A DNA stretch of 64,000 nucleotides from a virus (taxonomy: Duplodnaviria > Caudoviricetes). Shown here piece after piece: positions 1 through 64,000 of this stretch. The DNA is taken from positions 59,181 through 123,180 of IMG/VR virus record IMGVR_UViG_3300021255_000040; one strand, given 5' to 3'. Every line of letters begins with the position of its first letter. Within the stretch, counting starts at the first letter, position 1. The notes beneath the pieces are model-generated. The model was not told where the DNA came from and made no database searches. It saw only the letters and a program-made list of their open reading frames with translations. Both the position numbers and the translations under genes were made by a program.

Positions 1-996
1 AGTAAACTGGCTGATTACCTTTTTATATATGAGCCTCTGTTCAATATGTTGGACAAGGATGGGCCAAAGGTTAAAGTCATCTATTTCTCACTGGAGATGT
101 CAGCTAAGGAGAAGTACAATGAGTTTCTGTGTCACCTTCTATATAGGTTAGACAAGATTCACATTGATACAAGAAGGCTAAGAAGTGTGGATAAACCTTG
201 TGACCCTCATGTCTTTGAGCTACTGGAGTCTGACAGGTATCAGCGTTATATTAGGGCTTATGAGGAAATGGTTATCTTTAATGATACTGACAAAAATCCT
301 ACTGGCATCAGGAAGTTCTACCGTGATTATGCATTGGCTCATGGGCATTATAACTATGTAGTGGTTCAAGAGACTAATGAGATTACTGGAGAACTGGAAG
401 ACAAGAAGATTATTGACCCTATTAAGCCCTACACTCAGGATGATGAAGATGAATACAGGATTATCATTCTTGACAATGCAGCTAATATCTCAACAGAAAA
501 GAACTATGAGACACTGAAAAAAGCCATTGAGAAAGTCTCTAAGGATGGTATTGTTGCTAAGAAACAACTGAATTATATATTTGTATTGATTCAGCATCAG
601 GCTCAGGCTCAGGAAGGTATTGAGAATATTAAACTGGGCAGAATGCGACCAACCTCAGATGGTTTGGGTGATGCCAAAACTACCTCAAGAGACTTGAACT
701 GCTTAATTGGCCTGTATAACCCTATTAAGTTTCTTGCAGAGACACAACAGGAAATTTATGAAGGTTACAACATCAAGAAGCTCTCAAAGCATTGTAGATT
801 CCTTGAAGTCATTGAGGACAGAGACTATGGTGCAGGTGGTTATCAGTGTGGTTTGTTCTTTGATGGTGCTACCAGTACCTTTAAGGAATTGCCTAAAACT
901 AATGACATAGAAGGACTGGAAAGATATTACAGTTACATTAAGTCTCTGGAGTCTCTTGAGGACAATAATACCCTTCAATTAACTCATCCTAAGTAA
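1..996 (+). CDS. Replicative DnaB-like (SF4) helicase, 5' end truncated by window
   Basis: Frame is open from position 1. Motifs YFSLEMS, IIILDN, VLIQHQ and DGLGDAKTTSRD match SF4 helicase motifs H1a-H4 of crAss-like phages. Confidence 0.85.
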   Translation, partial: SKLADYLFIYEPLFNMLDKDGPKVKVIYFSLEMSAKEKYNEFLCHLLYRLDKIHIDTRRLRSVDKPCDPHVFELLESDRYQRYIRAYEEMVIFNDTDKNPTGIRKFYRDYALAHGHYNYVVVQETNEITGELEDKKIIDPIKPYTQDDEDEYRIIILDNAANISTEKNYETLKKAIEKVSKDGIVAKKQLNYIFVLIQHQAQAQEGIENIKLGRMRPTSDGLGDAKTTSRDLNCLIGLYNPIKFLAETQQEIYEGYNIKKLSKHCRFLEVIEDRDYGAGGYQCGLFFDGATSTFKELPKTNDIEGLERYYSYIKSLESLEDNNTLQLTHPK

Positions 997-1054
997 CTCC
1001 CTTCAATTTTTATATCAACAATTTAAGCAGGATAATCTTCTCATTTTGGGAGGT

Positions 1055-1062
1055 TATCTTTG
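1055..1062 (+). promoter_or_regulatory. Bacteroidota sigma-A-type -7 promoter element (TATCTTTG followed by CA)
   Basis: TAnnTTTG consensus in the intergenic region 40 nt before the ATG at 1102. Confidence 0.7.
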
Positions 1063-1101
1063 CAGTCACTAACATTTTAAAAGAGTAGAAGAAATAAAAG
1101 T

Positions 1102-1824
1102 ATGGCAACAATTATTGCAATTCTAGGTGCTTCTGGTGACGGTAAGACCACTAGCACAATCATTAATCCAGATGGAAAGTTTGACCTTGAGAACTATCAG
1201 GGCATGGATCCAAAGTCTCATTTCATTATTAACTTGGACAGAAAGACTCTGCCTTTCCCTGGAGGAATGTGGGACACAGCTCACAAGAACTATATGGAAC
1301 CTAAGACATTTGATGAAATCAGGAAGGGCTTGGAATACTGTGCCAAGAATCCTGAGATTAAGTCTGTGGCCATTGATACCATTAATATATGGCTCTCCAT
1401 GAAAGAGTTTAATGACCGTAAGAAGATGTCCTTTGACCAGTGGAGAGATATTGCCAATGATGTCATTGAGCTGAATATTCTCTGTAATACCACTCTGCGT
1501 AAAGACCAGACTGTCTATATCTTTGGGCATACCATGCTTCAGACACAGCAGGATGGTACAGAGAAGATGGTATTCTCTGTGATTGGTAAAAAGCTCACTA
1601 AGACCCAGCCTGAGGGATTTTATCCTATTGTTCTGATGACCCGTGTAGACTATGGTGATGATGGTCAGAATAAGTATTTCTTCCAGACTAAGGCTAATCA
1701 CAGTAGTGCTAAGTCACCACTTGGACTATTCTCAGACTTTGAGATTCCCAATAGCCTGAAGCTGGTTGATAATGCTATTCGCAAGTATTACAAGATGGAT
1801 GAACAAGCTACAGGTGTAGCATAA
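1102..1824 (+). CDS. AAA_24-type / Sak4-like P-loop ATPase
   Basis: Walker A GASGDGKT and Walker B VAIDT; lies upstream of the SSB-like gene. Confidence 0.75.
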   Translation: MATIIAILGASGDGKTTSTIINPDGKFDLENYQGMDPKSHFIINLDRKTLPFPGGMWDTAHKNYMEPKTFDEIRKGLEYCAKNPEIKSVAIDTINIWLSMKEFNDRKKMSFDQWRDIANDVIELNILCNTTLRKDQTVYIFGHTMLQTQQDGTEKMVFSVIGKKLTKTQPEGFYPIVLMTRVDYGDDGQNKYFFQTKANHSSAKSPLGLFSDFEIPNSLKLVDNAIRKYYKMDEQATGVA

Positions 1825-1859
1825 GGAAATAAATCATTTAATTAATTCAAACAAATCGT

Positions 1860-2378
1860 ATGGAAAAAAGAATTTCATGTTCTCAGTTCATGATTGTGAA
1901 GAATGTAGCCAAGGCTATTGACCCTGTTGTGCGTCAGAAGGCTACCATTCAGGCTAAGATTAACAACATTGAAGAGGACTACAAGAAGAAGGAAGAGGAA
2001 GAGATGGCCAAACTGAAGCAGCGTCTGGAAAAAGGCAAGGCTAAGAAGCTGGAGGCTCTGAATGCTGAGTTACAGGCTAAGGATGGTCAGATTGAGGCTC
2101 TTGAGTCTGGTGTGGTTAAGATTGTAGGATTCCATGTTACTGACCTTGTGAAGAAGGTTATGGAACCTAATGGTAAAGTGGATGATAAGGGTAATCCTAT
2201 TAAGGTTACTAAGTTCCTGCCCACCGATATGATTTCTTATGATGAGCAGAAAAAGGAGTATGTCATCACTACTGCTGATGATGCAGAGCAGCCCATTGTT
2301 CCCCCTACTACAGAAGATGGCCCTGGTTCTGACTTTGATAAGGATGCAGAGCACAACAATCTCCCTTGGGAAAACTAA
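1860..2378 (+). CDS. Coiled-coil protein with acidic LPW tail
   Basis: Clean ORF with AT-rich leader and charged helical composition. Confidence 0.7.
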   Translation: MEKRISCSQFMIVKNVAKAIDPVVRQKATIQAKINNIEEDYKKKEEEEMAKLKQRLEKGKAKKLEALNAELQAKDGQIEALESGVVKIVGFHVTDLVKKVMEPNGKVDDKGNPIKVTKFLPTDMISYDEQKKEYVITTADDAEQPIVPPTTEDGPGSDFDKDAEHNNLPWEN

Positions 2379-2415
2379 ACAACAAGTATAACATTTAATT
2401 TATTGATAAACAATT

Positions 2416-3336
2416 ATGAAGAATTTTAATCGTTCATTCAGCCTTTTGGCTATTGGTAAGACAGCAGAGTCAACTGAGACTCAGGAGTTTAAGCGTTACA
2501 TTGGATTGGCTAGCACCTTTGTGAAGGGTGTCAATCCCTCAAAGAAGGAACTTGATGAGTTCTTTGGTTATGAGTCTCAGGCAGAACCAGAGTATGTAGT
2601 AGATACTGATAATGGTAAGGAAGCAAGGATTACATTCCTCCTTGAGGTTGATCCTGCACAGACCAATGGTATTGAGCTGAAGACCAGAGCTATGTTTACC
2701 CTGCGTGCTACTCCTGCTTATAACCGTGACCAGACTAAGGTTCAGGTTATTGATAACTATGGTAACTATACTTGGGCCAATGTTGATGATGCAAAAGCTG
2801 GCAATAAGCTGCTCTCTGCTGATGGCAAGGAGCTGAAGATTGACTCTAAGTATCGCATGGCTTGTGTTGGTGAGTGTGACTTGGTAGCTTTCCTTAAAGC
2901 TTATCTTTGTGCAGAGGATGTCATGAAGTATGTTAATGGCTCTTGGATCAAGAAGGACAATCCTGATGAGTATAAGTTTGCTCTGGAGCACATCAAGGAT
3001 TACTTCACTGGTAACTTCTCTGAGATTAAGGAAGCACTTGCTTTGCGTCCTAACAATAAGGTGAAGCTACTCTATGGTGTTCGCACTACTGATGAGGGCA
3101 AGCAGTATCAGGCTGTATGTACTCGTGGTGAACTGATTCTGCGTAACTCTGCTGGTGTGAATGCACTGACAAAGCTGGAGAGGGATTTGGCTAATGCTAA
3201 GAACAATGGTGCTTACCAGAATACAGATTATAAGGTTCAGGAGCTTCAGGAGTGGACTGTAGAGCCTACCAATTTGGAGCAGGCTCCTGCATCAGCAGAC
3301 TCAGGCAGTTCAAGTGAGCTTCCTTGGGAGGCATAA
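2416..3336 (+). CDS. Single-stranded DNA-binding protein (crAss type), putative
   Basis: Lies between the ATPase and primase; flexible acidic C-terminus ending SELPWEA. Confidence 0.6.
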   Translation: MKNFNRSFSLLAIGKTAESTETQEFKRYIGLASTFVKGVNPSKKELDEFFGYESQAEPEYVVDTDNGKEARITFLLEVDPAQTNGIELKTRAMFTLRATPAYNRDQTKVQVIDNYGNYTWANVDDAKAGNKLLSADGKELKIDSKYRMACVGECDLVAFLKAYLCAEDVMKYVNGSWIKKDNPDEYKFALEHIKDYFTGNFSEIKEALALRPNNKVKLLYGVRTTDEGKQYQAVCTRGELILRNSAGVNALTKLERDLANAKNNGAYQNTDYKVQELQEWTVEPTNLEQAPASADSGSSSELPWEA

Positions 3337-3342
3337 TAATAT

Positions 3343-3406
3343 GAAAGGTCAGGAATAAGGGCTAAGTCGCCAAGCGTCTAATACTTATTTCTGAACCTTT
3401 CTTTTT
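3343..3406 (+). terminator. Long stem-loop with U-tract after the SSB gene
   Basis: gaaaggtcaggaataag ... cttatttctgaacctttc followed by ttttt. Confidence 0.6.
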
Positions 3407-3428
3407 AACCCTTTAAAGTGATAATCTT

Positions 3429-4511
3429 ATGATAGTAGGCAAAACAACATCCAGTATCTCTATTCCAGAGTTATTTGAAAAGTATTCAGAGATTAAGATA
3501 CTCACAGCAGTATTCCCAGAGATAACCAGTATTCCTTGTAGAATCCAGTCTCCATTCAGAGTTGACAACAATCCATCATTCAGCATCTATCTTGACAATG
3601 ACAATCACATCAAGTTCAAGGACTTTGGAGACAGTGATTGCAGAGGCAGTCTCTTGGATTTGCTTTGTAAGAAATGGAACTGTACTTTCAACCAAGTCTT
3701 TGATAAAATACTGGAACTGATGTCTAAACAGGAAGGTTCAGAGGTCAATCTTAGAATGAAACAGATTAAGACTCTCACTAGAAAAGAAGCTTCTGAGCTT
3801 ACTAAGATTCAAGTTAAAGTCAGACCTTGGCAGAAGTATGATGAAGAATATTGGAAGAGCTATGGGGTGGAGAAACAATGGTTAAAACACTCAGAAATTT
3901 ATCCTATTAGTCATAAAATTATCACTAAAAAGAATTCCCAAACAGGTAAAACTACTAAATACACATTCCCTGTTCCTAAATACTGTTATTGCTATGTTGA
4001 AAGAAAAGAGGGTAAATTGTCTTTAAAGCTATATTCTCCGTTCAGTAAAGATTATAAATGGTGTTCTAAAATGGATGCCAGTGTCATTTCTCTATGGACT
4101 AAAGTTCCTGAATATGGAGATAAAATTATCATTGCTTCCTCTACTAAAGACGCATTATGCATTTCCTGTAACCTTCACATACCTGCTGTTGCCCCACAAG
4201 GTGAAGCCTACAACCTTTCTGATACAGCAGTTTCAGAATTAAAAAGAAGATACAAGAATGTGTACATTGCTTTTGATGGGGATAAAGCAGGATTAGCCGA
4301 TGCTAAAAAATTAGCCAATTCTACAGGTTTTAAAACTCTCAGTTGCCCCATTCTCAAGACTCCTTCTGAGGATAGAAAGGAAGTAGTTGCTCTTATATCA
4401 GAGGGATTAGAGAAAAAAGATATGGCAAAAGATTGGTCTGATATATTCCTATATTTTGGCAATGATAGGTTTACAGAAGAATTTAATAAAGCCTTAGACT
4501 ATGCAAACTGA
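3429..4511 (+). CDS. DNA primase (DnaG-like TOPRIM, crAss type)
   Basis: N-terminal SPFRVDNNPSF...FKDFG; TOPRIM motifs IIASSTKDAL and AFDGDKAG; KDWSD. Confidence 0.85.
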   Translation: MIVGKTTSSISIPELFEKYSEIKILTAVFPEITSIPCRIQSPFRVDNNPSFSIYLDNDNHIKFKDFGDSDCRGSLLDLLCKKWNCTFNQVFDKILELMSKQEGSEVNLRMKQIKTLTRKEASELTKIQVKVRPWQKYDEEYWKSYGVEKQWLKHSEIYPISHKIITKKNSQTGKTTKYTFPVPKYCYCYVERKEGKLSLKLYSPFSKDYKWCSKMDASVISLWTKVPEYGDKIIIASSTKDALCISCNLHIPAVAPQGEAYNLSDTAVSELKRRYKNVYIAFDGDKAGLADAKKLANSTGFKTLSCPILKTPSEDRKEVVALISEGLEKKDMAKDWSDIFLYFGNDRFTEEFNKALDYAN

Positions 4512-5301
4512 AGAAATTTGGAAAGATATTCCAGGATATAACGGAAGATACCAAGCAAGTAATCTAGGAAGAATTAGAAGTACAGATAAAACGGTGCTTA
4601 AGAATAATGGTGTTTTAGGGCCTTATAAAGGCAAAATCCTTAGATTATTTGAAGGAACAGGTGGTTATATGTATGTAGCTATAGCTAAAGAACAAAATAA
4701 GTTTCAAGCGAAAAGATTACATAGAGTAATTGCAGAAACATTTATTCCTAATCCTTTAAATCTACCACAAGTAAATCATATTAATGAGGATAAGAAAGAC
4801 AATAGAGCAGAAAACTTAGAGTGGTGTACTGGAAAGTATAACACTAACTATGGTCACAGAGCAGAAAAATTTGCTATTTCTATGCGTAACAACACCTCCC
4901 TTAGTAAGGAGGTTAATCAGTATGATTTAGAAGGAAACTACATAAGAAGTTTTCCTTCTGCTGCTGAGGCTGCGAGATTCCTTGATTTAAATGATGTAGC
5001 TGCTGGAAGAATTGGACAATGTTGCAGACACTTATTCAAAAAAGGTAACTCTGCTTATGGCTATTTGTGGGAATTTGCAACAACTGAAAACAAAGGAATA
5101 CCTATAGAAAAACTCCAAATAGGCATTCCTATATATCAGTACTCTCTCGATAATTGTTTCATTAAAAAGTGGGACAATATAAGAACTGCTGCTCGAACTT
5201 TAAATTTAAGTGAGAGTAATATTAATAGAGCTTATAAATATCAAAAAACCTGTGGAGGTTTCAAATGGAGCAAAACTCTATTGCAGTCAAATCACAATTA
5301 A
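4501..5301 (+). CDS. Free-standing NUMOD4-HNH homing endonuclease with two NUMOD1 repeats
   Basis: EIWKDIPGY..YQASNLGRIRS; HRVIAETF..VNHINEDKKDNRAENLEW; two QY.L....I..F/W repeats; AT-rich. Confidence 0.9.
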   Translation: MQTEEIWKDIPGYNGRYQASNLGRIRSTDKTVLKNNGVLGPYKGKILRLFEGTGGYMYVAIAKEQNKFQAKRLHRVIAETFIPNPLNLPQVNHINEDKKDNRAENLEWCTGKYNTNYGHRAEKFAISMRNNTSLSKEVNQYDLEGNYIRSFPSAAEAARFLDLNDVAAGRIGQCCRHLFKKGNSAYGYLWEFATTENKGIPIEKLQIGIPIYQYSLDNCFIKKWDNIRTAARTLNLSESNINRAYKYQKTCGGFKWSKTLLQSNHN

Positions 5302-5330
5302 AAAATTAAAATCATTATTTTATTAAATTT

Positions 5331-5666
5331 ATGGCAGAAAACAATGTGCTTGGTCTGGATAAGTTTCAAACTACCATGATTAAGCGTAACTATGGTATTA
5401 TCAAACCCATTATTGCAAAGCGTGAGAAGGATCAGAAGAAGATTGATGATAAGCAGAAGGAACTGGATGCTCTGAAGCTGTCTCTTGAAGCTGAGATTAA
5501 CACCTATAATGAGCAGATTTCTGCTCTTGACAAATTCACTCTTGACACTACTGAGCGTTTCTGTGGCATTAGTCTTACTTCAGAACAGGTAATTGACTTC
5601 ATGGAGAATCCTGAGAAGTTTGCAGCCTATAAGCATGAGATGGGATTGGATGAGAATCAAGATTAA
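5331..5666 (+). CDS. Coiled-coil protein, probable paralogue of 1860..2378
   Basis: Clean ORF; N-terminus resembles 1860..2378. Confidence 0.65.
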   Translation: MAENNVLGLDKFQTTMIKRNYGIIKPIIAKREKDQKKIDDKQKELDALKLSLEAEINTYNEQISALDKFTLDTTERFCGISLTSEQVIDFMENPEKFAAYKHEMGLDENQD

Positions 5667-5692
5667 TAACAACTAAAAAACAACTGAGAATT

Positions 5693-5986
5693 ATGGAAAG
5701 AAAAGAACTTTATGCAAAGATTCAGCAGCTGGGTCTTCAAGAAGAGGTGAAGAACACCTATGGTAAGAACTACACAATGGTAAGTAATGACAATCTGGAG
5801 CGCATCATCTGGAAGTATGATGCTACTCTGGCTAGTAAAGACCCTGATGCTCCTGTAACAGAGGAAACCACTAAGCCCCAGACTGAAACCACTCAGACAG
5901 AGAATGCTTATGAGGCAGCTTGCTTGGTATTCCTTGGAATCTTGAAGGATTCAGGAAAGCTGAATGACCTGTTAGCCAAGCTCTAA
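5693..5986 (+). CDS. Hypothetical protein
   Basis: Clean ORF followed by a terminator. Confidence 0.65.
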   Translation: MERKELYAKIQQLGLQEEVKNTYGKNYTMVSNDNLERIIWKYDATLASKDPDAPVTEETTKPQTETTQTENAYEAACLVFLGILKDSGKLNDLLAKL

Positions 5987-6011
5987 GTGATAGGGCTATT
6001 TTGTTTAGTAT

Positions 6012-6044
6012 GGGGAGGAGAAAATAGTAACCCCTCCCCTTTTT
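6012..6044 (+). terminator. Intrinsic terminator
   Basis: ggggagg...cctcccc followed by a T-tract. Confidence 0.75.
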
Positions 6045-6065
6045 AACTTTTAACTCACGTTAGAA

Positions 6066-8303
6066 ATGATAATTAACAGAAATGAAAGTGAAGTTACCGT
6101 CTTAGGTGAAGTACAAAAGCATAAGGTAGGCATTGACGAAAGAAACATTAATCATATTGTAACCATTCTGTCCTCTAATCTCTACTCTCATCCAATGCAG
6201 TCTTTTCTGCGTGAGATTGTCAGTAATGCTATAGACTCTCATATTGAGGCTGGAGTCAATGAGCCTGTCATCATTACTATTACTGACAATGATTTGTCCA
6301 TTAGGGATTTTGGTACTGGCATTTCTCCAGAAAGATTTGAAGAGATATTCTTAAACATAGGTAGTAGTACTAAAAGAGACAGTAATGATTATATAGGAAC
6401 CTTCGGTATCGGCAGGTTTGCTTCACTTGCAGTAGCAGATATAGTTAACATTACCTCATTTTATGATGGTAAGGCCTACTACTATGTGATGAACAAAGAC
6501 ATAGACCAGCTGCATATTGACCTGATACTGGAGAAAGATACTGATGAGCACAATGGTGTAGAAGTGAAGATTCCATTCAAAGCTTCTTTGCAGGATGAAG
6601 ACTGGAAAGCTCTTGCCTTTATCAAGAACCTCTATATTGAGGATAAGAGGAAGTATCCTAATACAGACCAAGGCAGCATCATCTTCTCATTCAATAAGAG
6701 GAAAGTCTATACCTACAAGACCTTCAAAGTACTGGAGATTGGTTATCCTTATAGCACTAAAGACAGATATACTGAAGTGTTGGTAGGCAATATCCCTTAT
6801 AGAGTGGACTATAGTTCCCTGTGGGAGGAAGATAGATATGACAACTGGGAAGATGCATTCAAGAAAGTATGCCCTTGTCTGAATATTGGTGAAGTGGATA
6901 TTACTCCCAACAGAGAGGGATTGCTCTATTCTGAACGTACCAAGAAGGCTTTGTGTAATGCTTATAATGAAGCTATTGATGAACTAACTACACTCTGGGA
7001 AGTATCATGCAATGAAGAATGCACTGACTTTAGGCAGTTTGCCCATGCCATTAAGAACCACTATGACAATGAACTGAAACTGGAAGGTGGTATCAGGGTT
7101 GATGTAGATAATGACCTGTCCTATATAGTCAAGATGAAGGATTTTCCTAAGTATAACTTCAAGGAACTGAAAGATATTATCCGCACTCTGCTTTATTCCA
7201 GCACAGATTATGTTATAACTTGCTTGGATCATAATGAAATGCAGAAAGGCAGAAGACTACTTGAGCAAAGTATTGAAAGAATAATGGACAAGTGTGATGA
7301 TGCTTATACTGCCATGATTGCTATGCCTGCATCTTATGGTATCAGCAGCAAGTATCTCAAGGGTTTCCTCAGTGAGCAGTTTCCTAATCAAAGGGTAATG
7401 CTACTCCGAGAGCCTCATATCTCTTTAGGCAGAGTCAGAAGTTTTATCCGTCAGAAATATGGTATTACCACTCTGACTGATTCCAAGAAGATGCATCTCA
7501 TCATAGCTTGTCTGAAGCACCTGATGAAGTATTTCAGTCAGCACATTCGCAGATGGGATATTATTAACTCTCCAGAGTATCTTCAGTATAAGGAGGACAA
7601 TAAGGAAGAGAAGGTGTATGTTCGTAACAACACTAAAGTGCCTTGTCACATCTGGTATCCTTCTGATACTTCCCCTGAGACTGAGACTGATACACCTAAT
7701 AACCTGATAAGAAGTCTTCACAACAGATACAAAAAGGCAAGAATAGTCTATGCACAGCTTGATAGTCCTTTTATTTATGGCTTCAAGGGTATTAACTACC
7801 CTAACCTTATTATTATAGGTCTGGCTCAGAACAACTATCAGTTGGCTGAAAAGGGAATGTTTCCTGACTATGTAAGACCTATTGAGGAGCTGTATTCTCC
7901 TGACAACAGGACTCTTCAGAGAATAGCTGCTATGGAGTATGTTCGTAATAAGGTACTTGTTACTAGTTTGAGCATGGCTTTCCCTAAACCGTTAAGAGAA
8001 ATAGCTGATAAGCTCAGTAAGTATCAAGACAAGTATCCCCATATTGGTCGCCATGATTATAGATATGATGGAGCCTACAATATTCTGAGAGTAGTTCCTG
8101 AGGAGAAATATGACAAAGAGATTATAGCCCTCTATCATCAGTTGGAAAAACCTTATGAGGTACAGCGTAAGATAAGTAACCACTATGGCAGTAAAAGTGA
8201 TTTCTTCTGGTATTTTCTGATGAAGGCTAAGAAGTTCAGACTGGACTATGACTATTATAAATGTATTAGAGACGACATTGACAAAATAACAAATCTATTA
8301 TGA
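6066..8303 (+). CDS. rIIA-like protein with N-terminal GHKL (HSP90-like) ATPase
   Basis: REIVSNAIDS, IRDFGTGI, GTFGIGR, NGVEV and DITPNREGL; ATGA-coupled to the rIIB-like gene. Confidence 0.85.
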   Translation: MIINRNESEVTVLGEVQKHKVGIDERNINHIVTILSSNLYSHPMQSFLREIVSNAIDSHIEAGVNEPVIITITDNDLSIRDFGTGISPERFEEIFLNIGSSTKRDSNDYIGTFGIGRFASLAVADIVNITSFYDGKAYYYVMNKDIDQLHIDLILEKDTDEHNGVEVKIPFKASLQDEDWKALAFIKNLYIEDKRKYPNTDQGSIIFSFNKRKVYTYKTFKVLEIGYPYSTKDRYTEVLVGNIPYRVDYSSLWEEDRYDNWEDAFKKVCPCLNIGEVDITPNREGLLYSERTKKALCNAYNEAIDELTTLWEVSCNEECTDFRQFAHAIKNHYDNELKLEGGIRVDVDNDLSYIVKMKDFPKYNFKELKDIIRTLLYSSTDYVITCLDHNEMQKGRRLLEQSIERIMDKCDDAYTAMIAMPASYGISSKYLKGFLSEQFPNQRVMLLREPHISLGRVRSFIRQKYGITTLTDSKKMHLIIACLKHLMKYFSQHIRRWDIINSPEYLQYKEDNKEEKVYVRNNTKVPCHIWYPSDTSPETETDTPNNLIRSLHNRYKKARIVYAQLDSPFIYGFKGINYPNLIIIGLAQNNYQLAEKGMFPDYVRPIEELYSPDNRTLQRIAAMEYVRNKVLVTSLSMAFPKPLREIADKLSKYQDKYPHIGRHDYRYDGAYNILRVVPEEKYDKEIIALYHQLEKPYEVQRKISNHYGSKSDFFWYFLMKAKKFRLDYDYYKCIRDDIDKITNLL

Positions 8304-8954
8304 GAATTGTAAGAGTAAACAATAGCTTAACGGCTATATTGTCTGATGGCAGAATCATTCAGACAAACAATTGCACTGATGAAATCTTTGAGCAGGTGAA
8401 GAAGTTCAAGGAAGATAATAATGAATTTGAACTGATTAACCTGCTGATTCCTGAGATTGATGAGGATGATGCAGAGGAGAATGAGCAGAAGAAGTTCCGT
8501 ACATTCTTTATTCAGACCGCTAAGAAAGCTGAAACCTCTGCTATCCTTGAGGTAAAGACTGATGACAATGGTGTTCAGGCTATGTACTGGAACTCAGTAT
8601 CTCCATTATCCTTGCCTCCTGAACTGGCAGAGAGAATCCTTAAGGCTGAGAAGGATGGTGATGAGAACCTGCTGGATACCTATAAGAATTTCTGGACTCT
8701 CACTTCACTAAATCCTCGTCCAGAGGTCAGGAGAAATCTGTTCAGGTTCCTGTCTAAGTGGGGCATGGTTATCTCCAAGTCTGGCTTGTTTGTAGGTTAT
8801 AGAAATGTAGAGGTGAAGGAAGAGGGTAAAACCCCAGAGACCACTATCTTTACTGATTCTCACAGTCACTCCACAACTATCCGTATTGGTCATGTAACCT
8901 CATTACCCATTGAAGAGTGCGACCTTGATAATGACAGAGAATGTAGTAGAGGGT
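8300..8954 (+). CDS. rIIB-like protein, exon 1
   Basis: NFW...NP...LFRFL...GLFVGYR...CDLDNDRECSRG(L); the expected GLH motif continues at 10099. Confidence 0.85.
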
Positions 8955-9060
8955 TAACATGTAGCCCACTTAGGAAGTAATTCCTTTGGAAAATAACGGG
9001 TAAAATCGGTGAAGCTATTTAACATTTACTTTAGAAATATTTAGGACATTAATTAGGTGG

Positions 9061-9113
9061 TTGCTCTATTGGAGCAATTTCTGTACCTTTACAACAACAA
9101 AAGATTGTAAAGG
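9061..9113 (+). promoter_or_regulatory. Intron-internal promoter (TTG-N20-TACCTTTA) and hairpin over the translation initiation region
   Basis: Perfect 9-bp stem cctttacaa(9086-9094)/ttgtaaagg(9105-9113) directly before the ATG at 9114. Confidence 0.6.
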
Positions 9114-9944
9114 ATGAAATTCACAAAAGAGCAATTAGAAAAGATTTATTTAGAAGAGTGCGTAAACAACAAAATGCGCTACTCTGAAGTTAAAAAGAAG
9201 TATGATATTCCAAGAGGTACTTGGGACTATTGGATCAGGAAAAGAGGAGGCAAAAAGGCAGACCTTAGAAGGCACAGGCCAAATGATGACTTCTTTAATT
9301 CCATTGATTCAGAAGTAAAGGCTTACCTACTTGGATATTTGTATGCTGATGGGTATTTAGCATCTGATGGTAGAATTGGGATTAGATTGCAGGAAGATGA
9401 TGTAGAAATAATAGAAATGATACAGAAATATATCTGTCCTAATAGTCCTGTTGAATCTTCAAATAATCAAAATTTCAAAAGAAAACCACAGCATTCTATT
9501 AGATGGAAATCTCCAATAATGTATAAAAGACTGCAAGAATTAGGGTTTTGCATAGATAAAACTCATACAGATTCTAATATTTTTCAGCTAATCCCTGAAG
9601 AATTGAAAAGGCATTTTCTTAGAGGATATACTGATGGAGATGGTCATATACAATCCTATAGACTAGATAATAGCACTTATAGAAAGATTAGTATAGTTTG
9701 GGCTAATGGAAGTTCTCAGATACTGACAGATATTCAAAATTGGCTACCTCAATACCATTGGCATCTATATAACAATGAAACTTTTTATGTTTTAGGATGC
9801 TATACACAGCATGATGTATACAGAGTAATAGAACTGCTTTACAAAGATGCAAACTTCTTTTTAACTAGAAAAATGAATCAAGCTAATAAAATATTTGATT
9901 TCTTTAGTAATAGTAATACCGAGCTAACTCAACAGATTGCGTAA
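9114..9944 (+). CDS. Intron-encoded double-motif LAGLIDADG homing endonuclease
   Basis: AYLLGYLYADG and HFLRGYTDGDG; N-terminal HTH-like region; the 3' end overlaps the intron core. Confidence 0.9.
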   Translation: MKFTKEQLEKIYLEECVNNKMRYSEVKKKYDIPRGTWDYWIRKRGGKKADLRRHRPNDDFFNSIDSEVKAYLLGYLYADGYLASDGRIGIRLQEDDVEIIEMIQKYICPNSPVESSNNQNFKRKPQHSIRWKSPIMYKRLQELGFCIDKTHTDSNIFQLIPEELKRHFLRGYTDGDGHIQSYRLDNSTYRKISIVWANGSSQILTDIQNWLPQYHWHLYNNETFYVLGCYTQHDVYRVIELLYKDANFFLTRKMNQANKIFDFFSNSNTELTQQIA

Positions 9945-10098
9945 GGCTGTTGGGTAGTGTAACGCATAGGTGGTGAATAAATATAATCCACCCACGAGTA
10001 TCCGTCTCCTTATGGGAGCAAAATATATGCTGAACTGCAAGAAGAGTTAAAGTACTTGCAGAACTACAGGATAAAAAGCCTGTAGGATAACAAAATTG

Positions 10099-10193
10099 TA
10101 CACATCGGAGGTACTTCATGGCTCCGCTATAACTATTTTGGTGATACAGGTCTTGTATGTCTGGTCAATCCAATGGATGTAGTTGCTGTGCCT
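10099..10193 (+). CDS. rIIB-like protein, exon 2 (95 nt)
   Basis: Encodes (L)HIGGTSWLRYNYFGDTGLVCLVNPMDVVAVP, matching the rIIB GLH...VNP.DVV.VP motif; absent from the ORF track. Confidence 0.9.
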
Positions 10194-10270
10194 TAATATA
10201 CCAGGGCCACATAGTAGAAATATTATGTGATAACGGGCAAAAACGGTGAAAGTTAAACTTTACAAAATAC

Positions 10271-10319
10271 TTGTCTATTTCATTGAAAATTACTATCTTT
10301 GTAATTGAAATGAAGATAG
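10271..10319 (+). promoter_or_regulatory. Intron-internal promoter (TTG-N20-TATCTTTG) and hairpin covering the GIY-YIG start codon
   Basis: -7 box at 10294-10301; stems ttcatt/aatgaa and aattac/gtaatt cover the ATG at 10310. Confidence 0.65.
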
Positions 10320-11233
10320 AGAAATATACAAATGAAATAAATCTTGCAGATATTGGAGTATACATTATTACTCATAACAACACTCCAACTGTCTATGTAG
10401 GCTCTACCTGCTGTAAAGGTGGTTTTGCTGAAAGATGGAGACACCATATTTTGTATTTAGAAAGAGGGAAAAATAATCCTGTACTAACAAATATATGCAA
10501 GAAATATGGAATTGAAGGTTTTAGATTCTCCATTTTAGAGAGAATGAATGGTTGTACACAAGAAGAAATAAGAAAAAGAGAAAGGTATTATATTGAGAAA
10601 TATGATAGTTATACTCATGGAGCAAATTGTAGTTTAAGCACAGATTGTTCCTTTAGAGTGCAGAAACATTTTCCTAATACTCCTGAAAAGTGTCAAAAAT
10701 ATAAAGATACTTGTACAACCAAGAAACCAATGTATGTTTATAATGGAAAAGGCGAGTTAATATATACTTTTGAATCAAGTGTTGAAGCTGATAGATTCTT
10801 CGGACTCAAAAAAGGTTCTTGTGGAGATAAAGCCAGAGAGGGATGGTCTCTTAATGGCAAGTACTGGTTTAGTCGTACTAAGAAAGACTGGATACCAGAA
10901 CAATTGAGACAAGAACGTATAAAACAAGGTCAAGAAAGAGCAGCTAAAACTCGTAGAGAGAATGGCAGCTATGATAATAGGCCTATTAGAAGCGGTTTTC
11001 ATGTATCTGAAAAAGCTAAGATTAAAGCAAGAGTATCTAATAAAATAAGTATGAAAGTTGACTTATATAACTTAGATGGATCTTTCTATAAATCCTTTGA
11101 ATCCCTTAATGAGTGTGATGATTTTCTTGGTTTAACGAGAGGAGCTACATCTAAAGTACTCAAAAATAAAGCAAAAACACTAAAAAGAAAGTATATACCA
11201 GTAAAGCATACTAATACCGTGCTAACTGATTAG
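10310..11233 (+). CDS. Intron-encoded GIY-YIG homing endonuclease with NUMOD1-like repeats
   Basis: GVYII..VYVGS, RW..H, RERYYI..N; start moved to the ATG at 10310, downstream of the promoter. Confidence 0.9.
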   Translation: MKIEKYTNEINLADIGVYIITHNNTPTVYVGSTCCKGGFAERWRHHILYLERGKNNPVLTNICKKYGIEGFRFSILERMNGCTQEEIRKRERYYIEKYDSYTHGANCSLSTDCSFRVQKHFPNTPEKCQKYKDTCTTKKPMYVYNGKGELIYTFESSVEADRFFGLKKGSCGDKAREGWSLNGKYWFSRTKKDWIPEQLRQERIKQGQERAAKTRRENGSYDNRPIRSGFHVSEKAKIKARVSNKISMKVDLYNLDGSFYKSFESLNECDDFLGLTRGATSKVLKNKAKTLKRKYIPVKHTNTVLTD

Positions 11234-11402
11234 ATTGCGTAAGGCTAATCAGTAGTGTAGAGCGTAGGTGGTGAATAAATATAATCCACCCAAGAGTGTC
11301 CGCTTCTGACTGCTACAATTGTAGTAAAAGAAGAAAATGTACGCCGAACTACAGGGAAACTTGTAGAACATAGGGATAAAAAGCCCTATGGATAACAATT
11401 TG

Positions 11403-11678
11403 TGGCATAATGCAGAGTATGGTAAGATTCGCACTTGTGCCTATCTTCCTATTGGTACTGCCCAGTATAATGACAATGGCTACATTATTCCATATACAGA
11501 CCAAGATGGCTTTGACTCCAAGTATGTCAAGCAGATTCTCTATGATGGAGTGATGAATCCTGAGGATAATCCTGAGTACAGTGTGCAGATTGATGTTAGA
11601 ACTACTGGCCAGACCTACAAGTCAGTTTCTGATAAGCTCCTTGAAGTGGCAAGGAAGTTTATCAAGGAACAAAGATGA
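11403..11678 (+). CDS. rIIB-like protein, exon 3
   Basis: WHNAEYGKIRTCAY matches the rIIB K.R.C.Y motif. Spliced CDS is 655+95+276 = 1026 nt (341 aa). Confidence 0.85.
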   Translation, partial: WHNAEYGKIRTCAYLPIGTAQYNDNGYIIPYTDQDGFDSKYVKQILYDGVMNPEDNPEYSVQIDVRTTGQTYKSVSDKLLEVARKFIKEQR

Positions 11679-12346
11679 CCATACAAGAGTATTTTGGTGA
11701 CTGGTCTAAAGTGGTAGACCTACAGGAGGCTGATAGGATTATTAAGAAACTGTCAGCCTCTAATCATATCATCTGCCCTCAACTCAAAGACATCTTCAAA
11801 TGTTTCAGGCTCTGCTCTCTCAGTAATCTAAGAGTGGTACTAATCGGACAGGATCCTTATCCTCAGAAAGGAGTGGCTACAGGTCTTGCCTTTGCCAATA
11901 GCCCAGACACTCCAGAAAATTCATATTCTCCTTCCTTGGAAATCCTTAGGGAATCTGTAATCAACTACACTATCCCACATAGAAGAGTTACTTTTGCTCC
12001 AGATTTGGAGAAGTGGGAAGCACAGGGGGTGCTGCTGTTAAACTCAGCACTTTCCTGTGAAGTAGGAAGAGTAGGAAGCCATACATTACTGTGGAGACCT
12101 TTCATCAAGTCCTTACTCACTAATCTCTCAAAGTACCATACAGGGCTGGTTTATCTGCTCATGGGAACTCAGGCTCAAAGTCTGGAACCCTATATCAACA
12201 AGCAGTTCAATCATGTGATTCATATCAGACATCCCTCATGGTATGCACGTCAGAGGCAGAGAATGCCTTCTGACATCTGGCAAGAGATTAACACCATTCT
12301 CATAGGTCAAAATGGCTATGGTATAGAATGGTTCACAGAGTATTAA
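11675..12346 (+). CDS. ung: Uracil-DNA glycosylase (family 1)
   Basis: GQDPY, GLAF, QGVLLLN and HPS motifs. Confidence 0.92.
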   Translation: MTIQEYFGDWSKVVDLQEADRIIKKLSASNHIICPQLKDIFKCFRLCSLSNLRVVLIGQDPYPQKGVATGLAFANSPDTPENSYSPSLEILRESVINYTIPHRRVTFAPDLEKWEAQGVLLLNSALSCEVGRVGSHTLLWRPFIKSLLTNLSKYHTGLVYLLMGTQAQSLEPYINKQFNHVIHIRHPSWYARQRQRMPSDIWQEINTILIGQNGYGIEWFTEY

Positions 12347-12365
12347 CAAATAAAACAAGAACAAG

Positions 12366-12728
12366 ATGAAAAAGTATTTTGTAGTTGAAACTGATGAAAT
12401 TTGTGAGTTTGGTGATGCATTACACCTTACTATGTTCAAAGAACTTGAGGATGGAAAGGTCACTGTAGAGAAGGATGTAGAGTTCTCTGAGGACACTATG
12501 GACTGGATGATTGAGATGGGCTTTGTAGAAGAGCGTGAAGTTGAGGAAAATGACCTGATTGACTTTGGCAATGAGGAACCTTGTGAGGCATTAGCTGCTC
12601 TGGAAGAAGATTTTGAGGCTCTTGAACAGAGAATTGATGCTATGGAAGTCATGATTAAAGAAATCTATGACCTCATCAAGCCATCTGTTAAGGAAGAGAA
12701 GAAGAATGCTCAACCAAAGAAGAAATGA
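12366..12728 (+). CDS. Acidic hypothetical protein
   Basis: Clean ORF, ATGA-coupled to the next gene. Confidence 0.65.
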   Translation: MKKYFVVETDEICEFGDALHLTMFKELEDGKVTVEKDVEFSEDTMDWMIEMGFVEEREVEENDLIDFGNEEPCEALAALEEDFEALEQRIDAMEVMIKEIYDLIKPSVKEEKKNAQPKKK

Positions 12729-13294
12729 GTGAACATATTGCTGGAGTAAATCCTAAGATATATAATGGTAAAGAGTATAGAAGTACCCTTGAAGCCGAAA
12801 CAGCTGAAACATTGGATAAAATGGGGATTCCTTGGGAGTATGAGACTAAAACTTATACTCTCCAGGAAAGCTTCTATTGTCAATGGCAGAAAAGAATAGT
12901 TATGCCTATTCAGTATATTCCAGACTTTATTATAGGGCCAATTCAAATTGAAATGAAAGGGTATGAAACTCCTGATTGGAAAATAAAAAAGAAGCTTTTC
13001 TTTAAGTACCTTAAGGAGAATGAGCCTGATACTATCTGGTATATGTGTAAGAACAACAAGCAGCTTCTTGAGGCTCTGGATAATCATTGGGCTTGTCTTG
13101 GTTTCTGTGTAGAGGCAACTTCAAAGCCTGACAAAAAGCATAACTCAGAAACTCATAAGTTTGATTCTATAAAGCAGGCTATGCTTGACCTTGGTCTTAA
13201 AGGTAAATCTATGACTTCCGTTCTTAGGTCTCTCACAGGTAAAACAGAATATGTTTATGGTTACAAGTGGAATTTAAAAAAGATAATATTGTAA
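12725..13294 (+). CDS. PD-(D/E)XK endonuclease (endonuclease I / resolvase-like) with C-terminal NUMOD1-like domain
   Basis: YRSTLEA, YIPDF and IEMKG motifs; C-terminal FDSIKQA...YGYKW. Confidence 0.75.
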   Translation: MSEHIAGVNPKIYNGKEYRSTLEAETAETLDKMGIPWEYETKTYTLQESFYCQWQKRIVMPIQYIPDFIIGPIQIEMKGYETPDWKIKKKLFFKYLKENEPDTIWYMCKNNKQLLEALDNHWACLGFCVEATSKPDKKHNSETHKFDSIKQAMLDLGLKGKSMTSVLRSLTGKTEYVYGYKWNLKKIIL

Positions 13295-13298
13295 AAAC

Positions 13299-13553
13299 AT
13301 GAAAAGTCGTTTTAATAAATATAAGAGTGAAGGCAAGGCTGCATCAAGCCAGATTGCCAATATCAATAACTTCATTGACTGGAACTTTGACAAGGGTCTT
13401 GACCTTATTGAAAAGGAAATCAACTCTCTTCAGAACCAGATTAATGGTGGAGCTGATAACAAGATGTTCCCTAAGAAGATTAATCTGCTCATCAGTTTAG
13501 GTGAGTTGATTGAGAAGACTCACGAAGCATATCACTTCAATAAGAACAACTGA
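13299..13553 (+). CDS. Hypothetical protein
   Basis: ORF tightly packed in the operon. Confidence 0.6.
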   Translation: MKSRFNKYKSEGKAASSQIANINNFIDWNFDKGLDLIEKEINSLQNQINGGADNKMFPKKINLLISLGELIEKTHEAYHFNKNN

Positions 13554-13555
13554 TT

Positions 13556-14599
13556 ATGGAAATAGTAAAGGAATTAAGTAGCATTTCCTTGGCTATCACA
13601 GAACCTGAGTACAGACAGAGGCCAGAGTTGAGTTATAGCACTTTAAGCACCTACGAAACTCTTGGCTTCACTGGCTTAGACCATCTGTTTGATAAGAAGG
13701 AAAGCTCTTCACTGACCTTAGGCAGTGTTGTAGATACAATACTTACAGGAGGAGAAGATGAGTTTAAAAGCCTTTATACAGTTCTGGATATTAATGTCAC
13801 AGATAGTGGCATTGACATTTGCAAAAGCTTGGTTAATCTGTGTCTACCGTTTGAAACTTTTGAGGAAATCCCTGAGAGCATAGTCTCTGATACTGCTAAG
13901 TCTGTTGGGTTCTGGCAAAATGACAAGTGGGACAAGAAGAGATATTCTGAGGTCTTGAAAACTGGCAATGTCGCAGAGTATTATAATGCTCTACGCAGCT
14001 CTGATAAGACTATCATCAGTTGTGACACTTACCAGACAGCTCTTGCTATGGTTAGAGCACTGAGGGAAAGTCCTGCTACTGCTGGATACTTTGCAGACAA
14101 TGATGAACTGTCCCCCATCAGAAGATATTACCAGCTTAAGTTTGCTGCTAATTTTGAAGGTGTGGGCTACAGGAACATGGCAGACCTCTTAGTGGTTGAT
14201 TATGAAAAAAAGGTAATATGGCCTATTGATCTGAAGACCTCGATGTCTACAGCAGAATGGGACTTTGAGCAAAACTTCAAGAAGTGGCACTATTACATCC
14301 AGGCAAGACTCTATTGGAGAATCATCCGTGCTAACATGGATAATGACCCATACTTCAAGGACTTTACTCTGGAGGATTATCGTTTCATCATCTGCAATCC
14401 TAAGACCCTGACTCCATTGGTATGGGAATTCCCATTGACTAAATCAGTAGGAACTCTTATAGATGATGACGGTAAGGAAATCAGAGATCCCTTTGAGATT
14501 GGTAAGGAATTGCAAGGTTATCTCAACCTCAGACCCCCAGTGCCTAATGGTATCAACAAGGATGGAATTAATATGATTAGATGTATTCAAAAGAAGTAA
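13556..14599 (+). CDS. PD-(D/E)XK exonuclease (RecB/Cas4-like family)
   Basis: LSYS, GSVVD, ADLLVVD, IDLKT and YYIQARLY motifs. Confidence 0.8.
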   Translation: MEIVKELSSISLAITEPEYRQRPELSYSTLSTYETLGFTGLDHLFDKKESSSLTLGSVVDTILTGGEDEFKSLYTVLDINVTDSGIDICKSLVNLCLPFETFEEIPESIVSDTAKSVGFWQNDKWDKKRYSEVLKTGNVAEYYNALRSSDKTIISCDTYQTALAMVRALRESPATAGYFADNDELSPIRRYYQLKFAANFEGVGYRNMADLLVVDYEKKVIWPIDLKTSMSTAEWDFEQNFKKWHYYIQARLYWRIIRANMDNDPYFKDFTLEDYRFIICNPKTLTPLVWEFPLTKSVGTLIDDDGKEIRDPFEIGKELQGYLNLRPPVPNGINKDGINMIRCIQKK

Positions 14600-14626
14600 C
14601 TTAATGCTTAAAGATATGAGAAAATT

Positions 14627-16798
14627 ATGGTAGTAATAAAGCGTGATGGCTCCAAAGAGGAGTTTAATCCAAAGAAGATTGAGAATGCTATTCTGAAGGC
14701 TTTTAAGGCTTGTAAGGAACCTTTGAGTGATAGAGACAGAATGACTATTAGCACTTTCTGTGTAGACTTGGAAGTAGCAGAACTGGAGATGACTGTAGAG
14801 AATATTCAGGATTCTGTCGAGAAATTCTTATTACAGAAGGACAAATGGTTTGAGGTAGGTAAAGCTTATATGTTGTATAGAGAACAGCATAAGCAGGCAA
14901 GAGTTATTTCTGAGAAACTGAAGTATATTCATAAGTATGTAGATTCCAATGAGTCTGCTACCAATCTCTCTAACACAGATGACAATGCCAACAGTAACAA
15001 GAAGAACTCTGCTACTCTGGAAGGTGAACTCCATAAGGATACCAACCGTATTGTTCAGAGAAGCCAGATGAAGGAGTTGCTGGCAGAGATTAGTTCTCCA
15101 TACAGAAACCAGTATGTCAAAGACTTAGAGCATCATATTATCTATCAGCATGATGAGACTGGTGCTATCATTAAGCCTTACTGCTCTGCCTATACCTTAT
15201 ATCCATTGCTGGTTGATGGTACTAGCAGTGTGGATGGTACAAAGAATCATGCTCCTCATCATCTTAGCAGCTTCTGTGGACAGTTCCAGAATCTTGTGTT
15301 CTTACTGTCAGCTCAGAAGAAAGGTGCTGGTGCTTATGGTGAGTTCTTTAACTTCTTCTCTTATTTCTGTGAGAAGGAATGGGGCTTGGAGTATTATAAG
15401 AAGGAAGATGTGGTGATTACTAATGAACACTGTTTAGAACAGAGGACTATTGGTCAGACTATTGACCAGTACTTCCAGTCAGTAACTCATTACATCAATC
15501 AGCCAGCTGGTAATCGTGGCTATCAAAGCCCCTTTACCAATTTCAATGTCTTTGACTCCTATTACTGGCACACCATGTTTGATGACTTTACATTTCCTGA
15601 TGGCACTCAACCTCATTGGGATGCAGTCAATTGGCTCCAGAAAAGATATATGAAGTGGCTGAATCAGGAAAGAACTAAGACTCTCTTGACCTTCCCTGTA
15701 ATGACTGTGTGCCTTCTGACAGATGGTAAGGATGTTCTAGACAAAGAATATAAGGATTTCATTACTACTCAGTGGGCTGAAGGTGATAGTTTCTTTGTCT
15801 ATCTCTCAGAGAATGCTGATAGTATCTCAAGCTGTTGCAGACTTAGAAATGAAATTACAGAGAATTCTTTCTCATCTACCACAGGACTTACAGGTGTTCA
15901 GACAGGCTCTTGTAATGTGATGACTCTTAATCTCAATAGAATTGTTCAGGATTTCTGTAAAGAAAAGGACTATACTCAGGCTAGAATTTTGAACGGAGAT
16001 GTGGATATGGAAGAATTTGAGGAGCATTTTAAGAGCTATCTTGAATCTATCCTTGACAGAGTCTATGACTATCAGAAAGCATATAAGACAGGTCTCTATA
16101 AACTGGATAAGCAAGGCATGTATCCTCAGACAAAAGCAGGTTACATTCACTTTGACAAGCTTTATTGCACTATTGGTGTTAATGGTTTGAATGAAGCTGC
16201 AAGGTTCTTAGGTCTGACTATTAGTAATAACAAGGACTATATGGACTTTGCTTCTTGGATTCTTGGTGTCATCAAGGACTACAACAAACAGCACTCTGAA
16301 AAGAAGTTCAAGTTCAACCTTGAGTTGGTTCCTGCTGAAAGCCTTGGTGTGAAGAACTATAATTGGGACAAGCAAGATGGATATTACGTGCCAGATGATG
16401 AGAATCTCTATAACAGCTATATCTATGATGCCCATGATGATACTTCTATCCTTAACAAGATAGCTATGCAGGGTGGTCAGATTGCTAAGTCTATTGATGG
16501 TGGACAGGCCAGCCATCTTAATTTACAGGACAACTTGGATAAGGAGCAGTACACTAAGCTTCTTGAGTATGCAGTACAGGTAGGTAACAGTTACATTACC
16601 TTCAATGTTCCTCAGACTCAGTGTGATGATTGTGGTTTCATTGCCAAGCATCCATTTACTGAGTGTCCTAAGTGCAGAAGCCATAAGGTTACTCAATGGA
16701 CTCGCATCATAGGCTACTTAAGACCTATCAAAGCTTGGAGTGAAGCTCGTCAGAAGGAAGGCTTAAATAGAATGTTTGCTAAAAAGGATAGTATCTAA
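14627..16798 (+). CDS. nrdD: Anaerobic (class III) ribonucleotide reductase with ATP-cone
   Basis: VIKRDG ATP-cone, TFPV, SSCCRL, PAES, CxxC..CxxC and glycyl-radical RIIGYL. Confidence 0.95.
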   Translation: MVVIKRDGSKEEFNPKKIENAILKAFKACKEPLSDRDRMTISTFCVDLEVAELEMTVENIQDSVEKFLLQKDKWFEVGKAYMLYREQHKQARVISEKLKYIHKYVDSNESATNLSNTDDNANSNKKNSATLEGELHKDTNRIVQRSQMKELLAEISSPYRNQYVKDLEHHIIYQHDETGAIIKPYCSAYTLYPLLVDGTSSVDGTKNHAPHHLSSFCGQFQNLVFLLSAQKKGAGAYGEFFNFFSYFCEKEWGLEYYKKEDVVITNEHCLEQRTIGQTIDQYFQSVTHYINQPAGNRGYQSPFTNFNVFDSYYWHTMFDDFTFPDGTQPHWDAVNWLQKRYMKWLNQERTKTLLTFPVMTVCLLTDGKDVLDKEYKDFITTQWAEGDSFFVYLSENADSISSCCRLRNEITENSFSSTTGLTGVQTGSCNVMTLNLNRIVQDFCKEKDYTQARILNGDVDMEEFEEHFKSYLESILDRVYDYQKAYKTGLYKLDKQGMYPQTKAGYIHFDKLYCTIGVNGLNEAARFLGLTISNNKDYMDFASWILGVIKDYNKQHSEKKFKFNLELVPAESLGVKNYNWDKQDGYYVPDDENLYNSYIYDAHDDTSILNKIAMQGGQIAKSIDGGQASHLNLQDNLDKEQYTKLLEYAVQVGNSYITFNVPQTQCDDCGFIAKHPFTECPKCRSHKVTQWTRIIGYLRPIKAWSEARQKEGLNRMFAKKDSI

Positions 16799-17245
16799 AT
16801 GGAAATGCAAGAAGAAGTAAAAGAGTGTATTAAATGTCATAGAATACTGCCACTTTCAGAATTTCAGAAGAGCACTAAGACAAATAATACTTGTAAGAAG
16901 TGTAAAGCTGAATATAAAAGGCAATATATGAGTATAAAAGAAAATCGAGAAAAGGCAAATAGAACAGAAAGTAGAAGACAGCTAAATTTCATTCGTTCTT
17001 TAAAAACTCCATGTATCGTATGTGGAGAATCTGAACCTGTATGTATTGATTTTCATCACTTAGATCCTACAACAAAGGAATTTGATGTAACTCTAAAAAG
17101 AACAAAAGCTAAAGCTAAAATAATTGCAGAGGCGGCAAAATGTGTTTGTCTTTGTTCTAATTGTCACAGAAAATTCCATGCGGGACTTCTTGACATTTCT
17201 GAGTATGTGAATAATCCAATTTATAAAAGAGATTTAAATGCTTAG
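16799..17245 (+). CDS. Free-standing Zn-binding HNH endonuclease inserted between nrdD and nrdG
   Basis: CxxC repeats, DFHHLDP and LCSNCHRKFH; AT-rich. Confidence 0.85.
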   Translation: MEMQEEVKECIKCHRILPLSEFQKSTKTNNTCKKCKAEYKRQYMSIKENREKANRTESRRQLNFIRSLKTPCIVCGESEPVCIDFHHLDPTTKEFDVTLKRTKAKAKIIAEAAKCVCLCSNCHRKFHAGLLDISEYVNNPIYKRDLNA

Positions 17246-17705
17246 GTATTTATATACAAAGGAATTATTTAGCGAGATCCCAGGCGAAATCAGCCTGGGC
17301 ATCTCTATTACAGGTTGTAGATTGAAGTGTGTTGGATGTCATAGCAGAGAACTTTGGGAAGATAAAGGTGAACCCCTTGATGTAGAAACTCTATGTGGGT
17401 TGCTCAATCAGCACGAAGGAATTACTTGTGTCTGCCTATTTGGTGGGGAACATGATATAGATACCCTAACAGAGCTATTCATGTATGCTCATAAGAGAGT
17501 CAAGACTGCATGGTATTCAGGACTTGACAGACTACCTAAAGACAAACATGGTATCCTTCAGTTTCTTGATTTTTATAAGGAAGGTCATTTTGACTATGAA
17601 CTGGGAGGACTTGATTCTCCTACTACTAATCAGAAGCTTTACCATATTACTCATCCTGGAGAAAAGCTGTGGGATATTACCAAATTATTACAAAAGAAAA
17701 TTTAA
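17238..17705 (+). CDS. nrdG: Anaerobic RNR activase (radical SAM)
   Basis: GCRLKCVGCHS (CxxxCxxC), GGE and TTNQ. Confidence 0.92.
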   Translation: MLRYLYTKELFSEIPGEISLGISITGCRLKCVGCHSRELWEDKGEPLDVETLCGLLNQHEGITCVCLFGGEHDIDTLTELFMYAHKRVKTAWYSGLDRLPKDKHGILQFLDFYKEGHFDYELGGLDSPTTNQKLYHITHPGEKLWDITKLLQKKI

Positions 17706-17710
17706 ACAAA

Positions 17711-18250
17711 ATGACAATTAAAGTTTTAGAGAAGACAGAAGGCTGCTTTCCTGTAACCTTTGAGATAGGTGATTGGTATGATCTCTGTACAGCAGAAGAC
17801 ATCACACTTAAAGCACCACAGGCAAATAAACTACATAAGAGAAACCAGCATAAGAATGACTCTCCTGAGATAAGAACGAGAGATGTTGATTTTGACTTTA
17901 AGCTAATTCCCCTTGGTGTAGCAATGGAGATGCCTAAAGGTACTGAGTGCCACCTTCTACCTAGAAGTTCTACTTTCAGTAAATATGGATTAATACAAGC
18001 TAATTCCCAAGGTGTTATAGATAGAAGCTATGCATCTGATAAAGATGAATGGAAATTGCCTGTAGTAGCCACAAGAAAAGTCACTATTCCCAAAGGTACA
18101 AGAATAGCACAATTTAGACTGATTCCCTCTCAGAAGGCTACAGTTTGGCAGAAGCTCCATTGGCTTTTCTCCAATGGTACAAAACTCAAGAAAGTATCTT
18201 ATCTCAACAACCCAGAGCGTAAGGGTATTGGAGAAGGTACTGGTAACTAA
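17711..18250 (+). CDS. dut: Trimeric dUTPase
   Basis: WYDL, PRSS, GVIDRSY, RIAQ and RKGIGEGTG; start taken at the ATG at 17711. Confidence 0.85.
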   Translation: MTIKVLEKTEGCFPVTFEIGDWYDLCTAEDITLKAPQANKLHKRNQHKNDSPEIRTRDVDFDFKLIPLGVAMEMPKGTECHLLPRSSTFSKYGLIQANSQGVIDRSYASDKDEWKLPVVATRKVTIPKGTRIAQFRLIPSQKATVWQKLHWLFSNGTKLKKVSYLNNPERKGIGEGTGN

Positions 18251-18267
18251 TTTAAACAAGTAATCGT

Positions 18268-18699
18268 ATGAATAATAATCATAACAAATCACTCCTCTCA
18301 TTCTCCTTTGCAAAAGGATTCACTAGCCCCAACTTTCCCATTGCCACTTTCTATCAAGGTAACAAGGAGCTTAACTTCATCATAGATACTGGCTCAGATG
18401 ATAATGTCATCAATAGTTCAGCACTGAAAGACATTAAGTATGAAGAAGTAAAGCACAATGGTACATTAGCAGGTGTTGGAGGTGTCTTCCAAGTAAAAGC
18501 TTGTAACATAGAGTTTCAGTATGATGGAGAGAATTTCAAAGAGAAGTTCATCATCTCTGAGCATCTTCAGCAAGCATTTGATGACATTCGCAATGCCCAT
18601 GCTATTCCTTTGCATGGAATGTTAGGCTCTAAGTTCCTCAGAGAAAACAACATTGTACTGGACTTCAACAATATGACAGCTTATAATAAAAAGGTATGA
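18268..18699 (+). CDS. Retropepsin-like aspartyl protease
   Basis: FIIDTGS catalytic motif, GVGG flap and GMLGSKFL. Confidence 0.85.
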   Translation: MNNNHNKSLLSFSFAKGFTSPNFPIATFYQGNKELNFIIDTGSDDNVINSSALKDIKYEEVKHNGTLAGVGGVFQVKACNIEFQYDGENFKEKFIISEHLQQAFDDIRNAHAIPLHGMLGSKFLRENNIVLDFNNMTAYNKKV

Positions 18700-20783
18700 T
18701 ATATCTAGTGACCAATCAGACTGCTTTGTTTGAGTCTGAACACTATACTACAATGTCAGTAGATGACTCCATCAAGTTGATTGAGAGTTGGAAAGCTATT
18801 CAGTTTGATACTGAGGCAGATGCTCTTGACCAGCATGTTGGACATCTATTGACTATGCAGTTTGGTTCTCCTGATGGCAAAGACCAAGTAGTTGTTGACT
18901 GTACTACTGTGAATCCTGTATTATATAAAGGTGTACTAGAAGCAAAACTCTTGATTGGTCATAATCTGAAGTATGACCTCCAGTGGCTTTATAATTATGG
19001 CATTCATCCTCTGAATGTCTATTGTACCATGATTGCAGAGCAGTTTATCTATCTTGGGTTTCCTAGTGGGGCTGTAAAGTTCAGTCTTCAGGAAGTAGCT
19101 CAGAGGTATCTAGGCATCTATATTGATAAGGAAGTCAGAGGAGAGATAAGATACAAAGGCCTGTGTGATGAGGTAATAGTCTATGCTGCTAATGATGTAG
19201 TTCATTTGTGGCCTATCATGCAAAAGCAAATAGCTATCTGTAAGGAAAGAAATGCTGTTGAAGGCTGCAAGATTGAATGCCTCTTTACTCCTGTAGTAGC
19301 TTATCTGGAATGGTGTGGTATCAAGATGGATGTAGCTAAGTGGCAAGCTAAGATGAAACAAGACCAGCTGGACTTGGAGAATTGTATCAAGGCTCTGAAT
19401 GACTACTGCATCAAGAAACCTCAACTCCAAAAATGGGTATATGTTAATACACAAGGAGATTTATTTGAGGGTTATGACCTTACACCTAAATTTGCTATTG
19501 ACTGGCAGAAGAAAGAAGCCATTCAGGTATTCAAGGCTCTTGGATTCAATGTTAGTGCAGTCAGCAAGTCTACTGGAAAAGATTCAGAATCAAAGACAGA
19601 GAAGCTGATTACCTCCCAGAAAGGTATAGATGATGAATTCCTAAGGCTCTATTATGGTAAAGGAGAACCAGAAGATGATGATTATTATCCAGGTTATAAT
19701 GGAAGTTATAAGGTTGTTACTTCATTTGGTCAAGGACATATCAATGCTATTAATCCTATCACTGGCAGAATCCATACTAACTACAAGGCTATTGGTACTA
19801 TCTCAGGCAGAATGTCTTCAGGTTCAGACCAGCCTAATGCTGATTTGGCAAAGCTCAAGAAAATTCCTGCCGAGGAGTGTAAGTATCCTAACATGCAGCA
19901 GCTACCCAAGAATGCTATGACCAGAAGCTGCTTTATTGCAGAGAAAGGTAATTTGTTCTGTTCTTGTGACTATAGTGCTATGGAGGCTCGCATTGGTGCA
20001 GATGTTTACAATGAACATAAGCTACTGGATGAATTCCTTTATGGTTCAGGTGATACTCATGCTGCTTATGCTAAGGCTGTATTTGCTAAGGAACTGGAGG
20101 GTATTGATACCAAAGACATCAAGAAGAAGCGTCCTGACCTCAGAAGTAAAGTAAAGTCTGTAGAATTTGCTGTGCAGTTTGGTAGTGATGGTACTGCTGT
20201 TGCTCCTCAATTAAAAATTTCAGTAGAGGAAGCTAGACAGTTGGTAGTAAACCTGATGAATGGTATGACAGGACTGAAGTCCTTCAAGGAGAAATGGTCT
20301 AAATTTGTACTGGATCATGGCTATATGATTATCATGCCTCAGACTGGACACAAGAGCTATTGGCATGATTGGGAACATTGGAAGGAAGTACAGACATCTT
20401 ATACCAGAGAGTTTTGGGATAACTATAAGCAGCATCACAAAGGAACTGGTGATGATGTATGTAAACAAGTGAAGGAACACTTTCAAGCTAAATCCAAATG
20501 GTGTGACCGTATGAGCTTGAACCTGCCAACTCAAGGTGGAGGAGCCATTGTTCTAAAAGAAGCTGCTACTGCCTTGTATCATTGGGTTATTGATAATGGT
20601 TACTGGGGAAAGATTCTCTTTGTGAACTTTACTCATGATGAGATTAACTCTGAATTCCCTGAAGAACTGAAGGACATCTATCCTAATGTGGTAGCCCAAA
20701 TTATGCAGGATGCAGCAGCTAAGTATTATCATAAGCTCCCAATTCCAGCAGTTCCTGAAGTTGGTTCGCACTGGATCCACTAA
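18696..20783 (+). CDS. polA: DNA polymerase family A with 3'-5' exonuclease
   Basis: Exonuclease motifs FDTE, HNLKYD and YAAND; SGRMSS; PNMQQLP; motif A DYSAMEAR; motif B RSKVKSVEF; motif C HDEI. Confidence 0.95.
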   Translation: MIYLVTNQTALFESEHYTTMSVDDSIKLIESWKAIQFDTEADALDQHVGHLLTMQFGSPDGKDQVVVDCTTVNPVLYKGVLEAKLLIGHNLKYDLQWLYNYGIHPLNVYCTMIAEQFIYLGFPSGAVKFSLQEVAQRYLGIYIDKEVRGEIRYKGLCDEVIVYAANDVVHLWPIMQKQIAICKERNAVEGCKIECLFTPVVAYLEWCGIKMDVAKWQAKMKQDQLDLENCIKALNDYCIKKPQLQKWVYVNTQGDLFEGYDLTPKFAIDWQKKEAIQVFKALGFNVSAVSKSTGKDSESKTEKLITSQKGIDDEFLRLYYGKGEPEDDDYYPGYNGSYKVVTSFGQGHINAINPITGRIHTNYKAIGTISGRMSSGSDQPNADLAKLKKIPAEECKYPNMQQLPKNAMTRSCFIAEKGNLFCSCDYSAMEARIGADVYNEHKLLDEFLYGSGDTHAAYAKAVFAKELEGIDTKDIKKKRPDLRSKVKSVEFAVQFGSDGTAVAPQLKISVEEARQLVVNLMNGMTGLKSFKEKWSKFVLDHGYMIIMPQTGHKSYWHDWEHWKEVQTSYTREFWDNYKQHHKGTGDDVCKQVKEHFQAKSKWCDRMSLNLPTQGGGAIVLKEAATALYHWVIDNGYWGKILFVNFTHDEINSEFPEELKDIYPNVVAQIMQDAAAKYYHKLPIPAVPEVGSHWIH

Positions 20784-20795
20784 ACTATTAACACT

Positions 20796-20984
20796 ATGCC
20801 AAAGATTATGTTTATGACAAAAGCAGAGGTTGACTCACTGAAGGAATTCTGTGATGAGAACCTTGCTGTAGGACAAGTAGAAATCACTCAGTCACACAGC
20901 TCTGGTATTGGTATTATCACCAAAGTACAGGTGAAAGACCTACCAGAGACTCTGACTGATATAACAGACATTGATTCGTGGTAA
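20796..20984 (+). CDS. Small hypothetical protein
   Basis: Packed ORF. Confidence 0.6.
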   Translation: MPKIMFMTKAEVDSLKEFCDENLAVGQVEITQSHSSGIGIITKVQVKDLPETLTDITDIDSW

Positions 20985-20985
20985 T

Positions 20986-21225
20986 ATGGAATTTATAAGA
21001 AGCATTAGAGAAAAATCCCAAACCAAGGCTATAGAGAATCTTGAGAAGATGGCTGAAGAGATAATTACTGTCAGGGACTTTGACAGCAGTCTCTTCATTG
21101 CCTATAATGGTACTCCCTTAGCCCCTATTGATGAATCATGGACTACTAAGGAGATAGTCCAGCAGCTCTCTATCTTCAGGCACAACTACATCAACTCCAA
21201 GAAGAAGGAGCAGGGTTTAGCCTAA
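20986..21225 (+). CDS. Hypothetical protein
   Basis: ATG two nucleotides after the previous stop. Confidence 0.6.
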   Translation: MEFIRSIREKSQTKAIENLEKMAEEIITVRDFDSSLFIAYNGTPLAPIDESWTTKEIVQQLSIFRHNYINSKKKEQGLA

Positions 21226-21261
21226 GATTATAAATGTACAATATAATAATGTAGAAATATT

Positions 21262-21729
21262 ATGCTGATAGAAGTAAAAGTTAAGGTCACTAGAGTCATT
21301 GACAATAAGACCAGAAAGAGAACAGAGACTTGTGTTTTAGATAAAGAGCTGTTCTCAGAGGCTGAGTATGCAGTAATGAATAGTTACACTACTGAACAAG
21401 AAGAAGGTTTAATTGATAACTTTGAGATTCAGTCTTTAAAGATTTCACCTATCAAGGAGATTTGCACCCAGTGGCTTCAGGATTATACCCTTAGTGGTTA
21501 TCCTGCCTTCCTTGCCACTTTGAAGGACATTTGGCTGGATGATGATGGTACAGAGAAGGCTCTAAAATACAAAGTCCTGCTCTGGGCAGAAAACCTTACT
21601 CAGGCTAATCAGAGAGTTCAGCAGTTAGCCCGTGAAGGTTATGACATGCAGATTGAAGGCATCAAACAGGTGGACTATGAGTACTTGGTTGAACAACTTA
21701 ATCATATAGAGGAGACAGAGAATGACTAA
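21262..21729 (+). CDS. DUF4494-like Bacteroidota protein
   Basis: E.KVK...FSEAE...DDDGTEK...LLWA pattern. Confidence 0.65.
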   Translation: MLIEVKVKVTRVIDNKTRKRTETCVLDKELFSEAEYAVMNSYTTEQEEGLIDNFEIQSLKISPIKEICTQWLQDYTLSGYPAFLATLKDIWLDDDGTEKALKYKVLLWAENLTQANQRVQQLAREGYDMQIEGIKQVDYEYLVEQLNHIEETEND

Positions 21730-22138
21730 ACAAGAAGTTCTTAATAAGACATGGTATAAACTTAGAGATGCCATTGGCAATTCTAAACAATTAAATCAGT
21801 TAAGCCCTCTTCTGATGGAAATGAAAGCTGCAATAGATTTAGAAGAAGCACCAAAGGATGAGAAGGCTTCTGATACCCATAAGAGACTTTTTAATCCCGA
21901 AGGAAATGATGATATGGTAAATAACCCTGGTCACTATCAGTCTATGGTTGCAGACTTAAACATTGATTGTATCACAGCAATGAGAGCAGCTTTTGGAAAC
22001 TATGAGACTGCTGTATTCTGCAAGCTCAATGCCTTCAAATATGTATGGAGAGCATCTTCTAAGAATGGTAATGAAGACATTGATAAAGCTTCATGGTATT
22101 TGAATAAATACAGGGAACTTGGTGGTGAAGATCAATAG
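21722..22138 (+). CDS. DUF3310 (T7 gp1.7 nucleotide kinase-like) protein
   Basis: DMVNNPGHY, IDCI and NAFKYVWRA..KNG.EDIDKASWYL. Confidence 0.85.
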   Translation: MTKQEVLNKTWYKLRDAIGNSKQLNQLSPLLMEMKAAIDLEEAPKDEKASDTHKRLFNPEGNDDMVNNPGHYQSMVADLNIDCITAMRAAFGNYETAVFCKLNAFKYVWRASSKNGNEDIDKASWYLNKYRELGGEDQ

Positions 22139-22141
22139 CCT

Positions 22142-22702
22142 ATGAAACAGGAAGAAACCATAGAATTAACTATCTCTGATTTCCCTCAAGACGTTACACC
22201 TCAACAAGACAAGAAAAACTATTATAATCCTGTCAATGAATACACTATGGAGGGTGTATATGTCAAGACTTACAAGAGTCCTACAGCTGCTGCTAGAGCA
22301 TTAGGTATAAGTTCAGCTACAGTCAAAAGCTGTTGTAGAGGCAGTGTTCTCTATACCGTCAAGTATGACAGGATATTCCTTTATAAAGGTGCTAGCATTA
22401 AGCAGAGACTAAAGGCTATCATGGAAGCTGAAAACAACAGAATAAGACCTATTGCCTTTACTATTGATGTCTATACCAAGAAGGGAAAGCTCATCACTAC
22501 CTGCCCAAGTATTGTTAAAGCTCATGACAAATACGGTATAGCTATAGCAAACATCAGGAAGTGTTGTACAGGAGAAAGATTGTTCATCAAGGATAAAATC
22601 TTCCTGTTCATGGGTAGTGACATCAAAGAGAGACTAAAGCTTATCAAGCAGAAAGAAGAGCTTGATGCTGCAATTGAAAAAGAAATTTTAAAACAAGGTT
22701 AA
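22142..22702 (+). CDS. Tandem NUMOD1 DNA-binding protein with no nuclease domain
   Basis: Two repeats Y...G..V.T..S...A...GI....V..CC.G....IFL..G..IK.RLK.I. Confidence 0.7.
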   Translation: MKQEETIELTISDFPQDVTPQQDKKNYYNPVNEYTMEGVYVKTYKSPTAAARALGISSATVKSCCRGSVLYTVKYDRIFLYKGASIKQRLKAIMEAENNRIRPIAFTIDVYTKKGKLITTCPSIVKAHDKYGIAIANIRKCCTGERLFIKDKIFLFMGSDIKERLKLIKQKEELDAAIEKEILKQG

Positions 22703-22704
22703 CT

Positions 22705-23178
22705 ATGACAGAAAAACGAGTTGAACATAAGACTTATGAAACTTTCTATGTAGCAATAGATGGTACAGAGTTTAGAGATAAAGCAGAGTGTGAGAAATAT
22801 GAGCAGACAGCTCATGCAGTAGTAAGACAGAAGTTCCTGAAGTTGGTAATTGCTGATAAGACAGAGTATGACTTTTTCCATGTAGGTAGTGATGACACTA
22901 CAGTCTATGCTGTGAAAATGGACTCTCAGGAAGAGGCAGACACAGTGCTTCAGCTTTATTTCTTGGATAATCCCTATGCCCTGCGTGATGAAGAAAATCC
23001 TAAAAAGTATAAGGAGGAAGCACTTAATATGGTGAACACTGCTTATCAGGAGCAGGATATTCTTTTCGTTGGTGAGAACTATGAGGGAGAAATCTTCCTG
23101 ATTAACACTCGTGCTAATATCATTGAGGATTTGCAGATGATTGACCAACCCAAACAAGAGGAGAAAAAAGATGCATGA
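22705..23178 (+). CDS. Hypothetical phage protein (DGTEF...C.KYE motif)
   Basis: Packed ORF. Confidence 0.65.
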   Translation: MTEKRVEHKTYETFYVAIDGTEFRDKAECEKYEQTAHAVVRQKFLKLVIADKTEYDFFHVGSDDTTVYAVKMDSQEEADTVLQLYFLDNPYALRDEENPKKYKEEALNMVNTAYQEQDILFVGENYEGEIFLINTRANIIEDLQMIDQPKQEEKKDA

Positions 23179-23614
23179 AAGTGGATATTACCCTCCAGGT
23201 GCAGAGTTTGATCCAAACGCACCTTATAACCAATCAGATATACCAGAAGAAGAGTTTGAAGTAACCTGTTCTCAGAGTCTTAGCAGGACTGCCTCAGTAT
23301 GGACTAATAACTATATTCCAGGAGCTTCTGGTGTAGATTATGAGCCTGACGATGAAGGAGGATGCTATGCTGTAGGCTGGCATGATGATCCTGATACCTC
23401 TGATACTAATTGGGCAGAAGAGTACCATGATAATGACCACTATACTCCTATTCAACTAATTGGACTGTATAAAGAAACTCTTAAAGAGCAACTTAAAAGT
23501 TGGGAAGGTATGGATGAAATTCCTAGTGCTAAAGCTCAAATTAGAAGAATAGAGCATCTAATCGAGGAGTGTGAAGGCTGGACAGAAGACGAAACTGAAT
23601 ATGTGGAGAATTAA
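23171..23614 (+). CDS. Acidic hypothetical protein (YPPGA..DPNAPYN motif)
   Basis: Start at the ATG at 23171, overlapping the previous gene. Confidence 0.65.
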   Translation: MHESGYYPPGAEFDPNAPYNQSDIPEEEFEVTCSQSLSRTASVWTNNYIPGASGVDYEPDDEGGCYAVGWHDDPDTSDTNWAEEYHDNDHYTPIQLIGLYKETLKEQLKSWEGMDEIPSAKAQIRRIEHLIEECEGWTEDETEYVEN

Positions 23615-23617
23615 GCT

Positions 23618-23875
23618 ATGATGACTGTAATTATGTGTATAATGGCTATCTTAGCTGTCTTTGTTGTTTTTCTGTTTGTTAATATATTGATAGGATGGGT
23701 GCATTTCAAATACTTTAGAAAATGCCCCTACTGCCATAAGAGGATGCACTATCAGTACAAAAGATTAGATAGGGACGGTGACACTGAATGTTATGTCTTT
23801 CATTGTCCTCATTGTGGGGCTTTTGAAAATGTCACACCAATAGAAATGTTAAGAGAAGAGTATGATACTAAATGA
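23618..23875 (+). CDS. Membrane-anchored zinc-ribbon protein
   Basis: N-terminal hydrophobic helix; CPYC and CPHC. Confidence 0.65.
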   Translation: MMTVIMCIMAILAVFVVFLFVNILIGWVHFKYFRKCPYCHKRMHYQYKRLDRDGDTECYVFHCPHCGAFENVTPIEMLREEYDTK

Positions 23876-24293
23876 GAGAGGAATTCTCAAGGAGTTTGAT
23901 CTGGTCATCTATCCTGTGCAGCTTGTGTTTGCTTTGGGGGACTTTGAGAAGGAGATTAATCAGAGGTATAAACCCTATGATGAACACTTTAACTACATTG
24001 GCTTTCCTAAGAACAATCCTGCTGCTACATTTAATATAAAGGTAAAGAAGACTGGTGATGTGGCCTGTATGATATGGATTCCTAATACTAATGAGGTGAA
24101 AGGTTCCTACATCTCTCATGAAGCAGACCATGTAGCCTTGGAGATATTCAAGTACATTGGTGCTCATATAGACTATGATGACCAAGAGCCTTTCTGCTAT
24201 CTGCAAGGAGCCATCTTCAGACTCTGTAACAATGCCTTCTATCACTGGAAGGACTTCTGTGACAAGAAAAGTAAAACAACTAAAAAGAAATAG
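23862..24293 (+). CDS. Small zincin-like (HExxH) protein
   Basis: SHEADH and a downstream QEPFCYL. Confidence 0.6.
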   Translation: MILNERGILKEFDLVIYPVQLVFALGDFEKEINQRYKPYDEHFNYIGFPKNNPAATFNIKVKKTGDVACMIWIPNTNEVKGSYISHEADHVALEIFKYIGAHIDYDDQEPFCYLQGAIFRLCNNAFYHWKDFCDKKSKTTKKK

Positions 24294-24295
24294 CT

Positions 24296-24643
24296 ATGTA
24301 TTTAAAAGACGGACGTGAGATTATTGAGAGTGACAAGTATCCTGGTTACTTCATTGACCAGTCAAATGGTGCTTGGTGTGATGAAGAAGGTAACTATGTA
24401 GGAGGCATTGCTGATGATGGTGATGCCCCAGGCAAGGGACACAGCATGATACTGGATGTCCCTGACATTGTGTTTATCAGCAAGACTGGCAAGCAGTATT
24501 ATCCCAAACCCAACAAGACTGCCACTACTCCCATTGACAAGGACAAGGCAGACCAGAAGGGCTACAAGCCATCAGCAGGCTACTGCAAGTTTGTGGAGAA
24601 ACTCTACAAGAAACACATGAAGGCTATGAACAAAAAGAAGTGA
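24296..24643 (+). CDS. Hypothetical protein with VFISKTGKQY...GYKP module
   Basis: Packed ORF. Confidence 0.6.
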   Translation: MYLKDGREIIESDKYPGYFIDQSNGAWCDEEGNYVGGIADDGDAPGKGHSMILDVPDIVFISKTGKQYYPKPNKTATTPIDKDKADQKGYKPSAGYCKFVEKLYKKHMKAMNKKK

Positions 24644-24990
24644 ATCCTATGAGTGACATCCTAGAAGACCAAAAGATACACTACATAGTTAAGGACTATC
24701 GTAGGATGTACAATCAGCATGGAGAACTTGTCAAGGAGCTGAAGAGGCTACAGGATGAAGCACTCCATAAGGACAATAGGATTAGAGACTTGGAGCGTCA
24801 GGTGGAGAATTTGAAGAATCAAACTCCTCCTGAGCCTCCAGCTCCAAAGATTCCTAAGGATGTTAAGAGGCTGCTCAGTGAGACACAAGTCACCATTGAT
24901 GCTTCTATGCATAAACTTGAGAAAAGAATTGCTGCTTTGACCACAGCCAGTGAAAACATAGCAACAGTCAAAGAACTACTAAATCAATAA
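24640..24990 (+). CDS. Coiled-coil hypothetical protein
   Basis: Packed ORF with GTG or ATG start. Confidence 0.6.
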   Translation: MNPMSDILEDQKIHYIVKDYRRMYNQHGELVKELKRLQDEALHKDNRIRDLERQVENLKNQTPPEPPAPKIPKDVKRLLSETQVTIDASMHKLEKRIAALTTASENIATVKELLNQ

Positions 24991-25006
24991 CATTTTAATT
25001 CATAAC

Positions 25007-26074
25007 ATGACACCAGTACAAATAGCTTACTTTAAGCATTTCCTGTATGATGCAGGACTGAATAAGATGTATGTCTATAGGTATAGGCATTACCGTCTTA
25101 AAGATGAAGGAGATATGCCTGGCAATCCTGAGAGCCTAGAGAAATTCTTCCTTGATATTCCTTACCATAAGGCATTAACGAAAGCTTTTTATATGCAGCC
25201 AGGTTCTATGTATGGTATTGACTTCTGGAAAGAACAGGAGAAAAAATGGAAGAAATACTGGGAAATACATGAGGATAATATTAACAACTCTAACTACATC
25301 AATCTCAAACAATCTTTTTCTATCCTCCGTCAGAATTGGGATAAGCCTCAGTTCTGGAAGTCAGAGAACCTTGACTCTCCTGAAGAGACTTATAAGCGTA
25401 TGGGCATTGAGCCTCCTATTCCTCTTGACTCTGCTTCCACTTTATGTAAGTTCAAGGTAGGTGACATTATCCAGAGTCATATTTCTGATGAGGTACAGAC
25501 TATCACTGCCATTATTGCTGAAGGCTATGAGCTGGAAGATGGTGGCATTGTAGAGTTTGACAAGGAGAAATACTGGATGAAGATTGGTGAGAAGCCTGAT
25601 GCCATAGATGAAGAGAAGGAGACTCTGCCAAATGCTGATGATTTCTCAGGAGTACCAGAGTATGATGATGACTTGGAGTTCTTTGAGGTCAGCTCTGGTA
25701 GCAGAAGCAAGAGCACTCGCTTGAAGGCTAACCAAGCCAGTCTTAACTTCCGTAGCAACAGTAACAAGCTTTCCTTCAATCAGGAGGCTACCAAGAAGAT
25801 TAAGAAGAATGGCTATAAATATGTCCGCTTGGCTAAGAACAAGCAGGGAGATATTGTAGTTCAGCTTCATAAGCAAGAACTGCCAATACCTAATCCTGTT
25901 AATATATGTTTCAGCACCAACAGTGATGGCAGGACAGTCAATGCCTGCATCAACAGTAAAGACCTATGTGGTAAACTGAAGACTCTGCTTAATCTCTCAG
26001 GTGACTACTTTGTCCTGAAGATAGAAGAACTCTATATGGATTATGAAAAGGCAAACTATAAAATCAGCAAGTAA
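25007..26074 (+). CDS. Multidomain hypothetical protein
   Basis: 355-aa ORF; central SH3-like FKVGD segment, acidic linker and basic C-terminal domain. Confidence 0.65.
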   Translation: MTPVQIAYFKHFLYDAGLNKMYVYRYRHYRLKDEGDMPGNPESLEKFFLDIPYHKALTKAFYMQPGSMYGIDFWKEQEKKWKKYWEIHEDNINNSNYINLKQSFSILRQNWDKPQFWKSENLDSPEETYKRMGIEPPIPLDSASTLCKFKVGDIIQSHISDEVQTITAIIAEGYELEDGGIVEFDKEKYWMKIGEKPDAIDEEKETLPNADDFSGVPEYDDDLEFFEVSSGSRSKSTRLKANQASLNFRSNSNKLSFNQEATKKIKKNGYKYVRLAKNKQGDIVVQLHKQELPIPNPVNICFSTNSDGRTVNACINSKDLCGKLKTLLNLSGDYFVLKIEELYMDYEKANYKISK

Positions 26075-26241
26075 TGGAGAAATTAGCTATTATGGACTAC
26101 ATCAACCATGAGGTTCACTTGTTTGATGTAGATACTGACCGCAGAATAGAGCTTAGTGAACTTGGCTTCAGAGACTCTGACTGCCATTATATGTTTGGAG
26201 AGGATATTAAAGTTGTTGAACATAAAGAAGTGATAAAATGA
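26074..26241 (+). CDS. Small hypothetical protein (55 aa, MEKLAIMDY...)
   Basis: Fills the gap exactly, with TAATG and ATGA overlaps at either end; below the ORF-track cut-off. Confidence 0.7.
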   Translation: MEKLAIMDYINHEVHLFDVDTDRRIELSELGFRDSDCHYMFGEDIKVVEHKEVIK

Positions 26242-27143
26242 AACTGATACAACCAAAAGCAGAACTGCTTCCTTGGACTCCTGGAGTTGAAGGAGTATAT
26301 AAAATGATAGAGTTAGCAGGCAGAACTTGCTACAAGTCCACAGATAAGATTACTGAGGATAGTGCTAAACCTTTTGTAGATAGGATGATTGCAAGTCATC
26401 ATACTGCAATGCTGGAGCATGGGACAGTGTATCTCTATGACAAAGATTGGAATGGCAGTCCTCTTGAGAAATATAAGAGAAACAAGTATTCTAAATATAG
26501 TGACAATTATCTTGAGAAGGAGGTTTGTCAAGGTGATACAGATTACCTGTATGAGTACTTTGTTACTACTAATCTAAGAGTTCTTGTTGAGAACAATTGG
26601 TTGGATGACCTTAAGTATGTATGTGACCCGACAGAATTTCACGAAATGAGATATTCCTTCAAACTGACAACATCTATTGGAGTAACTAGAGAGCTTAATA
26701 GACATAGAGTAAATTCAATTGCAGAGCAGAGCACAAGATACTGCAATTACTCAAAGGATAAGTTTGGTAATGAGGTTAAATTTTGTATTCCTGAGTGGTG
26801 CCACTCTCTACAAGAGGATGTATTGAGCTATTCTCCTTTTGAAATTACATCTGAAGAAGCCATGTTTATGGATTCTATCTTTAGAGCAGAAAAGGGTTAT
26901 ATGTCTTTGCTTGATAAGGGTTGGTCTCCACAGCAAGCAAGAGAAACCTTACCTCTCTGTACAGCAACCGAGATAGTTCATACTGCATTTGCCTCTAACT
27001 GGAGACACTTCTTTGACCTTAGACTCTTTGGTAAAACAGGTGCTCCCCATCCTAACATGTTGCAGCTTGCCACTCTCATGAAGGAGGAAGCAGAGAAGCA
27101 AGGCATCTGGAATGACATTATGAGTAAACCCTCAAAGTTTTAG
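26238..27143 (+). CDS. thyX: Flavin-dependent thymidylate synthase
   Basis: GRTCY, HTAMLEH, RELNRHR..SIAEQSTRY and ARETLP. Confidence 0.93.
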   Translation: MKLIQPKAELLPWTPGVEGVYKMIELAGRTCYKSTDKITEDSAKPFVDRMIASHHTAMLEHGTVYLYDKDWNGSPLEKYKRNKYSKYSDNYLEKEVCQGDTDYLYEYFVTTNLRVLVENNWLDDLKYVCDPTEFHEMRYSFKLTTSIGVTRELNRHRVNSIAEQSTRYCNYSKDKFGNEVKFCIPEWCHSLQEDVLSYSPFEITSEEAMFMDSIFRAEKGYMSLLDKGWSPQQARETLPLCTATEIVHTAFASNWRHFFDLRLFGKTGAPHPNMLQLATLMKEEAEKQGIWNDIMSKPSKF

Positions 27144-27147
27144 TAAT

Positions 27148-27756
27148 ATGGGAACTAATTATTATGCACGTATTCTTCCTACAAAGGAAAGAAAGAAGGA
27201 GCTTCATGATGCCATTGAAACCAATGACTTTCCTTTGGTTAAGAAACTATCTGATGAACTATATGGCAGAATAGAACTTGACTATGACACTCATGAGATT
27301 GTGGGAGGAGAAGTTCATTTAGGTAAACTCTCTCACGGCTGGAAGTTCTTGTGGAATCCTAATGTCTTTGTAATAAGGCAAGGACACTTAGAGGATGGGC
27401 CTACAGGTAGAAGATATGTATTAGACCCAAGTATCCCAAAGTATCTCTATCCTCTCACTAAAGAAGGTATCAGGAAGTTCATTGACAGAGAAGATGTGAT
27501 GGTTATTGATGAATATGGTGAGGAACAGGATAAGGAAGAGTTCTGGAAAGATGCTCTTGAATGGGGACAGTCTGATGGATGGGATGCTGCTAGTTATGAA
27601 GAATATGAAAGAAAACACAGTAACTATACCCAGTATCCTGTCACAGGAGAACTTACAGACCTACTCAAGCAGGAAGGCTACAAGTTCACTTCTCGCAGTA
27701 ACTCAGACTTCTATTCAGATGGTTTAAGATTCGCAGGATTTACAGATTTTAGTTAA
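27148..27756 (+). CDS. Conserved phage hypothetical protein (MGTNYY...HLGK.S.GW.F)
   Basis: Recognisable phage motif; packed ORF. Confidence 0.65.
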   Translation: MGTNYYARILPTKERKKELHDAIETNDFPLVKKLSDELYGRIELDYDTHEIVGGEVHLGKLSHGWKFLWNPNVFVIRQGHLEDGPTGRRYVLDPSIPKYLYPLTKEGIRKFIDREDVMVIDEYGEEQDKEEFWKDALEWGQSDGWDAASYEEYERKHSNYTQYPVTGELTDLLKQEGYKFTSRSNSDFYSDGLRFAGFTDFS

Positions 27757-27758
27757 AT

Positions 27759-28130
27759 ATGAATACCAGTAGCATTATGCGTGGAGACTGGCTCTTCTAC
27801 AAGGGAAGGTTCAATGCCTTCCCTTTCAAAGTAGAGCAAATCACTAAGAAAAAGATAGGCTATCATGTATTGCCTAATGAAAACAGAATGTACTATCTCA
27901 GACCTAATGAGGTGTTTCCTATCCCTTTGACTGAAGAGATTCTAACTAGAAATTTCCCAAATCATAAGGAGATTGTTTGGTTCCCTCTTGATACAAAACC
28001 TGGGTATTTCAACATTTATTGGGAGCATCCTTCCTTTGGCGATGGAGAACTCAGACTGAACATCCAATATGTGCATGAGTTGCAGCATATCCTCAAGCTA
28101 TGTAATATTAATAAGGAGATTGAACTGTGA
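27759..28130 (+). CDS. Bacteroidota phage hypothetical protein (PIPLTEEIL...YVHELQH)
   Basis: Packed ORF. Confidence 0.65.
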   Translation: MNTSSIMRGDWLFYKGRFNAFPFKVEQITKKKIGYHVLPNENRMYYLRPNEVFPIPLTEEILTRNFPNHKEIVWFPLDTKPGYFNIYWEHPSFGDGELRLNIQYVHELQHILKLCNINKEIEL

Positions 28131-28210
28131 CTTATGGGATTAGCATTTGCAAGGAAATTAAAGCAACATTGGACTAGTAAGCATGGTATAATGGTTAAAT
28201 AATAAATTAT

Positions 28211-28798
28211 ATGGAGCAACAAGAAATATGGAAAGATATTGAAGGCTATGAAGGTTTGTATCAAGTAAGTAATCTTGGTAGACTAAGAGGCTTAGACCGA
28301 TTAGATAGTAGAGGACATAAGGTAACTGGTACTATTTTAAAGTTACATTACAACAAGGATGGTTACTATATAATAACTTTGGGTAAAGACACTATCCAAA
28401 AGGCATATCAGGTACATCGCATTGTTGCAAAAACATTTATTCCCAATCCTGATAACCTGCATACTGTTGATCATATCAACGGTGTTAGGGATGATAACAG
28501 GATTGAGAATCTTCGATGGTGTACAATACAGCAGAACAATTCATTCCTACAAGCTAGAACTAATGTTTCTAATGCACAGAAGAGAAGATTCATGGATCCT
28601 GTTGCAAGGCAAAAAGTAGGTAATCGTACTAAAGCCATAGACCAAATTTCTGAAAATGGCACTATACTTAAACATTACAATAGTATCAAAGAGGCTGTGC
28701 AGGAACTTCATATAACCTCTTCTAACATCTCTGCTTGTTGTAAAGGTAGATATAAGCAAATCAGAGGCTACAGATTTAAGTATGCCAATGGCATATAG
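28211..28798 (+). CDS. Free-standing NUMOD4-HNH-NUMOD1 homing endonuclease
   Basis: EIWKDIEGYEGLYQVSNLG; HRIVAKTF; VDHINGVRDDNRIENLRW. Confidence 0.9.
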   Translation: MEQQEIWKDIEGYEGLYQVSNLGRLRGLDRLDSRGHKVTGTILKLHYNKDGYYIITLGKDTIQKAYQVHRIVAKTFIPNPDNLHTVDHINGVRDDNRIENLRWCTIQQNNSFLQARTNVSNAQKRRFMDPVARQKVGNRTKAIDQISENGTILKHYNSIKEAVQELHITSSNISACCKGRYKQIRGYRFKYANGI

Positions 28799-28826
28799 GA
28801 CATAGTAAACCTAAAAAGAAGAAGAA

Positions 28827-29081
28827 ATGAAAGTAAAAGTAGAAACATACAAACTAGTCTGTGACAGCTGTGGTGAGACCTTTGAGAATGGTAACGGCTT
28901 TACTTGCTATACAGATGATCCTGATGGCTCTCTGATATGGGGAGATGCCAGTGCCTCTAATTGGCTTAAGGTAGGAGACAAGCACTATTGCTCTGACTGT
29001 TGGAACTGGGATGATGATGACAACATCATAACTAAGGATGGAAAAAAGTTTAATGGTGAAACTTATGAAGAAATAGTATGA
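28827..29081 (+). CDS. Small zinc-finger protein
   Basis: CDSC...HYCSDC. Confidence 0.65.
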   Translation: MKVKVETYKLVCDSCGETFENGNGFTCYTDDPDGSLIWGDASASNWLKVGDKHYCSDCWNWDDDDNIITKDGKKFNGETYEEIV

Positions 29082-29434
29082 GTAAAAATATAACCCTATC
29101 CCCTAAACATGGGGTAAATCCCTCAGTAACTCACTGCGAGTGCTGTGGAAAAGAGATTGGTCTGGCCTTATTTGGCAGACTCAAAGGAGATGTAGAAGCT
29201 CCTAGAGATGTAGCAATGGGACTCTGTGATGACTGCAAGAAGGTCATTGATGCCCAAGGCTTAATGATTATTGAAGTCAGAGATGGAGAGTCTGGAAAGA
29301 ATCCCTATCGCACTGGCAGACTTGTAGGTATCACCAAAGATGCCAAGGAGAGAATGTTCAAGGACATTGACTCTCCTATTTGCTATATGGAACAATCTAT
29401 GTTTAGTCCTATGTTTGGAGACTATTGTAAGTAG
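29078..29434 (+). CDS. Zinc-finger protein (KHGVNPS..CECCG)
   Basis: Two CxxC pairs; ATGA overlap. Confidence 0.65.
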   Translation: MSKNITLSPKHGVNPSVTHCECCGKEIGLALFGRLKGDVEAPRDVAMGLCDDCKKVIDAQGLMIIEVRDGESGKNPYRTGRLVGITKDAKERMFKDIDSPICYMEQSMFSPMFGDYCK

Positions 29435-29436
29435 CA

Positions 29437-29934
29437 ATGATAGAACTAAATTCTAAAATTCAACAGGACTTCCTTAATAGGGAGTGGGTTCAGAAACTCT
29501 TAGATGCTGAAGTGGATATGTCTGATGCTAAGTACTGTATTGCTAAATATCATAATTATGATGTAGTATTTTACAAAAATAGTATATTTACTACCAGTGA
29601 AACAGTTACTAACATTATTCCAACCTACACAGTCTCAGAACTGTTGTATAAGCTGCATGAATGGAGATATCCTACCATTGATGGCAAAGAGTACTCTGGT
29701 GGTCTTAAAATGATAAAAGATGCTCCCTTTTATATCTGCTGGTATGACTTAGGCAGAAATGAGAAAAGGCAGACAGTAGATGGAGAAGAGACTGTAAGAG
29801 TTAAAGGCCCAGAGAATTACATCTATGCAGAATTTGAGTATCCTATTGAATCTTTTGCTTCTCTCTTGATCCAATGTCATAAGAAAGACATTGGCATTAA
29901 AACAAAAGATACAGGAAACATAAGTGATAAGTAA
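29437..29934 (+). CDS. Hypothetical protein
   Basis: Packed ORF. Confidence 0.6.
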   Translation: MIELNSKIQQDFLNREWVQKLLDAEVDMSDAKYCIAKYHNYDVVFYKNSIFTTSETVTNIIPTYTVSELLYKLHEWRYPTIDGKEYSGGLKMIKDAPFYICWYDLGRNEKRQTVDGEETVRVKGPENYIYAEFEYPIESFASLLIQCHKKDIGIKTKDTGNISDK

Positions 29935-29935
29935 T

Positions 29936-30139
29936 ATGAAATACAAGTTTAAAGCGAAAGACCTGAAGACTGGAGAGCTGGTTGAAGGTGATTTAGTTTA
30001 TGCAAAACAGGTCTATTATGGTAAACCTGTGGTTGTTAAGCCTATGATTGTTGAGTTTAATATTCATGGAGGTATTATGTGGACTAGACAAAGACATTTC
30101 ATTGATGAAAGTACAATTGAACTAATAAAAGAAGAATAA
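29936..30139 (+). CDS. YopX-N-like small protein
   Basis: KFKAKDLKTGELVEGDL...IDESTI. Confidence 0.55.
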   Translation: MKYKFKAKDLKTGELVEGDLVYAKQVYYGKPVVVKPMIVEFNIHGGIMWTRQRHFIDESTIELIKEE

Positions 30140-30140
30140 T

Positions 30141-30290
30141 ATGACAGAACAAGATGTAAGAAAACAAATGGAAGAAGGTTTTGCTAAAGTTCAGCCTAAA
30201 GTTGCTGAAATGACAAATACCCTTATGGACTGTTATCAATTAGGATTTAAGACGTGCTGGAAACTACTAACAGGACAAGATTGGGTATGA
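30141..30290 (+). CDS. Small hypothetical protein (49 aa, MTEQDVRKQM...)
   Basis: Fills the gap; ATGA-coupled to the next gene. Confidence 0.6.
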   Translation: MTEQDVRKQMEEGFAKVQPKVAEMTNTLMDCYQLGFKTCWKLLTGQDWV

Positions 30291-30541
30291 CAGCTAAAGA
30301 TTATATTGATAATAAATCTATTCATGTAGATAGAAGTTCTATCTTTGAGCTAAAATTTGGAGAATATATTCCAAGTGATAAGGCCTATAAAGCTGTAGAT
30401 ATAGCAAAGAATGAGTTTGCTGAAAGTATTATTAGAATGATTAATAACTATCAAGAGCAAAATACCAAAGGAAATATAACAGAGTATGTGAAATCCTATT
30501 GTGAAGGATATTGTGAAGGTATAATTAATTTTATTCAATAA
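30287..30541 (+). CDS. Hypothetical protein
   Basis: Start at the ATG at 30287. Confidence 0.55.
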   Translation: MTAKDYIDNKSIHVDRSSIFELKFGEYIPSDKAYKAVDIAKNEFAESIIRMINNYQEQNTKGNITEYVKSYCEGYCEGIINFIQ

Positions 30542-30553
30542 AACATTAACATT

Positions 30554-30841
30554 ATGTATACAGTAACAGTACATCACCATGATAAAGATTGGAGAAATGG
30601 TGATTTAGAAGATAAGTTTGAGTTAATTGACAGCAGGAACTTCAAGACCATGAAGGATGCTAAGATATGGATAGTCAAGGAGCTTTCAAGAAGGTCTGGT
30701 ACTACCCGTACTGAATGGCACAAAGGCGACAGACCCTCTTATGGCTTCTGCTTCACAGGAGTAACATGGCAACATGAGAACTCTGGTGAGCAGATGGAAG
30801 AATATTATCAGTACACATTAAGGAAAGGTAAACTGAATTGA
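30554..30841 (+). CDS. Hypothetical protein
   Basis: Packed ORF. Confidence 0.6.
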   Translation: MYTVTVHHHDKDWRNGDLEDKFELIDSRNFKTMKDAKIWIVKELSRRSGTTRTEWHKGDRPSYGFCFTGVTWQHENSGEQMEEYYQYTLRKGKLN

Positions 30842-30842
30842 T

Positions 30843-31031
30843 ATGCCACAATATTGTCATGATTATCTTCATTGCAGTCAAAAAGATTGTAAGAAAAAGG
30901 ATGCTTGTTGGAGATACTGGTTAGGTCAGGAGATTAAAAATACTGAGTACCAGTATGCTTCTTTCTATATGCCTCAAAATAAAGAGGATATTGATAATTG
31001 CAGGTATTATGAACCATTAAATGAACATTGA
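30843..31031 (+). CDS. Small Cys-rich protein
   Basis: D..HC....C.....CWRY motif. Confidence 0.6.
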   Translation: MPQYCHDYLHCSQKDCKKKDACWRYWLGQEIKNTEYQYASFYMPQNKEDIDNCRYYEPLNEH

Positions 31032-31033
31032 CT

Positions 31034-31600
31034 ATGGCAAATATGGCAAGTGTGGCTTATGCCATTGAAGGGCCACAAAAGAACTTAGAAGAAATCCTTA
31101 GAGCTATTTGTCTGGCAATGACAGATAAAGAGCACTGGACTGAGTATAAAGCTTGTGAACATCTTGGATTCACTGAGCAGGAACTTGATGGTAAGAGACT
31201 TGGAGGTGAGATAGAGGATGAACCTACTTTTGATAATGGAGTCTTGAGATTCTATGCTGAAGAAAAATGGGGTTTACAGGACTTTGAAGAGCTGCTGAGA
31301 CAGAAGTTCCCTGACATCAAGGTCTATTGGACTGTTGAGGAGTGTGGCTGTGAGGTCTATTGCACCAATGATAAGGAAGGTAAGTACTTTCGTGAAAGAT
31401 ACTGGGTAGATACTGCACAGGATGATATTTATCAGTCAGAGTACTTCATCACAGAGGAAGCTATGTGGAAGTGGCTCAGTGAAAAGTATGGAGTCAAGTC
31501 AAAGGAAGAAGTAGAAGCTTGGAACCAAGACTATGAAGCTACAGGTGATGAGTGTGAGAACTTCATCTATATTCATGAGTTTGATGTAGTGGAGGACTAG
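31034..31600 (+). CDS. Acidic protein with possible ferredoxin-like (DUF1281/YubB-like) fold
   Basis: MAN...W......L..KFPD...Y..EE.GC pattern. Confidence 0.55.
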   Translation: MANMASVAYAIEGPQKNLEEILRAICLAMTDKEHWTEYKACEHLGFTEQELDGKRLGGEIEDEPTFDNGVLRFYAEEKWGLQDFEELLRQKFPDIKVYWTVEECGCEVYCTNDKEGKYFRERYWVDTAQDDIYQSEYFITEEAMWKWLSEKYGVKSKEEVEAWNQDYEATGDECENFIYIHEFDVVED

Positions 31601-31605
31601 ATAAT

Positions 31606-31641
31606 AGGAAGGGAATAGTAATAGCTATTCCCTTTCTTTTT
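31606..31641 (+). terminator. Intrinsic terminator ending the replication/accessory operon
   Basis: aagggaatag-taatag-ctattccctt followed by a T-tract. Confidence 0.8.
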
Positions 31642-31712
31642 GAATACTTACAAAAATTATAAGTCATATAAAGACTTTAATTAAACAAACCCTTTAGATA
31701 ATAAGAATAGAT

Positions 31713-31720
31713 TACCTTTG
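31713..31720 (+). promoter_or_regulatory. TAnnTTTG promoter box for the RNAP gene
   Basis: TACCTTTG 28 nt before the ATG at 31749. Confidence 0.7.
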
Positions 31721-31748
31721 CCACAAAATCAAATTAAACGTTTAATTT

Positions 31749-34700
31749 ATGGTATGTGTAGATAAAAAAAGCCCTGAGTTCCTGAGGTTAGCCAGACGCA
31801 TGAATCTGGATGCTAACATACTGGAGCAAATCATACATAAATACTACAGAGAGTCTGGTCAGGAGGAGCTTTTCCCCACTGATGTGTATGTCAATGCTCA
31901 GTTAGGGAGAACTCAGTACGAGGAGGCTATGCCCACTGTCAGACAGTTTTGGGAAAATGCTTACAGTCAGCCTAAGACTTTCAGTTCTGAAGGTGAATAC
32001 AAACGAGCTTGGGTTCAGGCTATCAATTATTTTCCTAAGGAAGCTATTGTCAATTACAAAGATACTAATGGCAACTTTATTCTGGCAGTAAGGAGACCTG
32101 TGGAAAAGCTTGAGAAAAACTCCAAGGGAATGATGATTGTGACTGATGCAGAAGGTAACAGACTGCCTATGCTGTCACATCAAGAAGCCAGGGATTATGC
32201 ATTAATTACCAGTCAATTGTTGCCTGATTCAGAAAAAAGTAGTACTTTTGCAGCTGATATGCGAAGTGTAACTGAAAACCAGGACTACATCTCAGATTCT
32301 CTGGATGCAGCAATGAAGACTGGTAGGTGGAATGACCAAGCTATAAAGGATTTAGAGAAACTAATTAAAAAGATACAAGATGGAGAAGTTGATTTTAAGC
32401 GAACAGTGGGAGAAAGATTCTCCTTCACGAAAGGCATCTCTGAAGCACATGCAGCAGCATCCCTTATCACAAGAGGATCTTATGGAGCAAGTCAAGCAAA
32501 ATCAGGAGCTGCGAAAGAAATATATGACAGAGATGCAGCCCAAGGCAGGCAGCAAGAAAGGCTGATAGAAGCATGGGCAAAGGCAGCTGACCTTTGGGTT
32601 AATGACTATACAGATGCACAAGGCCATAAAGCTAATAGTCTTGAGGGCTTAATGCACAGTCAATGGCAGTATATGGATCAGGCATCTGAAGCTGAAGTAT
32701 TCAGATATGATGATACTCAAGTCATTAAGTCAATTAGTCTGTCACACTCCAATGACAATGTGGCTAAGCTACTTGACAGAATAGCTCTTTTCAATCAACT
32801 ATTCCCTGAGACAGCTCTTACCATTCAAGGATTTGGCAGAGACAAGCTGGGACACTTCAGGGTTATTGCCACTCAGAATCTTATTAATGGTAAGGAGCTG
32901 ACTGATGAACAGCTCAAGAAGTTCCATGATAAGTATAAGCTTAAGGAGCAGGGTGCTTGGTTTGTCACTCCTGATGGTACAGCTCTTATCAATGACTTGA
33001 CCAATGCCAATGTCATGATTGATGAGCAGGGTAACTATTATGTCATTGATGCTGATGTAGTCTTCAACACTCCTGAAATGGGTGGTAAGGTTCTTTTTGA
33101 TAATTCCTTTGAGTTTCATCAGAAAGAAAGACCTGCCAGAAAGGAACGTCAGGTGATTGGCCCACAGCCATTTACATTTAATGATGGTACTGTAGTTACT
33201 GTTCCCTTCAAGCCCAATGAGCAACAGGCAGAGGCTCTAAATGCCATGAATGACTTCCTCAACTCTGATGAGACTACCATGACTCTATCAGGTTATGCTG
33301 GTACTGGTAAGACCTCGCTCATGGAGATTATTGCTCAGAAGGCAAAGAGACAGCATAAACCCATCATGTTCAGTGCTACCACCAACAAGGCTGCTGCTGT
33401 CTTGAAAGCAAGAGTCTCTAAGGCAGGTTTTGATGCTCAGACACTGAACAAGGTATTTGGTATTAATGTAGAAGTTGATTCTTCCAAGGCTTATAATGCA
33501 AGGAACCTGGTTACTGCTTTGAGAGATGCTGACATCATGCCTGGCACTACAGTAGTCATTGATGAAGCCTCTATGATTAATGAGGAGAACTATAGAATCC
33601 TCAACAGAATAGCCCGTGAGAATGGTCTGAAGATTATCTATGTTGGTGATAAGGCACAGCTTGCTCCAGTCAATGAGACTCAGGTCTCTAAGGTATTTAG
33701 AAACTCTGAAGGCAGGGTTGTAGAGCTTACTCAGGTAGAGCGTACTGATGACAATGCTATCCTTAAGGAAGCTACTAACATCCGCAATGGCCTGCCTCTG
33801 TCTGGTGAATCTAGTTTCAATGAAAGAGGTGAAGGTGTAGGGTATCTTACTCCTAAAAGCCGTGATGAGATTGGTAAAGTTATCAGGCACTACATCCAAG
33901 GACTCAAGGATAATCCTAACTTCTTCAGGATTCTGGCTTATACTAATAAAAAGGTAACAGAGTACAATGACTTTGTGAGAACTCTCCTTGGTTACACAGA
34001 CCCTATTCCTCATGTTGGTGAACCTCTGACAGGTTACAATAACTGGGGTTATGACTGGAGAACTAAGAGTTATAGATTCATTAACTCTGAGAGCTATAAA
34101 GTTACAAGAGTTGGCAAACCTGCACAGTCTAAAATTTCTGTGAATGGTCAGGAGTTTACTATGACCTATGTTCCTGTTACTATGGAGAACTCTCTTGGTG
34201 AGAGTGACACCTTTAATTATATGGATATTAAGGGTAATCAGGAGAATAGACAAGCAGCTCTTCAACTGGCTACTCAGAAGAAAACTCTGTGGGAGCAATA
34301 TAGACGTGCTGTTGGTAGAGAGGCTAAAAGTAACATCTTATCCCAGATTAACTCTATTGACCAGTTCCTCTTTGTCAATGACAATATTGAAGACCCAACT
34401 ACTCATAATCTGCTCCAGCCTAAGACTGTAGATTTTGGTTATGCCCTAACTATCCATAAGTCCCAGGGGTCTACTTTCACTCATGTTCTCATGGATGATA
34501 TTGATGTGGCAAAAGCAGGCAACACATTAAACAATGCTGCCAATGCTATGTCTGTAGTTGACTTGGGTGATGCAGGAATGGTTGCTGATGCTTCTATGGA
34601 AATGAGGGGCTCTGAGGATGTTGACTTAGGTGATTTGTCCTCAGTTCCTGCTGAAGAGCCATCTAGTAGTAATCCTAATATTGCTAATGTTCGTCAGCAG

Positions 34701-37700
34701 TTGGAATATGTAGGTGTATCAAGGGCTACCAATACTGTCACTATTATATCTAATAATGTAAAGACAGAAGGCAGTCCTTTGACTCCTCAGAACTTGATTA
34801 GTAAAGAGGACAGTAATCCTTCTAACAATGAGGTTCAAGGAGAGAATATTGCCTCCAATGGCTCAGAGTTTGCCAAGAAACTTACCAATCCAGGCAATAA
34901 CTTGCAGGTAGAGTACAAAGGCAAGACCTTTAGGAATGCAGAACATGCCTATCAGACATGGAAGTCTGGAGAATTTGATGAAGTAGCTTATAATAGTACA
35001 GCTTTCAAGTCTAAAGGTAGTAAACCTGCCAACAAACAGACTAACTATCAGACTATGGTAGATATACTCAAGGCTAAACTCCAGCAACATCCAGAACTGG
35101 TTGAAGGAATTACACAGAGAGGCGGAGAGGAATACCTTAAAGCCTCTACCCATAAGGTTACTGGTGACAAGTATTGGGAATCTACAGGCCAAAATAAGTT
35201 CATCGAGGCTCTTACTGAAGCTTACAATGCAATAAACCAAGGAGATAACCGTTCTAATGAAAAGACCAATCTGATTGCAGCAACTATTGGTCCATATTTC
35301 AATACTTCCTATGAGGATTATATGGCTATGGTTCCTGAGAAACAAAAGGAGATGAGAGAAGCCTTTGCTAAAGCTGCTCATGAAGTAGCAAAAGCATTGG
35401 GCATTCCTCTTGATATGAAGCAGGCTTCTTTCAATATTGGAGGCTATGAGTTTGAAGATGGAAGTTCTGTTATAGAACCGAGTTTTACTTTTAGATTTGG
35501 AAAAGATGCTACTCCCGAACAGGTAAGAATGTTTGCAGCTCTCATGGGAGATTTAGGATATGAACAACAAGAAGCTGTAGTTACTAGTTGGGATGTAGCA
35601 AATGAAGAAGAAAGGGATGGTGATAGACACTTTATTGAATTCAAAGAAGAGGAACTGCCACTACTTAAGCAGTTTGGAATTAAAAATTTTACCTTTGATA
35701 AAACAAGAGGTGTTTTGTCTGTCCTAAGTTTTGATACCAAAGATGTAGAGAATTTTTATAAATTAGTAGAAACTATAAAACAAAAAGAGAATGGACTTGA
35801 AGAAACTCAAAGAAGAAACCCCAGAAGAGCGTCGTTTAAGACTTTCTATGATGAGAAAGAAGGAAGAAGAGCTTTGTACGAAGCTTGGAGTGTCAATGCC
35901 AAAGACAGAAGTGCCGAAGAAGGAAGACCCTCTGGAAGTGACAATCTCGTTCAAGAAGCACTAGAAAAGCTTCAAAATAGAGAGTTACCCATTGATAGAG
36001 AAACTCCTACTGAACAACCACAGAAAGTGTCTCTACCCAGCTATGAATATTTCATGGACAGGTATGAAGATACTACTGTGGATGCTGTTTGGAAGATTCC
36101 ATTGCTTCAGCAGTTAGATTCACAACTGACTACTGAACTGACTCCTGAAGAGAATAATGAGATTCTTGACAGAATGACAAGGATTCTTGAGGCAAAGTCT
36201 CAGGAGGATTTGTTGGACTTGCAAACTGAAGAACCTAAAGAAAAGAAAACAGTGGAACAAAACCTCACTGAGTTTGAGAAGATGACCCAACAGATTAATA
36301 ACCTGTTGGACAGTAACATCATCTCTGCTTCTGAGATTAGACATGTGGCTGAACTGGTGGTTAACTCCATCAGTGACACCATTACTATTCTACAGAAGGA
36401 AGATGGTGCTGCTGAGAAGTTCTTCCCTAACATTGAGACCAAGATTGACTTTAAGACAGCTTCTCGTAAGGATATAGTTGAAGCCATTGGTATTAATAAC
36501 CTCATTCACAGAGCCAAGCAGCAGTTTGACCCTGAACAGAATGACTATGAGGACTTTGATACCATTGACCAGGCTGACCTTATTATAGACAACTGGGATG
36601 CCATTATGACTCTTGCTGCTGATACCTTTGCTATGACTGAGGGATTTGGTATCATGAGAAATTATGACAATGGTGGCTTCAACACTACTCAGGCTTCTAC
36701 CATTGACTATGATAACTTCAATGATTATAGCAACGACTCAGATGCTATGGCTGAATCAGAGAAGGATGAACAGGAGCATTGGCAGGTAGAGCAGAGAACT
36801 ATTGATGTGCTGAACTCTATGTCACAACTGGTAAGACTTGCCCTGCATGACTGCTACCAGATGGACAAGGATGGCAATAAGGTAATGAGTAAATGGGGCA
36901 TTGCTGAAAGAGTAAATCCACGTCAGGCAGTAAACAGCATTCTCAGATGGACTCAAGGAGCATTGTCTCTTGAGGATATGATTCAAAGGATGCAGAACAA
37001 AGCCACTCAGAATCCTTGGCTCAATCAGTTAGTAGAGAGGCTCTCAGACAAGAGTGGTCAAGAAGCTGACTTCCAGAGCCAGTTCTTTGGGGTATTCTCT
37101 AAGCACTTCCAGCCATACTCTGTAGTTCTGCTTGAGGATGGTAAGTATCACAGCATTCCTGTGAACTCTCATCCTGCACTCTCTGAGGCTATGCAGACTA
37201 TCACTACTCAGTTTAAGATTGGTGAGCATCCTTTGTTTACTGACAAGGGCATCAATGTGAAACTACTGGGTACTGAAAGAACTACATTCCCTGAAGCAGA
37301 TTTCAATTTGCATAAGGCTCTGAGTAATCTCCAGACCATCCAAGACAGGCTGAATCATGGTGAGCAATTCTCTGACAAGATAGCCAAGGATGCAACAGCT
37401 GAGATTATGGGTGTTTGCAGAGTACTGGGTTATCCTGTTACTGAGGAAATGCTTTCAGAGGCTATCAATGAGGAGAAGCTGAAGTACATGACAGACAAGC
37501 TTTACCACATGGTGAAGTCTTTGGATGCAGCACTGGAAGCTCAGAGAAGAGAGCCTAACAAGCAGTATAATCCATTTGCATTTGGTACTGACAATAGCAT
37601 TGGTGGTACTTTGAGAAACTTCCTCACTCCTATTACAGATACTCTGGAGGATACTGCTGTAAGTGCTTTCTATGACTCAGGCAAGATGTATCAGAGTTAT

Positions 37701-40700
37701 GTAACTCCAAGCTTTATGACCAAGCTGATGAATAAGTTCCGTTTGGAAGGTCAGGAGTTTGAGGACTTCATCATGCAGGAGTATGGCAACTCTGAATGGT
37801 TTAAGTCAGGAAAGAACCAATGGGATATATCAAGAGGTTGGAGAAATGTATGGTTACAGCTCCTTGCTACTGATGAGAATGCCCGTAAGGTGTTTGACCA
37901 TAAGGTAGAGCTGAACTTCAACAAGCACAATTACATGAGGAATATGAGTGATGCAGAGTACACCTTGTCTCTTATCACAGAGTATTTCGCAGAAACTGCT
38001 CAGAAGGGTCAGTCTATGGTTCCTGCTTGGTTCAGAATACCTATCATGTCTAACAAGCCCAGCTCTGAGTTCATTAAGTTCTATTCCTACAGAGGTGCTA
38101 ACTATAAGGATGAAATTATCTTTGGTTTGCATCAGATGTTTAACCAAGAACTCTCCAGAATTCAGACTGTTAACATGAGGAATCACTCTAAGGGTGATAG
38201 TGAGTTCATTGCTAACTTTGATACCAATGGTAGAAAGTTCAACTTCCTGCCTTTCCTCAATCAGTTCTTGGATAAGGCTAATCATTCTGAACTGACAACA
38301 CTGCTCAAGAAGAAAGTAGAAGGTCTGACTGCCTTGACTGCTGAAGAAGAGGCAAGACTCTCTACTCTGGTGGATCAGGCTATCAGGCAGGATATGGACA
38401 TAAGAGTCAATAAGATTCTGAATGAATGGGAGAACAGTGGTATCCTTGAAGCTGCTCAGAACATTGACGGCATTGGTACTGAGGAAGCTCAGATTAGGGC
38501 TAACCTAGAAAACTTCCTGTGGAATGATAACTTTGCCTCAAAGAACATTCTCCAACTGACTGTCACTGACATTGCTTTTTATAAAGATGCAGAAGACCTC
38601 CAGAAGCGTCTGGCTCAGATTCATGCTCCTGGTATCAGAGGTAATGTGGCTGCTACAGACTATGAAGGCAACAGAGTATCTGATGGTAAGTACAGAACTA
38701 TCCTGATTCAAGGCTTGCAGAAGTTCAAGACTGACTTAATAGCTAATCTTACAGAGGTATTTGACCGTAAGATAGCTGCTGCTCCTGATAGTCAGAAAGC
38801 CCAGTGGAGAGCATTGAAGGAAGACTTGGTTGGTGAGAATGGCAGATATACCAAGATTGATGTTACTGATGGTCAGGGTTATTCCTCTCCATCATCTTAT
38901 AGGAAAAAGGCATTCATCTTTGGTAGATGGTCACGTCAGGCAGAGGATATTTATCAGAAACTGCTGAAGGGTGATTATAACTACAGTGACTTAAAGGTTG
39001 CTTTCCAGCCTTTGAAACCATTTGTATATACTCATCTTCAGAAGGATATGGGTGTGGACAATGCTCCAATCCATTCAATGCCCGTACCTTTCCAAGCCAA
39101 GAACTCTGAGTATCTGCTCATCATGGCTGATGCATTACTACAGGGAGAGAAGACTTCCAAGCCTAATCTCCTGAGAGCTATCTATAGAGTGATGGAGGAC
39201 AGTGAGAGACTTGCTCCTACTAAGGGTATTGACACTGTTCAGTTTGATTCTGCCATTAAGTCAGGTCTTCAGGCTCCTATTGACCTCAATCCATTTGTAG
39301 ATATGGTTGGTGGCGAAGAAGCTGCCTTTGAGTATATGAAGGGCTTGATTTACAAGTTGGATGACCAAGGCAATCCTTCTGTTGAATACAACACTGATAC
39401 TTATGTTCATGAAGGTGAATATGAGGATTACTGTTTGCAGCAGGAGGTTCCTGAGCACTTCAAGGATCACTCTCAGGCTCATGGTTCTCAGATAAGAATG
39501 ATTATTCCTTCTGACCTTGATTTCTACAAGAATCCTAATGGTGACAGAACTGCTGAAGACAATCAAGTCTATTATGAGTGGACTGAGCCTGATGGTACCA
39601 AGAAGAAACTGAAGGCTGATGAGTTCCGCAAGGAGTATGAAAAGACTATTGCTGACAATATCAGGGAGAGTATTGATCTACTTTCTCAGGAACTGCATAT
39701 CAATAGCAATGACAAGAAAGAAAGGAACATTGCTCTGTCTAAGATTCTTCAAAGGGAAATCCTCTCATCTCCCAGATATGGTATAGACCTTATTCAGGCT
39801 TGTTCTATTGATAAGGAGACTGGTGAGTTCAGAATTCCTAAGGGAGACCCCATTCAGGCTAAGAGGATTGAGCAGCTTATCAACTCTATCATCAAGAACC
39901 GTGTGAATAAGCAGAAGATTGCTGGTGGCCCTATTGTTCAGGTAACTAACTTTGGTACTTCCCGTCAGCTGCACATCAGGTTCAATGATAAGAATGGTGG
40001 ATTGCTGATGACTCGTGAGGAGTATGAACAGAATCCTCAGAAGAAGAAGATGTCTCAGACTGATAAATTTAATGCCCGCTATGGTAAGAAAACTGCTTCA
40101 GGCAATATGACCTATGAGGAATATGTCAAGCAGAATCAGGCAGGTATTGCTTACTTTGAGGTATTTGTTCCTATCTGGTCTAATGAGCTGTTTGAGAAGT
40201 TTGCCAATCCTGATGGTTCTATCAATGTAGAGGCAATAGAGGCTACAGACCCTGAGCTCTTGAAGATGATTTCATACAGAATTCCTACTGAGGACAAGTA
40301 CTCTTGTGCTCCTATGAAGGTTGTAGGATTCATGCCAAGAGAAGCTGGTGATGCCATCATGTTCCCCTATGAATTGACTGAGATTGATGACTCTGACTTT
40401 GATGTGGATAAGAGATACACCATGCGTAAGAATATTCCCATCAAGAGAAAGGCAAAGCACATCATTCGCAAGGAACTCTTTGACATTGTGTCTGACAGCT
40501 ATCAGAAGCAATATAATAAGGAGTTGCCTGCCAACATTGCCAGTGAGATAGAGATATTCTTGGATTCTCCTGACACTATGAAGGACAAGAACAGCTTCAA
40601 TCAGTGGATGCACAGTCAGTATCAGAGAATAGCCTATACCACAGAGGCTCCTACCTCAGGCAGAACATACAGAGACAACAAGATTGTAGATATGACTTGG

Positions 40701-42935
40701 GCAGTACTGACCAATGAGATGACTGCTGACAAGATTCTCAATCCTGGTGGATTTGATGTGTTCAAAAGGAATGGTTATATGGTTGCTGCCTACAAGAATC
40801 CTGCCAACAACTATTCATGGGAACAGCTCCAGCAAATGTCTATTGATGAACTGAACAAATTGAGTTACACTGAGAAAGACCTTACATGGTTGGATACTCA
40901 GATTCAGTTCTATAAGCAGAATGCTGCTGCTGCCTCTCTGATTGGTGTGTTTGCTGTAAACAAGGTAGCTCATGCTACTCTAGAGAGCAACAATTATTAT
41001 GTAGCAGTTGATGAGGTTTGTGACCCACGTCCATTCATTATTGCTGATACTGAGTTTGGTGGTAGAATGAAGGTTGACCCAACTTATGATAGGGAAGGTA
41101 ATCTCATTGGTAAGACTATTGGTGCTGGTGTATCTGCTTCAGCTGATGCTGCCAAGACACCTGTGTTAAATCTGATGAACATCAACATGACTACTGCTGG
41201 CATCTTCAATACCCTGCTCAGACTGGGTATGGCTCCTAATGATGCTTCTCTGTTTATGTCTCAGGATGTGATAGAGAGAGTACTCAATGAGTTTAATCGT
41301 GAGAACCTAACTAACTATAAGCCACTCTCCACTATCATTGAGGAACATCTGTCAGAGCTGCGTGAGAAGCATAACATTTCTGATGATTCCAACATCAACT
41401 CAGAAGCCTTGTCAAGAGAGGAAATGGTAGATGGCTTGTTGCCTGTCAATCCTATGAATCAAGATAACCATGAGGTCATTGACTACAAGGTTCTGCTTGC
41501 TTTCCAGAAAGTAAGGTCATTGGTAGATGCTATGAGAAAACCTACATTTGCTACAAGATTCAACTCTGTCTCTTCAGCTGTAGGCCCACTCATCATTGAT
41601 AACCTTATTATTGAGCATAAAATGGAGCAGTTCACTGATGCAGCTACTGAGGATGGTACTCACTTCTATGATTCAGAAGGTACTCCTGTAGATATTGATG
41701 ACATCTTCTATGACCATCCTATTCTGAAAGAGTTCTCTCGCACTGTTGATATTGCCAAGTCCATGTTCTATGACATGCCTGCTGGTAGTAGAGGATTCAG
41801 AAACCTGTTGGCTACTCTGCCTGAGGGATTAATAGATAAGGTATATAATGACAAGAAGCTCTTGGATAACCTGAGCAACTTCTATCAGTCATACCTGCTC
41901 ATTGCATCCCGTATGGTGAATCCTGCCAACCTGAAGAACTACATTGATGGATTCCCTAAGTACTTCAATGAACAGAAGTTCAAGGAGAAGTACCATGACA
42001 ATGCACTGATTCAGGCTATTAGAATGAATGTAGCCAAAAGAACAGGCAGACCATTCCTCTCTATTAACATCACTGGTATTGATGAAGCTCAAAAGGAAGT
42101 ATATCGCAGTGCATGGATTGACCTACATAAGGATAATCCAGAATTATCTAAGAGGCTCTTCGAATACTGTTTCTTCCGTGCTGGCATAGGATTCAGTCCT
42201 AAGACATTCATGTCACTGGTTCCTGCTTATGTCAAGGAGAGACTCTCTACAAACTTAGATAATAATACTCAAGCTACTTATGTGGATACTTACAGAATGT
42301 TCCCAACAGTTAATCCTGAGGTTGTTATAGACCAATGGGTAAGAAACAATTGGGATAACAACAAGCTGGTTCCTAAGAAGGGTGGTGAAGGTACTCACTA
42401 TGCTGTAGATTTGAAGAGAGGTACTCTGATAGCAAGAGACCCAAAGGATATGGCTGACTTAAAGGGTAACAAGTACATTAAGACCCGTCATAATGGTCAG
42501 ACATACCTATGGAAACAACTCATTGCTGATAAGACTGCTGTCAACTATGTGATGGTGAAACCTCTAGGTAACAATGGTGAATATATGGAGATGAGTCTTG
42601 CAGATATTACCAAACCTCTGAGTGAAACCAAAGAAACCATCGAGGATATGCAGGAGTCTGAACTCCAAGCTACCAGTCCTGCTGAAGCTGATGCAGCTCA
42701 GGAGTCAAATGCTGATACAGTAACTGATGGTGAGAAGGCAAAGCAAACAGCAGAGTTGGCAGAACTCTTGATGAAACAGAATCCTAAGTTTAACAAGACT
42801 CAGGCTCTGAATCAGATAGAGAGGATGAAGGAGAAACCTAACATGTATGCAGGGTTCTTGGTGAATGTGTTTAAGCAAAAAGGTCTGAACCTGACAAAGG
42901 AGGAGGCCATTAAAGAATTCAAAAAAATGTGTTAA
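31749..42935 (+). CDS. Giant virion DNA-dependent RNA polymerase (crAss type) with N-terminal kinase, SF1B helicase, NADAR and possible SAM-lyase-like domains
   Basis: Catalytic DFDVD (about 40395-40409), YRIPTE and TDGQGY; helicase GYAGTGKT, IDEASM, VGDKAQL and TIHKSQGST; kinase NDLTNANV and VIDAD; NADAR AEHAYQ and DKYW..TGQN. Confidence 0.9.
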   Translation: MVCVDKKSPEFLRLARRMNLDANILEQIIHKYYRESGQEELFPTDVYVNAQLGRTQYEEAMPTVRQFWENAYSQPKTFSSEGEYKRAWVQAINYFPKEAIVNYKDTNGNFILAVRRPVEKLEKNSKGMMIVTDAEGNRLPMLSHQEARDYALITSQLLPDSEKSSTFAADMRSVTENQDYISDSLDAAMKTGRWNDQAIKDLEKLIKKIQDGEVDFKRTVGERFSFTKGISEAHAAASLITRGSYGASQAKSGAAKEIYDRDAAQGRQQERLIEAWAKAADLWVNDYTDAQGHKANSLEGLMHSQWQYMDQASEAEVFRYDDTQVIKSISLSHSNDNVAKLLDRIALFNQLFPETALTIQGFGRDKLGHFRVIATQNLINGKELTDEQLKKFHDKYKLKEQGAWFVTPDGTALINDLTNANVMIDEQGNYYVIDADVVFNTPEMGGKVLFDNSFEFHQKERPARKERQVIGPQPFTFNDGTVVTVPFKPNEQQAEALNAMNDFLNSDETTMTLSGYAGTGKTSLMEIIAQKAKRQHKPIMFSATTNKAAAVLKARVSKAGFDAQTLNKVFGINVEVDSSKAYNARNLVTALRDADIMPGTTVVIDEASMINEENYRILNRIARENGLKIIYVGDKAQLAPVNETQVSKVFRNSEGRVVELTQVERTDDNAILKEATNIRNGLPLSGESSFNERGEGVGYLTPKSRDEIGKVIRHYIQGLKDNPNFFRILAYTNKKVTEYNDFVRTLLGYTDPIPHVGEPLTGYNNWGYDWRTKSYRFINSESYKVTRVGKPAQSKISVNGQEFTMTYVPVTMENSLGESDTFNYMDIKGNQENRQAALQLATQKKTLWEQYRRAVGREAKSNILSQINSIDQFLFVNDNIEDPTTHNLLQPKTVDFGYALTIHKSQGSTFTHVLMDDIDVAKAGNTLNNAANAMSVVDLGDAGMVADASMEMRGSEDVDLGDLSSVPAEEPSSSNPNIANVRQQLEYVGVSRATNTVTIISNNVKTEGSPLTPQNLISKEDSNPSNNEVQGENIASNGSEFAKKLTNPGNNLQVEYKGKTFRNAEHAYQTWKSGEFDEVAYNSTAFKSKGSKPANKQTNYQTMVDILKAKLQQHPELVEGITQRGGEEYLKASTHKVTGDKYWESTGQNKFIEALTEAYNAINQGDNRSNEKTNLIAATIGPYFNTSYEDYMAMVPEKQKEMREAFAKAAHEVAKALGIPLDMKQASFNIGGYEFEDGSSVIEPSFTFRFGKDATPEQVRMFAALMGDLGYEQQEAVVTSWDVANEEERDGDRHFIEFKEEELPLLKQFGIKNFTFDKTRGVLSVLSFDTKDVENFYKLVETIKQKENGLEETQRRNPRRASFKTFYDEKEGRRALYEAWSVNAKDRSAEEGRPSGSDNLVQEALEKLQNRELPIDRETPTEQPQKVSLPSYEYFMDRYEDTTVDAVWKIPLLQQLDSQLTTELTPEENNEILDRMTRILEAKSQEDLLDLQTEEPKEKKTVEQNLTEFEKMTQQINNLLDSNIISASEIRHVAELVVNSISDTITILQKEDGAAEKFFPNIETKIDFKTASRKDIVEAIGINNLIHRAKQQFDPEQNDYEDFDTIDQADLIIDNWDAIMTLAADTFAMTEGFGIMRNYDNGGFNTTQASTIDYDNFNDYSNDSDAMAESEKDEQEHWQVEQRTIDVLNSMSQLVRLALHDCYQMDKDGNKVMSKWGIAERVNPRQAVNSILRWTQGALSLEDMIQRMQNKATQNPWLNQLVERLSDKSGQEADFQSQFFGVFSKHFQPYSVVLLEDGKYHSIPVNSHPALSEAMQTITTQFKIGEHPLFTDKGINVKLLGTERTTFPEADFNLHKALSNLQTIQDRLNHGEQFSDKIAKDATAEIMGVCRVLGYPVTEEMLSEAINEEKLKYMTDKLYHMVKSLDAALEAQRREPNKQYNPFAFGTDNSIGGTLRNFLTPITDTLEDTAVSAFYDSGKMYQSYVTPSFMTKLMNKFRLEGQEFEDFIMQEYGNSEWFKSGKNQWDISRGWRNVWLQLLATDENARKVFDHKVELNFNKHNYMRNMSDAEYTLSLITEYFAETAQKGQSMVPAWFRIPIMSNKPSSEFIKFYSYRGANYKDEIIFGLHQMFNQELSRIQTVNMRNHSKGDSEFIANFDTNGRKFNFLPFLNQFLDKANHSELTTLLKKKVEGLTALTAEEEARLSTLVDQAIRQDMDIRVNKILNEWENSGILEAAQNIDGIGTEEAQIRANLENFLWNDNFASKNILQLTVTDIAFYKDAEDLQKRLAQIHAPGIRGNVAATDYEGNRVSDGKYRTILIQGLQKFKTDLIANLTEVFDRKIAAAPDSQKAQWRALKEDLVGENGRYTKIDVTDGQGYSSPSSYRKKAFIFGRWSRQAEDIYQKLLKGDYNYSDLKVAFQPLKPFVYTHLQKDMGVDNAPIHSMPVPFQAKNSEYLLIMADALLQGEKTSKPNLLRAIYRVMEDSERLAPTKGIDTVQFDSAIKSGLQAPIDLNPFVDMVGGEEAAFEYMKGLIYKLDDQGNPSVEYNTDTYVHEGEYEDYCLQQEVPEHFKDHSQAHGSQIRMIIPSDLDFYKNPNGDRTAEDNQVYYEWTEPDGTKKKLKADEFRKEYEKTIADNIRESIDLLSQELHINSNDKKERNIALSKILQREILSSPRYGIDLIQACSIDKETGEFRIPKGDPIQAKRIEQLINSIIKNRVNKQKIAGGPIVQVTNFGTSRQLHIRFNDKNGGLLMTREEYEQNPQKKKMSQTDKFNARYGKKTASGNMTYEEYVKQNQAGIAYFEVFVPIWSNELFEKFANPDGSINVEAIEATDPELLKMISYRIPTEDKYSCAPMKVVGFMPREAGDAIMFPYELTEIDDSDFDVDKRYTMRKNIPIKRKAKHIIRKELFDIVSDSYQKQYNKELPANIASEIEIFLDSPDTMKDKNSFNQWMHSQYQRIAYTTEAPTSGRTYRDNKIVDMTWAVLTNEMTADKILNPGGFDVFKRNGYMVAAYKNPANNYSWEQLQQMSIDELNKLSYTEKDLTWLDTQIQFYKQNAAAASLIGVFAVNKVAHATLESNNYYVAVDEVCDPRPFIIADTEFGGRMKVDPTYDREGNLIGKTIGAGVSASADAAKTPVLNLMNINMTTAGIFNTLLRLGMAPNDASLFMSQDVIERVLNEFNRENLTNYKPLSTIIEEHLSELREKHNISDDSNINSEALSREEMVDGLLPVNPMNQDNHEVIDYKVLLAFQKVRSLVDAMRKPTFATRFNSVSSAVGPLIIDNLIIEHKMEQFTDAATEDGTHFYDSEGTPVDIDDIFYDHPILKEFSRTVDIAKSMFYDMPAGSRGFRNLLATLPEGLIDKVYNDKKLLDNLSNFYQSYLLIASRMVNPANLKNYIDGFPKYFNEQKFKEKYHDNALIQAIRMNVAKRTGRPFLSINITGIDEAQKEVYRSAWIDLHKDNPELSKRLFEYCFFRAGIGFSPKTFMSLVPAYVKERLSTNLDNNTQATYVDTYRMFPTVNPEVVIDQWVRNNWDNNKLVPKKGGEGTHYAVDLKRGTLIARDPKDMADLKGNKYIKTRHNGQTYLWKQLIADKTAVNYVMVKPLGNNGEYMEMSLADITKPLSETKETIEDMQESELQATSPAEADAAQESNADTVTDGEKAKQTAELAELLMKQNPKFNKTQALNQIERMKEKPNMYAGFLVNVFKQKGLNLTKEEAIKEFKKMC
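32220..32250 (+). promoter_or_regulatory. Promoter inside the RNAP coding sequence (TTG-N20-TACTTTTG followed by CA)
   Basis: Same elements and 20-nt spacing as the promoters at 10271-10301 and 48899-48929. Confidence 0.6.
32380..32565 (+). CDS. Nested +1-frame ORF (61 aa) just before the kinase domain; candidate inhibitor
   Basis: A-rich leader (ctaattaaaaagatacaag-ATG), upstream internal promoter and E/K/Q-rich helical composition unlike shadow ORFs. Confidence 0.55.
   Translation: MEKLILSEQWEKDSPSRKASLKHMQQHPLSQEDLMEQVKQNQELRKKYMTEMQPKAGSKKG
35791..35964 (+). CDS. Nested +1-frame ORF (57 aa, MDLKKLKEETPEERRLRLSMMRKKEEELCTKLGVSMPKTEVPKKEDPLEVTISFKKH)
   Basis: A-rich leader (aactataaaacaaaaagaga-ATG), TACCTTTG at 35690-35697 and charged helical composition; below the ORF-track cut-off. 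Confidence 0.55.
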   Translation: MDLKKLKEETPEERRLRLSMMRKKEEELCTKLGVSMPKTEVPKKEDPLEVTISFKKH

Positions 42936-42938
42936 GAT

Positions 42939-45900
42939 ATGGCTAAATCATGTGTTTTATATCCAGACGCTCCTAATGGACAGCCTAGTAAGATGTATAA
43001 GGACTTGCTGGAAAAGAATAAGTTAGGCAGGCCTCTTGTGAATATGCTCTATGCTTCATACATTGCTTCTAATGCAGCTGATGCAATGGATCAGGCAGGT
43101 TATCAGAGAAACTCTCAAGGTGAGCACAATGCTGCTGATGTGATGAAATTCTTAGATGTCTATACAATGCTCAATGAAATGGCAACTCTCTCTTCGGAAG
43201 AGTTGTCATGGGGCATTGTGGATAATAATGGTAATAGAATTGATTTCACTGATGGTAAACAGGCCCTTGAGAAAGCTGATGCCTTTAATGATGCTCATAC
43301 TGGATTGACTGCTACAGTTATTCAGCATGGTAACATCTATAACATTATCACTGCTGAAAAAAATTCCAGGACTCATACTTATGGCATGGATGTCAAGGAG
43401 AAGCTAAAAGTATGGGATGTAGAGAAACAAGCATTTGCTGCTGTAGGCATTGATATTGACAACATGCCTCAGGAGCTAAAAGGTATATTCACCCCGATGA
43501 ATACAGGATTGGTGTCTTACCTGCAAGGTCTTCAGAGATTAGCAATGGGCAACCTCTACAAGAAAGATGCTTTACTGTTGTTTAATATGGATCCAAACTC
43601 TGCACAGGTTAGAAGACTTGTGCAGAACTTTGGTTCTATTGATATAGCTGCTGAAGCTATCAATAACATTAATCATGGTATTGGCAACTACACTACTGCA
43701 CAGAAACTTTTATTAAAGAGGGCTGTAGACCACTGTAAGCAGTATCAAGGCATTGACCTGAATGCTCTGAAGGCTCAGGTAGACCAGATGTCTCAACAGG
43801 TTATTCAGAGTAGTCCAGATGAAGCTATCAAACAGACCCTACATCAGCTGAACAAGAAGTATAAGATTGACATCAATGAGATTCATCGCATTGGAAATAA
43901 AATTAATACTCTTTCTGAAGCTGCTACCGATGCTGCTGTAACTATCCAGAGACAAATCAGACAACTGGAAAAGGAGCAAGGCAATAATGTAGAAGGCAAG
44001 AGGCTGGAGGGTGTCTTGAATCAGTTGATGCGAGAGCTGGCTAATAAGAAGTATTATTCTGGTGTATTAAACTTCTTGAGTGAAGCACAGACTCAGATTG
44101 CCGAGATTGACAATATGCTCAACAACATTCCTCAGACTGGTACTGAACTGGAGAAAGCCTTTGGTACTGCCAAGATTCTTCAGGACATCAAATCTTTGAG
44201 AGAACAGTATTATACCTTAGTATCTGCCTTAGCTGATGAGCATCTAACTATTGACGAATCAATCAATCAGTCTGATATTGATAACATCCGTCAGTCTGCC
44301 AAAGCCTTGAAAGAATACTTTGACAAGAAAGAAAGAGTACTGGATAATCTGACAGAGCAAACTATGATTAGTCTGATGACTCAGATTGTAGGTGACGCAG
44401 CCCCCAATGGCCAAGCAATGATAAATGTAATCAGAATGGCTGCTGCTGACAGTTCTCTATCAGACTATTTGTATAGTGTTGGCAGGGCTTCTAATCCTAT
44501 TATAGCTGCTATGGGTAGTATCATCAGGAATGCTCAGGACTCAAGAGATGGTGTAATGAATAACTTCTCACTGAGAATCCGTAGGGCTACTGATAAACTC
44601 TACAAGTCTGGCAGTGACTCTTCCTTTATGTATGAGGATGATGGTCATATCATCAGTGATATTGACTGGAGTCTCTACAAAGCTGCAAGGTCTGCTCATA
44701 TCAAAGATTTATATAGACAAGGCTTAAGAGGCTTCGATCTGAAGCAGGCTATTGAAGATTGGGAAGATGTGAATACTGAGGATAGGGTAGTTGATAATAC
44801 CAATGGTAGAACTGAGAGAGTACCTGATGCTTCATACAGGAAACCCTTCCCTGCATTGACTCAAGCTCAACAGGAATACTATGATGAGATGATGCAGCTC
44901 AAAGGTGAGATTGGTTCTTTTCTTCCTGCTTATGCTCAACATCAATACTTGCCTCCACAGCTTCGTAGAAACACAATGGATGCTCTGGGGCAGGCAAAGA
45001 ATGTTAAAGATGTAGCCAAAGCTCTTAGAAACAAGTTTGAGAATATCTGGAAAATCCGTGAGGATGATGAGAACTATAATATGAATGGTATCATTGATGG
45101 TGATGAGTATGCCATTACCAATGGTGCTTTTGATAACACTCCACTCCGTCAGATTCCTATCTTCTTTGTCAACAAGGTAGAACAAGAAGAACTATTAAAG
45201 AACTTCTCCACAGGTATTGCAGCTCTTGCAGGTACTGCCATTAACTATGATGCTATGAGTAATGTAGCTCAGGTGGTAGAGTTTATTGGTGACTTTACTA
45301 AAGGACAGGTTGCCAGAGACAAAGACCCTAAGGCTGACATCATTGAGAATAAGCAGATAAGAATCTTTAAAGACCTGTTCAAATGGGGAAAGAATACTAA
45401 TACTGCTGGTATCATTGATGGCTTTATCTCACAGCACATCTATGGTCAGAGGCTGGATCCAGAACAACCTGGTTATAAGTGGGCTAAACTGGTTCAAAAT
45501 ATCATTGGCTATACTTCATTCAAGGGACTATCTACAAACTTAAAAGGTGCGTTTAGTAACTACTTAGTGGGTGAATTTCAGATGATGATTGAAGCAGGTG
45601 CTGGAGAGTTCTATGGTTTCCAAGATTACCTATGGGCACACTCTAAGCTCTTTGGTAACTCTGGTGTAGGAGGTGAAATGGCAGAGCTTCTAACCAATAA
45701 TATGAATAGCAAGGGAACACTCTTCAGAGAAATGTTTGACCCAATTAATGAGAACTTCTCAGACAAGAGTCATACTAAATACTATAAGAGTATGTTCCGT
45801 CAATTAATATCCCATGACTGTTCTTTCATTGGTTACAGCTCTGGTGAATATCTTATCCATTATGTTAATATGTATTCTATTCTCCATAACCAAAAGGTAT

Positions 45901-46832
45901 TGGATGCTAACGGCAAAAAGATTAGTCTCTATGATGCCTTTGAGGTGACTGGTAAGCAGAATGGCAACTCTGAGTTAAGGCTAAAGGCTGGTATCACCAT
46001 GCTTGATGGTAGTCCTGTTACTGCTGAGTTCATTGATAGTATCAGGAAGAAAATCAGGTATGCCAACCAGACTACTCATGGTTCTATGAATACTGAGGAT
46101 AAAGGTCTTATCCATCAGAAGCTATGGGGCAGAGCAGTGATGAACTTCAGACAATGGATGGTTGAACATTATAGTAGAAGATTCAGAAAAAGGCACTTTG
46201 ATGCATCATTAGGTATGGACAGAGAAGGATACTGGCAGAGCTTCTACCAATATATGTTCAATGAAGATACCAAGGATGAGTGGAAAGAAGGCAGTAAGAT
46301 TAATGCCATTGGAATGTTCATGAAGGACTATATAACTTTCCTGTTGAGAGCACAGTCCCAGTGGCATAATCTGGATGAGATGCAGAAGTATAATGTCAAG
46401 AGAGTACATACTGAGATGATGATGTATTTTGCACTATTGGGCATCAGCTTTGCTCTTGGAGAACCAGACAAACACAAGAAGGAATTCTGGAGGAGATGGT
46501 GGATTTATCAGGTGAAACGTATGATTCTTGATACTGAGGGTTCTATGCCTCATCCTAAGTTCATCTCTTCTGCCTTGACTATTCTTCAGTCTCCTATGGC
46601 GGGTGTTAACACTGTCAACTCCCTATTGTATTCTTTCTATGGTCTTACCAATGGAGACCTGATTGGTGACAACAACACTATTAAGTCAGGAGACCATAAA
46701 GGAGAAAACAGATACTGGAGAAACATGAAGAAGTATAATCTTCCTTTCTTCAAAGACTGGGAACAGATGCAAAAGATGTCAGAAGATGAATCTATCTTCC
46801 AAGTATTCAAAGATACCCCATCTAATCATTAA
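42939..46832 (+). CDS. Large virion/ejection (cargo) protein associated with RNAP
   Basis: 1297 aa, helical, 3 nt downstream of RNAP; C-terminal HG......GR...FRQW pattern seen in crAss cargo proteins. Confidence 0.7.
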   Translation: MAKSCVLYPDAPNGQPSKMYKDLLEKNKLGRPLVNMLYASYIASNAADAMDQAGYQRNSQGEHNAADVMKFLDVYTMLNEMATLSSEELSWGIVDNNGNRIDFTDGKQALEKADAFNDAHTGLTATVIQHGNIYNIITAEKNSRTHTYGMDVKEKLKVWDVEKQAFAAVGIDIDNMPQELKGIFTPMNTGLVSYLQGLQRLAMGNLYKKDALLLFNMDPNSAQVRRLVQNFGSIDIAAEAINNINHGIGNYTTAQKLLLKRAVDHCKQYQGIDLNALKAQVDQMSQQVIQSSPDEAIKQTLHQLNKKYKIDINEIHRIGNKINTLSEAATDAAVTIQRQIRQLEKEQGNNVEGKRLEGVLNQLMRELANKKYYSGVLNFLSEAQTQIAEIDNMLNNIPQTGTELEKAFGTAKILQDIKSLREQYYTLVSALADEHLTIDESINQSDIDNIRQSAKALKEYFDKKERVLDNLTEQTMISLMTQIVGDAAPNGQAMINVIRMAAADSSLSDYLYSVGRASNPIIAAMGSIIRNAQDSRDGVMNNFSLRIRRATDKLYKSGSDSSFMYEDDGHIISDIDWSLYKAARSAHIKDLYRQGLRGFDLKQAIEDWEDVNTEDRVVDNTNGRTERVPDASYRKPFPALTQAQQEYYDEMMQLKGEIGSFLPAYAQHQYLPPQLRRNTMDALGQAKNVKDVAKALRNKFENIWKIREDDENYNMNGIIDGDEYAITNGAFDNTPLRQIPIFFVNKVEQEELLKNFSTGIAALAGTAINYDAMSNVAQVVEFIGDFTKGQVARDKDPKADIIENKQIRIFKDLFKWGKNTNTAGIIDGFISQHIYGQRLDPEQPGYKWAKLVQNIIGYTSFKGLSTNLKGAFSNYLVGEFQMMIEAGAGEFYGFQDYLWAHSKLFGNSGVGGEMAELLTNNMNSKGTLFREMFDPINENFSDKSHTKYYKSMFRQLISHDCSFIGYSSGEYLIHYVNMYSILHNQKVLDANGKKISLYDAFEVTGKQNGNSELRLKAGITMLDGSPVTAEFIDSIRKKIRYANQTTHGSMNTEDKGLIHQKLWGRAVMNFRQWMVEHYSRRFRKRHFDASLGMDREGYWQSFYQYMFNEDTKDEWKEGSKINAIGMFMKDYITFLLRAQSQWHNLDEMQKYNVKRVHTEMMMYFALLGISFALGEPDKHKKEFWRRWWIYQVKRMILDTEGSMPHPKFISSALTILQSPMAGVNTVNSLLYSFYGLTNGDLIGDNNTIKSGDHKGENRYWRNMKKYNLPFFKDWEQMQKMSEDESIFQVFKDTPSNH

Positions 46833-46835
46833 TAG

Positions 46836-46863
46836 AAAAGGAGAGGCTTTGAACCTCTCCTTT
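46836..46863. terminator. Bidirectional terminator where the two strands converge
   Basis: aaaaggagagg-ctttgaa-cctctccttt. Confidence 0.8.
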
Positions 46864-47392
46864 ATCTTTTAAAAGCACTTTTAATTCTGTTATACAGTTT
46901 ATCTGCTTCAAGAGTATTGCAATACTTCTTTAGCTCATCACATACCATATAGAACTCATCTCTTACTTGTGTATTCTTTATAGTTTCAGCTGTATTAGCA
47001 TAGAAGTCAATGCTGTTACCTCCATACTTTTCAAAGTCATCATGATTTAAACCTGTCAATAAATAGTAGTCACTAAGAATCTTATCAACATAAAGTTTCT
47101 TGTCTTGACTTACATGTTCATAAAAAGACTTAAGTAAACTATACAAAGCTACTTTTTGATTAGCGGCTACCTTAGTATAATCTACGTCCATTAAGCTAAA
47201 ATAATTGTGGTTTTTGTTTTTGTAGTACCCAATAACTTCTTTAACTAAATAAACCGCTATAGGCAGCGATATACTGTAACCTATTAAAGCTGGCCAGAAT
47301 TGATTTTTTCTCATACTCCATATACACATTAAAACAATGGAAACATATAATATGTATCCTAAGACATATAATTTCCTTTTATCTAATCCCAT
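46862..47392 (-). CDS. AT-rich two-TM membrane protein (moron-like)
   Basis: Two N-terminal hydrophobic helices; own promoter box at 47413-47420. Confidence 0.7.
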   Translation of the reverse strand: MGLDKRKLYVLGYILYVSIVLMCIWSMRKNQFWPALIGYSISLPIAVYLVKEVIGYYKNKNHNYFSLMDVDYTKVAANQKVALYSLLKSFYEHVSQDKKLYVDKILSDYYLLTGLNHDDFEKYGGNSIDFYANTAETIKNTQVRDEFYMVCDELKKYCNTLEADKLYNRIKSAFKR

Positions 47393-47412
47393 ACTTCTGC
47401 TTTTAGGTTCTG

Positions 47413-47420
47413 CAAAGATA
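47413..47420 (-). promoter_or_regulatory. TAnnTTTG promoter box (TATCTTTG followed by CA)
   Basis: 20 nt upstream of the ATG at 47392. Confidence 0.65.
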
Positions 47421-47589
47421 ATATAAAAAGCATTAAAGTGTTATCTCCGATAGAATCTTTTATAATCATTTAAGACTCTCAACCTATGACTATACATTTT
47501 AATTAAAAAGAGAGAGGCTTCACAGCTTCCCTCTCCCATCATCATTTTATTAATCTAAATTCTCTCGCATGAACAAAAAAAGAAATTCA

Positions 47590-48243
47590 TCAACTCACCA
47601 TTTCTATATATCTAATTATACCTTCAACATGAATCCTTGCTATCTGATGTCTGCCTAAATCTGAGAGCAGATAATCTACATCCTTCTGATTATCTTGAAA
47701 CAGGTTCTCTGTTAATACAGCTGCACATTGAGTATTTCTCAATACATACAGATGTGCTTCTTTGTCAGGGTCTCCATCAGAGTAGTCAGTCCTAACTTTC
47801 ACACTAGAAAAGTTCTTTTTGGCTGCATCATACAGGCAATTAGCCAATTTGTCTGATTTAGTCTGACCTACAGAAGTAATAGCCTCCCAACCTGTGCCTG
47901 TGTGCCACTTGCCATCAGCACCTGCTGCATTGCAATGAATACTTACATATAGTACATTATCCTTACCACTCTGCCTACAAATCTCATTGACTAAGTTACA
48001 TCTTGTAGCCAGTTCCCTGCTTCTCTCAAGACTAGTACTTGGTGACTGAGCACTCTTTGGCAAGTCCAACTCAGGCATATCAACAATCACCCTATAGCCA
48101 TAGGATTTCAATATGGCAGCTATATCAGCAACTATCTCTCTGGAATAAACACATTCCTTCAGTCTGCCATCAGGAGAACACTTGCCTGGTTCTCTCATTC
48201 TGTGAGCAGTACCCAATATGATAATAGCTGTCTGTTTATTCAT
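47590..48243 (-). CDS. Endolysin, N-acetylmuramoyl-L-alanine amidase (Amidase_3)
   Basis: Zn ligands GTAH, LKE and SIHCNA; LYVLR..CAAVLTENLF. Confidence 0.92.
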   Translation of the reverse strand: MNKQTAIIILGTAHRMREPGKCSPDGRLKECVYSREIVADIAAILKSYGYRVIVDMPELDLPKSAQSPSTSLERSRELATRCNLVNEICRQSGKDNVLYVSIHCNAAGADGKWHTGTGWEAITSVGQTKSDKLANCLYDAAKKNFSSVKVRTDYSDGDPDKEAHLYVLRNTQCAAVLTENLFQDNQKDVDYLLSDLGRHQIARIHVEGIIRYIEMVS

Positions 48244-48245
48244 AA

Positions 48246-48596
48246 TTACTTGTCTTTAGGGTTGGAAATTTCTTTCAGTAAATCAGGACTGACTATTCCA
48301 GTAGGAATTGCAGGATTAGCATGGATGTTGCCAACCAAGTTAATCATCTGCATCTGTAACTGATTAACCTGATTCATCAACCTTTCATTCTCTTTCTGGA
48401 GATTGGCTATCTTGTCATCCTGTACCTTGATAGCATCAGTCATGATCTTCTTATATAACTCAAATGAATCTTCCACGTTCTTAATCTGTTGTGAATCAAC
48501 CTCTGTGATGTACTTCTTCTTTGTGAGGAAGAAGGTAATCACATTACTGATTCCTACTGCACTTAGCAAAGCAATTATAAATTCTGTAGTACCCAT
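48246..48596 (-). CDS. Holin-like TM plus coiled-coil protein
   Basis: N-terminal TM (FIIALLSAVGISNVITFFL) followed by coiled coil; next to the endolysin; start taken at 48596. Confidence 0.6.
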   Translation of the reverse strand: MGTTEFIIALLSAVGISNVITFFLTKKKYITEVDSQQIKNVEDSFELYKKIMTDAIKVQDDKIANLQKENERLMNQVNQLQMQMINLVGNIHANPAIPTGIVSPDLLKEISNPKDK

Positions 48597-48598
48597 TT

Positions 48599-48787
48599 CT
48601 ATTTTATATTTAATCGTTTCAATAAATATGCTAATAGGTATGATGGGTAGATTGTCCATGACAGAGCACTCAATATGGTAATGTAATCCTCATCCTCTTC
48701 CAAGAGAATGTGATTCTTGAACCAGTATTGCAGCTGACATCTGGCTACCAGCACCCCTATGATGTATATGATAATCAGTTCCTTCAT
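48599..48787 (-). CDS. Small two-TM membrane protein (lysis cassette)
   Basis: Two hydrophobic segments; first gene after the promoter at 48810-48817. Confidence 0.6.
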   Translation of the reverse strand: MKELIIIYIIGVLVARCQLQYWFKNHILLEEDEDYITILSALSWTIYPSYLLAYLLKRLNIK

Positions 48788-48809
48788 CTTATATTTTTTC
48801 TTTCCACTG

Positions 48810-48929
48810 CAAAGGTAGAGATAATCTTTTTCTGTTAAGTAATGATAAATAACCTGCTTATGCCTGCTTGTGAATTGACTAAGAAAATCAGTAATATCTT
48901 GGTACTTTATCAGATTTTACTTATCTTTG
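48810..48929. promoter_or_regulatory. Divergent promoter pair
   Basis: Minus strand TACCTTTG-CA at 48810-48817; plus strand TTG-N20-TATCTTTG-CA with its -7 box at 48922-48929. Confidence 0.7.
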
Positions 48930-48946
48930 CACAAAAATATATTGAG

Positions 48947-51679
48947 ATGAAGATTAAGGAGATTCAATACATCAGTCCAGACCTGTTTGCACCCAAGGAT
49001 GCTTGGGACAAATTATCTATGGCAGAAAAGTCTGAGATGATGAAAGTAGCTGTCAGAAATGGTATCACTAACCTTCAGGAGATTAGGAAGAAATACAATG
49101 AATTTGCTGAAGGAGGAGATAAAGAAACTCCAAGACCTGTTACTACTGGAGGTGCAGGATATATTCCACCTGTTGTTTCAGGACCTAATGCAGCTCAAGC
49201 TGGTACTCTAAAAGACATAGCTTATAGAATCATGAGCCAATCCTCTGCTGAAAATAGAGGTCTAGGACATATTGCTAAAGGAGTTTTAGAGTCAATTGCT
49301 GGTCAACCTTATGACCAAATGTACACTGGTTCATTCTCTGGAGGTAATGATGATATGGAACCTGATACAACTAGAGACTTGAATCATCTAATTGTCTATG
49401 GTAACACTAAGGGACAGTACCAACCAAAAGAACTGAGAGGATTTGACTACAGCAACTATCTACAAAAGAATTATGGTGTAAACACAATGCCTACCTATGA
49501 AGGCAGAATAGTTATGGCTAATAAGGTAAACATTCCTACAGAATACAGCCCACTAGTAGAATGGTTATCAGACAGACCTAAATATGGTTACTATGTTGAC
49601 CCAGATAAAGATGCTGATGTTATTCAAGATTGGGATAACCTCCCATTCCTTACAGTAGATGATACTGCATCTTATAGAAGGTCTTTCCGTAGAGATAAAA
49701 GCGGAAAACCAGAATTGGCTAATCAAGATTTAATTGATTATGGTGGTAAAGACTATGGTAGAAAATATGGAACACTGGCAGGACTTCAGGGGGCTGTTTT
49801 AAATAGAATAATCAATTCACCAGTTATTCTTGACCAAGGACTTCCTGTTAATTTCACAAATAATCCTGAGGACTTTGAACAAGGAGAAGGATGGTACAAT
49901 ACCCTTAAGAGCATAGTAGACAGAAACCACATTCTACAAGATAATGGTAATGGTAATTATTCTTATCCTCTAGTTCTGCCAGACATTAATGTCTTTGGTA
50001 GAAAGAGAGCTGAAGGTGGTAAGATTCATATTAAGCCAAGTCACCGTGGAAGACTTACTGAGCTAAAGAAAAGGACTGGTAAAACTGAAGCTGAACTATA
50101 TAGAACTGGCAGTCCTGCAACAAGGAAGATGATTACCTTTGCTAGAAATGCAAGAAAGTGGAAACACAGTCTTGGAGGAGATTTACTTCAAGATGCTATG
50201 GCTCATGTGTATGGCCCTGGAGGAGATATAACTTATGGACATCCTTTTTATTCTTATGATAACAATGGACAATTAATCCTAGATGAGAATGGTAAACCCA
50301 TCATTAATTACAATGCCACTATTCCTAAAGTAACTATAATCCCTGATAGTAAAAAATCTCCTGCTCAGAGAAATTCTGATGAAAGATTTAGGCAAAGAAG
50401 TCTGAGGGACTATGATAAGAACAGAAGCAGGGAATATACTACCAGACAGGTTATACAAGCCCAGAGAGACTGGGAAAATTCAGCAGAGAAGAAGGCTCTA
50501 GACTATGCTCAATCTGTTGCTATGGGTGTAGGTATTGGTGCTGATATAGTTTCAGGTCTTCCTATCTACAGTTCTTTGAAGGGAGTCAGTACTTTGGACA
50601 GAGCTGAAACCCCATTAGAATATATTGAAGGTGGACTATGGTTAACTCCAATGCTAGGAGGAACCTACAAAGGTATAAAACCAATATTCAAAACTGCATC
50701 AAAACCTATTAATTCCACTAACTTATTTGAGGCAACCCAATTTAGTACTGAGACTCCAGAAGCTACTGGAAGATTATCAGAAACACAACAGGCAGCTGAA
50801 AAAGGAAGAAACAAGTTACTAGAGTGGATACAAAGTCCATTCTACAAACAAAGATTAGAGGAAGAGCCTTTTTATAGATTTTCCAATGATATAGCAAATG
50901 AAGCAAGTACTATAGTAAAAGACGCTCCTTTGGATTTTAGTAAAACTGTTAGAGAGATAGATCCGTCAGGAAATATAGCAGGCACAACTAAAACAAGACC
51001 TGCACTGAAAGTGAGAGATGATGGTTATAGAGTCTTTGACTTAAATACAGGTCTTGATGTAAATATTGGTTCTGACTTAGGAAGTGAAGCAGAGGATACT
51101 ACCTTACACGAATTGTTGCATTACCTTACAGTAAATTCTAAGGGTATTCCAGAATCAACCAGCACTATGCAAATAGTTGACAAGGGATGGATGCAACCTT
51201 TGGAAGCTTTGTATAATCCTGTAGGTAAAAATATCTTAAGAGGAAAGAAATGGCAAAACTACATTCTTGACCAAAATGATGCTTTATTGCCAAAGTATGA
51301 TTCTGTAGTAGATATGGTAATGAATAGACCTGACGAAGCTAAAGCTGCTCTTTTAAAGGCAGGAAGAACAGAAGCTCAAGCAGATGTTGCTATTAAGTCG
51401 TTACAAGATAGATATGCATACTGGGCTGATATTCAGGAGCAACGAGCACACCTTCAAGAATTATTTATATCAAAGATTAAACCCCATTTAAAAAACCCAA
51501 ATGACGCAGCAGAGATAGAAAGTTTTCTTTCACAACACCCAGAAATACTTGAAAACTCTGCTCCGTATAATTATATACAAGAAGTAAGGCCTGGTTCTCT
51601 CAAACAGTATGCAGGTTACTTTGCTTCGGCTCTTAGTACATTACCTTTTATTAATAAACTAATAACAAATGAACAATAA
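48947..51679 (+). CDS. Modular protein with AEGG-delimited segments and a C-terminal zincin metallopeptidase-like domain
   Basis: Start moved to the ATG at 48947, after the promoter. Contains IHIKPSHRG...FARNARKW, TLHELLH and a distal E..AH. Confidence 0.7.
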   Translation: MKIKEIQYISPDLFAPKDAWDKLSMAEKSEMMKVAVRNGITNLQEIRKKYNEFAEGGDKETPRPVTTGGAGYIPPVVSGPNAAQAGTLKDIAYRIMSQSSAENRGLGHIAKGVLESIAGQPYDQMYTGSFSGGNDDMEPDTTRDLNHLIVYGNTKGQYQPKELRGFDYSNYLQKNYGVNTMPTYEGRIVMANKVNIPTEYSPLVEWLSDRPKYGYYVDPDKDADVIQDWDNLPFLTVDDTASYRRSFRRDKSGKPELANQDLIDYGGKDYGRKYGTLAGLQGAVLNRIINSPVILDQGLPVNFTNNPEDFEQGEGWYNTLKSIVDRNHILQDNGNGNYSYPLVLPDINVFGRKRAEGGKIHIKPSHRGRLTELKKRTGKTEAELYRTGSPATRKMITFARNARKWKHSLGGDLLQDAMAHVYGPGGDITYGHPFYSYDNNGQLILDENGKPIINYNATIPKVTIIPDSKKSPAQRNSDERFRQRSLRDYDKNRSREYTTRQVIQAQRDWENSAEKKALDYAQSVAMGVGIGADIVSGLPIYSSLKGVSTLDRAETPLEYIEGGLWLTPMLGGTYKGIKPIFKTASKPINSTNLFEATQFSTETPEATGRLSETQQAAEKGRNKLLEWIQSPFYKQRLEEEPFYRFSNDIANEASTIVKDAPLDFSKTVREIDPSGNIAGTTKTRPALKVRDDGYRVFDLNTGLDVNIGSDLGSEAEDTTLHELLHYLTVNSKGIPESTSTMQIVDKGWMQPLEALYNPVGKNILRGKKWQNYILDQNDALLPKYDSVVDMVMNRPDEAKAALLKAGRTEAQADVAIKSLQDRYAYWADIQEQRAHLQELFISKIKPHLKNPNDAAEIESFLSQHPEILENSAPYNYIQEVRPGSLKQYAGYFASALSTLPFINKLITNEQ

Positions 51680-51848
51680 AGATATGGAAGAAACTATTAA
51701 AATAATTAAAGAGGCAGCAGCTAACAAATCTGTCCCCCACAAAGAAAAAAGAATAGATTGTAAATCCCTATCTAATGAAGAGTTAATAAAACTGCAAGAA
51801 AAAGAACAATTAAAGGATTTAAAACAAATAGTATATAATAAAAGGTGA
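51669..51848 (+). CDS. Small charged protein (59 aa, MNNKDMEETIKIIKEAAA...) overlapping the end of the zincin gene
   Basis: Fills the space between the zincin gene and the terminator; below the ORF-track cut-off. Confidence 0.6.
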   Translation: MNNKDMEETIKIIKEAAANKSVPHKEKRIDCKSLSNEELIKLQEKEQLKDLKQIVYNKR

Positions 51849-51870
51849 GCTTCTAACTCACCTTTCTTTT
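51840..51870. terminator. Bidirectional terminator
   Basis: aaaggtgag-cttctaa-ctcaccttt followed by a T-tract. Confidence 0.75.
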
Positions 51871-52259
51871 TCTTTTATACACTTTTGGTGGAAGTATAAA
51901 ACCAAGAACAAAAAGACTCCTGCTGTAATAATATGCAAAACAAAGTAGTTCCAGTTGGATATAGGTAGTCCATATTCTACATCAGTACAACACAAGATAT
52001 TGTTTACTAAGATATACCAGAGAAACATTCTATGATATTCACAAAAATGTAGCCTGTAAGAAGCCATGATAATAAACAACCAAGGTATAAATCCAACACT
52101 GGCTATATAAGAGATTACTGGCAAATCTATATCAAAGTATGACAGGACTGTATTCAAAAGAAACAATCCTGCCAATACCATAGGTAGCACTCTCAGGAAA
52201 CCTATAAACAGTTTTCCTTTATGATAATCACTTAGTCTTGAGTTTTCCTCCGCAATCAT
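51858..52259 (-). CDS. Multi-TM membrane protein
   Basis: About four hydrophobic helices; FCEYHR; start uncertain (ATG at 52259 chosen). Confidence 0.65.
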   Translation of the reverse strand: MIAEENSRLSDYHKGKLFIGFLRVLPMVLAGLFLLNTVLSYFDIDLPVISYIASVGFIPWLFIIMASYRLHFCEYHRMFLWYILVNNILCCTDVEYGLPISNWNYFVLHIITAGVFLFLVLYFHQKCIKEKER

Positions 52260-52353
52260 ATCTTCTTGCTCTGTTTTTAGTGACTCCAGCTTTAGACATT
52301 GTAGGTTTAACTCTACCACCACCTGCTTTTTTGTTTGAACGCTTTGTTGCCAT
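52228..52353 (-). CDS. Small basic peptide (41 aa, MATKRSNKKAGGGRVKPTMSKAGVTKNRARRYDCGGKLKTK)
   Basis: A-rich leader; fills the gap; carries a YxxGG motif. Confidence 0.6.
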   Translation of the reverse strand: MATKRSNKKAGGGRVKPTMSKAGVTKNRARRYDCGGKLKTK

Positions 52354-52386
52354 ATTCTTTAGTTATTAAACGATTAAAATTCAAGT

Positions 52387-52668
52387 TTATTGTTTCTTAT
52401 ACCATTCAAGTTCATCTTTATACCAGCGCAATTCCTTATACCCAGTAATCTTTTTGCCTTGAGGAAGCTTACCTTCTCTGACATAGTCATCAAATCTGCT
52501 TCTACTCAGGTTAAGGAAGATACAAGCTTGTTCCTTGCTTAGAGGTTCATGAGCTATGACTTTCAAAATGCTCATAGCTTCAGCCTCAGTTAGCTCACAA
52601 GAGTCAGCCTCTATTTTATCAATAGCATTCTTGAGGTACTTTACTACAAGTTTCTTGAAATCAATCAT
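52387..52668 (-). CDS. Excisionase/AlpA-like HTH DNA-binding protein
   Basis: LSKEQACIFLNLSRSRFDDYVREGKLP..W...EL; start taken at 52668. Confidence 0.75.
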   Translation of the reverse strand: MIDFKKLVVKYLKNAIDKIEADSCELTEAEAMSILKVIAHEPLSKEQACIFLNLSRSRFDDYVREGKLPQGKKITGYKELRWYKDELEWYKKQ

Positions 52669-52669
52669 A

Positions 52670-53146
52670 TTACTCAAACGTATAGACAATCTTAATCTCT
52701 CCAGTCTCTTTGTCAATGTAGCTCTTCTGTATCTTCAAAGAGTCATTGGTAGTCACTGCCTCTACAAGTCCTGGGAACTCAGTACTCATTCTGATATTAA
52801 GCTGTCCAGACTTAATCTGCACGTCTCTAATCATGTTGAGCAAAGTAATACCCTCAGAGTCTGAGATACCTGCAAGGAATTCTTCCAACTCATGCCAAGA
52901 GTCAATCACTCCTTCCTTAGAACCTGCATCATGGAGGAATCTCTGATAATCATTCCAATGCTTCAGGAAGAAATAGTTCAGCTTATCTTGGAACTTAGTA
53001 TCGAGACTATAGTTATGAATTATTTCAGCAGTAAACTTCTCAAGCTGACTGAAATCTACATTCCTGTCTTTAAGTTGCTCTGCGTATGCTATTTCACCTG
53101 TACTGGTATCATTCACCAAGGTGTTTGAAATCTTCATCTCTGCCAT
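52670..53146 (-). CDS. Hypothetical protein, possibly tail-associated
   Basis: IDSWHELEEFLAGISD motif typical of Bacteroidota phage fibre-related proteins. Confidence 0.55.
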   Translation of the reverse strand: MAEMKISNTLVNDTSTGEIAYAEQLKDRNVDFSQLEKFTAEIIHNYSLDTKFQDKLNYFFLKHWNDYQRFLHDAGSKEGVIDSWHELEEFLAGISDSEGITLLNMIRDVQIKSGQLNIRMSTEFPGLVEAVTTNDSLKIQKSYIDKETGEIKIVYTFE

Positions 53147-53154
53147 AATTCTTC

Positions 53155-53988
53155 TTAGCTAATAGTTAATCTTTTACTTACTGAACTATCAATCAAGTCA
53201 TTACTCTGGTAGAGTTTATAGGTATAACTGCTACCATTGATAATCCTTTCCACAGTACCAATCTGACTAAATGCCAAAGGAGCATTTAAGGCATCAGGTT
53301 GAACAATCCTAGAGATACTCATACCTGAAGGAACTGCAAAATAGATATGCTTAAACCCTGTACCTGAAGCTGGGATATTTACTGTACAAGCAACAGAATT
53401 ACTGAAATGACTCGTACCTAATGCTGTAACATCAGCAGGCTGATTATCTGCAAAACCAAAATACTTATTGAGATTGACATTAGTAGTAGTCTCTACATAC
53501 TTGGCTATACCATTATAGGTACAATCAAATCTTGCCTTGTACTGACCAACTACATTGGGAAGAGTATATGTAGTATTACCACTCCAATTGTTAATTTCTT
53601 CAAGAATTGCACCACTAGAACTGATAGTCAGTTTCTTCACTTCCATATCTTCAAAAGCTACGGGTTCAGCAGGCTCATCACCATAGGTCTCAATAAAAGC
53701 AGAACCCACTAAGGTAATATTATTCGCTTCTCCTGTAATCTCCATTGTCTGACCAGCCTGACTATTCTCCAGATAAAGAACTAATTTCTCTGCCTTCCTA
53801 TGCAGTTCTCTTGCATCCTCTTCTCCATCAAAGAGCCTATCTTCAAGTCTCTGATGCTTGATACCTTCAGGAATGGTTCCATCAGGCTTCTGACTAAAAA
53901 TAGCTTGAGTGGTAGAAACAGGATATACATCAGTATTGTCTGTTCCACCAATCAGCTCATTATCCTTTAATGTTTTTATGTATGCCAT
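53155..53988 (-). CDS. Putative structural beta-rich protein
   Basis: VYPVSTTQAI N-terminal motif; C-terminal YFG...YFAVP...YKLYQS beta domain. Confidence 0.55.
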   Translation of the reverse strand: MAYIKTLKDNELIGGTDNTDVYPVSTTQAIFSQKPDGTIPEGIKHQRLEDRLFDGEEDARELHRKAEKLVLYLENSQAGQTMEITGEANNITLVGSAFIETYGDEPAEPVAFEDMEVKKLTISSSGAILEEINNWSGNTTYTLPNVVGQYKARFDCTYNGIAKYVETTTNVNLNKYFGFADNQPADVTALGTSHFSNSVACTVNIPASGTGFKHIYFAVPSGMSISRIVQPDALNAPLAFSQIGTVERIINGSSYTYKLYQSNDLIDSSVSKRLTIS

Positions 53989-54010
53989 AACATTTATTAA
54001 TTAACTGCTG

Positions 54011-54018
54011 CAAAAATA
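54011..54018 (-). promoter_or_regulatory. TAnnTTTG promoter box (TATTTTTG followed by CA)
   Basis: 22 nt upstream of the ATG at 53988. Confidence 0.65.
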
Positions 54019-54079
54019 CAAAGAATATATTATGCTTTTACTAAGATTAGGATATTACTAAGACCTCATTATAGCAAAC

Positions 54080-54108
54080 AAAAAAGGAGCCTTACTAGAC
54101 TCCTTTTC
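54080..54108 (-). terminator. Terminator after the 2412-aa gene
   Basis: aaaaggag...ctcctttt hairpin with an A-tract on the + strand (U-tract on -). Confidence 0.7.
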
Positions 54109-54110
54109 CT

Positions 54111-57100
54111 TTACCTACAATTAATAATAGTATCTATCCAAGCCAGAACAGCTGTGTCTGAAGTTTCTATGGCATCAACCTCTACATTCTTGCCTTTGAG
54201 GAACTGTTTCAGTTCTTCCATAGACATCTTAGAAGTTTCTGGCCACTTCTGCTTAAGGGTTAAGGAAACTTGCTTTCTCCACTGTCTGCTCTTAGCCAGA
54301 GTATTGAAGTTCTGGGTGGCTCCCTGACTACCAGAAGATTCAAGCTGTGCTCCACTCTTGTGAAGTTTATCTTCTTGTCTTTGGGGTTGTGCAGGTGCTT
54401 CCTCTTCTCCCTCTTTCTTTTCTTTTTCACTAAGTCTTGCCTCTTGCCTCTGCCTTAGTTCATCAGGAGTAATCAGTTCACCAGTCTCATCATCAACAAC
54501 CATGCCTTCCTCTTCACCAAGAATATCCACATCCTCTACCTTAGTAGCTTCCAGTGCAGCCTTGGCAGCTTCAGCTCTTTCCCTTTCAGCATTCTCTTTC
54601 TCTATTTTTTCTATCAGTTGTAGAGCTTCTGCATCACTTACCTCTTTTACCTCCTTGGTATTACGATGAATCTTAACTGCCTCAGGATGCTCCTTGCTGC
54701 CTAAGATATAAGTGTTCCAGACACCACTACTCTCAACAGGAGCAATACCTCCTTTAATGACTCTTCTGTTATAGTCCAGACTTCTGACCATAGTTTCATC
54801 AGTTACAGGAATACCATTCAGATAATACCTGCCCTCATTCCTGTCATAGTTATAGTACTGATGTTTAAACACCACCTGAGTCCTGTCACCATTCCTAAAG
54901 TCAGAGTTACTGCCTGTTCTTGGAATATCATTATTCACTACCTCAGGCTTCAGCATCTGTCCTTGAGCATCTAGACCATAGACACTATAGCTGCTGCCTG
55001 CTGTAGTCATTCTGGCAATATCAGTCAGCAATGCCCCAGCTTCATCATACTGCTGCAACAACACATTACTCTGAAGTACAGACTTGGTGATATTGACTCT
55101 AGGATTCATCTCCACCATAGCTTCCATGAATGCCTGCCTGTCAAAGTTCTCATCAAGTACAAAAGTCTTGAAGGTCTTACCATCATGAACCAGTGACACT
55201 ACATTCTTGCTCTTCATCAGCAGAATAGTATCACCCTCCTTGTCCATATAGAAGATATTACTCAAGTCTATCACTGCTTGAAGTCTGGTAGCATAGTTTG
55301 GAGAAGTAACATTACCCAACAATTCCTCAACCCTGTCCTTCAAAGCACCATCCATCATTTCATTATAGAACAGAGGTTTCAAGTAACTTGGAACCATTTT
55401 GCCATTACTTGCAGAAATCAGCACAAAGGCACTACCACTATTAGCATCAGGATTTCTTGGAATCATCACATTGGCAAGATTAGTACCTACCACTAAGAAC
55501 TGGGTTCTCTCCTGAATACCCCAAGCCAAATCCTGCATTTCCAGTCCCTGAGGATTCCTCTCTTTGTCAGTCAACAGGTCTCTGATACTTCTGAACTCAG
55601 GATTCCCATCAGTCTCCAACTGTTTCACAATATAACCAGGAATCAGTGACTGAGGCACTACTTCAGTACTCAAGTTCTCAGGAACATAGAATCTCTCCTC
55701 AGGATGAGTCCTAAAGAATTCTCCCTGACCTCTTTTCACCAAACCATAGCCATTAGTACTCCTTGGGTTATTACTAAACAGAATATCATAGAGAGCCAGC
55801 TTATCAGCATTCCTGTTGCCATAACCTACAGTACCAATCACCAGATACTTCTTGCCATTACTCTCCAGCACTCCACCATTCTCATCATTGTGGATATTGG
55901 TAATACCCTTATTGACCTTATTGTCATAGTCCAATACCAGCAACAAATGGGTCTTCATGTCTACATCGTTAGTAGCATTCCTATCTGGTCTTACTACCAT
56001 GAATTTCACCTTGGCATGAGGATTCTGCTTGAGTATCAGTCCTAACTCTTCATCAATGATATTCTGGAGCTTGATACCTGCTGCATCCATCCAAGCAAAG
56101 TATCTGCTCATGCTGTCAGTAGGATTCTCTCCCTTCTTATGCTCCAGCTTACCTTCATTCTGTAATGATGCAGACTTATACTCTGACATAGCATTACCAC
56201 TCAATGAAGTAGCACTGGTTTCAATCACATGTTCACCAGTACCATTCTGGGCAGCATAGTCAGTAGTCTCCTCAGAGCTATGTACTTCCTTGCCCTCATT
56301 AGCTTCAGACATCTGCTCATTTATTGTAGCAGACTTGCCCTGAACACTCTCTCCATTATCTATAATATGTGAAGCTTCCACATTATTATTAACGGAAGAA
56401 TCAGCCTTTTTATTGTCTTCAAGGTTCTTTCCATCATTCTGTTCGACAAATTCTATCAGTTGTTGTGGAGTATTTATACCTAAGTCTTTCAAAGCCTTAG
56501 TTGCCTCTCTAACTTTAGTACTATTCTCCATAGAAGGAATAGCATCAGATAACTTATAACCTTTATCCAGTACTCCAGCATCAACAGCATAATTTATAGC
56601 AGGCTGTAAAGTACCTTGCATAGCAATACCAAGAATTACTTTGCCTTCTTTAGTCTGTCTAGTTTCCTTATCACTTTCTGTATAATAATCCCAATTACTC
56701 TTCTTTTCACCAATTTGAGATTTCATGGAAGAATGGTAAGAGGGTTTAGTTACTATGGGTTTATTTAAATCAAGTTCTTCTGATAGTTCTCCTCTCTGTT
56801 CAGCAGTCTCTTCACTCTGGTCAATAGGAGCAACATCCCAAGGAGCCTGGAGATTACTGCCATCAGGAGCAACCTCTTGTGCAGGTTGAGCATTAGCAGC
56901 CTCTTGAGCTTTAGCCTGAGCTTCAGCAGCAGCTATCTTAGCATCCTCCTCAGCTTCCTTTTTTCTCTGAGCCTCTGCTGCCTCACGCTCTTTCCTTTGC
57001 TTTCTGCTCTCAATGACTGTAGCATCACGCTGATAACCTAACTGCTCCAGACCATTAAGCACCTTCTCAAAGTCCTGAGCCACCTGAGGATTCTGAACAT

Positions 57101-60100
57101 CATCAATGACCTTCTCCAGATTAGTCATAATGTCATCCCTGTTATTAGCATTCTCTACGACCTGCTCAACATTCCTCATGACATTATCCTTCCACTGCTG
57201 ACTTTCCTCTGCATTATCAATTACAGCCTTGACATCAGCAACAGTATTACCCCATTCCTTAGCATCTTGCACTTGTTGCTGATACTGAGGCAACATACTA
57301 TCATTCTCTATAATATCTAATAAGGTGGGACTCATCTTCCTCAAAGCCCTGAAGACAAACTCATTCTTCTGGTCTTGACTGACATCATCATGTCCCTTCA
57401 TACCTTCCTCAAACTGATTAATGAAATCTGCCACAGTCTCAGCATTCCTTTGGTTAATCAGCTTATAGGCAGTATCAGCTTCCTGTGCTCTCTGTGCTTC
57501 CAATGCTACAGCAGCAGCCTCAGGATTCTGCGCCATTCTGCTATAAGCATCCTCATTAGCTGCAATCCTCTGTGACAGTCTAGCAATATCCTGTATCTTA
57601 CTCAGAGCATCACCATCTCTCATCAATAGTCTCTGTTCCAACTTAGAGATTTCCCTTTGTTGTGCATCACTGTAGAGTTGCCTGTTCTCAGGATTCAACA
57701 TCCTAGCTCTTGTCACAGGGTCAAGACCAAATATCTCATCAGCAGTCAATACCTTTTCCTGATACTTACCACTCTCATCTTGAGCCTGATTGTTCAGAGC
57801 CTCAATGACTTTATTCTTCTTCTCAGTAGTCCTAGTACCAAGGTCTCTCAGATAAGCCTCCTGCTGAACAGCATCATCGTATTTAGCCTGAGCTTCTTCC
57901 TGAGCTTTCTGAGTATTGTATTTCTCCTCACTGGTCTTAGCAGCTTTCCTATTGGCAACCGCTTCATCCAGTTTATCCTTCAAGTCCTGAGTCTTTTGCT
58001 TCTGCTCTTCCAGCTCTTTCTGAAGTTCATCCTGTTGCTTATCATATACCTTAATAAGAGCTTCAGCACTCTTCCTGCCACCAACAGAAGGAATTAGATT
58101 CTCCTGACTAACATCACCTGTAATGTCAGCAGTATCATCCAGCTCATCCTGCATCTTCTGCACTCTTTCTCTCCAATGAGGATTCAGAGCCTGATTCATC
58201 TTCATCTTAGCCCTTACAGCAGGATCAATTCTCTTGCCAAGGTTTCTTTCTATCTTCTGAACTTCCTGCTCTGCCTTGTCATAAGCCTCTGAAGCCTCTT
58301 GCAGTTTCTGGGCATTCTGACTAATCTGATAAAGAGCCAACTGGTTATTAGCCTCACTTTGCACTACACCAGGATTATTGGCATAATACTGAGCCAGCAT
58401 ATTATTAACCTCCTCCTCGGTGAAAGCATTTTCACCTTCCATCTGCATATTAGCAGCTTTGGCAATAAAGTCCTTAGTATTCTGAATCACACTACTCAGA
58501 GTTGTGGGGTCATTCTGATTCTGTGCCAGCTGGTTTAAGGCATTTACTGCATTAATAGCCTTCACAAACCTCATGGTCTTCTGTTCTCCCACAGTCTCTG
58601 CATTATCCAGAGCAATATCAGAAGTCACCAAGTCCTCAATTACCTTGAAATCATCATAGTCATCCAACAGGTTATTCACATAGTCTGCATGATTCTGAAG
58701 GTCTCTTTCATTCTGCTTAGCTCCATAGTAAGTATTCAGCACACCATTCTGAATGAAATAGTTAAACCTGTCTCTCCAGTTCTCTCTCAGACTGACATCC
58801 TCATACTGAACATTACCCTGTTCATCCCTCATCACACTGCCATCTTCATTTCTCTTGGCTCTTTGCTGGAAGTTATTCTTGTAAGCCTGTCTGCCTTCCT
58901 TGGTAAAGTAGTGAACAATGTTGGTCATATTGGGAGTAAAGCTCAAGATACTACCTAAACCACCAACAGTAGCAGCATTCCAAGTAGTCTCCTGACCCAA
59001 AGAGTTATTCAGACCTTTCCAATAAGAGTACAGACCATCAGCAAAACCATAGGTATCTGCCATAGACTCTCCATTCTCAAAGGCATTAAGGTATCTGTCA
59101 AAGCTGTCAGCATTGATTCTCTCAGCAGCATCCACCATCATATCATCAGTGCCATTAGTCCAAGCACCTCCCCATATCTGGCTACCTGCTATCTTACCCA
59201 TCTGCTTCCACTTCTGTCCATTGGTTAGGAACTTACTTGTCTCAGTAGCCAATCTCTGCCTACCTGCTGGAGTAGTAACTTCTCTCAGTCCCTGTAATCC
59301 TGCTGCTACTTTATTCTTCAAACCAGTAGGGTTAGTATAGAACCATTTCCTGAAACCGACAGTATTCACCAATCCATACTTAATAGCCTCAGGTAAGAAA
59401 GTCATTGTAGCAGTCTCCCCTGCTGAATTGATAGCTTCATTCTGCAATGCTGCATACTCATCAGAACCCTTCAAGTCAGTCAGTTTCTTCTGAACCATTT
59501 CACCCAGTACAGCTTGCTGTGCTCTAGCTCTCAGCATCTCATCCAGTTTAGCTTCATCAACCAACTGTCCCTGCTCACCCATCTGAGCCATATACTCAGC
59601 CTTCATACTTGCAGCTCTGGCATCAATCAAAGCATCTACTTGAGCCTTATATTGCTCATCATTCTGATACTGGTCATAGATTTCCTGTTTACTCCTATTA
59701 AGAGCTGTCTCTTCAGCATTGGCTAAGTTCTGAGCCAGTGTTTCTTGGAAGGCTCCACGCTCATAAGCATAAGCAATACCTCCTGCACCTGTCAGTCCTT
59801 GAATCAAAGAACCTGCACCTGTCTGAGCAGTAAGATGTCTGCCAGTCCAGTTCATTGCCTGACCAAGGCCTCTACCCAATCTGCCTACCTTACTGGCAGT
59901 ACTCAGTGTCTTACCAAGCAGTCCCATACCAAAGGGAAGCAACTGAGCAGCACCATCAGCCAGACCAAAGCTCATCATCTTGAAGGATTCATACATTAAG
60001 TCAGAATCATCATTGGGATTATAAGCTACCTTGTAAGGACTGCTTCCCAGTTTCTCATATTGCTTCTGCTCATCATTGTCCAGCGTACCAAACTGTTCTG

Positions 60101-61349
60101 CTCTTGTCCAATACTGAGGATTCAAGGTTAGCCATTCTAAACCTAAATCACCAATATCCTTACCATCCTCAGTTTTACCCATATTATGTAAGGTAGTACG
60201 ATCAATCTCCATCTGATGAACAGGGTGCAACTTACCATCTGCTCCCTGACCATAAGTGTATTGACCATTCTGCTCTGTAACAATAGTACTTGCATCTACT
60301 ATATTACCTTGGTCATCTACCCACACTCTTGGCTTATCACCTACAGCATCAGCAGCCATGAGTCCAAGATTATAGATACTGTTTACCTTGTCAGCAGTAT
60401 AACTCATAGCAGAGATACCTACATCCTTGGCAAACAGACCAAATCTCTTCAGACTTCCCTGATGCTCCTTGATATATCTCTTGGCATCATTGTTCAATGC
60501 AGTAGCAGCCATATCAGGACTCATGTATTGCTCATAGACTTTCTTCTTAGCAAGAACCTGTCGCATGTCATCCACACTGAAGTCCTCCATTTCTGAAGTA
60601 ACATCACTATCAGAACCATTGCCATAGTGAGAAGCATATTCAGGAATACCCATATTGCCTTCATAACTGCCAGGAGTGATAGCTTGAACAAAAGCAGCCT
60701 TTACCTGCTCATCACTCATGCCCATAATATCACCCTGACTATAAGCATTGCTCACTGCATCACCCAGAGCCTTGGCATAGTCATCTATATCATCGTTATA
60801 GATATTGTCCAAAGTCCTGTTGTTTCTCTCTGTAGCTCTCTGTCTGGCAGCTTCACCAGTTTCTTCTGCTACAGCCATAGCCTGACTCAAACCACCAATG
60901 TTTAAGAATGGGTCAATAGAAGTGTTACCTTTGTCATCCCTGATAATACCTCTCAAATCATCAGATTTCTTCTTCCACTCTGTATCAAATTCCTTAGGAG
61001 TCAACCAATCACTTTCAAGAAGCTTCTGTTTGGCATCTGTTGACATCATGCCATACTTCATCTTCCATTGGTCATCCATCTCTCCATACAGATTATCCCA
61101 CTCTTCATTGACCACATCTTCCCTGAGCAACTTATTTCTCATGTCAAAATCAGGAATAGCCTTAAACTGGTCTACTCCATAACGGTCAATAAACATCTTG
61201 TTGCTGTACAGATTACTAATATAGGCAGGGTCATACGCATGTTTTGAAATAAGTGCATCATTCTTCTTCACAAAAGCATCATAGTCTTGCTGTGACAGGC
61301 TACCTATTCCTTGCAGACCCTTCAGTCCCTTTGGTGTTATAATTGGCAT
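54111..61349 (-). CDS. Giant virion/ejection (cargo) protein, 2412 aa
   Basis: Gly/Ala-rich hydrophobic N-terminal third, long coiled coils and a globular C-terminus; in the structural strand. Confidence 0.7.
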   Translation of the reverse strand: MPIITPKGLKGLQGIGSLSQQDYDAFVKKNDALISKHAYDPAYISNLYSNKMFIDRYGVDQFKAIPDFDMRNKLLREDVVNEEWDNLYGEMDDQWKMKYGMMSTDAKQKLLESDWLTPKEFDTEWKKKSDDLRGIIRDDKGNTSIDPFLNIGGLSQAMAVAEETGEAARQRATERNNRTLDNIYNDDIDDYAKALGDAVSNAYSQGDIMGMSDEQVKAAFVQAITPGSYEGNMGIPEYASHYGNGSDSDVTSEMEDFSVDDMRQVLAKKKVYEQYMSPDMAATALNNDAKRYIKEHQGSLKRFGLFAKDVGISAMSYTADKVNSIYNLGLMAADAVGDKPRVWVDDQGNIVDASTIVTEQNGQYTYGQGADGKLHPVHQMEIDRTTLHNMGKTEDGKDIGDLGLEWLTLNPQYWTRAEQFGTLDNDEQKQYEKLGSSPYKVAYNPNDDSDLMYESFKMMSFGLADGAAQLLPFGMGLLGKTLSTASKVGRLGRGLGQAMNWTGRHLTAQTGAGSLIQGLTGAGGIAYAYERGAFQETLAQNLANAEETALNRSKQEIYDQYQNDEQYKAQVDALIDARAASMKAEYMAQMGEQGQLVDEAKLDEMLRARAQQAVLGEMVQKKLTDLKGSDEYAALQNEAINSAGETATMTFLPEAIKYGLVNTVGFRKWFYTNPTGLKNKVAAGLQGLREVTTPAGRQRLATETSKFLTNGQKWKQMGKIAGSQIWGGAWTNGTDDMMVDAAERINADSFDRYLNAFENGESMADTYGFADGLYSYWKGLNNSLGQETTWNAATVGGLGSILSFTPNMTNIVHYFTKEGRQAYKNNFQQRAKRNEDGSVMRDEQGNVQYEDVSLRENWRDRFNYFIQNGVLNTYYGAKQNERDLQNHADYVNNLLDDYDDFKVIEDLVTSDIALDNAETVGEQKTMRFVKAINAVNALNQLAQNQNDPTTLSSVIQNTKDFIAKAANMQMEGENAFTEEEVNNMLAQYYANNPGVVQSEANNQLALYQISQNAQKLQEASEAYDKAEQEVQKIERNLGKRIDPAVRAKMKMNQALNPHWRERVQKMQDELDDTADITGDVSQENLIPSVGGRKSAEALIKVYDKQQDELQKELEEQKQKTQDLKDKLDEAVANRKAAKTSEEKYNTQKAQEEAQAKYDDAVQQEAYLRDLGTRTTEKKNKVIEALNNQAQDESGKYQEKVLTADEIFGLDPVTRARMLNPENRQLYSDAQQREISKLEQRLLMRDGDALSKIQDIARLSQRIAANEDAYSRMAQNPEAAAVALEAQRAQEADTAYKLINQRNAETVADFINQFEEGMKGHDDVSQDQKNEFVFRALRKMSPTLLDIIENDSMLPQYQQQVQDAKEWGNTVADVKAVIDNAEESQQWKDNVMRNVEQVVENANNRDDIMTNLEKVIDDVQNPQVAQDFEKVLNGLEQLGYQRDATVIESRKQRKEREAAEAQRKKEAEEDAKIAAAEAQAKAQEAANAQPAQEVAPDGSNLQAPWDVAPIDQSEETAEQRGELSEELDLNKPIVTKPSYHSSMKSQIGEKKSNWDYYTESDKETRQTKEGKVILGIAMQGTLQPAINYAVDAGVLDKGYKLSDAIPSMENSTKVREATKALKDLGINTPQQLIEFVEQNDGKNLEDNKKADSSVNNNVEASHIIDNGESVQGKSATINEQMSEANEGKEVHSSEETTDYAAQNGTGEHVIETSATSLSGNAMSEYKSASLQNEGKLEHKKGENPTDSMSRYFAWMDAAGIKLQNIIDEELGLILKQNPHAKVKFMVVRPDRNATNDVDMKTHLLLVLDYDNKVNKGITNIHNDENGGVLESNGKKYLVIGTVGYGNRNADKLALYDILFSNNPRSTNGYGLVKRGQGEFFRTHPEERFYVPENLSTEVVPQSLIPGYIVKQLETDGNPEFRSIRDLLTDKERNPQGLEMQDLAWGIQERTQFLVVGTNLANVMIPRNPDANSGSAFVLISASNGKMVPSYLKPLFYNEMMDGALKDRVEELLGNVTSPNYATRLQAVIDLSNIFYMDKEGDTILLMKSKNVVSLVHDGKTFKTFVLDENFDRQAFMEAMVEMNPRVNITKSVLQSNVLLQQYDEAGALLTDIARMTTAGSSYSVYGLDAQGQMLKPEVVNNDIPRTGSNSDFRNGDRTQVVFKHQYYNYDRNEGRYYLNGIPVTDETMVRSLDYNRRVIKGGIAPVESSGVWNTYILGSKEHPEAVKIHRNTKEVKEVSDAEALQLIEKIEKENAERERAEAAKAALEATKVEDVDILGEEEGMVVDDETGELITPDELRQRQEARLSEKEKKEGEEEAPAQPQRQEDKLHKSGAQLESSGSQGATQNFNTLAKSRQWRKQVSLTLKQKWPETSKMSMEELKQFLKGKNVEVDAIETSDTAVLAWIDTIINCR

Positions 61350-61366
61350 ACTTCTACTCTTTTAGT

Positions 61367-62761
61367 TTATTCTGGAATGTCATTTAAACCATCATCTTCA
61401 CTACCTCCACCAGCAGCTCCACTGCCTTGATTTCTGTTCTGAGTGATAATCTTTCTAGGCACAAGTTCTACACTAGCTTCAGTATCATTGAACAGTCCAC
61501 CACTATAAGGTTGGAAATAATAGTCATACAAATGCTGCTTACCATCACCCACCAATGGAGCAATAGCTTTCTTCACATAGGTTGGCAGTCTATCATAAGA
61601 GTAAAGCACTCCAGGATGGTTAGTGTCATCACTGGCTACTGCCTCTACATTATAATCATCATCAGCATCACCATTAGTATCAGCAGGATTATTACCATTC
61701 CAAGTGAATTTCACTCTACCACCAGTCTGAGTATCTTTCATGGTTGAACTGCCACCACCTCTACTACCAGTTCCTTTAGCAGCTGCAACAGCCTGAGCCT
61801 TTCTCAAAGTAACATCCTTCTTGGGATCATAAGTCCAGTTACCATCTTCATCTTGAGTGTAACCAGCCATAGCAATCTGCATATTGTGCTGCCTTACACT
61901 CTCATTATGATTAGCCCAACCTCTAGCACTAGAGTCTCTCTCACTGGCTGACATCACTCCAGCATCCCTTACAGGCTTCACACTCTCCTGATATACTGCA
62001 CCATCAATAATACCATTGAGCACACTCTGTCTGGCTCTCTCAAGATTGCTGCCACTAAGGTTTTCCAGCACTCCTCTCTCCTGAAGAATAGCATCAGCAG
62101 CCTGTTGCAGTTCTGGTATGGCAGCAGCATTAGCACGAAAGGCATTGATACTGTCAGCACTATAGCCATTTCTCTCAACCCATTTCCTGTAATATCCCCC
62201 AAGAGTAGAGCCTTCATCACCAGCACTGTATATCCTAGAAGATGCAGCCTTGCCAGCAGCAGCTCCTCTGGTATAGAGTTCTGTACCACTAATATTATAA
62301 AGGTTAGGAGTGTTGCCATCCAAGAAGCTGTCAATGCTTAGATTATCCAGAGCATAGAGCATACTGGAGTCTTTAGCACTCATTTGTCTCCTCAGTTTCC
62401 TTTCCTCTTGCAATGCCTGGTCAGCCAAATCCAGTCTGCCAATCTCTCCTTGATACCTTCTCTTCAGGTTGGTTAAAGCTCTGCGATTACTCATGGAAAG
62501 ACCATTCTTTGCTAAGTCTTCTGCCTGCTGATTCAGTTCATTGGCATAACCTTCATAGATTTGTCTGCTCTGGCTTCCCTCAGGCAGTGTCTGACTGAGA
62601 TATTTGAACTTATCAGCCTTTGATGACAAATCCTCATAGGCACTCTCCATCTTCTCAAAGTTCTCCTTATACATCAACATAGGTGTCAGGAGTTCCTGCA
62701 TGGAGAATGGCTGGAAGCTGCTGTCAATGGTGAAGCTGTAATTATTATGTCTGTACGGCAT
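61367..62761 (-). CDS. Virion/cargo protein
   Basis: FQPFSMQELLTP N-terminal motif; lies between the portal and the giant protein. Confidence 0.65.
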   Translation of the reverse strand: MPYRHNNYSFTIDSSFQPFSMQELLTPMLMYKENFEKMESAYEDLSSKADKFKYLSQTLPEGSQSRQIYEGYANELNQQAEDLAKNGLSMSNRRALTNLKRRYQGEIGRLDLADQALQEERKLRRQMSAKDSSMLYALDNLSIDSFLDGNTPNLYNISGTELYTRGAAAGKAASSRIYSAGDEGSTLGGYYRKWVERNGYSADSINAFRANAAAIPELQQAADAILQERGVLENLSGSNLERARQSVLNGIIDGAVYQESVKPVRDAGVMSASERDSSARGWANHNESVRQHNMQIAMAGYTQDEDGNWTYDPKKDVTLRKAQAVAAAKGTGSRGGGSSTMKDTQTGGRVKFTWNGNNPADTNGDADDDYNVEAVASDDTNHPGVLYSYDRLPTYVKKAIAPLVGDGKQHLYDYYFQPYSGGLFNDTEASVELVPRKIITQNRNQGSGAAGGGSEDDGLNDIPE

Positions 62762-62773
62762 ATCTACTCCTCC

Positions 62774-64000
62774 TTATTTTTTAGTTGAACTATTTTTCTT
62801 AACTTGAATCTCTTTCTCCTTGAGTCTGGCATCATCTGACTGCTTCTTCTTATCAAGGTCAAGCTTGGCATTAAACTGACGAGCCTGCTCAGCCAGCTTC
62901 TCTCTTTCAAGAACATTGGCTTCATCATTGTCATGGTTCATCAGGACAAGCCTATCTGCCTCAGCCTGAGAATTAATCTGCGCAACAAGTATCTCAGTCT
63001 GCAACTTCTCAGTATGCATCCTATACTCCATATCCAGCTTAGCCTGTTCCATTTGCATCTTGGCTTGCAGTTCCTGCTGCTGTTGCTGAAGCTGTTGAGC
63101 CTGTTGCTGCTGTGCCATCTCCTGCATCTTCTGTTCATCCAGTTCAATGATACGCTGCTTCTCAGCCAGTGAGGTAGTGGTGTAAAGCTTCATGATAGCA
63201 CTCATTGAGTTAGTTCTGTTCTGTAATGCTGCCTGACCCATCATGTCCAGCTTCTGATTTAGCTCCTGACTGCCATTAGAGTTATCCACTACCAGTCCAT
63301 AATCACATTCTGCAAACTCATCACCATCAAATTCTACCAACTGCTTTGAGCCATCACTCAAGATATAGTCAAACTTTATCTTCCTGCCCTTGAAGGCTAT
63401 CTTGGCAGTTTCAAGGATACACTCCAGCACTCTCTTTTTCACACTCTCATGGGGGAAGAACAGCCACTCTGTACTGTGTGAACTCTGGAGGGTAGCTCTC
63501 TCAACACCACCTACAGTTTCTCTGTTACTTATCTGACCTTCACGTTGCTTGGAGATACCTGCCAGTTCACCAGTCTGATTGCTAATCCACTCCAGCAGAT
63601 TGATGTACTGCACAATCTCATTGCCCAGTGAAGCATCTATCACACCACTTGAAGCATTGTTCAGTCCACCTGCCAGCTTACCTGTTGCAGCACCAATGTC
63701 ACCCTCCTTAAAACTATCCTTTACTGCAACACCATGAGTAGTGAGGAAGTAAAGCCACTTGTCTGGATCCCATCCTTTAGGTGTCTTGGCAAAGTCAAGC
63801 TCTATCACCTTACCATGATTCCTTGCAAGAGTCTTGTTCAGTCTGTCCTGCACCACATCATAGAGGTAAGCATAGGGTTTCATAATATCAACCAGTGAGA
63901 AAGGAGTATCCCCATCACGGCTGTATATCTGACCAATAATACCAAAGTGACATCTTGAAGGATTGCTCAACCTGTTATACTGCACAGGTCTTGGACGCAT
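62774..64000 (-). CDS. Portal protein, C-terminal part (5' end outside window)
   Basis: SLVDIMKPY.YLYD and GISKQREGQI..RETVGGVERA; Gln-rich C-terminal barrel coiled coil, typical of crAss portals. Confidence 0.88.
   Translation of the reverse strand: MRPRPVQYNRLSNPSRCHFGIIGQIYSRDGDTPFSLVDIMKPYAYLYDVVQDRLNKTLARNHGKVIELDFAKTPKGWDPDKWLYFLTTHGVAVKDSFKEGDIGAATGKLAGGLNNASSGVIDASLGNEIVQYINLLEWISNQTGELAGISKQREGQISNRETVGGVERATLQSSHSTEWLFFPHESVKKRVLECILETAKIAFKGRKIKFDYILSDGSKQLVEFDGDEFAECDYGLVVDNSNGSQELNQKLDMMGQAALQNRTNSMSAIMKLYTTTSLAEKQRIIELDEQKMQEMAQQQQAQQLQQQQQELQAKMQMEQAKLDMEYRMHTEKLQTEILVAQINSQAEADRLVLMNHDNDEANVLEREKLAEQARQFNAKLDLDKKKQSDDARLKEKEIQVKKNSSTKK

Follow-up and report, generated by a model that had tools for sequence, protein, structure and literature searches.

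Two mobile group I introns belonging to one family, inserted 95 nt apart at conserved codons, very probably interrupt a single rIIB-like gene of a crAss-like gut phage (probability roughly 0.92). At the level of sequence this reading is carried by the colinearity of the exons, a covarying ribozyme architecture, intact endonuclease genes and presence/absence polymorphism at both sites; we infer that both introns are actually spliced.

An rIIB-like gene in three exons

Positions refer to the window, the whole 64,000-nt stretch of viral DNA that was analysed. The locus contains the following features:

6066..8303, + strand: rIIA-like gene (745 aa); phrog_612 RIIA, 4.5e-62; Pfam HATPase_c_3, 1.1e-10
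8300..8954, + strand: rIIB-like exon 1 (218 codons plus 1 nt); 99% identical to residues 1-218 of the uninterrupted homologue P0002
8955..10098, + strand: intron 1, group I, 1144 nt; model R1 114.5 bits, E 1.4e-22, at 9920-10035
9114..9944, + strand: LAGLIDADG homing endonuclease gene (276 aa); Pfam LAGLIDADG_3; phrog_4645 endonuclease, 2.3e-44
10099..10193, + strand: rIIB-like exon 2 (95 nt, residues 219-250); 100% match to P0002 residues 220-250
10194..11402, + strand: intron 2, group I, 1209 nt; model R1 116.4 bits, E 5.3e-23, at 11218-11349
10310..11233, + strand: GIY-YIG homing endonuclease gene (307 aa, ATG at 10310); Pfam GIY-YIG and NUMOD1
11403..11678, + strand: rIIB-like exon 3 (91 codons plus stop); 97% identical to the P0002 C-terminus
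11675..12346, + strand: UDG-superfamily (uracil-DNA-glycosylase) gene, downstream neighbour of rIIB; Pfam UDG, 7.6e-12

The initial annotation had called the gene rIIB-like, and this identification was borne out by several lines of evidence. Exon 1 alone matched phrog_609 RIIB (1.2e-10), while P0002 matched five rIIB PHROGs (best 8.6e-23, over residues 104-267, spanning both sites), and full-length homologues carry a precomputed assignment to PF26926 (Phage_T4_rIIB). The rIIA-like gene lies directly 5′ of rIIB in the same orientation, its end sharing the bases ATGA with the rIIB start, and the same order was found at the homologous loci L001 and L002. A tblastn search with rIIB matched 615 GenBank phage records and, among the matches listed, nearly all were annotated rIIB; megablast of positions 8000-12000 against GenBank phages returned no match.

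T8954, which opens a Leu codon, is the last base of exon 1, and the exon 3 stop overlaps the start of the downstream UDG-like gene. Joined, the three exons give 1026 nt, or 341 codons plus stop, containing CSRGLHIGG and VNPMDVVAVPWHNAEYGKIRTC. Splice joins at 8954/10099 and 10193/11403 had been proposed from the window itself, with a 341-aa product bearing these peptides, and all coordinates hold for the predicted splicing. Uninterrupted 341-aa homologues, an alignment suggested as a check, are colinear with the joined protein and gapless at both junctions, and intron-less DNA alleles (L119, L120 and L123) verify precisely where the introns inserted. An exon 2 of identical length is present at L125.

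As had been anticipated, automatic annotation yields fragments: P0001 is the 226-aa exon 1 ORF, and 11 other clusters end just past one of the two sites, so that truncated clusters make up 12 of the 62 rIIB homologue clusters found. Gene callers thus cut rIIB short, and in crAss-like phages of the rumen and gut it is under-annotated as a result.

One group I intron family at both sites

The two inserts belong to a single, very widespread family of phage group I introns. A 33-nt core motif common to both occurs twice in the window against zero expected (100 shuffles) and is present in more than 112 IMG/VR contigs. Structural elements were assigned as follows:

8960-8963, + strand: intron 1 P10 guide; 8964-8967, P1 guide; 8972-8985, P2
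8997-9001 with 10000-10004, + strand: intron 1 P3; 9002-9005, J3/4; 9006-9011 with 9917-9922, P4
9928-9954, + strand: intron 1 P6; 9964-9968 with 10026-10030, P7; 9969-9992, P7.1
10006-10018, + strand: intron 1 P8; 10035-10061, P9; 10064-10085, P9.1; 10098, terminal G
10201-10203, + strand: intron 2 P10 guide; 10204-10207, P1 guide; 10208-10229, P2
10234-10238 with 11298-11302, + strand: intron 2 P3; 10243-10248 with 11215-11220, P4
11226-11252, + strand: intron 2 P6; 11262-11266 with 11340-11344, P7; 11267-11290, P7.1
11303-11333, + strand: intron 2 P8; 11349-11366, P9; 11369-11390, P9.1; 11402, terminal G

Covariation was assessed in an alignment of 27 sequences, including both window introns, over 37 pairs of P3, P4, P6, P7, P7.1 and P9.1. 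All 37 pairs form in each window intron; across the 27 sequences 98.8% are canonical and 27 of the 37 show both-side (compensatory) changes, whereas shifting the 3′ partner by 1-3 columns gave just 30-42% pairing. P3 and P7 interlock in the group I fashion, with the core order P3-P4-(P5)-P6-P7-P3′-P8-P7′. P7.1 is a strongly covarying 5-bp hairpin with an invariant 14-nt loop. Subgroup IA introns carry the extra helices P7.1 and P7.2 between P7 and P3′; no second hairpin was identified there in this family. A comparison of the window with L122 shows covariation in P2 as well.

The U.G pair in P1, the P10 pairing and the terminal G, features ascribed to both introns from the outset, are all present in both. 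In intron 1, GGGU (8951-8954), the final four bases of exon 1 (GGGT in the DNA) and the exon strand of P1, pairs with GCCC (8964-8967), placing the U.G pair at the splice site, and P10 is UACA/UGUA. In intron 2, P1 is GCCU/GGGC and P10 is UGG/CCA. No 3′ splice positions other than G10098 and G11402 bring back the reading frame of the uninterrupted homologues. At site 2, P10 tracks the 3′ exon, being CCA/UGG in the window, UAUA/UAUG in L002 and GAUG/UAUC in L125.

In the proposed mechanism, the rIIA-rIIB-UDG transcript would fold into two ribozymes, each performing two transesterifications: guanosine would attack after the U of the P1 U.G pair, and the exons would be ligated after the terminal G with the assistance of P10, restoring the 341-aa RIIB-like protein. 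Skipping of exon 2 as an isoform was rejected, as an exon 1-to-3 join would read Leu-Ala-stop and the intron 1 P10 guide mismatches exon 3. Inteins and group II introns were likewise rejected: in-frame stops lie just past both 5′ junctions (intron 2 opens with TAA) and the endonuclease ORFs are in other frames; reverse transcriptase and domain V are also absent.

A group I model search, which had been recommended, gave a divided answer. Rfam Intron_gpI (RF00028) found neither window intron at the gathering score or at E up to 10, and did not match the ORF-less same-site introns of L125 at E up to 1. P5 of the window introns is interrupted by ORFs of 830-920 nt. Model R1, a covariance model built from 53 other family members with none from rIIB loci, detected both introns at 114-116 bits, and they were its only two matches in the 123,180-nt genome. 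One ORF-less family member (L101:532-811) reached 50.7 bits with the Rfam model (gathering score 50; E 2.3e-10; model positions 1-253), and the Rfam alignment assigns it the same helices. Of 24 family loci scanned, 20 were run at the gathering score and 7 at E up to 10 (3 of them by both), and one reached the Rfam threshold; the 20 loci scanned at the gathering score returned tRNAs only. Because the L101 member passes and covariation is strong, the silence of Rfam on the window was not taken as absence. Reaching the Rfam threshold bears on detection and does not define a group I intron. The family is almost invisible to the Rfam group I model, and a dedicated model would reveal many unannotated introns.

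The two introns had been described as related. They do belong to the same family, but they are not each other's closest relatives, their 3′ cores being 68-74% identical. An origin as sisters by duplication inside rIIB was rejected, since the core of intron 2 is nearest to those of L033 (78%) and of the same-site intron of L125 (76%), with the intron 1 core no closer (74%). The ribozyme family extends to phages of Bacteroidota, Firmicutes and cyanobacteria. The same core occurs in the published crAss-like genomes cr131_1 and cr7_1 (75-77% identity over 122 nt), adjoining TerL in cr131_1.

It is very improbable that the gene is instead permanently split or dead, with two free-standing endonuclease genes lodged in rIIB and its pieces translated separately or decaying, unspliced. 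Phage genes split by free-standing endonuclease genes do exist, an example being Aeh1 nrdA/mobE, and such a gene would fit both the fragments returned by gene callers (P0001, 226 aa) and the lack of any Rfam intron in the window. Yet each endonuclease gene is flanked by a total of ~310 non-coding nt that fold into a covarying ribozyme core, exon 2 has no start codon before its last 7 codons, and exons 2 and 3 remain in register with uninterrupted homologues at a dN/dS of about 0.1-0.3. Furthermore, L125 retains both inserts (419 and 333 nt) with the endonuclease genes deleted and only the first 11 codons of the GIY-YIG gene remaining, which fits introns and not free-standing genes.

Two unrelated endonucleases occupy the P5 loops

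Two unrelated endonuclease families share a single loop position in this ribozyme family. The 276-aa ORF of intron 1 matches PF14528 (LAGLIDADG_3) at 33.9 bits (cut-off 22.5) and has two LAGLIDADG motifs, LLGYLYADGYL (YADG) and FLRGYTDGDGHI (TDGDG), each with an acidic residue. The gene lies in the P5 loop; its last codons cross P4′ and the 5′ strand of P6, and its stop is in L6. The GIY-YIG gene occupies the intron 2 P5 loop, its 3′ end crossing P4′ and the P6 5′ strand, and its product has the I-TevI-type layout of an N-terminal catalytic domain followed by C-terminal DNA-binding modules, matching PF01541 (GIY-YIG) at 29 bits (cut-off 22.6) and NUMOD1 at 27 bits (cut-off 22.8); an I-HmuI NUMOD-like module scored 19.8 bits, under its cut-off of 27. 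A longer listed version of this ORF begins at an upstream TTG (10271). The enzyme is 47% identical to the endonuclease of the same-site L002 intron, and because this alignment is full length it fixes the start at ATG 10310.

These enzymes, LAGLIDADG from intron 1 and GIY-YIG from intron 2, would presumably cut intron-less alleles during mixed infection, and repair of the cut allele would then copy the intron together with some flanking exon. A scan of 5900-12500 for sigma-70 promoters and terminators gave counts equal to those in shuffles and is uninformative on endonuclease expression.

Alleles at the two sites

Both sites are polymorphic: L001 has intron 1 only, L002 and L004 have intron 2 only, and L119, L120 and L123 have neither. 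Intron 1 of the window and that of L001 share 99.7% identity over 1144 nt, whereas the exons of the two are 77.2%, rIIA 67.5% and the UDG-like gene 68.5% identical. On this comparison, intron 1 has spread horizontally and recently. Together with the polymorphism at both sites, such an intron within a 77% identical gene is indirectly in keeping with cleavage of intron-less alleles by the endonucleases. Intron 2 and its enzyme have diverged roughly as much as the gene. At site 1, the intron-less L119 and L120 read GGTC|TGCA, which would not pair with the intron 1 guide; given this mismatch, they may not be natural targets, or homing must import its own exon flanks.

The recent arrival of intron 1 would leave little time for selection in this genome, and rIIA and rIIB are dispensable in T4 when RexAB is absent (PMC13716836). 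Both points would suit a phage in which one insert still splices, the other is newly arrived or degenerate, and no full-length RIIB is made. We nevertheless regard such a phage as hardly credible: both introns satisfy all 37 core pairs with scores equal to those of other family members, L001 carries a 99.7% identical intron 1 in an otherwise intact gene, and at least 10 homologue clusters have this intron type at site 1. On the favoured reading of two functional introns, one small gene with two sites displays every stage of the homing-endonuclease life cycle, namely empty sites, recent invasion (intron 1), long-term residence (intron 2) and endonuclease loss (L125).

Comparison with known phage introns

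The T4 td, nrdB and nrdD (sunY) genes harbour group I introns of subgroup IA2 with I-TevI, I-TevII and I-TevIII. Like these, the rIIB introns have an ORF looped out of the ribozyme whose 3′ end overlaps core helices, an in-frame stop shortly past the 5′ splice site, and an extra hairpin between P7 and P3′; the intron 2 enzyme is of the GIY-YIG plus NUMOD type, as is I-TevI. They differ in that the host is rIIB and not a nucleotide-metabolism gene, the ORF lies in P5 and not P6a, just one extra hairpin (P7.1) is visible, and the two introns are 95 nt apart. No sequence-level match of the rIIB introns to T4 was seen by megablast or blastn against GenBank phages.

Landthaler and Shub (in PNAS, 1999) reportedly described three group I introns in orf142 of Staphylococcus phage Twort and showed exon skipping. 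The rIIB locus resembles this gene in having several related group I introns separated by short exons, and in the 3′ layout of P7′, GAAC, P9 hairpin, P9.1 hairpin and ...AAUUG reported for Twort; blastn of the window intron core included Staphylococcus phages among its matches. By contrast, the Twort introns are said to lack endonuclease ORFs and the host gene and phage lineage are different, and the exon 1-to-3 join in rIIB is unsupported by P10 pairing.

The group I introns of crAss-like phages, with LAGLIDADG-type ORFs (PMC7886860), share both the phage group and the kind of element. The hosts named by Yutin et al. 2021 (PMC7886860) are MCP, PolB, primase, ATP_43b and the RNA polymerase region, and rII is absent from the text. 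The crAss-like rIIB genes of IAS virus and cr116_1 in GenBank are uninterrupted; none of the best 40 of the 615 matching records has an interruption in rIIB, and no rIIB intron was found in the literature searched. What is new is rIIB as an intron host; the mechanism is ordinary, that of a selfish element of a well-known kind. rIIB thereby joins the intron-hosting phage genes, and the understanding of how such elements work is unchanged.

Site conservation and RIIB function

Residues C215, S216, G218, L219 and H220 at site 1 and V249 and P250 at site 2 are at least 95% conserved, and the exons are under purifying selection, with dN/dS values of 0.08-0.26, or 0.08-0.29 with the exons downstream of the introns included. 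The initial annotation had argued from the double invasion to strong selection on the gene; the conserved sites and dN/dS do show such selection, but the invasions themselves do not imply it. Conserved sequence is where homing endonucleases settle, to their own advantage. In the window-L001 comparison, a large part of the purifying selection is older than the recent acquisition of intron 1.

To our knowledge, the biochemistry of RIIB has been unsolved since the T4 rII work. RIIB protection from RexAB exclusion is described for T4 only (PMC13716836). Site 1 falls in the invariant CSxGLH strand and site 2 in the invariant NPxxVxAVP strand, both within a beta-rich domain at the C-terminus. It is conceivable, though on present evidence doubtful, that the homing sites mark the functional heart of RIIB and that the modelled protein is a divergent ADP-ribosyltransferase (ART)-like, NAD- or nucleotide-binding one; if so, RIIB function would be directly testable. 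A lesser variant, with the intron pair as a splicing-dependent switch, is without support. At E up to 0.001, Foldseek found nothing in the PDB that matched the RIIB model, a profile search against PDB sequences gave a chance-level ATPase match only, and no ART-like RIIB fold was found in the literature searched. A Foldseek-independent search with the C-terminal domain returned weak structural matches, mostly to proteins of the ADP-ribosyltransferase fold, including Arr, Rhs ART toxins, Scabin, PARP domains and the pertussis, diphtheria and cholix toxins.

The rIIB-like gene and its exons

The initial annotation had proposed that one rIIB-like gene is interrupted here by two related group I introns. 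The locus is covered by four successive open reading frames.

Open reading frames at the rIIB-like locus
8300-8980, plus strand, ORF of 226 aa
9114-9944, plus strand, ORF of 276 aa
10271-11233, plus strand, ORF of 320 aa
11388-11678, plus strand, ORF of 96 aa

Bases were read directly across the proposed junctions. Exon 1 runs to T8954, which is position 1 of a codon; exon 2 (T10099 to T10193, 95 nt) continues in frame; and exon 3 runs from T11403 to a stop codon at 11676-11678. These boundaries agree exactly with those proposed, and the joined frame (1026 nt, 341 codons plus stop) contains both peptides quoted for the predicted 341-aa product. Without splicing, translation would meet an in-frame stop in intron 1 after seven intron-only codons (eight with the split Leu codon), and intron 2 opens with TAA.

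Exon 1 used as a query retrieved 62 homologue clusters, including P0002, an uninterrupted protein of 341 aa with 99% identity to exon 1. In the comparison with intron-less homologues that had been suggested as a check, exons 1, 2 and 3 lie end to end along P0002 and six more full-length homologues (identity to P0002 as low as 46%), the sole unaligned residue at the joins being the Leu with the split codon. Of the 62 clusters, 46 extend across both sites, ten end shortly past site 1 (the 8954/10099 junction) and two exactly at site 2 (10193/11403), as expected if automatic annotation fragments the gene; P0057 is an eleventh cluster ending just past the site-1 motif.

P0002 matched five rIIB families of PHROG (best 8.6e-23), with matches (e.g. 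104-267) that span both junction positions, 219 and 250/251, compared with just 1.2e-10 for exon 1 alone. PF26926 (Phage_T4_rIIB) is present on full-length homologues and absent from exon-1-only ORFs. A tblastn search of GenBank phages with P0002 matched 615 records; among the matches listed nearly all are annotated rIIB, the best being the crAss-like IAS virus and cr116_1 (43%). The upstream gene is rIIA (phrog_612, 4.5e-62), which overlaps the rIIB start, and a member of the UDG superfamily follows downstream. The rIIB-like label is therefore sound.

The stop and start codons overlap as ATGA both at rIIA/rIIB (8300-8303) and at rIIB/UDG-like (11675-11678). Coupled translation of all three genes is likely, and both introns must be excised from a polycistronic RNA. 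Genes for primase, NrdD and DNA polymerase lie elsewhere in the window, along with an ORF of 3728 codons. The whole record, 123,180 nt with terminal repeats, is a complete phage genome.

Structure of the two introns

An Rfam search of the window returned no group I intron at any threshold. The 3′ non-coding parts of both inserts are clearly similar, and a 33-nt motif drawn from these parts is present at two places in the window (0 expected) and in >112 IMG/VR contigs, many of these relatives having no ORF at the corresponding position. One ORF-less member, L101:532-811, scored 50.7 bits against the whole Rfam Intron_gpI model (gathering score 50; E 2.3e-10). Its alignment places P3, P4-P5, P6, P7, P3′, P8, P7′ and P9 on the conserved blocks that had been paired by hand, and models the hairpin that follows P7 (P7.1) as inserted sequence.

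Pairing was tested in an alignment of both window introns, those of the rIIB loci L001, L002 and L125, and 20 ORF-less family members, the family having been selected by a sequence motif that imposes none of the tested pairings. Across 37 pairs (P3, P4, P6, P7 including the pair beyond the bulge, P7.1 and P9.1), 98.8% of cells were canonical, compared with 30-42% when the 3′ partner was slid by 1-3 columns. Changes on both sides were found in 27 of the 37 pairs, a raw covariation count that is inflated by relatedness of the sequences. Each window intron forms all 37. P3 (8997-9001 with 10000-10004) interlocks with P7 (9964-9968 with 10026-10030), the topology that typifies group I introns, and P2, P8, P9 and P9.1 are local hairpins.

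A covariance model (R1) based on 53 further members of the family, all from outside rIIB loci, gave the window cores bit scores of 114.5 (E 1.4e-22) and 116.4 (E 5.3e-23), with E-values that are rough because calibration was shortened; over the whole genome it matched these two cores only. In the proposed covariance-model check, the window itself gave no Rfam match, family member L101 reached the Rfam threshold, and R1 matched both window cores. The introns are related at family level, and at the level of sequence the reading of two group I introns in the rIIB-like gene is confirmed.

Splice-site pairings

The P1 and P10 helices claimed for both introns were recovered. P1 of intron 1 joins exon GGGU to GCCC, with a U.G pair at the splice site; in its P10, UGUA, directly upstream of GCCC, pairs with UACA, the opening bases of exon 2. 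For intron 2, GCCU pairs with GGGC (P1) and CCA with UGG (P10). In other phages the site 2 P10 guide varies in step with the exon (UAUA with UAUG in L002, GAUG with UAUC in L125), which is good evidence that this pairing is in use. Site 1 reads GGGT/TACA in intron-bearing alleles versus GGTC/TGCA in the intron-less L119 and L120 (slash, insertion site); empty site 2 alleles retain GCCT/TGG.

One codon past the intron 2 insertion site, 11406-11408 encodes His (CAT); in every intron-less homologue aligned this position is Ala or a different residue (WAN/WAS/WES). The His could have arrived with intron 2, or could guard against the intron's own endonuclease.

Distribution of the intron family

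Group I introns with endonuclease genes have been described in crAss-like phages in MCP, PolB, primase, ATP_43b and the RNA polymerase region (PMC7886860). By blastn, the window core was found in cr131_1 (just past TerL), in cr7_1, within a fragmented primase/polymerase gene of Dulem virus 41, and in phages of Staphylococcus, Clostridium and C. difficile and a Leptolyngbya phage. No intron in rIIB was found in the published literature searched, and all 40 GenBank rIIB matches listed (of 615 records) are single unbroken pieces. The mechanism is ordinary; the host gene, rIIB, is new.

The core with its invariant loop UGAAUAAAUAUAAU occurs in >112 viral contigs (IMG/VR L005-L116) and 34 GenBank phages (hits H1-H25), spanning phages of Bacteroidota, Firmicutes and cyanobacteria, and is mostly unannotated; Rfam RF00028 detected one of 24 family loci scanned. 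In a distant rIIB homologue (L126:899-1102; 36% identical), 204 nt are inserted in frame near residue 181; this insertion lacks the core motif.

Alleles and intron mobility

Intron occupancy at rIIB loci (with rIIB protein identity)
L001, 81%: site 1 intron; site 2 empty
L122, 78%: site 1 same-family intron, contig ends inside; site 2 not covered
L002 and L004, 45%: site 1 empty; site 2 intron
L119, L120 and L123, 83-92%: both sites empty
L125, 43%: site 1 intron of 419 nt; site 2 intron of 333 nt

The stages of intron evolution represented at this locus are unusually complete. In L125 (3105-3951) introns occupy both same sites, parted by the same 95-nt exon; both endonuclease genes are lost, intron 2 retaining the first 11 GIY-YIG codons, and the pair is a natural minimal version fit for splicing assays.

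Sequence divergence indicates that the two introns have separate histories. The copies of intron 1 in the window and in L001 share 99.7% identity over 1144 nt, against 77.2% for the exons, 67.5% for rIIA and 68.5% for the UDG-like gene, which points to recent horizontal transfer; a 45-nt exon block at site 1 is 91% identical versus ~80% elsewhere. Between the window and L002, intron 2 (62%) and its enzyme (47%) have diverged about as much as the gene (57% at the DNA level), so that intron 2 seems long established.

The gene matches its intron-less L119 allele at 97-100% identity except in one tract, where identity falls to 62-88%.

Diverged tract
CDS 496-810 (8795-8954, 10099-10193 and 11403-11462), around both intron sites

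The tract fits a possible co-conversion tract, against which counts the finding that intron-less P0002 shares the window's amino acids in it; it is either that or an unrelated recombination patch.

Selection at the insertion sites

Insertion at conserved motifs and selection on the gene, both part of the original proposal, were measured directly and upheld. Among 46 full-length homologues, C215, S216, G218, L219 and H220 at site 1 and V249 and P250 at site 2 are at least 95% conserved. dN/dS was 0.08 between the window and L001 (0.10 downstream of site 1) and 0.26 between L002 and L125. In an AlphaFold model of P0002 (33 homologues, mean pLDDT 80.9), exon 2 supplies three strands and a short helix of a C-terminal beta-rich domain.

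Homing endonuclease genes

Each insert carries an intact homing endonuclease gene: LAGLIDADG_3 (33.9 bits; phrog_4645, 2.3e-44) in insert 1, and GIY-YIG (29 bits) with NUMOD1 (27 bits) in insert 2. For the GIY-YIG gene, ATG 10310 is the most likely start, because the orthologous L002 enzyme, 47% identical over its whole length, begins there. In both introns the ORF lies within the P5 loop and its final codons pass through P4′ and the P6 5′ strand; the stop codon of the intron 1 gene is in L6. Some family members carry the ORF in P8 rather than P5.

A perfect 9-bp hairpin (CCUUUACAA / UUGUAAAGG; 9085-9116) ends right at the LAGLIDADG ATG and takes in an AAAGGA stretch. It could mask the start site in early RNA that is still unspliced, by analogy with T4 I-TevI, where such masking is known. 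The hairpin is retained in L122, with one pair changed from A-U to G.U.

Follow-up and report, generated by a model that had tools for sequence, protein, structure and literature searches.

A crAss-type virion RNA polymerase with an N-terminal array of candidate counter-defence domains in a gut phage

Among polyvalent proteins, N4-type virion RNA polymerases (RNAPs) are fused to MPTase, ART, lysozyme, and PBECR domains (Iyer et al. 2017, PMC5512222). In crAss-like phages, Gp50 of crAss001 is a virion cargo protein detected by mass spectrometry (PMC10172136), and the virion presence of RNAPs of this type, including the one described here, rests on such orthologues (PMC10172136; 10.1101/2020.03.07.982082). 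Phage NADARs are known to counter DarTG1 (PMC11825919) and the T3 SAMase to counter type I R-M and BREX (10.1101/2023.02.27.530186), and NADARs of the YbiA type are housekeeping enzymes (PMC11543638, PMC11825919). Here, we describe a crAss-type RNAP preceded, in the same polypeptide, by a kinase, a helicase, a NADAR domain, and a putative SAM-destroying domain.

The giant reading frame and its polymerase body

The gene lies in a 64,000-nt window (the whole stretch of DNA analysed, to which all positions refer; features are on the + strand except where noted) taken from a complete crAss-like gut phage genome of 123 kb. Under translation table 11, the ORF (31749..42935, 3728 aa) runs without interruption across 11.2 kb, and comprises an N-terminal effector array followed by a crAss two-barrel RNAP body (36264..42932, aa 1506-3728). 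The body matches phi14:2 gp66 (PDB 6VR4) with an E value of 4e-13 over aa 2832-3544, presents the catalytic DxDxD motif as DFDVD (aa 2883-2887, nt. 40395-40409), and is covered over 91% of its length by crAss001 Gp50 (tblastn). The 3728-aa protein is orthologous to both crAss001 Gp50 and phi14:2 gp66. Immediately downstream, a 1297-aa gene (42939..46832) takes, by synteny only, the position of crAss001 Gp49 and cr126_1 gp002, the RNAP-associated cargo. Given that a gene for Crassvirus cargo protein 2 is also present (61367..62761, − strand; Pfam crAss_CARGO2, E 3.7e-50), the RNAP locus falls in the virion-cargo gene block.

The initial annotation of this DNA, made from the sequence alone, had described a single unbroken ORF with extra sequence ahead of the crAss RNAP body, and both this ORF and every motif quoted from it (QASEAEV, DRIALFNQLFPET, NDLTNANV, and VIDAD) were recovered in our translation. 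The extension itself was correctly recognized and its length, given as about 1400 aa, underestimated; the nearest named phage has an RNAP that aligns from aa 1506 (nt. 36264) onwards, so the extension measures 1505 aa. The four domain calls (kinase, helicase, NADAR, and SAM-lyase-like) hold at differing strengths, including the SAM-lyase assignment, which had been guessed from motif spacing alone. Domain coordinates agree for the first three, and the fourth domain proved longer (35262-35978 vs. 35270-35790).

The enzymatic domains of the extension

The first enzyme lies in variable block A (32256..33130, aa 170-460), which consists of the kinase and a stretch without assignment. It is a Kinase-PolyVal domain (PF18762; 32550..33062, aa 268-438), scoring 75.9 bits in Pfam against a cut-off of 27 (E 4.6e-21). 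This family is defined by an ATP-binding Lys, a catalytic Asp and Asn, and a Mg-binding Asp, together with a Gln in the final strand of the N-lobe and a family-specific Glu before strand 2 (PMC5512222). All of these residues are retained, with E314, K327, Q376, D416, N421, and D434 invariant across 13 clade members. The near-invariant His upstream of the catalytic Asp is absent, being Phe348 here and His in 12 aligned relatives. Some canonical kinases tolerate an aromatic residue at the corresponding site.

The second is a Dda/RecD-like SF1B helicase (33171..34793, aa 475-1015), the sole helicase of this kind in the genome, with profile matches to AAA_30 (111 bits), phrog_325 (E 4e-73), and the PDB structure of Dda (3UPU, E 3.7e-11). 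Motifs I, II, III, V, and VI are complete (GTGKT at 518, DEAS at 605, GDKAQL at 633, HKSQG at 903, and VSRAT at 990), the last two being separated by an acidic low-complexity insert of ~70 aa.

The two remaining domains share variable block B (34793..36011, aa 1016-1421), which holds two cassette positions. The first position is occupied by a domain of NADAR fold (34836..35228, aa 1030-1160). By sequence, this domain falls under the Pfam gathering threshold for NADAR (PF08719; 16.7 vs. 35.1 bits, E 0.0088), and hhalign against the clear NADARs of relatives returned a probability of 2.5%. Its AF2 model (pLDDT 87.7) places YbiA (2B3W; E 2e-4, prob 1.0, TMq 0.65) and the NADARs 8BAU (prob 0.97) and 8BAT at Foldseek ranks 1-3, with no other PDB structure matching nearly as well, and its Atlas neighbours are NADAR and Phage_30_3. 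Two residues seven positions apart, E1065 and K1072, do not vary among 10 homologues, and are spaced like the pair of catalytic residues found throughout the NADAR superfamily (E88/K95 in the E. coli C7 NADAR; PMC11543638). The third catalytic residue of NADARs is Glu, Asp, or, in phage NADARs, His; here, H1135 is invariant and sits within a TH...D..W motif common to the NADARs of relatives. On the strength of the model and these residues, the assignment of aa 1030-1160 as a NADAR domain stands, making it a candidate guanine-ADP-ribose hydrolase.

The second position of block B holds the fourth domain (35262..35978, aa 1172-1410), which belongs to a family of ~100 members, most of them within giant phage proteins; the family also occurs alongside MuF_C and LPD38 in one protein, and in BFVD entries named "large polyvalent protein". 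Its signature, G1231-G-Y1233, E1243-P-S1245, and Q1274-E1275, comprises the best conserved columns among 102 members (G 96%, Y/F 95%, E 96%, S 98%, Q 100%, and E/D 92%). In phage SAM lyases, three residues (Gly, Glu, and Gln) are strictly conserved and are joined by a Tyr and a Glu/Asp, and the order and spacing seen here are those of Svi3-3 (G56/Y58/E69/S71/Q104/E105; PMC7877911). In the domain model (pLDDT 90.9), the conserved residues sit on a hairpin and a helix-strand junction, as in Svi3-3. With hhalign, they fall in register with G55/Y57/E68/T70/Q94/D95 of the T3 SAMase in an alignment with E 0.44, which is not significant; there was likewise no match to Pfam PF23780, and a PDB profile search was empty. 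In a re-ranked PDB list, the top four were all SAM lyases, namely 6ZNB (Z 7.9, rmsd 2.6, 106 aa), 6ZM9 (Z 7.4), 8BB1, and 7OCK (both Z 6.8), all below Z 8 and so in the range that the search tool grades as common. A wider fold search (48,161 representatives) returned SAM lyases at ranks 1, 5, and 6, with 9C51 at Z 7.2 and a GGDEF domain at Z 6.4; polymerase-palm and GGDEF folds lie within 1 Z. Known SAM lyases measure 125-150 aa against ~240 aa here, and are homotrimers with the active site at subunit interfaces. From fold and conserved residues together, the fourth domain is probably a SAM-destroying, SAM-lyase-like enzyme.

Fixed frame and exchangeable cassettes

We compared the protein with 30 relatives from other IMG/VR records, in which the extension ranges from 44 to 2940 aa. 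At the sequence level, the array resolves into a fixed frame (leader, helicase, linker, and polymerase) and two exchangeable blocks, A and B. Of the 30 relatives, 25 keep the leader (31749..32108, aa 1-120) at 42-68% identity, and two more (L026 and L032) match it more weakly, as does cr116_1; the leader is not detectable in crAss001 Gp50 or cr126_1, and showed no match to any family, fold, or Atlas entry. At the opposite end, a conserved pre-polymerase linker of 85 aa (36006..36263, aa 1420-1505), the start of which is marked by the anchor LPSYEYF (36033-36053), is present in 26/30. The helicase, found in 25/30, follows the RNAP body across the clade, and is 92% identical to that of the nearest relative (L004), against 86-88% for the RNAP body. 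On this pattern of conservation, leader, helicase, and linker are inherited together with the polymerase. The helicase had initially been counted among the candidate counter-defence modules; it is not exchanged, and behaves as a fixed, possibly housekeeping, part of the polymerase in the clade of this phage.

The initial annotation had also asked whether related crAss RNAPs swap their N-terminal modules, and for the kinase and NADAR/SAM-lyase blocks the answer is positive. Breakpoints lie at the anchors EGSPL (end of the helicase; 34767-34781, aa 1007-1011), INQGDNRSN, and LPSYEYF, and the DNA breakpoints against L004 coincide with domain borders. Block A has no DNA similarity to L004, though both its flanks match at 75-86%, and the kinase is only 36% identical to its L004 counterpart. 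Block B lacks DNA similarity to L004 apart from a 33-nt joint between the cassettes (35226..35258; peptide INQGDNRSN, aa 1162-1170), of which 31/33 nt are the same in L004 and L005 amid otherwise unrelated DNA; the NADAR and SAM-lyase cassettes are themselves absent from L004. The INQGDNRSN motif recurs 155-200 aa past EGSPL in 13 of the 30 relatives, and is also found in P0002, where the same three cassettes (helicase, SAM-lyase, and NADAR) are arranged in a different order. Modules found as replacements in relatives include ART-PolyVal, SprT-like, DUF1848, and other NADARs.

Proposed role and comparison with known systems

Modules swapped at fixed joints among related phages look like pre-loaded tools for host takeover or disarming. 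We consider it likely that the RNAP N-terminus is an exchangeable polyvalent effector array, packaged and injected with the polymerase and acting before phage genes. Recombination at the short conserved anchors EGSPL, INQGDNRSN, and LPSYEYF would exchange cassettes between strains. The whole protein would be loaded into the cargo zone of the capsid and driven into the cell before or with the DNA, where the enzymes of the extension could act ahead of any phage gene expression. The kinase may phosphorylate host proteins, like T7 gp0.7; the NADAR domain may remove guanine ADP-ribose placed by DarT1-type defences; and the SAM-lyase-like domain may destroy SAM or a SAM-derived signal needed by type I R-M, BREX, or SAM-AMP CRISPR signalling. 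The helicase would more likely serve the polymerase, opening or clearing the entering DNA. With domain identities, fusion, and cassette exchange with its breakpoints established in the sequence, we infer the packaging and injection of the extension, its enzymatic activities and targets, and the anti-defence effect.

The extension could instead be housekeeping equipment of the polymerase. The helicase would then provide single-stranded template and either unwind the genome or draw it in, the kinase would have the polymerase or its partners as regulatory targets, and the NADAR and fourth domains would serve metabolic clean-up, as YbiA does. The co-evolution of the helicase with the RNAP body speaks for this, as do the existence of housekeeping NADARs and the finding that recombinant phi14:2 RNAP is most active on single-stranded DNA (10.1101/2020.03.07.982082). 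However, no such helicase is found in crAss001, cr116_1, or cr126_1, and unrelated enzymes (including ART-PolyVal and DUF1848) replace the kinase, NADAR, and SAM-lyase domains even in an 86%-identical relative, a pattern that fits conflict genes rather than core functions; for the extension as a whole, we regard this explanation as unlikely.

A less probable alternative still is that the array is made within a polyprotein and cut off by the time packaging is complete, or is expressed on its own, and acts late in the producing cell rather than being injected. It has been proposed that crAss RNAP polyproteins are processed (10.1101/2020.03.07.982082), a HELLH motif occurs once in the 945-aa product of a nearby gene, and SprT-like zincin modules occur inside the extension of relatives. 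Against this, neither a cleavage site nor a protease is evident in the 3728-aa ORF (for a protease domain able to release modules, no HExxH occurs in 31749..42935), and polyvalent proteins elsewhere are packaged (PMC5512222). The extreme N-terminal leader is moreover conserved with the polymerase, which suggests that both ends belong to one functional protein. That the fusion stems from chimeric assembly, a doubt raised at the outset, or from a wrongly called frame is extremely improbable: although coverage by independent contigs drops at 34596-34982 and no contig among those listed spans the helicase-NADAR junction, the frame is open throughout, 26/30 relatives share the leader and hold the extension, linker included, in one frame with the RNAP body, P0002 joins helicase, SAM-lyase, NADAR, and RNAP independently, and near-identical pieces from four independent bovine-gut studies together cover the whole gene (30/30 bins covered in four studies).

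Set beside known systems, the protein shares with the crAss-like RNAPs phi14:2 gp66 and crAss001 Gp50 a homologous body with DxDxD and a gene neighbourhood of Gp49-, Gp47-, and cargo-2-like genes. Gp50, however, measures 2412 aa and has no effector array, whereas the protein here has 1505 extra N-terminal residues. Two Steigviridae of the human gut, cr116_1 (gp051) and cr126_1 (gp003), have RNAPs 56% and 24% identical to this one, respectively, and both carry N-terminal modules; cr116_1 also shares the leader. The modules differ, being ART-PolyVal with a weak SprT-like match in cr116_1 and a NADAR (GenBank label "DUF1768 domain-containing protein") in cr126_1, and neither phage has the helicase, kinase, or SAM-lyase-like domain.

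The phage NADAR anti-DarT factors (AdfN and T4 gp30.3; PMC11825919) share the NADAR fold and the catalytic E/K pair with the domain described here, in which H1135 is a candidate for the phage-type His; the domain is shorter (~130 aa) and very divergent. AdfN, in contrast, is a free protein expressed after entry, rather than a fusion to a packaged-type polymerase. SAM lyases (T3 gp0.3, Svi3-3) and SAM-AMP lyases are the best fold matches of the fourth domain, with the same G-x-Y / E-x-S / Q-E order and strand positions; they are free early proteins, whereas the domain here is embedded in giant proteins and has a second alpha/beta lobe and C-terminal helices. In polymorphic toxin loci, a short conserved motif (VENN in CdiA, PxxxxDPxGL in Rhs) borders enzymatic cassettes that are exchanged by recombination. 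A short conserved motif marks the cassette border here too, but the cassettes form part of an essential phage gene, sit on the N-terminal side of its conserved part, and come without immunity genes.

Close counterparts are the polyvalent proteins (Iyer 2017), in which unrelated enzyme domains are likewise strung into a giant polypeptide among virion genes, a virion RNAP can be the carrier, the Kinase-PolyVal and ART-PolyVal families recur, and activity at entry is predicted for the domains. The carrier here differs, being a crAss two-barrel RNAP not homologous to the T7-like RNAP of N4; the ORF lacks a zincin peptidase (a frequent, non-obligatory feature), its cassettes are flanked by conserved anchors, and a term search of PMC5512222 gave no hit for NADAR or SAM-lyase-like modules. 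With four enzyme domains and an RNAP in one polypeptide, adjoining cargo genes, the 3728-aa protein belongs to this known kind as a variant with a crAss RNAP as the carrier. If the proposed role is true, counter-defence enzymes would reach the host with the polymerase, before phage gene expression.

Polymerase gene and cargo locus

The window covers the right-hand half of an IMG/VR virus record that is complete at 123,180 bp and bears direct terminal repeats. The gene under study occupies 31749-42935 on the forward strand, is stop-free under table 11, and codes for 3728 aa. The C-terminal 2,200 aa of the product constitute a crAss-type virion RNA polymerase (RNAP), which matched the phi14:2 gp66 structure 6VR4 over aa 2832-3544 (E 4e-13, phmmer against PDB sequences) and carries the DFDVD catalytic motif at aa 2883-2887. 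By tblastn, the RNAP matched 116 crAss-like records, the nearest named record being cr116_1 (Pamirivirus faecium, Steigviridae; 51-56% identity). The orthologue in crAss001 is Gp50, one of three RNAP-associated cargo proteins detected in crAss001 virions by mass spectrometry (PMC10172136). The gene order agrees with this orthology: the Gp49 position is occupied by a 1297-aa gene and the Gp47 position by a 2412-aa gene on the opposite strand, and a crAss_CARGO2 protein (Pfam, E 3.7e-50) is also encoded. A PHROGs scan of the RNAP body and the genes at 31028-31597, 42939-46829, 48842-51676, 54114-61349, and 61370-62761 returned nothing informative, as PHROGs does not cover these crAss families.

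Several further features were noted in the neighbourhood and in related RNAP genes. Two genes upstream of the RNAP gene (28211-28798 and 26238-27143) encode an HNH endonuclease (phrog_59, E 4.5e-40) and a homologue of thymidylate synthase. One HELLH motif (aa 756) occurs in a 945-aa protein (48842-51679, forward strand) with no Pfam or PHROG match; judged by this motif, the protein is a candidate zincin with a possible role in cargo-protein processing. In cr116_1 (L001:13128-13969), the RNAP gene is interrupted within DxDxD (after ...SDFD) by the 648-bp gene gp050 and continues in gp049, which looks like the insertion of an intron or homing element into the catalytic site. In two other relatives (L008 and L019), the RNAP frames (ORFs of 2514 and 2488 aa) include just the first ~730-790 aa of the body and the contigs run on, possibly reflecting a split gene or inserted element.

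Pieces of the fusion gene were found at ~99% identity in Logan contigs from four independent bovine-gut studies, with all 30 gene bins covered; as short unitigs, these contigs document presence in the four studies but leave some junctions unspanned. The transition from the SAM-lyase-like domain to the linker is covered by one contig. Contig depth falls 3- to 10-fold at 34596-34982, the start of block B (the NADAR and SAM-lyase-like segment), in all four independent metagenomes, which could reflect strain heterogeneity at this position.

Modular extension ahead of the polymerase

The main new result is the modularity of the N-terminal extension. Using the start of the RNAP body as query, we retrieved 30 IMG/VR relatives, whose extensions range in length from 44 to 2940 aa. 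Compared with the closest relatives, L004 and L005, identity is 92% in the helicase, 86-88% in the body, 75% in the linker, 68% in the leader, 36% in the kinase, and 31% in the stretch at aa 121-261, and per-domain comparison found the NADAR and SAM-lyase-like domains absent from both. At the DNA level, similarity to L004 extends over 31610-32255, 33131-34792, and from 36012 onward, and is lost over 32256-33130 (block A, with the kinase) and 34793-36011 (block B). Within block B, a 33-nt stretch encoding INQGDNRSN (35226-35258) is identical to L004 and L005 at 31 of 33 positions, and in these relatives it divides two other, unrelated cassettes. The block B cassettes of L004 (L004:8453-9721; ~176 and ~236 aa, no Pfam match) are candidate effectors.

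The INQGDNRSN motif occurs in 13 of the 30 relatives, 155-200 aa past the EGSPL anchor at the helicase end and ahead of the linker anchor LP[SG]YEYF. The segments that the relatives do not share form about 17 clusters, among them ART-PolyVal, DUF1848, a SprT-like zincin, two additional lineages of NADAR, and many with no assigned family. Module order also varies, with the kinase located after the helicase in L019, L021, and L022. The initial annotation had suggested checking whether N-terminal modules are exchanged among related crAss RNAPs, and these comparisons indicate that they are.

The leader and aa 121-261 had no Pfam or Atlas match; the leader was not detected by BLASTP in crAss001 Gp50 or cr126_1, and the extension had no megablast match in 50,697 phage records. 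The kinase (aa 268-438) matched Pfam Kinase-PolyVal at 75.9 bits (cut-off 27), a family whose definition drew in part on polyvalent proteins from (pro)phages of Bacteroidetes (PMC5512222). In a 13-member clade alignment, E314, K327, N349, Q376, D416, N421, and D434 are invariant, taking in the catalytic set and two family-specific residues described by Iyer et al. (PMC5512222). The sole deviation is Phe348, which is His in the relatives.

The helicase contains the full set of SF1 motifs, matched AAA_30 (111 bits), phrog_325 'Dda-like helicase' (E 4e-73), and T4 Dda (3UPU, E 3.7e-11), and is the single such gene in this genome. An acidic low-complexity insert of ~70 aa lies between motifs V and VI (34521-34700, aa ~925-985). 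The initial annotation had listed the helicase among the candidate anti-defence domains; its identity to L004 and L005 places it with the polymerase, with which it has been inherited, and not with the exchanged modules. We therefore read it as part of the clade's transcription or entry machinery, an exception among the modules. That it is the phage's replicative SF1 helicase relocated into the polymerase gene was considered and set aside, as the nearest named relatives, cr116_1 and cr126_1, have no such helicase; for the same reason, we regard it as an acquisition of this clade.

NADAR and SAM-lyase-like domains

The NADAR domain (aa 1030-1160) scored 16.7 bits in Pfam, under the cut-off of 35.1, so sequence alone is insufficient for its assignment; neither phmmer nor a profile search returned any match in PDB, and hhalign gave a probability of 2.5% against the relatives' NADARs. 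An AlphaFold2 model (pLDDT 87.7) was built with 10 homologues (55-75% identity; one labelled DUF1768 by its source), and its top three Foldseek matches in PDB were the three NADAR structures, YbiA 2B3W (E 2e-4, prob 1.0, TMq 0.65), 8BAU, and 8BAT, with no other structure near them. E1065 and K1072 match the E-x6-K pair, the only two catalytic residues largely sequence-conserved across the NADAR superfamily according to Schuller et al. (PMC11543638). The third catalytic position is His in phage NADARs (PMC11543638), for which the invariant H1135 is a candidate. The predicted NADAR assignment rests on the modelled fold and the catalytic residues. A co-linear 'NADAR' in L010, L018, and L033 was rejected, the BLAST alignment having run on through unrelated sequence.

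The fourth domain (aa 1172-1410) had no Pfam match, and a full HMMER scan identified 98 relatives among 1.84 billion representatives, more than half of them at varied positions within proteins of 1,300-4,100 aa. The AlphaFold2 model, based on an alignment of 26 of the relatives, had a pLDDT of 90.9 and a pTM of 0.87, and by Foldseek matched the T3 SAM lyase (prob 0.99) and Svi3-3 (prob 0.96). In the VIA re-ranking, ranks 1-4 were SAM-lyase entries (6ZNB, Z 7.9, rmsd 2.6 over 106 aa; 6ZM9, Z 7.4; 8BB1 and 7OCK, Z 6.8), and SAM-AMP lyases reached Z 6.0. A scan of 48,161 chains, independent of Foldseek, placed Svi3-3 at rank 1 and the T3 and SAM-AMP lyases at ranks 5-6, with a polymerase palm (Z 7.2) and a GGDEF domain (Z 6.4) statistically tied with the lyases; the fold by itself is therefore not decisive. 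Searches of the domain's profile against PDB, T3 SAMase, and the T3-family profile were all non-significant (hhalign E 0.44 for the last), and the lone alignment to the T3 family has G-x-Y, E-x-S/T, and Q-E/D in register.

The balance left open by the fold is tipped towards a SAM lyase by the residue pattern. According to Guo et al. (PMC7877911), Gly56, Glu69, and Gln104 are the only strictly conserved residues of SAM lyases, and the site is lined by Tyr58, Ser71, and Glu105. Across 102 members, the most conserved columns here are G1231 (96%), Y/F1233 (95%), E1243 (96%), S1245 (98%), Q1274 (100%), and E/D1275 (92%), in the same order as in Svi3-3, at similar spacing and, in the model, likewise on a beta-hairpin and a helix-to-strand junction. 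A GGDEF/nucleotide-cyclase identity, suggested by a local GGYEF string, is unlikely, given that position 3 is Y/F in 95% of members and positions 4-5 vary. Membership of the SAM-lyase family is, on the model and residue pattern, the somewhat favoured assignment. Known SAM lyases are trimers of 125-150 aa; the fourth domain differs from them in having an extra lobe.

BFVD entries labelled 'large polyvalent protein associated' also contain the entire domain; lower in the list are small early proteins of T7-like type and one entry annotated as a SAM hydrolase. A crAss RNAP body is present in seven giant proteins carrying the domain and in two short ones (P0071 and P0081). P0002 is arranged as leader, helicase, SAM-lyase, NADAR, linker, and body, with INQGDNRSN directly ahead of the SAM-lyase-like domain; P0045 is arranged as leader, SAM-lyase, and body. 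In P0015 (aa 2911-3124) and the L032 ORF (aa ~2849), the domain is inserted inside the RNAP body. A recurrent FGSNPEG-HGAGAA module follows the domain in P0002 (aa ~1040-1190) and at the P0003 C-terminus.

Proposed counter-defence delivery and known systems

No phages of the mammalian gut are more abundant than Crassvirales, yet little has been established about how they withstand host defences during the first minutes of infection. We tentatively propose that the front of the crAss virion RNAP may be a recombination-driven polymorphic effector locus, with the anchors, conserved in peptide and DNA, as splice points at which strains would trade cassettes (kinase, ART, NADAR, SAM-lyase-like, DUF1848, and many unnamed). 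A strain-specific counter-defence kit would then be injected with the first polymerase molecules, and the ~100-member family may represent a previously unnamed, larger class of lyases that act on SAM (or a SAM derivative) and are widely deployed within injected phage proteins. Delivery of the modules as protein would avoid any lag before expression. We infer this delivery, the retention of the extension in virions, and the activity of each enzyme domain.

If so, anti-DarT enzymes and enzymes against SAM-dependent defences would arrive as protein ahead of transcription, and part of the strain-level host range may stem from cassette content, not tail fibres. The variable slots would supply a set of unnamed cassettes to screen for new counter-defence enzymes, and the SAM-lyase-like family would add to a small class of enzymes that largely escapes detection by sequence.

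In the literature searched on crAss phages and polyvalent proteins, polyproteins, NADAR, or ART, we found no account of this architecture, nor any paper on effector cassettes of crAss virion RNAPs, on cassette exchange at the anchors, or on the SAM-lyase-like family described here; the GenBank label of the cr126_1 RNAP is already 'DUF1768 domain-containing protein'. Polyvalent injected proteins and N4-type polymerase carriers were already known. The architecture fits the polyvalent-protein concept, in which N4-type virion RNAPs bear ART, lysozyme, and PBECR modules (PMC5512222); the carrier here, however, is the unrelated crAss polymerase. DarTG1 is neutralised by phage NADARs (PMC11825919), type I R-M and BREX are defeated by T3 SAMase (10.1101/2023.02.27.530186), and SAM-AMP lyases are active in type III CRISPR conflicts (PMC12255297). 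These experimental precedents for the NADAR and SAM-lyase-like modules are free early proteins, whereas here the modules are fused to the polymerase.

Follow-up and report, generated by a model that had tools for sequence, protein, structure and literature searches.

Does a second gene lie inside the gene for the virion RNA polymerase (RNAP) of a crAss-like phage, and if so, is its product connected with the kinase domain beside it? An earlier note on a stretch of 64,000 nucleotides (the window), which represents a complete crAss-like phage, had pointed to a 61-aa open reading frame (ORF) in the +1 frame of the RNAP gene, next to the kinase domain, and had described it as a real overprinted gene with a promoter of its own. 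The ORF is present in the sequence and runs from an ATG at 32380 to a TGA at 32563-32565. Comparison with homologous loci indicated that it is very probably a real coding gene, and the following results concern how it is constrained, where it occurs and what its product might do. The features of the region are collected in Table 1.

Table 1. Features of the RNAP gene around the +1 ORF, with positions in the window.
Feature	Position	Strand	Basis
Host gene: polyvalent virion RNAP, crAss-like phage, 3728 aa	31749..42935	+	ORF list, translation, Pfam and PHROGs matches
Promoter-like motif, Bacteroidota type, TTG-N20-TACTTTTG	32220..32250	+	pattern match; inside coding sequence
Putative A-rich translation-initiation region of the +1 ORF	32355..32379	+	A fraction, homologue comparison
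Dual-read main-frame segment, aa 211-272, N-terminal extension of the kinase module	32379..32564	+	frame uninterrupted, residues conserved
Very probable overprinted +1-frame gene, 61 codons plus TGA (protein P0002)	32380..32565	+	translation, conservation, synonymous constraint, +1 periodicity
Kinase-PolyVal domain (PF18762), aa 268-438	32550..33062	+	Pfam, E 4.6e-21

The RNAP polyprotein contained, in this order, an N-terminal domain, Kinase-PolyVal, a Dda/RecD-like helicase, NADAR (a weak match) and the crAss-type RNAP, in which the DFDVD motif was read from the translation. The gene has its own -7 box, TACCTTTG, at 31713-31720, 28 nt upstream of its ATG. Kinase-PolyVal of polyvalent proteins was reportedly described by Iyer and colleagues in 2017. 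The domain found here was a clear member of that family (75.9 bits against a Pfam cut-off of 27), and the D, N and D-x-D columns, corresponding to the catalytic-loop D/N and the metal-binding D, were invariant in 20 homologues. A Foldseek search showed that the model of the kinase module resembles the kinases CK2alpha and NleH2. The Pfam match begins only where the +1 ORF ends. Over the overlap, the main-frame residues were also conserved, including an invariant R, A and Q, while the model was patchy across this dual-read extension, with a pLDDT of 50-86 compared with 85-94 in the kinase core. The host frame had been said to turn rich in G, A and R here and to gain CpG, and both statements agreed with the counts: G+A+R reached 37% over the overlap and 17% in the whole gene, and CpG reached 1.61 and 0.48 per 100 nt, respectively (94th percentile).

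The composition of P0002 was also as the earlier note had described it, E/K/Q-rich and unlike ordinary +1 shadow ORFs. E+K+Q made up 0.41 of its residues and, among the 25 further +1 ORFs of at least 45 aa, 0.04-0.18 in nearly every one, and its L+M+V+R fraction of 0.23 was the lowest of this set. Length was considered and rejected as evidence for a gene, as the 51.5 kb of coding sequence in the window held 12 ATG-started +1 ORFs of at least 61 aa and 32380-32565 was only the 12th longest +1 ORF. The overlap stretch contained 17.7% T, compared with 27% for the gene. The leader that had been called A-rich was 60% A in the 20 nt before the +1 ATG, which is the 99th percentile of 20-nt windows in the RNAP gene. 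In 18 divergent homologues, the mean A fraction of these 20 nt was 0.54, compared with 0.32 in the gene body, and an A was present at -3 of the +1 ATG in 16 of them. The -7 box of the proposed promoter, TAnnTTTG, occurred at 57 sites in the window (55.4 expected), which is chance frequency. Since neither the length of the ORF nor this box is beyond chance when taken alone, the case rests on the comparison of homologues.

An ATG-started +1 ORF of 56-73 aa was found at the same place in all 31 homologous loci (29 crAss-type and two chromosomal loci of Saprospiraceae), down to about 28% kinase identity. The homologous DNA came mostly from searches for contigs encoding homologues and from genome contigs; scans of IMG/VR and metagenomes gave few loci, and DNA and protein searches of phage and plasmid collections gave no match. 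The ORF occupied the same alignment columns in 29 of 29 crAss-type loci. Between columns 48 and 126 there was a single +1 stop (L015, column 123), whereas stops were frequent on either side. The start codon had shifted between lineages (column 49, or columns 41-43), and the ATG always lay 1-6 codons after the preceding stop. With the protein and its codon usage fixed, a +1 frame would stay open with a probability of 0.002-0.65 per sequence, typically about 0.1. The product of these chances over 15 mutually saturated lineages was 10^-14.5, a value that is indicative only because the lineages are not fully independent.

Selection followed the +1 frame. At columns with identical residues, codon identity fell from 0.74 in the overlap to 0.43 downstream, with 0.39 expected from codon usage, and a Mann-Whitney test by column gave a p value of 1.7e-20. 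The profile climbed just ahead of the ATG, with an onset of synonymous constraint about 8-10 codons upstream, and was back at baseline directly after the stop. Nucleotide diversity at the first, second and third main-frame codon positions was 0.42, 0.30 and 0.61 downstream and 0.50, 0.40 and 0.37 in the ORF core, respectively, which shows that wobble in the core follows the +1 frame. Read in +1, the residues M, S, E and Q were invariant where the main-frame residues vary. A scan of the whole gene covered 10 full-length homologues and 6291 alignment columns. The top ten windows of synonymous identity were all located in the overlap, at 0.82 compared with a mean of 0.49 (sd 0.06), and the overlap was the sole such outlier across 3728 codons. 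It also stayed open in +1 across all sequences for longer than any other stretch (57 columns; the next longest had 22), and the other long +1 ORFs of the gene were not conserved. The earlier note had proposed homologues as a check, and they retained the +1 ORF at every locus and showed reduced synonymous variation in the overlap.

A replicate set was made of kinase genes chosen by PF18762 alone in 401 Bacteroidota genomes. The +1 ORF was present in about 19 of 20 loci of this set, codon identity was 0.88 in the overlap compared with 0.42, and diversity by main-frame position was 0.45, 0.28 and 0.27 compared with 0.39, 0.29 and 0.56, respectively. A non-crAss polyvalent protein (L039) also carried the +1 ORF. 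The contexts of the small ORF thus comprised crAss-like RNAP polyproteins, another phage polyvalent protein and stand-alone kinase genes on Bacteroidota chromosomes, and in the stand-alone genes the +1 ATG lay only a few nt from the kinase ATG. In every locus with examined DNA, the +1 ORF overlapped the 5' extension of Kinase-PolyVal or a truncated remnant of one. At every kinase locus examined, the small ORF was nested in the kinase gene, which amounts to strict co-inheritance in one transcription unit. We searched the examined loci for a copy of the small gene with a clearly closed kinase frame and found none; the two copies lacking a kinase (L044 and L045) were truncated remnants in which both frames were still open. 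A sample of Firmicutes gave a single weak profile match (G149, E 5.7e-5) and no kinase except on a mis-binned crAss-like contig. The frame open in all 31 loci, selection in that frame and its replication in the PF18762-chosen set strongly support the view that the ORF is a genuine overprinted gene bound to the kinase module. The small protein would most likely act on or with the kinase because recombination cannot separate the pair. The whole statement, that the nested gene is real and that its product acts on or with the kinase, is in our judgement somewhat favoured.

The small protein itself was modelled with AlphaFold2, which placed helices at residues 5-26 and 31-52 (pLDDT 81; about 90 over residues 11-50). 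The product is thus predicted to form a hairpin of two helices that ends in a basic C-terminal tail. AlphaFold2 is prone to predict helices in K/E-rich sequences, so the model counts as weak support for a real gene. A Foldseek search of the model against the PDB gave no match, and no DNA-binding domain was found in P0002, which has no Pfam domain and was modelled as a plain helical hairpin. No family in Pfam, PHROGs or NCBIfam corresponded to the small protein. Its core motif was M-x-x-H-P-[YL]-S-x-E, and the invariant Ser could equally well be a phosphosite or cap the N-terminus of helix 2 (S-x-x-E). A profile of the small protein matched 274 clusters of called proteins. Some of these matches were in-frame fusions to HAD_SAK_2 (three clusters, one with 28 members), single database relatives were fused to HTH_3 or to a HicB-like domain, and tandem repeats also occurred. 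The in-frame HAD_SAK_2 fusions count against the favoured statement, as they are more in keeping with a domain that adapts or regulates than with an antidote left in the producing cell.

These relatives give weight to a first alternative, in which the gene is real and translated and its product works independently of the kinase, as a nucleic-acid-binding or anti-defence peptide or as an adaptor shared by polyvalent effector domains, so that the linkage would be an accident of overprinting. The basic tail would suit such a peptide, and a domain that is also found fused to HAD_SAK_2, HTH_3 or HicB-like domains, or in tandem, is not restricted to kinases. However, co-inheritance with the kinase was universal in the phages and chromosomal elements examined, and a joint function is the simplest explanation of this. 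We consider independence from the kinase a serious possibility, though not a probable one.

A second alternative places the constraint on the nucleic acid at the start of the kinase module, where an internal promoter or other regulatory region, a structure in the mRNA, or an element of translation control would lie, for example a regulatory ORF that matters by being translated and not by its product. The motif of the candidate promoter, TTG-N20-TACTTTTG-CA, is present in the RNAP coding sequence, as had been claimed. Including the trailing CA, it spans 32220-32252, where the main frame reads EKSSTFAA, and it lies 130 nt upstream of the +1 ATG. The same geometry and spacing were found at the intergenic sites 10271 and 48899, which are followed by ATG starts after 8 and 17 nt, respectively. 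The internal motif fits the Bacteroidota housekeeping-sigma promoter (-33 TTTG / -7 TAnnTTTG), in which the -33 TTG precedes the -7 box by 19-21 nt. Its -33 element reads GTTG, not TTTG, and the full motif occurred at 4 sites in the window compared with 1.17 expected. At the homologous site, the -7 box TAnnTTTG(CA) was found in eight of eight homologues sharing the N-terminal domain of the window, despite residue changes. However, the -33 TTG at N20 was found only in the window, L006 and L007 (three of the eight), and no promoter motif was found within 400 nt in L012-L016, L017 and L021. The loci L012-L016 have other N-termini and lack the motif but keep the +1 ORF, which indicates that a dedicated promoter is not required for it; the RNAP gene's own -7 box at 31713 would in any case place the ORF on the RNAP mRNA. 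Contigs from bovine-gut RNA libraries, which are of low depth and possibly represent DNA carry-over, covered both sides of the putative start, without ends or strand. An internal promoter at 32220-32250 is accordingly partly supported by the sequence comparison.

For a constraint on the nucleic acid, it can be said that the constraint begins about 10 codons ahead of the +1 ATG, that the -7 box upstream was conserved in that lineage group, and that the few nt separating the +1 ATG from the ATG of stand-alone kinases would suit competition between start sites. Such a constraint would nevertheless not call for a frame that is open from start to stop at 31 of 31 loci, or for turnover of the start codon; it would not move the wobble position to +1 or fix +1 residues over changing main-frame residues, and 130 nt separate the promoter motif from the stretch under constraint. 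We regard this alternative as improbable. A chance shadow ORF, arising where the main frame, in a stretch poor in T and rich in purines, is without +1 stops by accident, is hardly credible and effectively refuted by conservation, synonymous constraint and +1 periodicity: the 12 comparable ORFs in the window, the low T content and the per-sequence chance of about 0.1 from residues alone speak for it, but the frame was open in all homologues (combined probability near 10^-14), and synonymous constraint was confined to this ORF, a unique outlier in a gene whose other long +1 ORFs were not conserved.

The favoured reading, of a real nested gene whose product acts on or with the kinase, suggests the following mechanism. 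Synthesis of the small protein would start independently at its own ATG, behind an A-rich leader of the Bacteroidota type, and the template would be the mRNA that also encodes the kinase; further transcripts may come from the candidate promoter at 32220-32250. The product may then act as an antidote or inhibitor of the kinase in the producing cell, or as a regulatory subunit. The earlier note had described the peptide as a cognate inhibitor, which may silence the kinase during synthesis and packaging. In the most economical account of its origin, the module would have consisted of two genes, the small gene followed by the kinase, and the kinase frame would later have been extended upstream across the small gene. 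Such an extension would allow in-frame fusion of the module into polyvalent proteins with the small gene retained. Tentatively, and with considerable doubt, we suggest as a wider generalization that Kinase-PolyVal effectors, delivered with the DNA of phages or conjugative elements, carry an obligatorily nested antidote or regulatory subunit; the two-gene module would be compressed into one stretch of DNA and could be spliced in frame into giant polyvalent proteins, here a virion RNAP, while the small protein would be made separately and stay in the producing cell.

Similar arrangements are known from other systems. In lambda, Rz1 is embedded in the +1 frame of Rz; the spanin products function as a pair, and the arrangement recurs in many phages. 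The present case is alike in that a small ORF with its own start is contained entirely in a larger phage gene and read in +1. It differs in that the host is an effector kinase module, often in a polyprotein of about 3700 aa, and in that the small product, which lacks a signal or lipobox, is predicted to be a soluble helical hairpin for which a joint function is inferred. In Bacillus subtilis, comS encodes a regulatory peptide of about 46 aa and lies out of frame in the giant multidomain gene srfA, on the same mRNA. Both cases thus have a small peptide gene placed out of frame within a much larger one. By contrast, comS is confined to its lineage and has no functional relation to the host enzyme, whereas the +1 ORF was conserved wherever the kinase family was sampled, in phages and on bacterial chromosomes.

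There are also likenesses to HipA/HipB, a type II toxin-antitoxin (TA) system with a kinase toxin, and to the overlapping frames of hok/mok; the shared feature is a small partner gene that is inherited and transcribed together with an enzyme that may do harm. The antitoxin-like, DNA-binding HTH_3 and HicB-like domains occur fused to a few database relatives of the small domain. Unlike type II systems, the partner is nested in another frame and not adjacent, and P0002 is without the DNA-binding domain that serves autoregulation and is common, not universal, in antidotes. To our knowledge, Kinase-PolyVal is not known as a TA toxin. Text searches of the literature yielded a single paper that names the Kinase-PolyVal family, in passing. 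Neither a dual-coded 5' extension of Kinase-PolyVal nor the nested gene was found in these searches or in Pfam, PHROGs and NCBIfam.

The small gene was missed by gene callers and domain databases, and it adds a widespread, unannotated family of small proteins with 274 clusters. Annotation pipelines for crAss-like phages should search for it, and "synonymous" recoding of this segment would not be neutral. The signature is among the clearest comparative signatures of dual coding conceivable in a dsDNA phage, and it spans an effector-kinase family found in crAss-like phages, other phages and Bacteroidota chromosomal elements. It also suggests an evolutionary route by which a two-gene module may become part of a single-ORF polyvalent protein, through read-through of the upstream gene in another frame. 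The strict physical linkage offers a testable way into the targets and control of Kinase-PolyVal, and suggests how producing cells may tolerate effector enzymes that are made for injection.

The 61-codon +1-frame ORF nested in the RNAP gene (31749-42935) is, on the comparative evidence, very probably a real overlapping gene. An overprinted gene at this place had been claimed in the earlier note, and it was borne out by conservation, synonymous constraint, +1 periodicity, a gene-wide control and replication. The RNAP gene is the largest ORF of the window and encodes a protein of 3728 aa; the virus record around the window is complete, with a length of 123 kb and direct terminal repeats. A DFDVD motif, typical of crAss-type virion RNA polymerases, was read from the translation in the C-terminal part of the protein. 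The sequencing runs containing the window's sequence were bovine gut metagenomes.

Features of the RNAP gene discussed in the text (nucleotide positions are those of the window)
Feature	Location	Strand	Basis
Promoter-like motif	32220-32250	+	pattern match
Nested +1 ORF	32380-32565	+	61 codons
Kinase-PolyVal	aa 268-438 of RNAP protein		Pfam E 4.6e-21
Dda/RecD-like helicase	within N-terminal 1400 aa of RNAP protein		domain match
NADAR	within N-terminal 1400 aa of RNAP protein		weak match

In the window itself, the motif, leader, ORF and compositions described in the earlier note were all found, at the positions given there. The leader after the promoter-like motif was 60% A (99th percentile within the RNAP gene), E, K and Q were unusually frequent in the nested-ORF peptide, and the main frame across the overlap had a high content of G, A, R and CpG. 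The window contained 12 ATG-started +1 ORFs of at least 61 aa, TAnnTTTG occurred at chance level, and fewer stop codons are expected in the overlap because this stretch is T-poor. None of the window features alone is decisive for the nested ORF. A 336-aa antisense ORF (33288-34298, minus strand) inside the helicase part shows that long shadow ORFs do occur within the RNAP gene. A second E/K/Q-rich (0.37) +1 ORF of 57 aa at 35791-35964 lies in a linker without alignment to any divergent homologue, outside the gene's conserved open stretches.

Homologous DNA was located with the first 480 aa of the RNAP protein and, in a second set, with the kinase domain downstream of the nested ORF as the only bait, so that the second selection was blind to the nested ORF. 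All 29 crAss-type loci, with kinase identities from 98% down to about 28%, had in matching alignment columns a +1 ORF that opens with ATG and spans 56-73 aa. The only +1 stop from column 48 to column 126 was in locus L015 (column 123), with stops frequent on either side. The nested-ORF stop was always located just 5' of the main-frame motif E-A-W-A-K-A, where the Pfam kinase model starts. One lineage group had its start codon six codons further upstream, with the preceding stop shifted too; a joint shift of this kind is expected of a maintained ORF. In this group (L022-L034, crAss-like Prevotella-associated contigs) the kinase module is encoded outside the RNAP polyprotein, by a separate gene of about 300 aa, and the nested ORF was retained. 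Two Saprospiraceae chromosomal loci and a non-crAss polyvalent protein from IMG/VR also had it.

Several variants were observed among these loci. The stand-alone kinase gene of L022-L034 has its own TAnnTTTG promoter. At the contig end of L031 (1-60), promoter-like TAATTTTG replaces the sequence directly upstream, 11 nt before the nested ATG, and the kinase frame has upstream stops and no ATG; this may be either a variant with the small gene heading the transcript or an assembly artefact. Two Kinase-PolyVal domains were present in some crAss-like RNAP polyproteins, L017 and contig G001:C98 of a sampled genome (L069/L070); one nested small ORF was detected in L017 despite its two domains.

How likely the +1 frame is to stay open was computed for each sequence by dynamic programming, given its residues and its codon usage. 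This probability was 0.002-0.65 per sequence, typically about 0.1, and the product over 15 lineages with synonymous sites saturated in the flanks was 10^-14.5. Strict independence of the lineages does not hold, so this product should be read as no more than indicative. Synonymous variation in the main frame was reduced across the overlap: in pairwise comparisons, residues shared by both sequences used the same codon in 74% of cases, compared with 43% downstream and 39% expected from codon usage (column-wise Mann-Whitney test, p = 1.7e-20). The sliding codon-identity profile climbed from about ten codons 5' of the ATG and was back at baseline right after the stop. Nucleotide diversity at main-frame codon positions 1/2/3 followed the ordinary pattern downstream (0.42/0.30/0.61) and was 0.50/0.40/0.37 in the ORF core, where variation was highest at position 1, which coincides with the +1 frame's wobble site. 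Among the residues read in +1, M, S, E and Q were invariant and H-P nearly so, while main-frame residues varied at the same columns (e.g., A/S/T/P and R/G), consistent with a wobble shift to the +1 frame.

The gene-wide control covered ten full-length homologues and 6291 alignment columns. The longest stretch with the +1 frame open in all sequences was aa 210-267 (57 columns; the next was 22), and the top ten synonymous-identity windows all fell inside the nested ORF (0.82 against a mean of 0.49, sd 0.06). Other long +1 ORFs of the RNAP gene were not conserved. A weaker secondary peak of synonymous codon identity (0.64-0.69, few pairs) at about 42650-42680 (aa 3636-3642), near the 3' end of the gene, may be due to signals that serve the following gene (start at 42939).

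As a replicate, 401 Bacteroidota genomes were searched with the Pfam kinase model alone, and 17 gave matches. About 19 of 20 distinct chromosomal loci had a +1 ORF of 47-60 aa, starting no more than a few nucleotides from the kinase ATG and ending at most about 20 nt from where the Pfam domain begins. Codon identity was 0.88 in the overlap versus 0.42, and diversity by codon position was 0.45/0.28/0.27 versus 0.39/0.29/0.56. As judged by these values, the signature is the same as, or stronger than, that of the crAss-type set, and within the replicate set coding seems to be dominated by the +1 frame. In six Bacteroidota chromosomal loci (L049, L050, L051, L056, L066 and L067), stops or frameshifts lay inside the kinase domain and the upstream nested ORF was intact. 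Only the dual-coded 5' segment was left, with both frames open, in two kinase-less remnants (L044:1485-1679 and L045:1419-1799), one from a Prevotella MAG and the other from a Saprospiraceae chromosome, where it adjoins a serine recombinase. Prevotella-type database clusters shared their first ~45 residues and then diverged, as if cut at one junction.

AlphaFold2, run with 23 homologues, predicted the nested-ORF product as a two-helix hairpin (helices 5-26 and 31-52; pLDDT ~90 over residues 11-50) with a conserved H-P-[YL]-S-x-E at the turn and helix 2 N-cap and a basic, disordered tail. The main-frame segment sharing this DNA was modelled patchily (pLDDT 50-86, versus 85-94 in the kinase core) and was less conserved than the core (0.34 versus 0.48 identity). 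Searched against 1.84 billion representative proteins, a profile of the peptides matched 274 clusters, of which 43 had an E of 1e-10 or better, so the nested ORF is often predicted by gene callers. Ten matching clusters looked up carried no name beyond "hypothetical protein", and no family in Pfam, PHROGs or NCBIfam matched the small protein. Some matches were tandem duplications of the small domain, and in others it was fused in frame to HTH_3, a HicB-like domain or HAD_SAK_2, the last in three clusters, of which one has 28 members; these arrangements argue for an independently folding domain.

The internal promoter claimed in the earlier note was upheld in part. Its -7 box was present at the homologous site in 8/8 homologues sharing the window's N-terminal domain, and T-A-n-n-T-T-T-G-C-A was kept while the encoded residues changed (S-T, S-K, R-N, G-N, V-T), which hints at selection on DNA. 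At the window's intergenic promoters, which are of the Bacteroidota form, TTG-N20-TAnnTTTG precedes the ATG by a few nucleotides; at the internal site no sequences other than the window, L006 and L007 had the -33 TTG at N20. No motif of this kind lay within 400 nt in lineages whose N-termini differ, which kept the nested ORF nonetheless, and the RNAP gene's own -7 box lies merely 530 nt upstream. A functional promoter here is conceivable but somewhat doubtful, and it is unnecessary to explain the nested ORF. The internal -7 box is followed after 8 nt by a main-frame ATG (Met171, 32259-32261), at the spacing of the real promoter at 10271; the window shares this ATG with its 97% relative alone, and L007 has ATA instead.

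By comparing homologous loci, we were able to show that the second frame is under purifying selection, has its own start context and is universally linked to Kinase-PolyVal. The nested ORF would be translated by independent initiation on the kinase mRNA, and the helical-hairpin protein may act on or with the kinase, a partner function towards which we lean slightly. An antidote, as proposed in the earlier note, is plausible and fits the strict linkage, the injected effector and the few antitoxin-like fusions, yet within a partner function this role seems rather unlikely; the HAD_SAK_2 fusions would suit a domain with an adaptor or regulatory role no less well. In text searches of the literature, no account was found of a gene nested within crAss-like RNAP or Kinase-PolyVal genes. 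In architecture the nested ORF resembles Rz/Rz1 and comS in srfA, the closest known cases. The arrangement may have originated from a two-gene module in which the reading frame of the second gene was lengthened over the first, and such an extension would permit in-frame fusion into polyvalent proteins.

Follow-up and report, generated by a model that had tools for sequence, protein, structure and literature searches.

A conserved +1-frame ORF nested in a giant gene for a polyvalent protein and crAss-like RNA polymerase probably encodes a small helical protein

Positions 35791-35964 of the window (the whole stretch of 64,000 nucleotides of viral DNA that was analysed here, called WIN in comparisons between loci) are probably a real overprinted gene, in which the +1 frame would encode a small helical protein alongside the main frame of a giant gene. 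Judged in one genome alone, this nested ORF is not beyond chance; what exceeds chance, from the comparison of sequences, is its conservation across homologues. The features referred to below are listed here with coordinates in the window.

31749..42935, plus strand: host gene; product of 3728 aa in which a polyvalent protein is joined to a crAss-like virion RNA polymerase
32380..32565, plus strand: first nested +1 ORF, 61 aa, within a 60-codon run that is open in all aligned sequences
35271..35786, plus strand: domain 4 of the host protein, two alpha/beta subdomains in an AF2 model (pLDDT 79)
35690..35697, plus strand: TACCTTTG motif, a suggested -7 promoter element, which lacks conservation
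35740..35790, plus strand: A-rich stretch without structure ahead of the nested ORF, probably its translation-initiation region
35763..35954, minus strand: antisense ORF of 63 aa; rejected as a gene
35791..35964, plus strand: nested +1-frame ORF, 57 aa in the window, 45-57 aa across the homologous loci

The source virus record is 123,180 bp in length and carries direct terminal repeats. From its N-terminus, the host protein contains a Kinase-PolyVal domain (PF18762; residues 268-438, E=4.6e-21 in Pfam), a RecD/Dda-like helicase (residues 490-923; Pfam AAA_30, E=5.8e-32, with PHROGs concurring on helicase), a weak Pfam match to NADAR (residues 1041-1144) and domain 4 (residues 1175-1346), and the RNA polymerase body extends from about residue 1410 on. 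The C-terminal 2228 aa are matched by PDB 6vr4, the DNA-dependent RNA polymerase (gp66) of phi14:2, with E=1e-15, and a DFDVD motif is present in the polymerase part. Based on the Pfam modules and the match to 6vr4, the host gene encodes an injected RNA polymerase of the crAss-like type, extended at its N-terminus by polyvalent modules; Kinase-PolyVal, further modules and a phi14:2-related body are all found in one protein, as in polyvalent proteins and crAss-like virion RNA polymerases. Among homologues of the host protein, the modules are shuffled. The stretch of the main frame that lies over the nested ORF had been described in an earlier note on this DNA as an R/G-rich linker. Its reading as NGLEETQRRNPRRAS is correct, but it is not a plain linker, because it contains two conserved motifs, FK[ST]xYDxKxxR[RK]xLYxxW and Lxx L[VI]Q[EK]AL.

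The nested ORF starts with the ATG at 35791 and ends with the TAG at 35962-35964, exactly where the earlier note had placed it, and its 57-aa translation (MDLKKLKEETPEERRLRLSMMRKK...) was verified. It is located wholly within 31749-42935 and in a different (+1) frame, as an embedded gene should be. In the same note, the occurrence of the design twice in one gene, in the same frame, had been taken to suggest a general embedded-inhibitor scheme. The shared frame turned out to be trivial: the host gene has 211 stops in the +1 frame versus 498 in the +2 frame, so long alternative ORFs occur only in +1 (all thirteen ATG-started alternative-frame ORFs of at least 40 aa are in this frame), and the recurrence of the frame carries no information. 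When the codon order of the host gene was shuffled, a mean of 4.0 ATG-started ORFs of at least 57 aa was obtained, and 4 are observed; when synonymous codons were shuffled, 55% of the shuffles retained a +1 ATG-started ORF of at least 57 aa overlapping the nested site.

Employing a region-restricted protein search, we found 24 giant proteins that share the nested region, and the DNA of eleven of them was compared. A profile made from the alignment of domain 4 (alignment A2, mean column identity 78%) added seven loci from viral, metagenome and genome collections; among the contigs, its matches were a single viral locus, six metagenome loci and one locus from genomes. A scan of viral contigs with the single protein gave no relatives, and a DNA search of the phage collection gave no match. 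An ATG-started +1 ORF of 45-57 codons was present at the aligned place in 18 of the 18 homologous loci, and all 11 full-length homologues possess the aligned ORF with its ATG. The further loci with the nested ORF are L014, L015, L017, L018, L019 and L024. Conservation of the +1 ORF among homologues of the 35270-35790 domain, to which the earlier note had pointed as the way of checking its proposal, was thus borne out in every locus.

The nested ORF persists at domain-4 identities of 31-35% (L018, L019/L013 and L024), and in most loci its stop is at the same aligned position, after ...SFKKH. In L017, the main frame is TAG-recoded with 12 in-frame TAGs, and the nested ORF terminates with TAA; L024, a contig with a GC content of 29% that was binned with a Bacilli MAG, has kept the nested ORF. 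A bacterial relic at L020:5913-6314 carries an ORF of 45 aa. In the main frame, the two residues spanning the nested ATG vary (N or Y, then G, E or V), yet their codons always read xAT-Gxx and the ATG is retained. Most of the other +1 ORFs of the window gain stops once the main-frame identity is below about 80%. Across 17 of 17 loci, the main frame and the +1 sense frame are the only ones free of stops over the nested stretch. The +1 runs that are open in all 12 aligned sequences have a mean length of 4.1 codons; the longest are 60 codons (at 32376), 58 codons (the nested ORF) and 45 codons (at 39357).

The nested stretch accompanies domain 4 in all homologous proteins, and it is missing in relatives that lack domain 4 but retain the downstream region. 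Where other modules are inserted, they start immediately after the nested stop. Domain-4 proteins followed by a small gene of its own were also looked for; the matches were giant-gene fragments only, and no free-standing, non-overlapping copy of the nested ORF adjoining a domain-4 gene was found.

How far the main-frame protein by itself keeps the nested frame open was estimated by resampling synonymous codons in each locus, given the main-frame protein and the codon usage. The probability of an open nested frame was 0.12-0.82 per locus. The joint probability for nine lineage representatives, which are not fully independent of each other, was 2e-4, and for the same representatives, with the same limit on independence, it fell to 4e-6 when the ATG was also required. 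The main-frame protein forces the openness of the nested frame only partly. Both the open frame and its start are conserved beyond what the host protein leads one to expect, as is characteristic of an embedded gene.

The pattern of substitutions points in the same direction. In the register of the two frames, main position 3 is nested position 2, and main position 1 is the nested wobble position. Across five independent pairs, 60/32/30 differences fell on main positions 1/2/3 of the nested ORF versus 121/65/307 in domain 4 (Fisher p=2e-11), and those in the downstream stretch of the same pairs numbered 117/91/175 (p=1e-5 versus the nested ORF). The three closest pairs showed 22/8/6 in the nested ORF versus 51/21/154 in domain 4 (p=5e-8). 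Compared to a uniform distribution, the nested counts of 60/32/30 gave a chi-square p of about 0.001. WIN and L002 differ at seven nucleotides within the nested ORF; each of the seven alters the main-frame protein, and five of them are silent in +1. The share of differences at position 3 is the most extreme of the 11-kb gene in the nested region: among 705 windows of 40 codons, the ten lowest are all located at 35754-35889. At the nested ORF, amino-acid identity was 0.458 in each frame; the difference between the frames (+1 minus main identity) has a median of -0.23 over 677 windows, of which this one ranks first. With independent alignments of ten deep lineages, the z-scores were equal for both frames. 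As a negative control we took the ORF 39361-39495, which is open in all homologues yet shows normal position-3 and synonymous variation.

Some other measures have to be read with caution. Over the nested ORF, an OLGenie-like count gave a +1-frame dNN/dNS of 0.36 (bootstrap CI 0.28-0.47), but with ratios of this type values down to 0.35 are also found in the strongly constrained domain 4. The main-frame dNN/dSN was 0.66 over the nested ORF (relaxed) versus about 0.1 in neighbouring domains. The frequency of identical residues with differing codons drops to 0.21 from about 0.43, with the fall beginning near 35740; we gave this measure no weight, because in the variable region it samples mostly close pairs. 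The nested segment is also a mosaic, in that the left part of L003 is like WIN and its right part like L004; since L003 changes partner inside the segment, the low divergence in some close pairs is partly due to recent exchange. The excess of differences at position 1 over position 3 and the conditional openness do not depend on the mosaic, the codon measure or the OLGenie-type ratios. Subject to these caveats of recombination and method bias, the substitutions indicate purifying selection in the +1 register.

Signals for initiation of translation are present at the internal start. Using a position weight matrix trained on the upstream 25 nt of 29 long plus-strand ORFs, we ranked the upstream context of the nested ATG 1 of 324 internal ATGs in the host gene. 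The RNA around it (-30..+33) folds with an MFE of -1.8 kcal/mol, compared to -11 +/- 3.5 for other internal ATGs; in 17 of the 17 loci tested, the MFE at the nested ATG lies between 0 and -5.5 kcal/mol, and the RNA is A-rich. In two distant lineages (L019/L013 and L024), AGGAGG is positioned 8 nt upstream of the nested ATG, and this is its single occurrence in each of these loci.

A promoter of its own is not supported for the nested ORF. The TACCTTTG motif is indeed at 35690-35697, as had been reported, but its role as a TAnnTTTG promoter element did not hold up: the aligned site is kept only in WIN, L002 and L010 (3 of 12 sequences). More generally, a Bacteroidota-type promoter (TAnnTTTG at -7, TTTG at -33) is not conserved, and most of the 12 sequences have no TAnnTTTG within 220 nt. 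In the main frame, TACCTTTG spells the codons F-T-F-D. Because the motif is not conserved and is dictated by these codons, we infer that translation of the nested ORF starts inside the giant gene's mRNA. The segment 35791-35964 would then be read in two frames, one giving the main-frame tail of domain 4 and the other an independent small +1 protein, with ribosomes starting internally on the giant-gene mRNA. Internal initiation would make a separate promoter unnecessary, and synthesis of the peptide would be confined to the time and place of giant virion protein synthesis.

The main alternative is that the nested ORF is a shadow of the main frame: a charged, purine-rich and Leu/Ile/Val-poor main frame leaves +1 open and no peptide is made. 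The apparent constraint would then reflect motifs in the main frame, biased codon usage, a segment that recombined recently, or selection on the RNA to stay A-rich and unstructured. Several results are in keeping with it, namely the synonymous shuffles, more than half of which retain an ORF of this size at the site, the per-locus probabilities of openness of up to 0.8, the ORF 39361-39495 that is open in all homologues yet unconstrained, the segment mosaic and the presence of conserved motifs in the main frame. Against these stand the joint conditional probabilities, with and without the ATG, and the position of the differences, which fall on main position 1 rather than 3 even in close pairs, the reverse of what coding in the main frame only would produce. 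The counts also depart from the uniform expectation under neutrality; selection at the level of RNA would not yield a 3-periodic pattern in the +1 register; and the nested ORF has the best-ranked internal ATG of the gene and a canonical Shine-Dalgarno sequence in two lineages. Taken together, these observations make a shadow ORF unlikely.

If the +1 frame is selected, it could also be entered by a programmed +1 frameshift near 35790, with termination at 35964, to give a product of the four N-terminal domains plus a 57-aa tail and without the RNA polymerase. Such a truncated product would be biologically sensible, and the site coincides exactly with the boundary at which the accessory domains give way to the polymerase body. 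However, a +1 stop lies 0-5 codons before the ATG in every locus, which leaves almost no window for the shift (in L004, L007 and L011, the stop directly precedes K-M), and there is no conserved slippery motif in the aligned codons near the nested start. The stops and the lack of such a motif, together with an ATG in all 18 loci, its start-like context and AGGAGG in two lineages, render the frameshift very improbable. A gene on the opposite strand has hardly any probability left. The 63-aa minus-strand ORF at 35763-35954 spans the nested stretch, and its wobble position coincides with main position 1; but stops interrupt its frame in 7 of the 17 loci that keep both the main frame and +1 free of stops, and in every one of the 17 the remaining antisense frames are stopped. 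This ORF was rejected.

As an overprinted gene, 35791-35964 would encode a peptide with a basic N-terminus, a long amphipathic helix and a variable charged spacer. An AF2 model based on 16 sequences (mean pLDDT 81) shows helices at residues 3-8 and 11-32 with a pLDDT of about 90, followed by a flexible or disordered tail. The conserved features are a hydrophobic stripe along the helix, a Gly cap with a hydrophobic residue after it, and a C-terminal [FY]T[VI]SFKK. Searches against Pfam, PHROGs and the ESM Atlas gave no recognisable family. With a profile of the peptide, 14 clusters at 50% identity were found among 1.84 billion representatives, all of them short proteins of 49-103 aa.

Domain 4, next to the nested ORF, matched no sequence family in Pfam, PHROG or PDB, and its model gave no match in Foldseek and a best VIA Z of 6.0. 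A SAM-lyase-like fold is not really supported, since T3 SAM hydrolase (7ock_L) was at rank 14 with a Z of 5.2, tied with many unrelated folds. The description of this neighbouring domain in the earlier note as potentially toxic is therefore unfounded, and with no recognisable family or fold on the side of domain 4, the idea of an antidote stays conjectural. The peptide may act on domain 4 in the producer cell, as a binding partner, a chaperone or an inhibitor. We regard such a partnership as possible but doubtful; the link between the two is their physical overlap. Overprinting would keep the partner gene beside a module located in the middle of a polyprotein, and, if the peptide is a partner of domain 4, this would explain how a polyprotein module keeps its cognate regulator linked.

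The first nested ORF, 32380-32565, bears on whether the arrangement occurs more than once. Between L004 and L007 and between L003 and L006, differences at position 1 equal or exceed those at position 3; the context of its ATG ranks 3 of 324, and the MFE there is -1.7. On this basis it is a probable second overlapping gene, with signals similar to those of the ORF at 35791 but weaker. The proposal that the same design occurs twice in one gene is plausible to this extent. It may be speculated that, in giant injected polyvalent proteins, an accessory module and an out-of-frame partner gene inside it form a self-contained cassette (domain 4 with the peptide, the kinase region with the 32380 ORF), in which the peptide neutralises or chaperones the module in the producer cell and the cassette moves between phages as a unit. 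We consider this improbable as it stands; if true, it would amount to a general design of an 'immunity gene inside the effector'.

ORFs nested on the same strand are dropped by gene callers, and a conserved small protein in the largest gene of a crAss-like phage lineage would therefore be invisible to annotation. If real, it represents a new small-protein family in abundant phages of animal-associated communities, and it would show that extra genes can be hidden in polyvalent injected proteins. Changes that are silent in the main frame can remove the nested ATG (AAT to AAC) or insert a nested stop (CTT GAA to CTA GAA), which provides a clean experimental handle. A literature search found no report of overlapping genes in crAss-like phages.

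Embedded genes are well established in other phages. Rz/Rz1 of lambda is an embedded spanin gene pair whose two products work as partners, and in PhiX174 gene B lies within A and gene E within D, on the same strand. From general knowledge of these systems, the nested ORF resembles them in being small, in lying on the same strand inside a larger gene in the +1 frame, and in having its own start codon, conserved along with the host gene. Its peptide family has no sequence relation to the embedded genes of either phage; unlike Rz/Rz1, the peptide has neither a signal peptide nor a lipobox and no relation to lysis. The host also differs from that of both systems, being a 3728-aa virion RNA polymerase/polyvalent gene in a 123-kb genome, where compression is no obvious driver. 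Compared to toxin-immunity and type II toxin-antitoxin cassettes, the similarity lies in a small charged helical protein that is tightly encoded and inherited with a larger domain; the differences are that the nested gene overlaps its would-be partner instead of following it, that there is no autoregulated promoter and that no toxin domain was identified. Like gp66 of phi14:2 (6vr4), the host protein has a C-terminal polymerase, with about 2200 aa matching and the DFDVD motif in common, but unlike in gp66 the polymerase body is preceded by accessory domains that make up about 1400 aa. It is in this accessory extension, outside the polymerase that matches gp66, that the nested ORF is located. 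Polyvalent proteins of phages and conjugative elements were reportedly described by Iyer et al. in 2017; the host gene is like them in having Kinase-PolyVal and a chain of modules ahead of a core enzyme, and the nested ORF would extend that picture by an out-of-frame gene riding within a module.

Two further +1-frame ORFs were noted in the giant gene besides the main nested ORF (window 35791-35964):

Window 32380-32565, + strand: nested +1 ORF, 61 aa, within a 60-codon run open across all aligned homologues.
Window 39361-39495, + strand: +1 ORF, 44 aa, open in 11/11 homologues.

For the first of these, differences at main-frame position 1 (the +1-frame wobble) equalled or exceeded those at position 3 in the pairs L004-L007 and L003-L006. 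Its ATG ranked 3rd for upstream context among the 324 internal ATGs of the giant gene, with a fold energy (MFE) of -1.7 kcal/mol around it. L003, L004, L006 and L007 encode an additional +1 peptide (...MQELxxxxxxQQMxxYLESHRP...), whose conservation exceeds that of the main frame. This region aligns poorly, with a coverage of only ~50%. The ORF at 39361-39495 showed a position 3 difference of 0.45, similar to its flanks, as in ordinary synonymous variation. It is a shadow ORF, held open through conserved main-frame sequence, and it serves as a negative control.

At the start of the main nested ORF, a Shine-Dalgarno-like motif was found in some homologous loci:

L019/L013:2005-2023 and L024:1496-1514: AGGAGG, separated by 8 nt from the nested ATG that follows it, the sole AGGAGG in each locus.

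In these loci the motif is coded by a conserved main-frame LGGN[YF]NG, and no AGGAGG-type motif was present in lineages with A-rich leaders before the nested ATG.

The giant-gene homologue of L016/L017 (Ga0256407_10004856, Ga0310695_10006332) carries 12 in-frame TAG codons within 3.5 kb of main frame and no in-frame TAA or TGA; evidently, TAG is read as a sense codon in this phage lineage. The nested ORF there is free of TAG and stops at TAA.

Domain 4 (window 35271-35786), which directly precedes the nested ORF, was modelled as two alpha/beta subdomains, and no clear structural relative was found. A 'SAM-lyase-like' assignment gained no real support: the match to 7ock_L reached only Z 5.2, level with many unrelated folds. 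In L018 (ERZ808270 NODE-21, 101 kb), domain 4 and the nested ORF are fused directly to the polymerase stretch equivalent to ~window residue 2900 (...GGIAYYEVFAPIYTNELF...), which gives the giant gene a quite different architecture.

A 409-bp relic with 76% identity to the L018 phage gene was observed at L020:5913-6314 (also L021-L023; NCBI GCA_002406175.1 contig DHKS01000097.1). Its location is intergenic on a bacterial chromosome, flanked on one side by a trypsin-like gene and on the other by a 217-aa gene, with dnaE and thioredoxin genes nearby. Its main frame is disrupted by a TAA replacing Tyr and, further on, by a frameshift; its nested ORF (P0034, L020:6001-6138, 45 aa) is unbroken and was found on at least 23 contigs.

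The position just after the aligned nested stop (window ~35980) is exactly where L010, L011, L012 and P0013-P0015 have additional modules, 150-470 aa long, inserted. One of them contains the motif FVFGSNPEGRHGAGAAK, and a second NADAR-like stretch is present in L012. Inside the nested ORF, L003 changes from window-like to L004-like sequence, which makes this site a recombination hotspot between modules.
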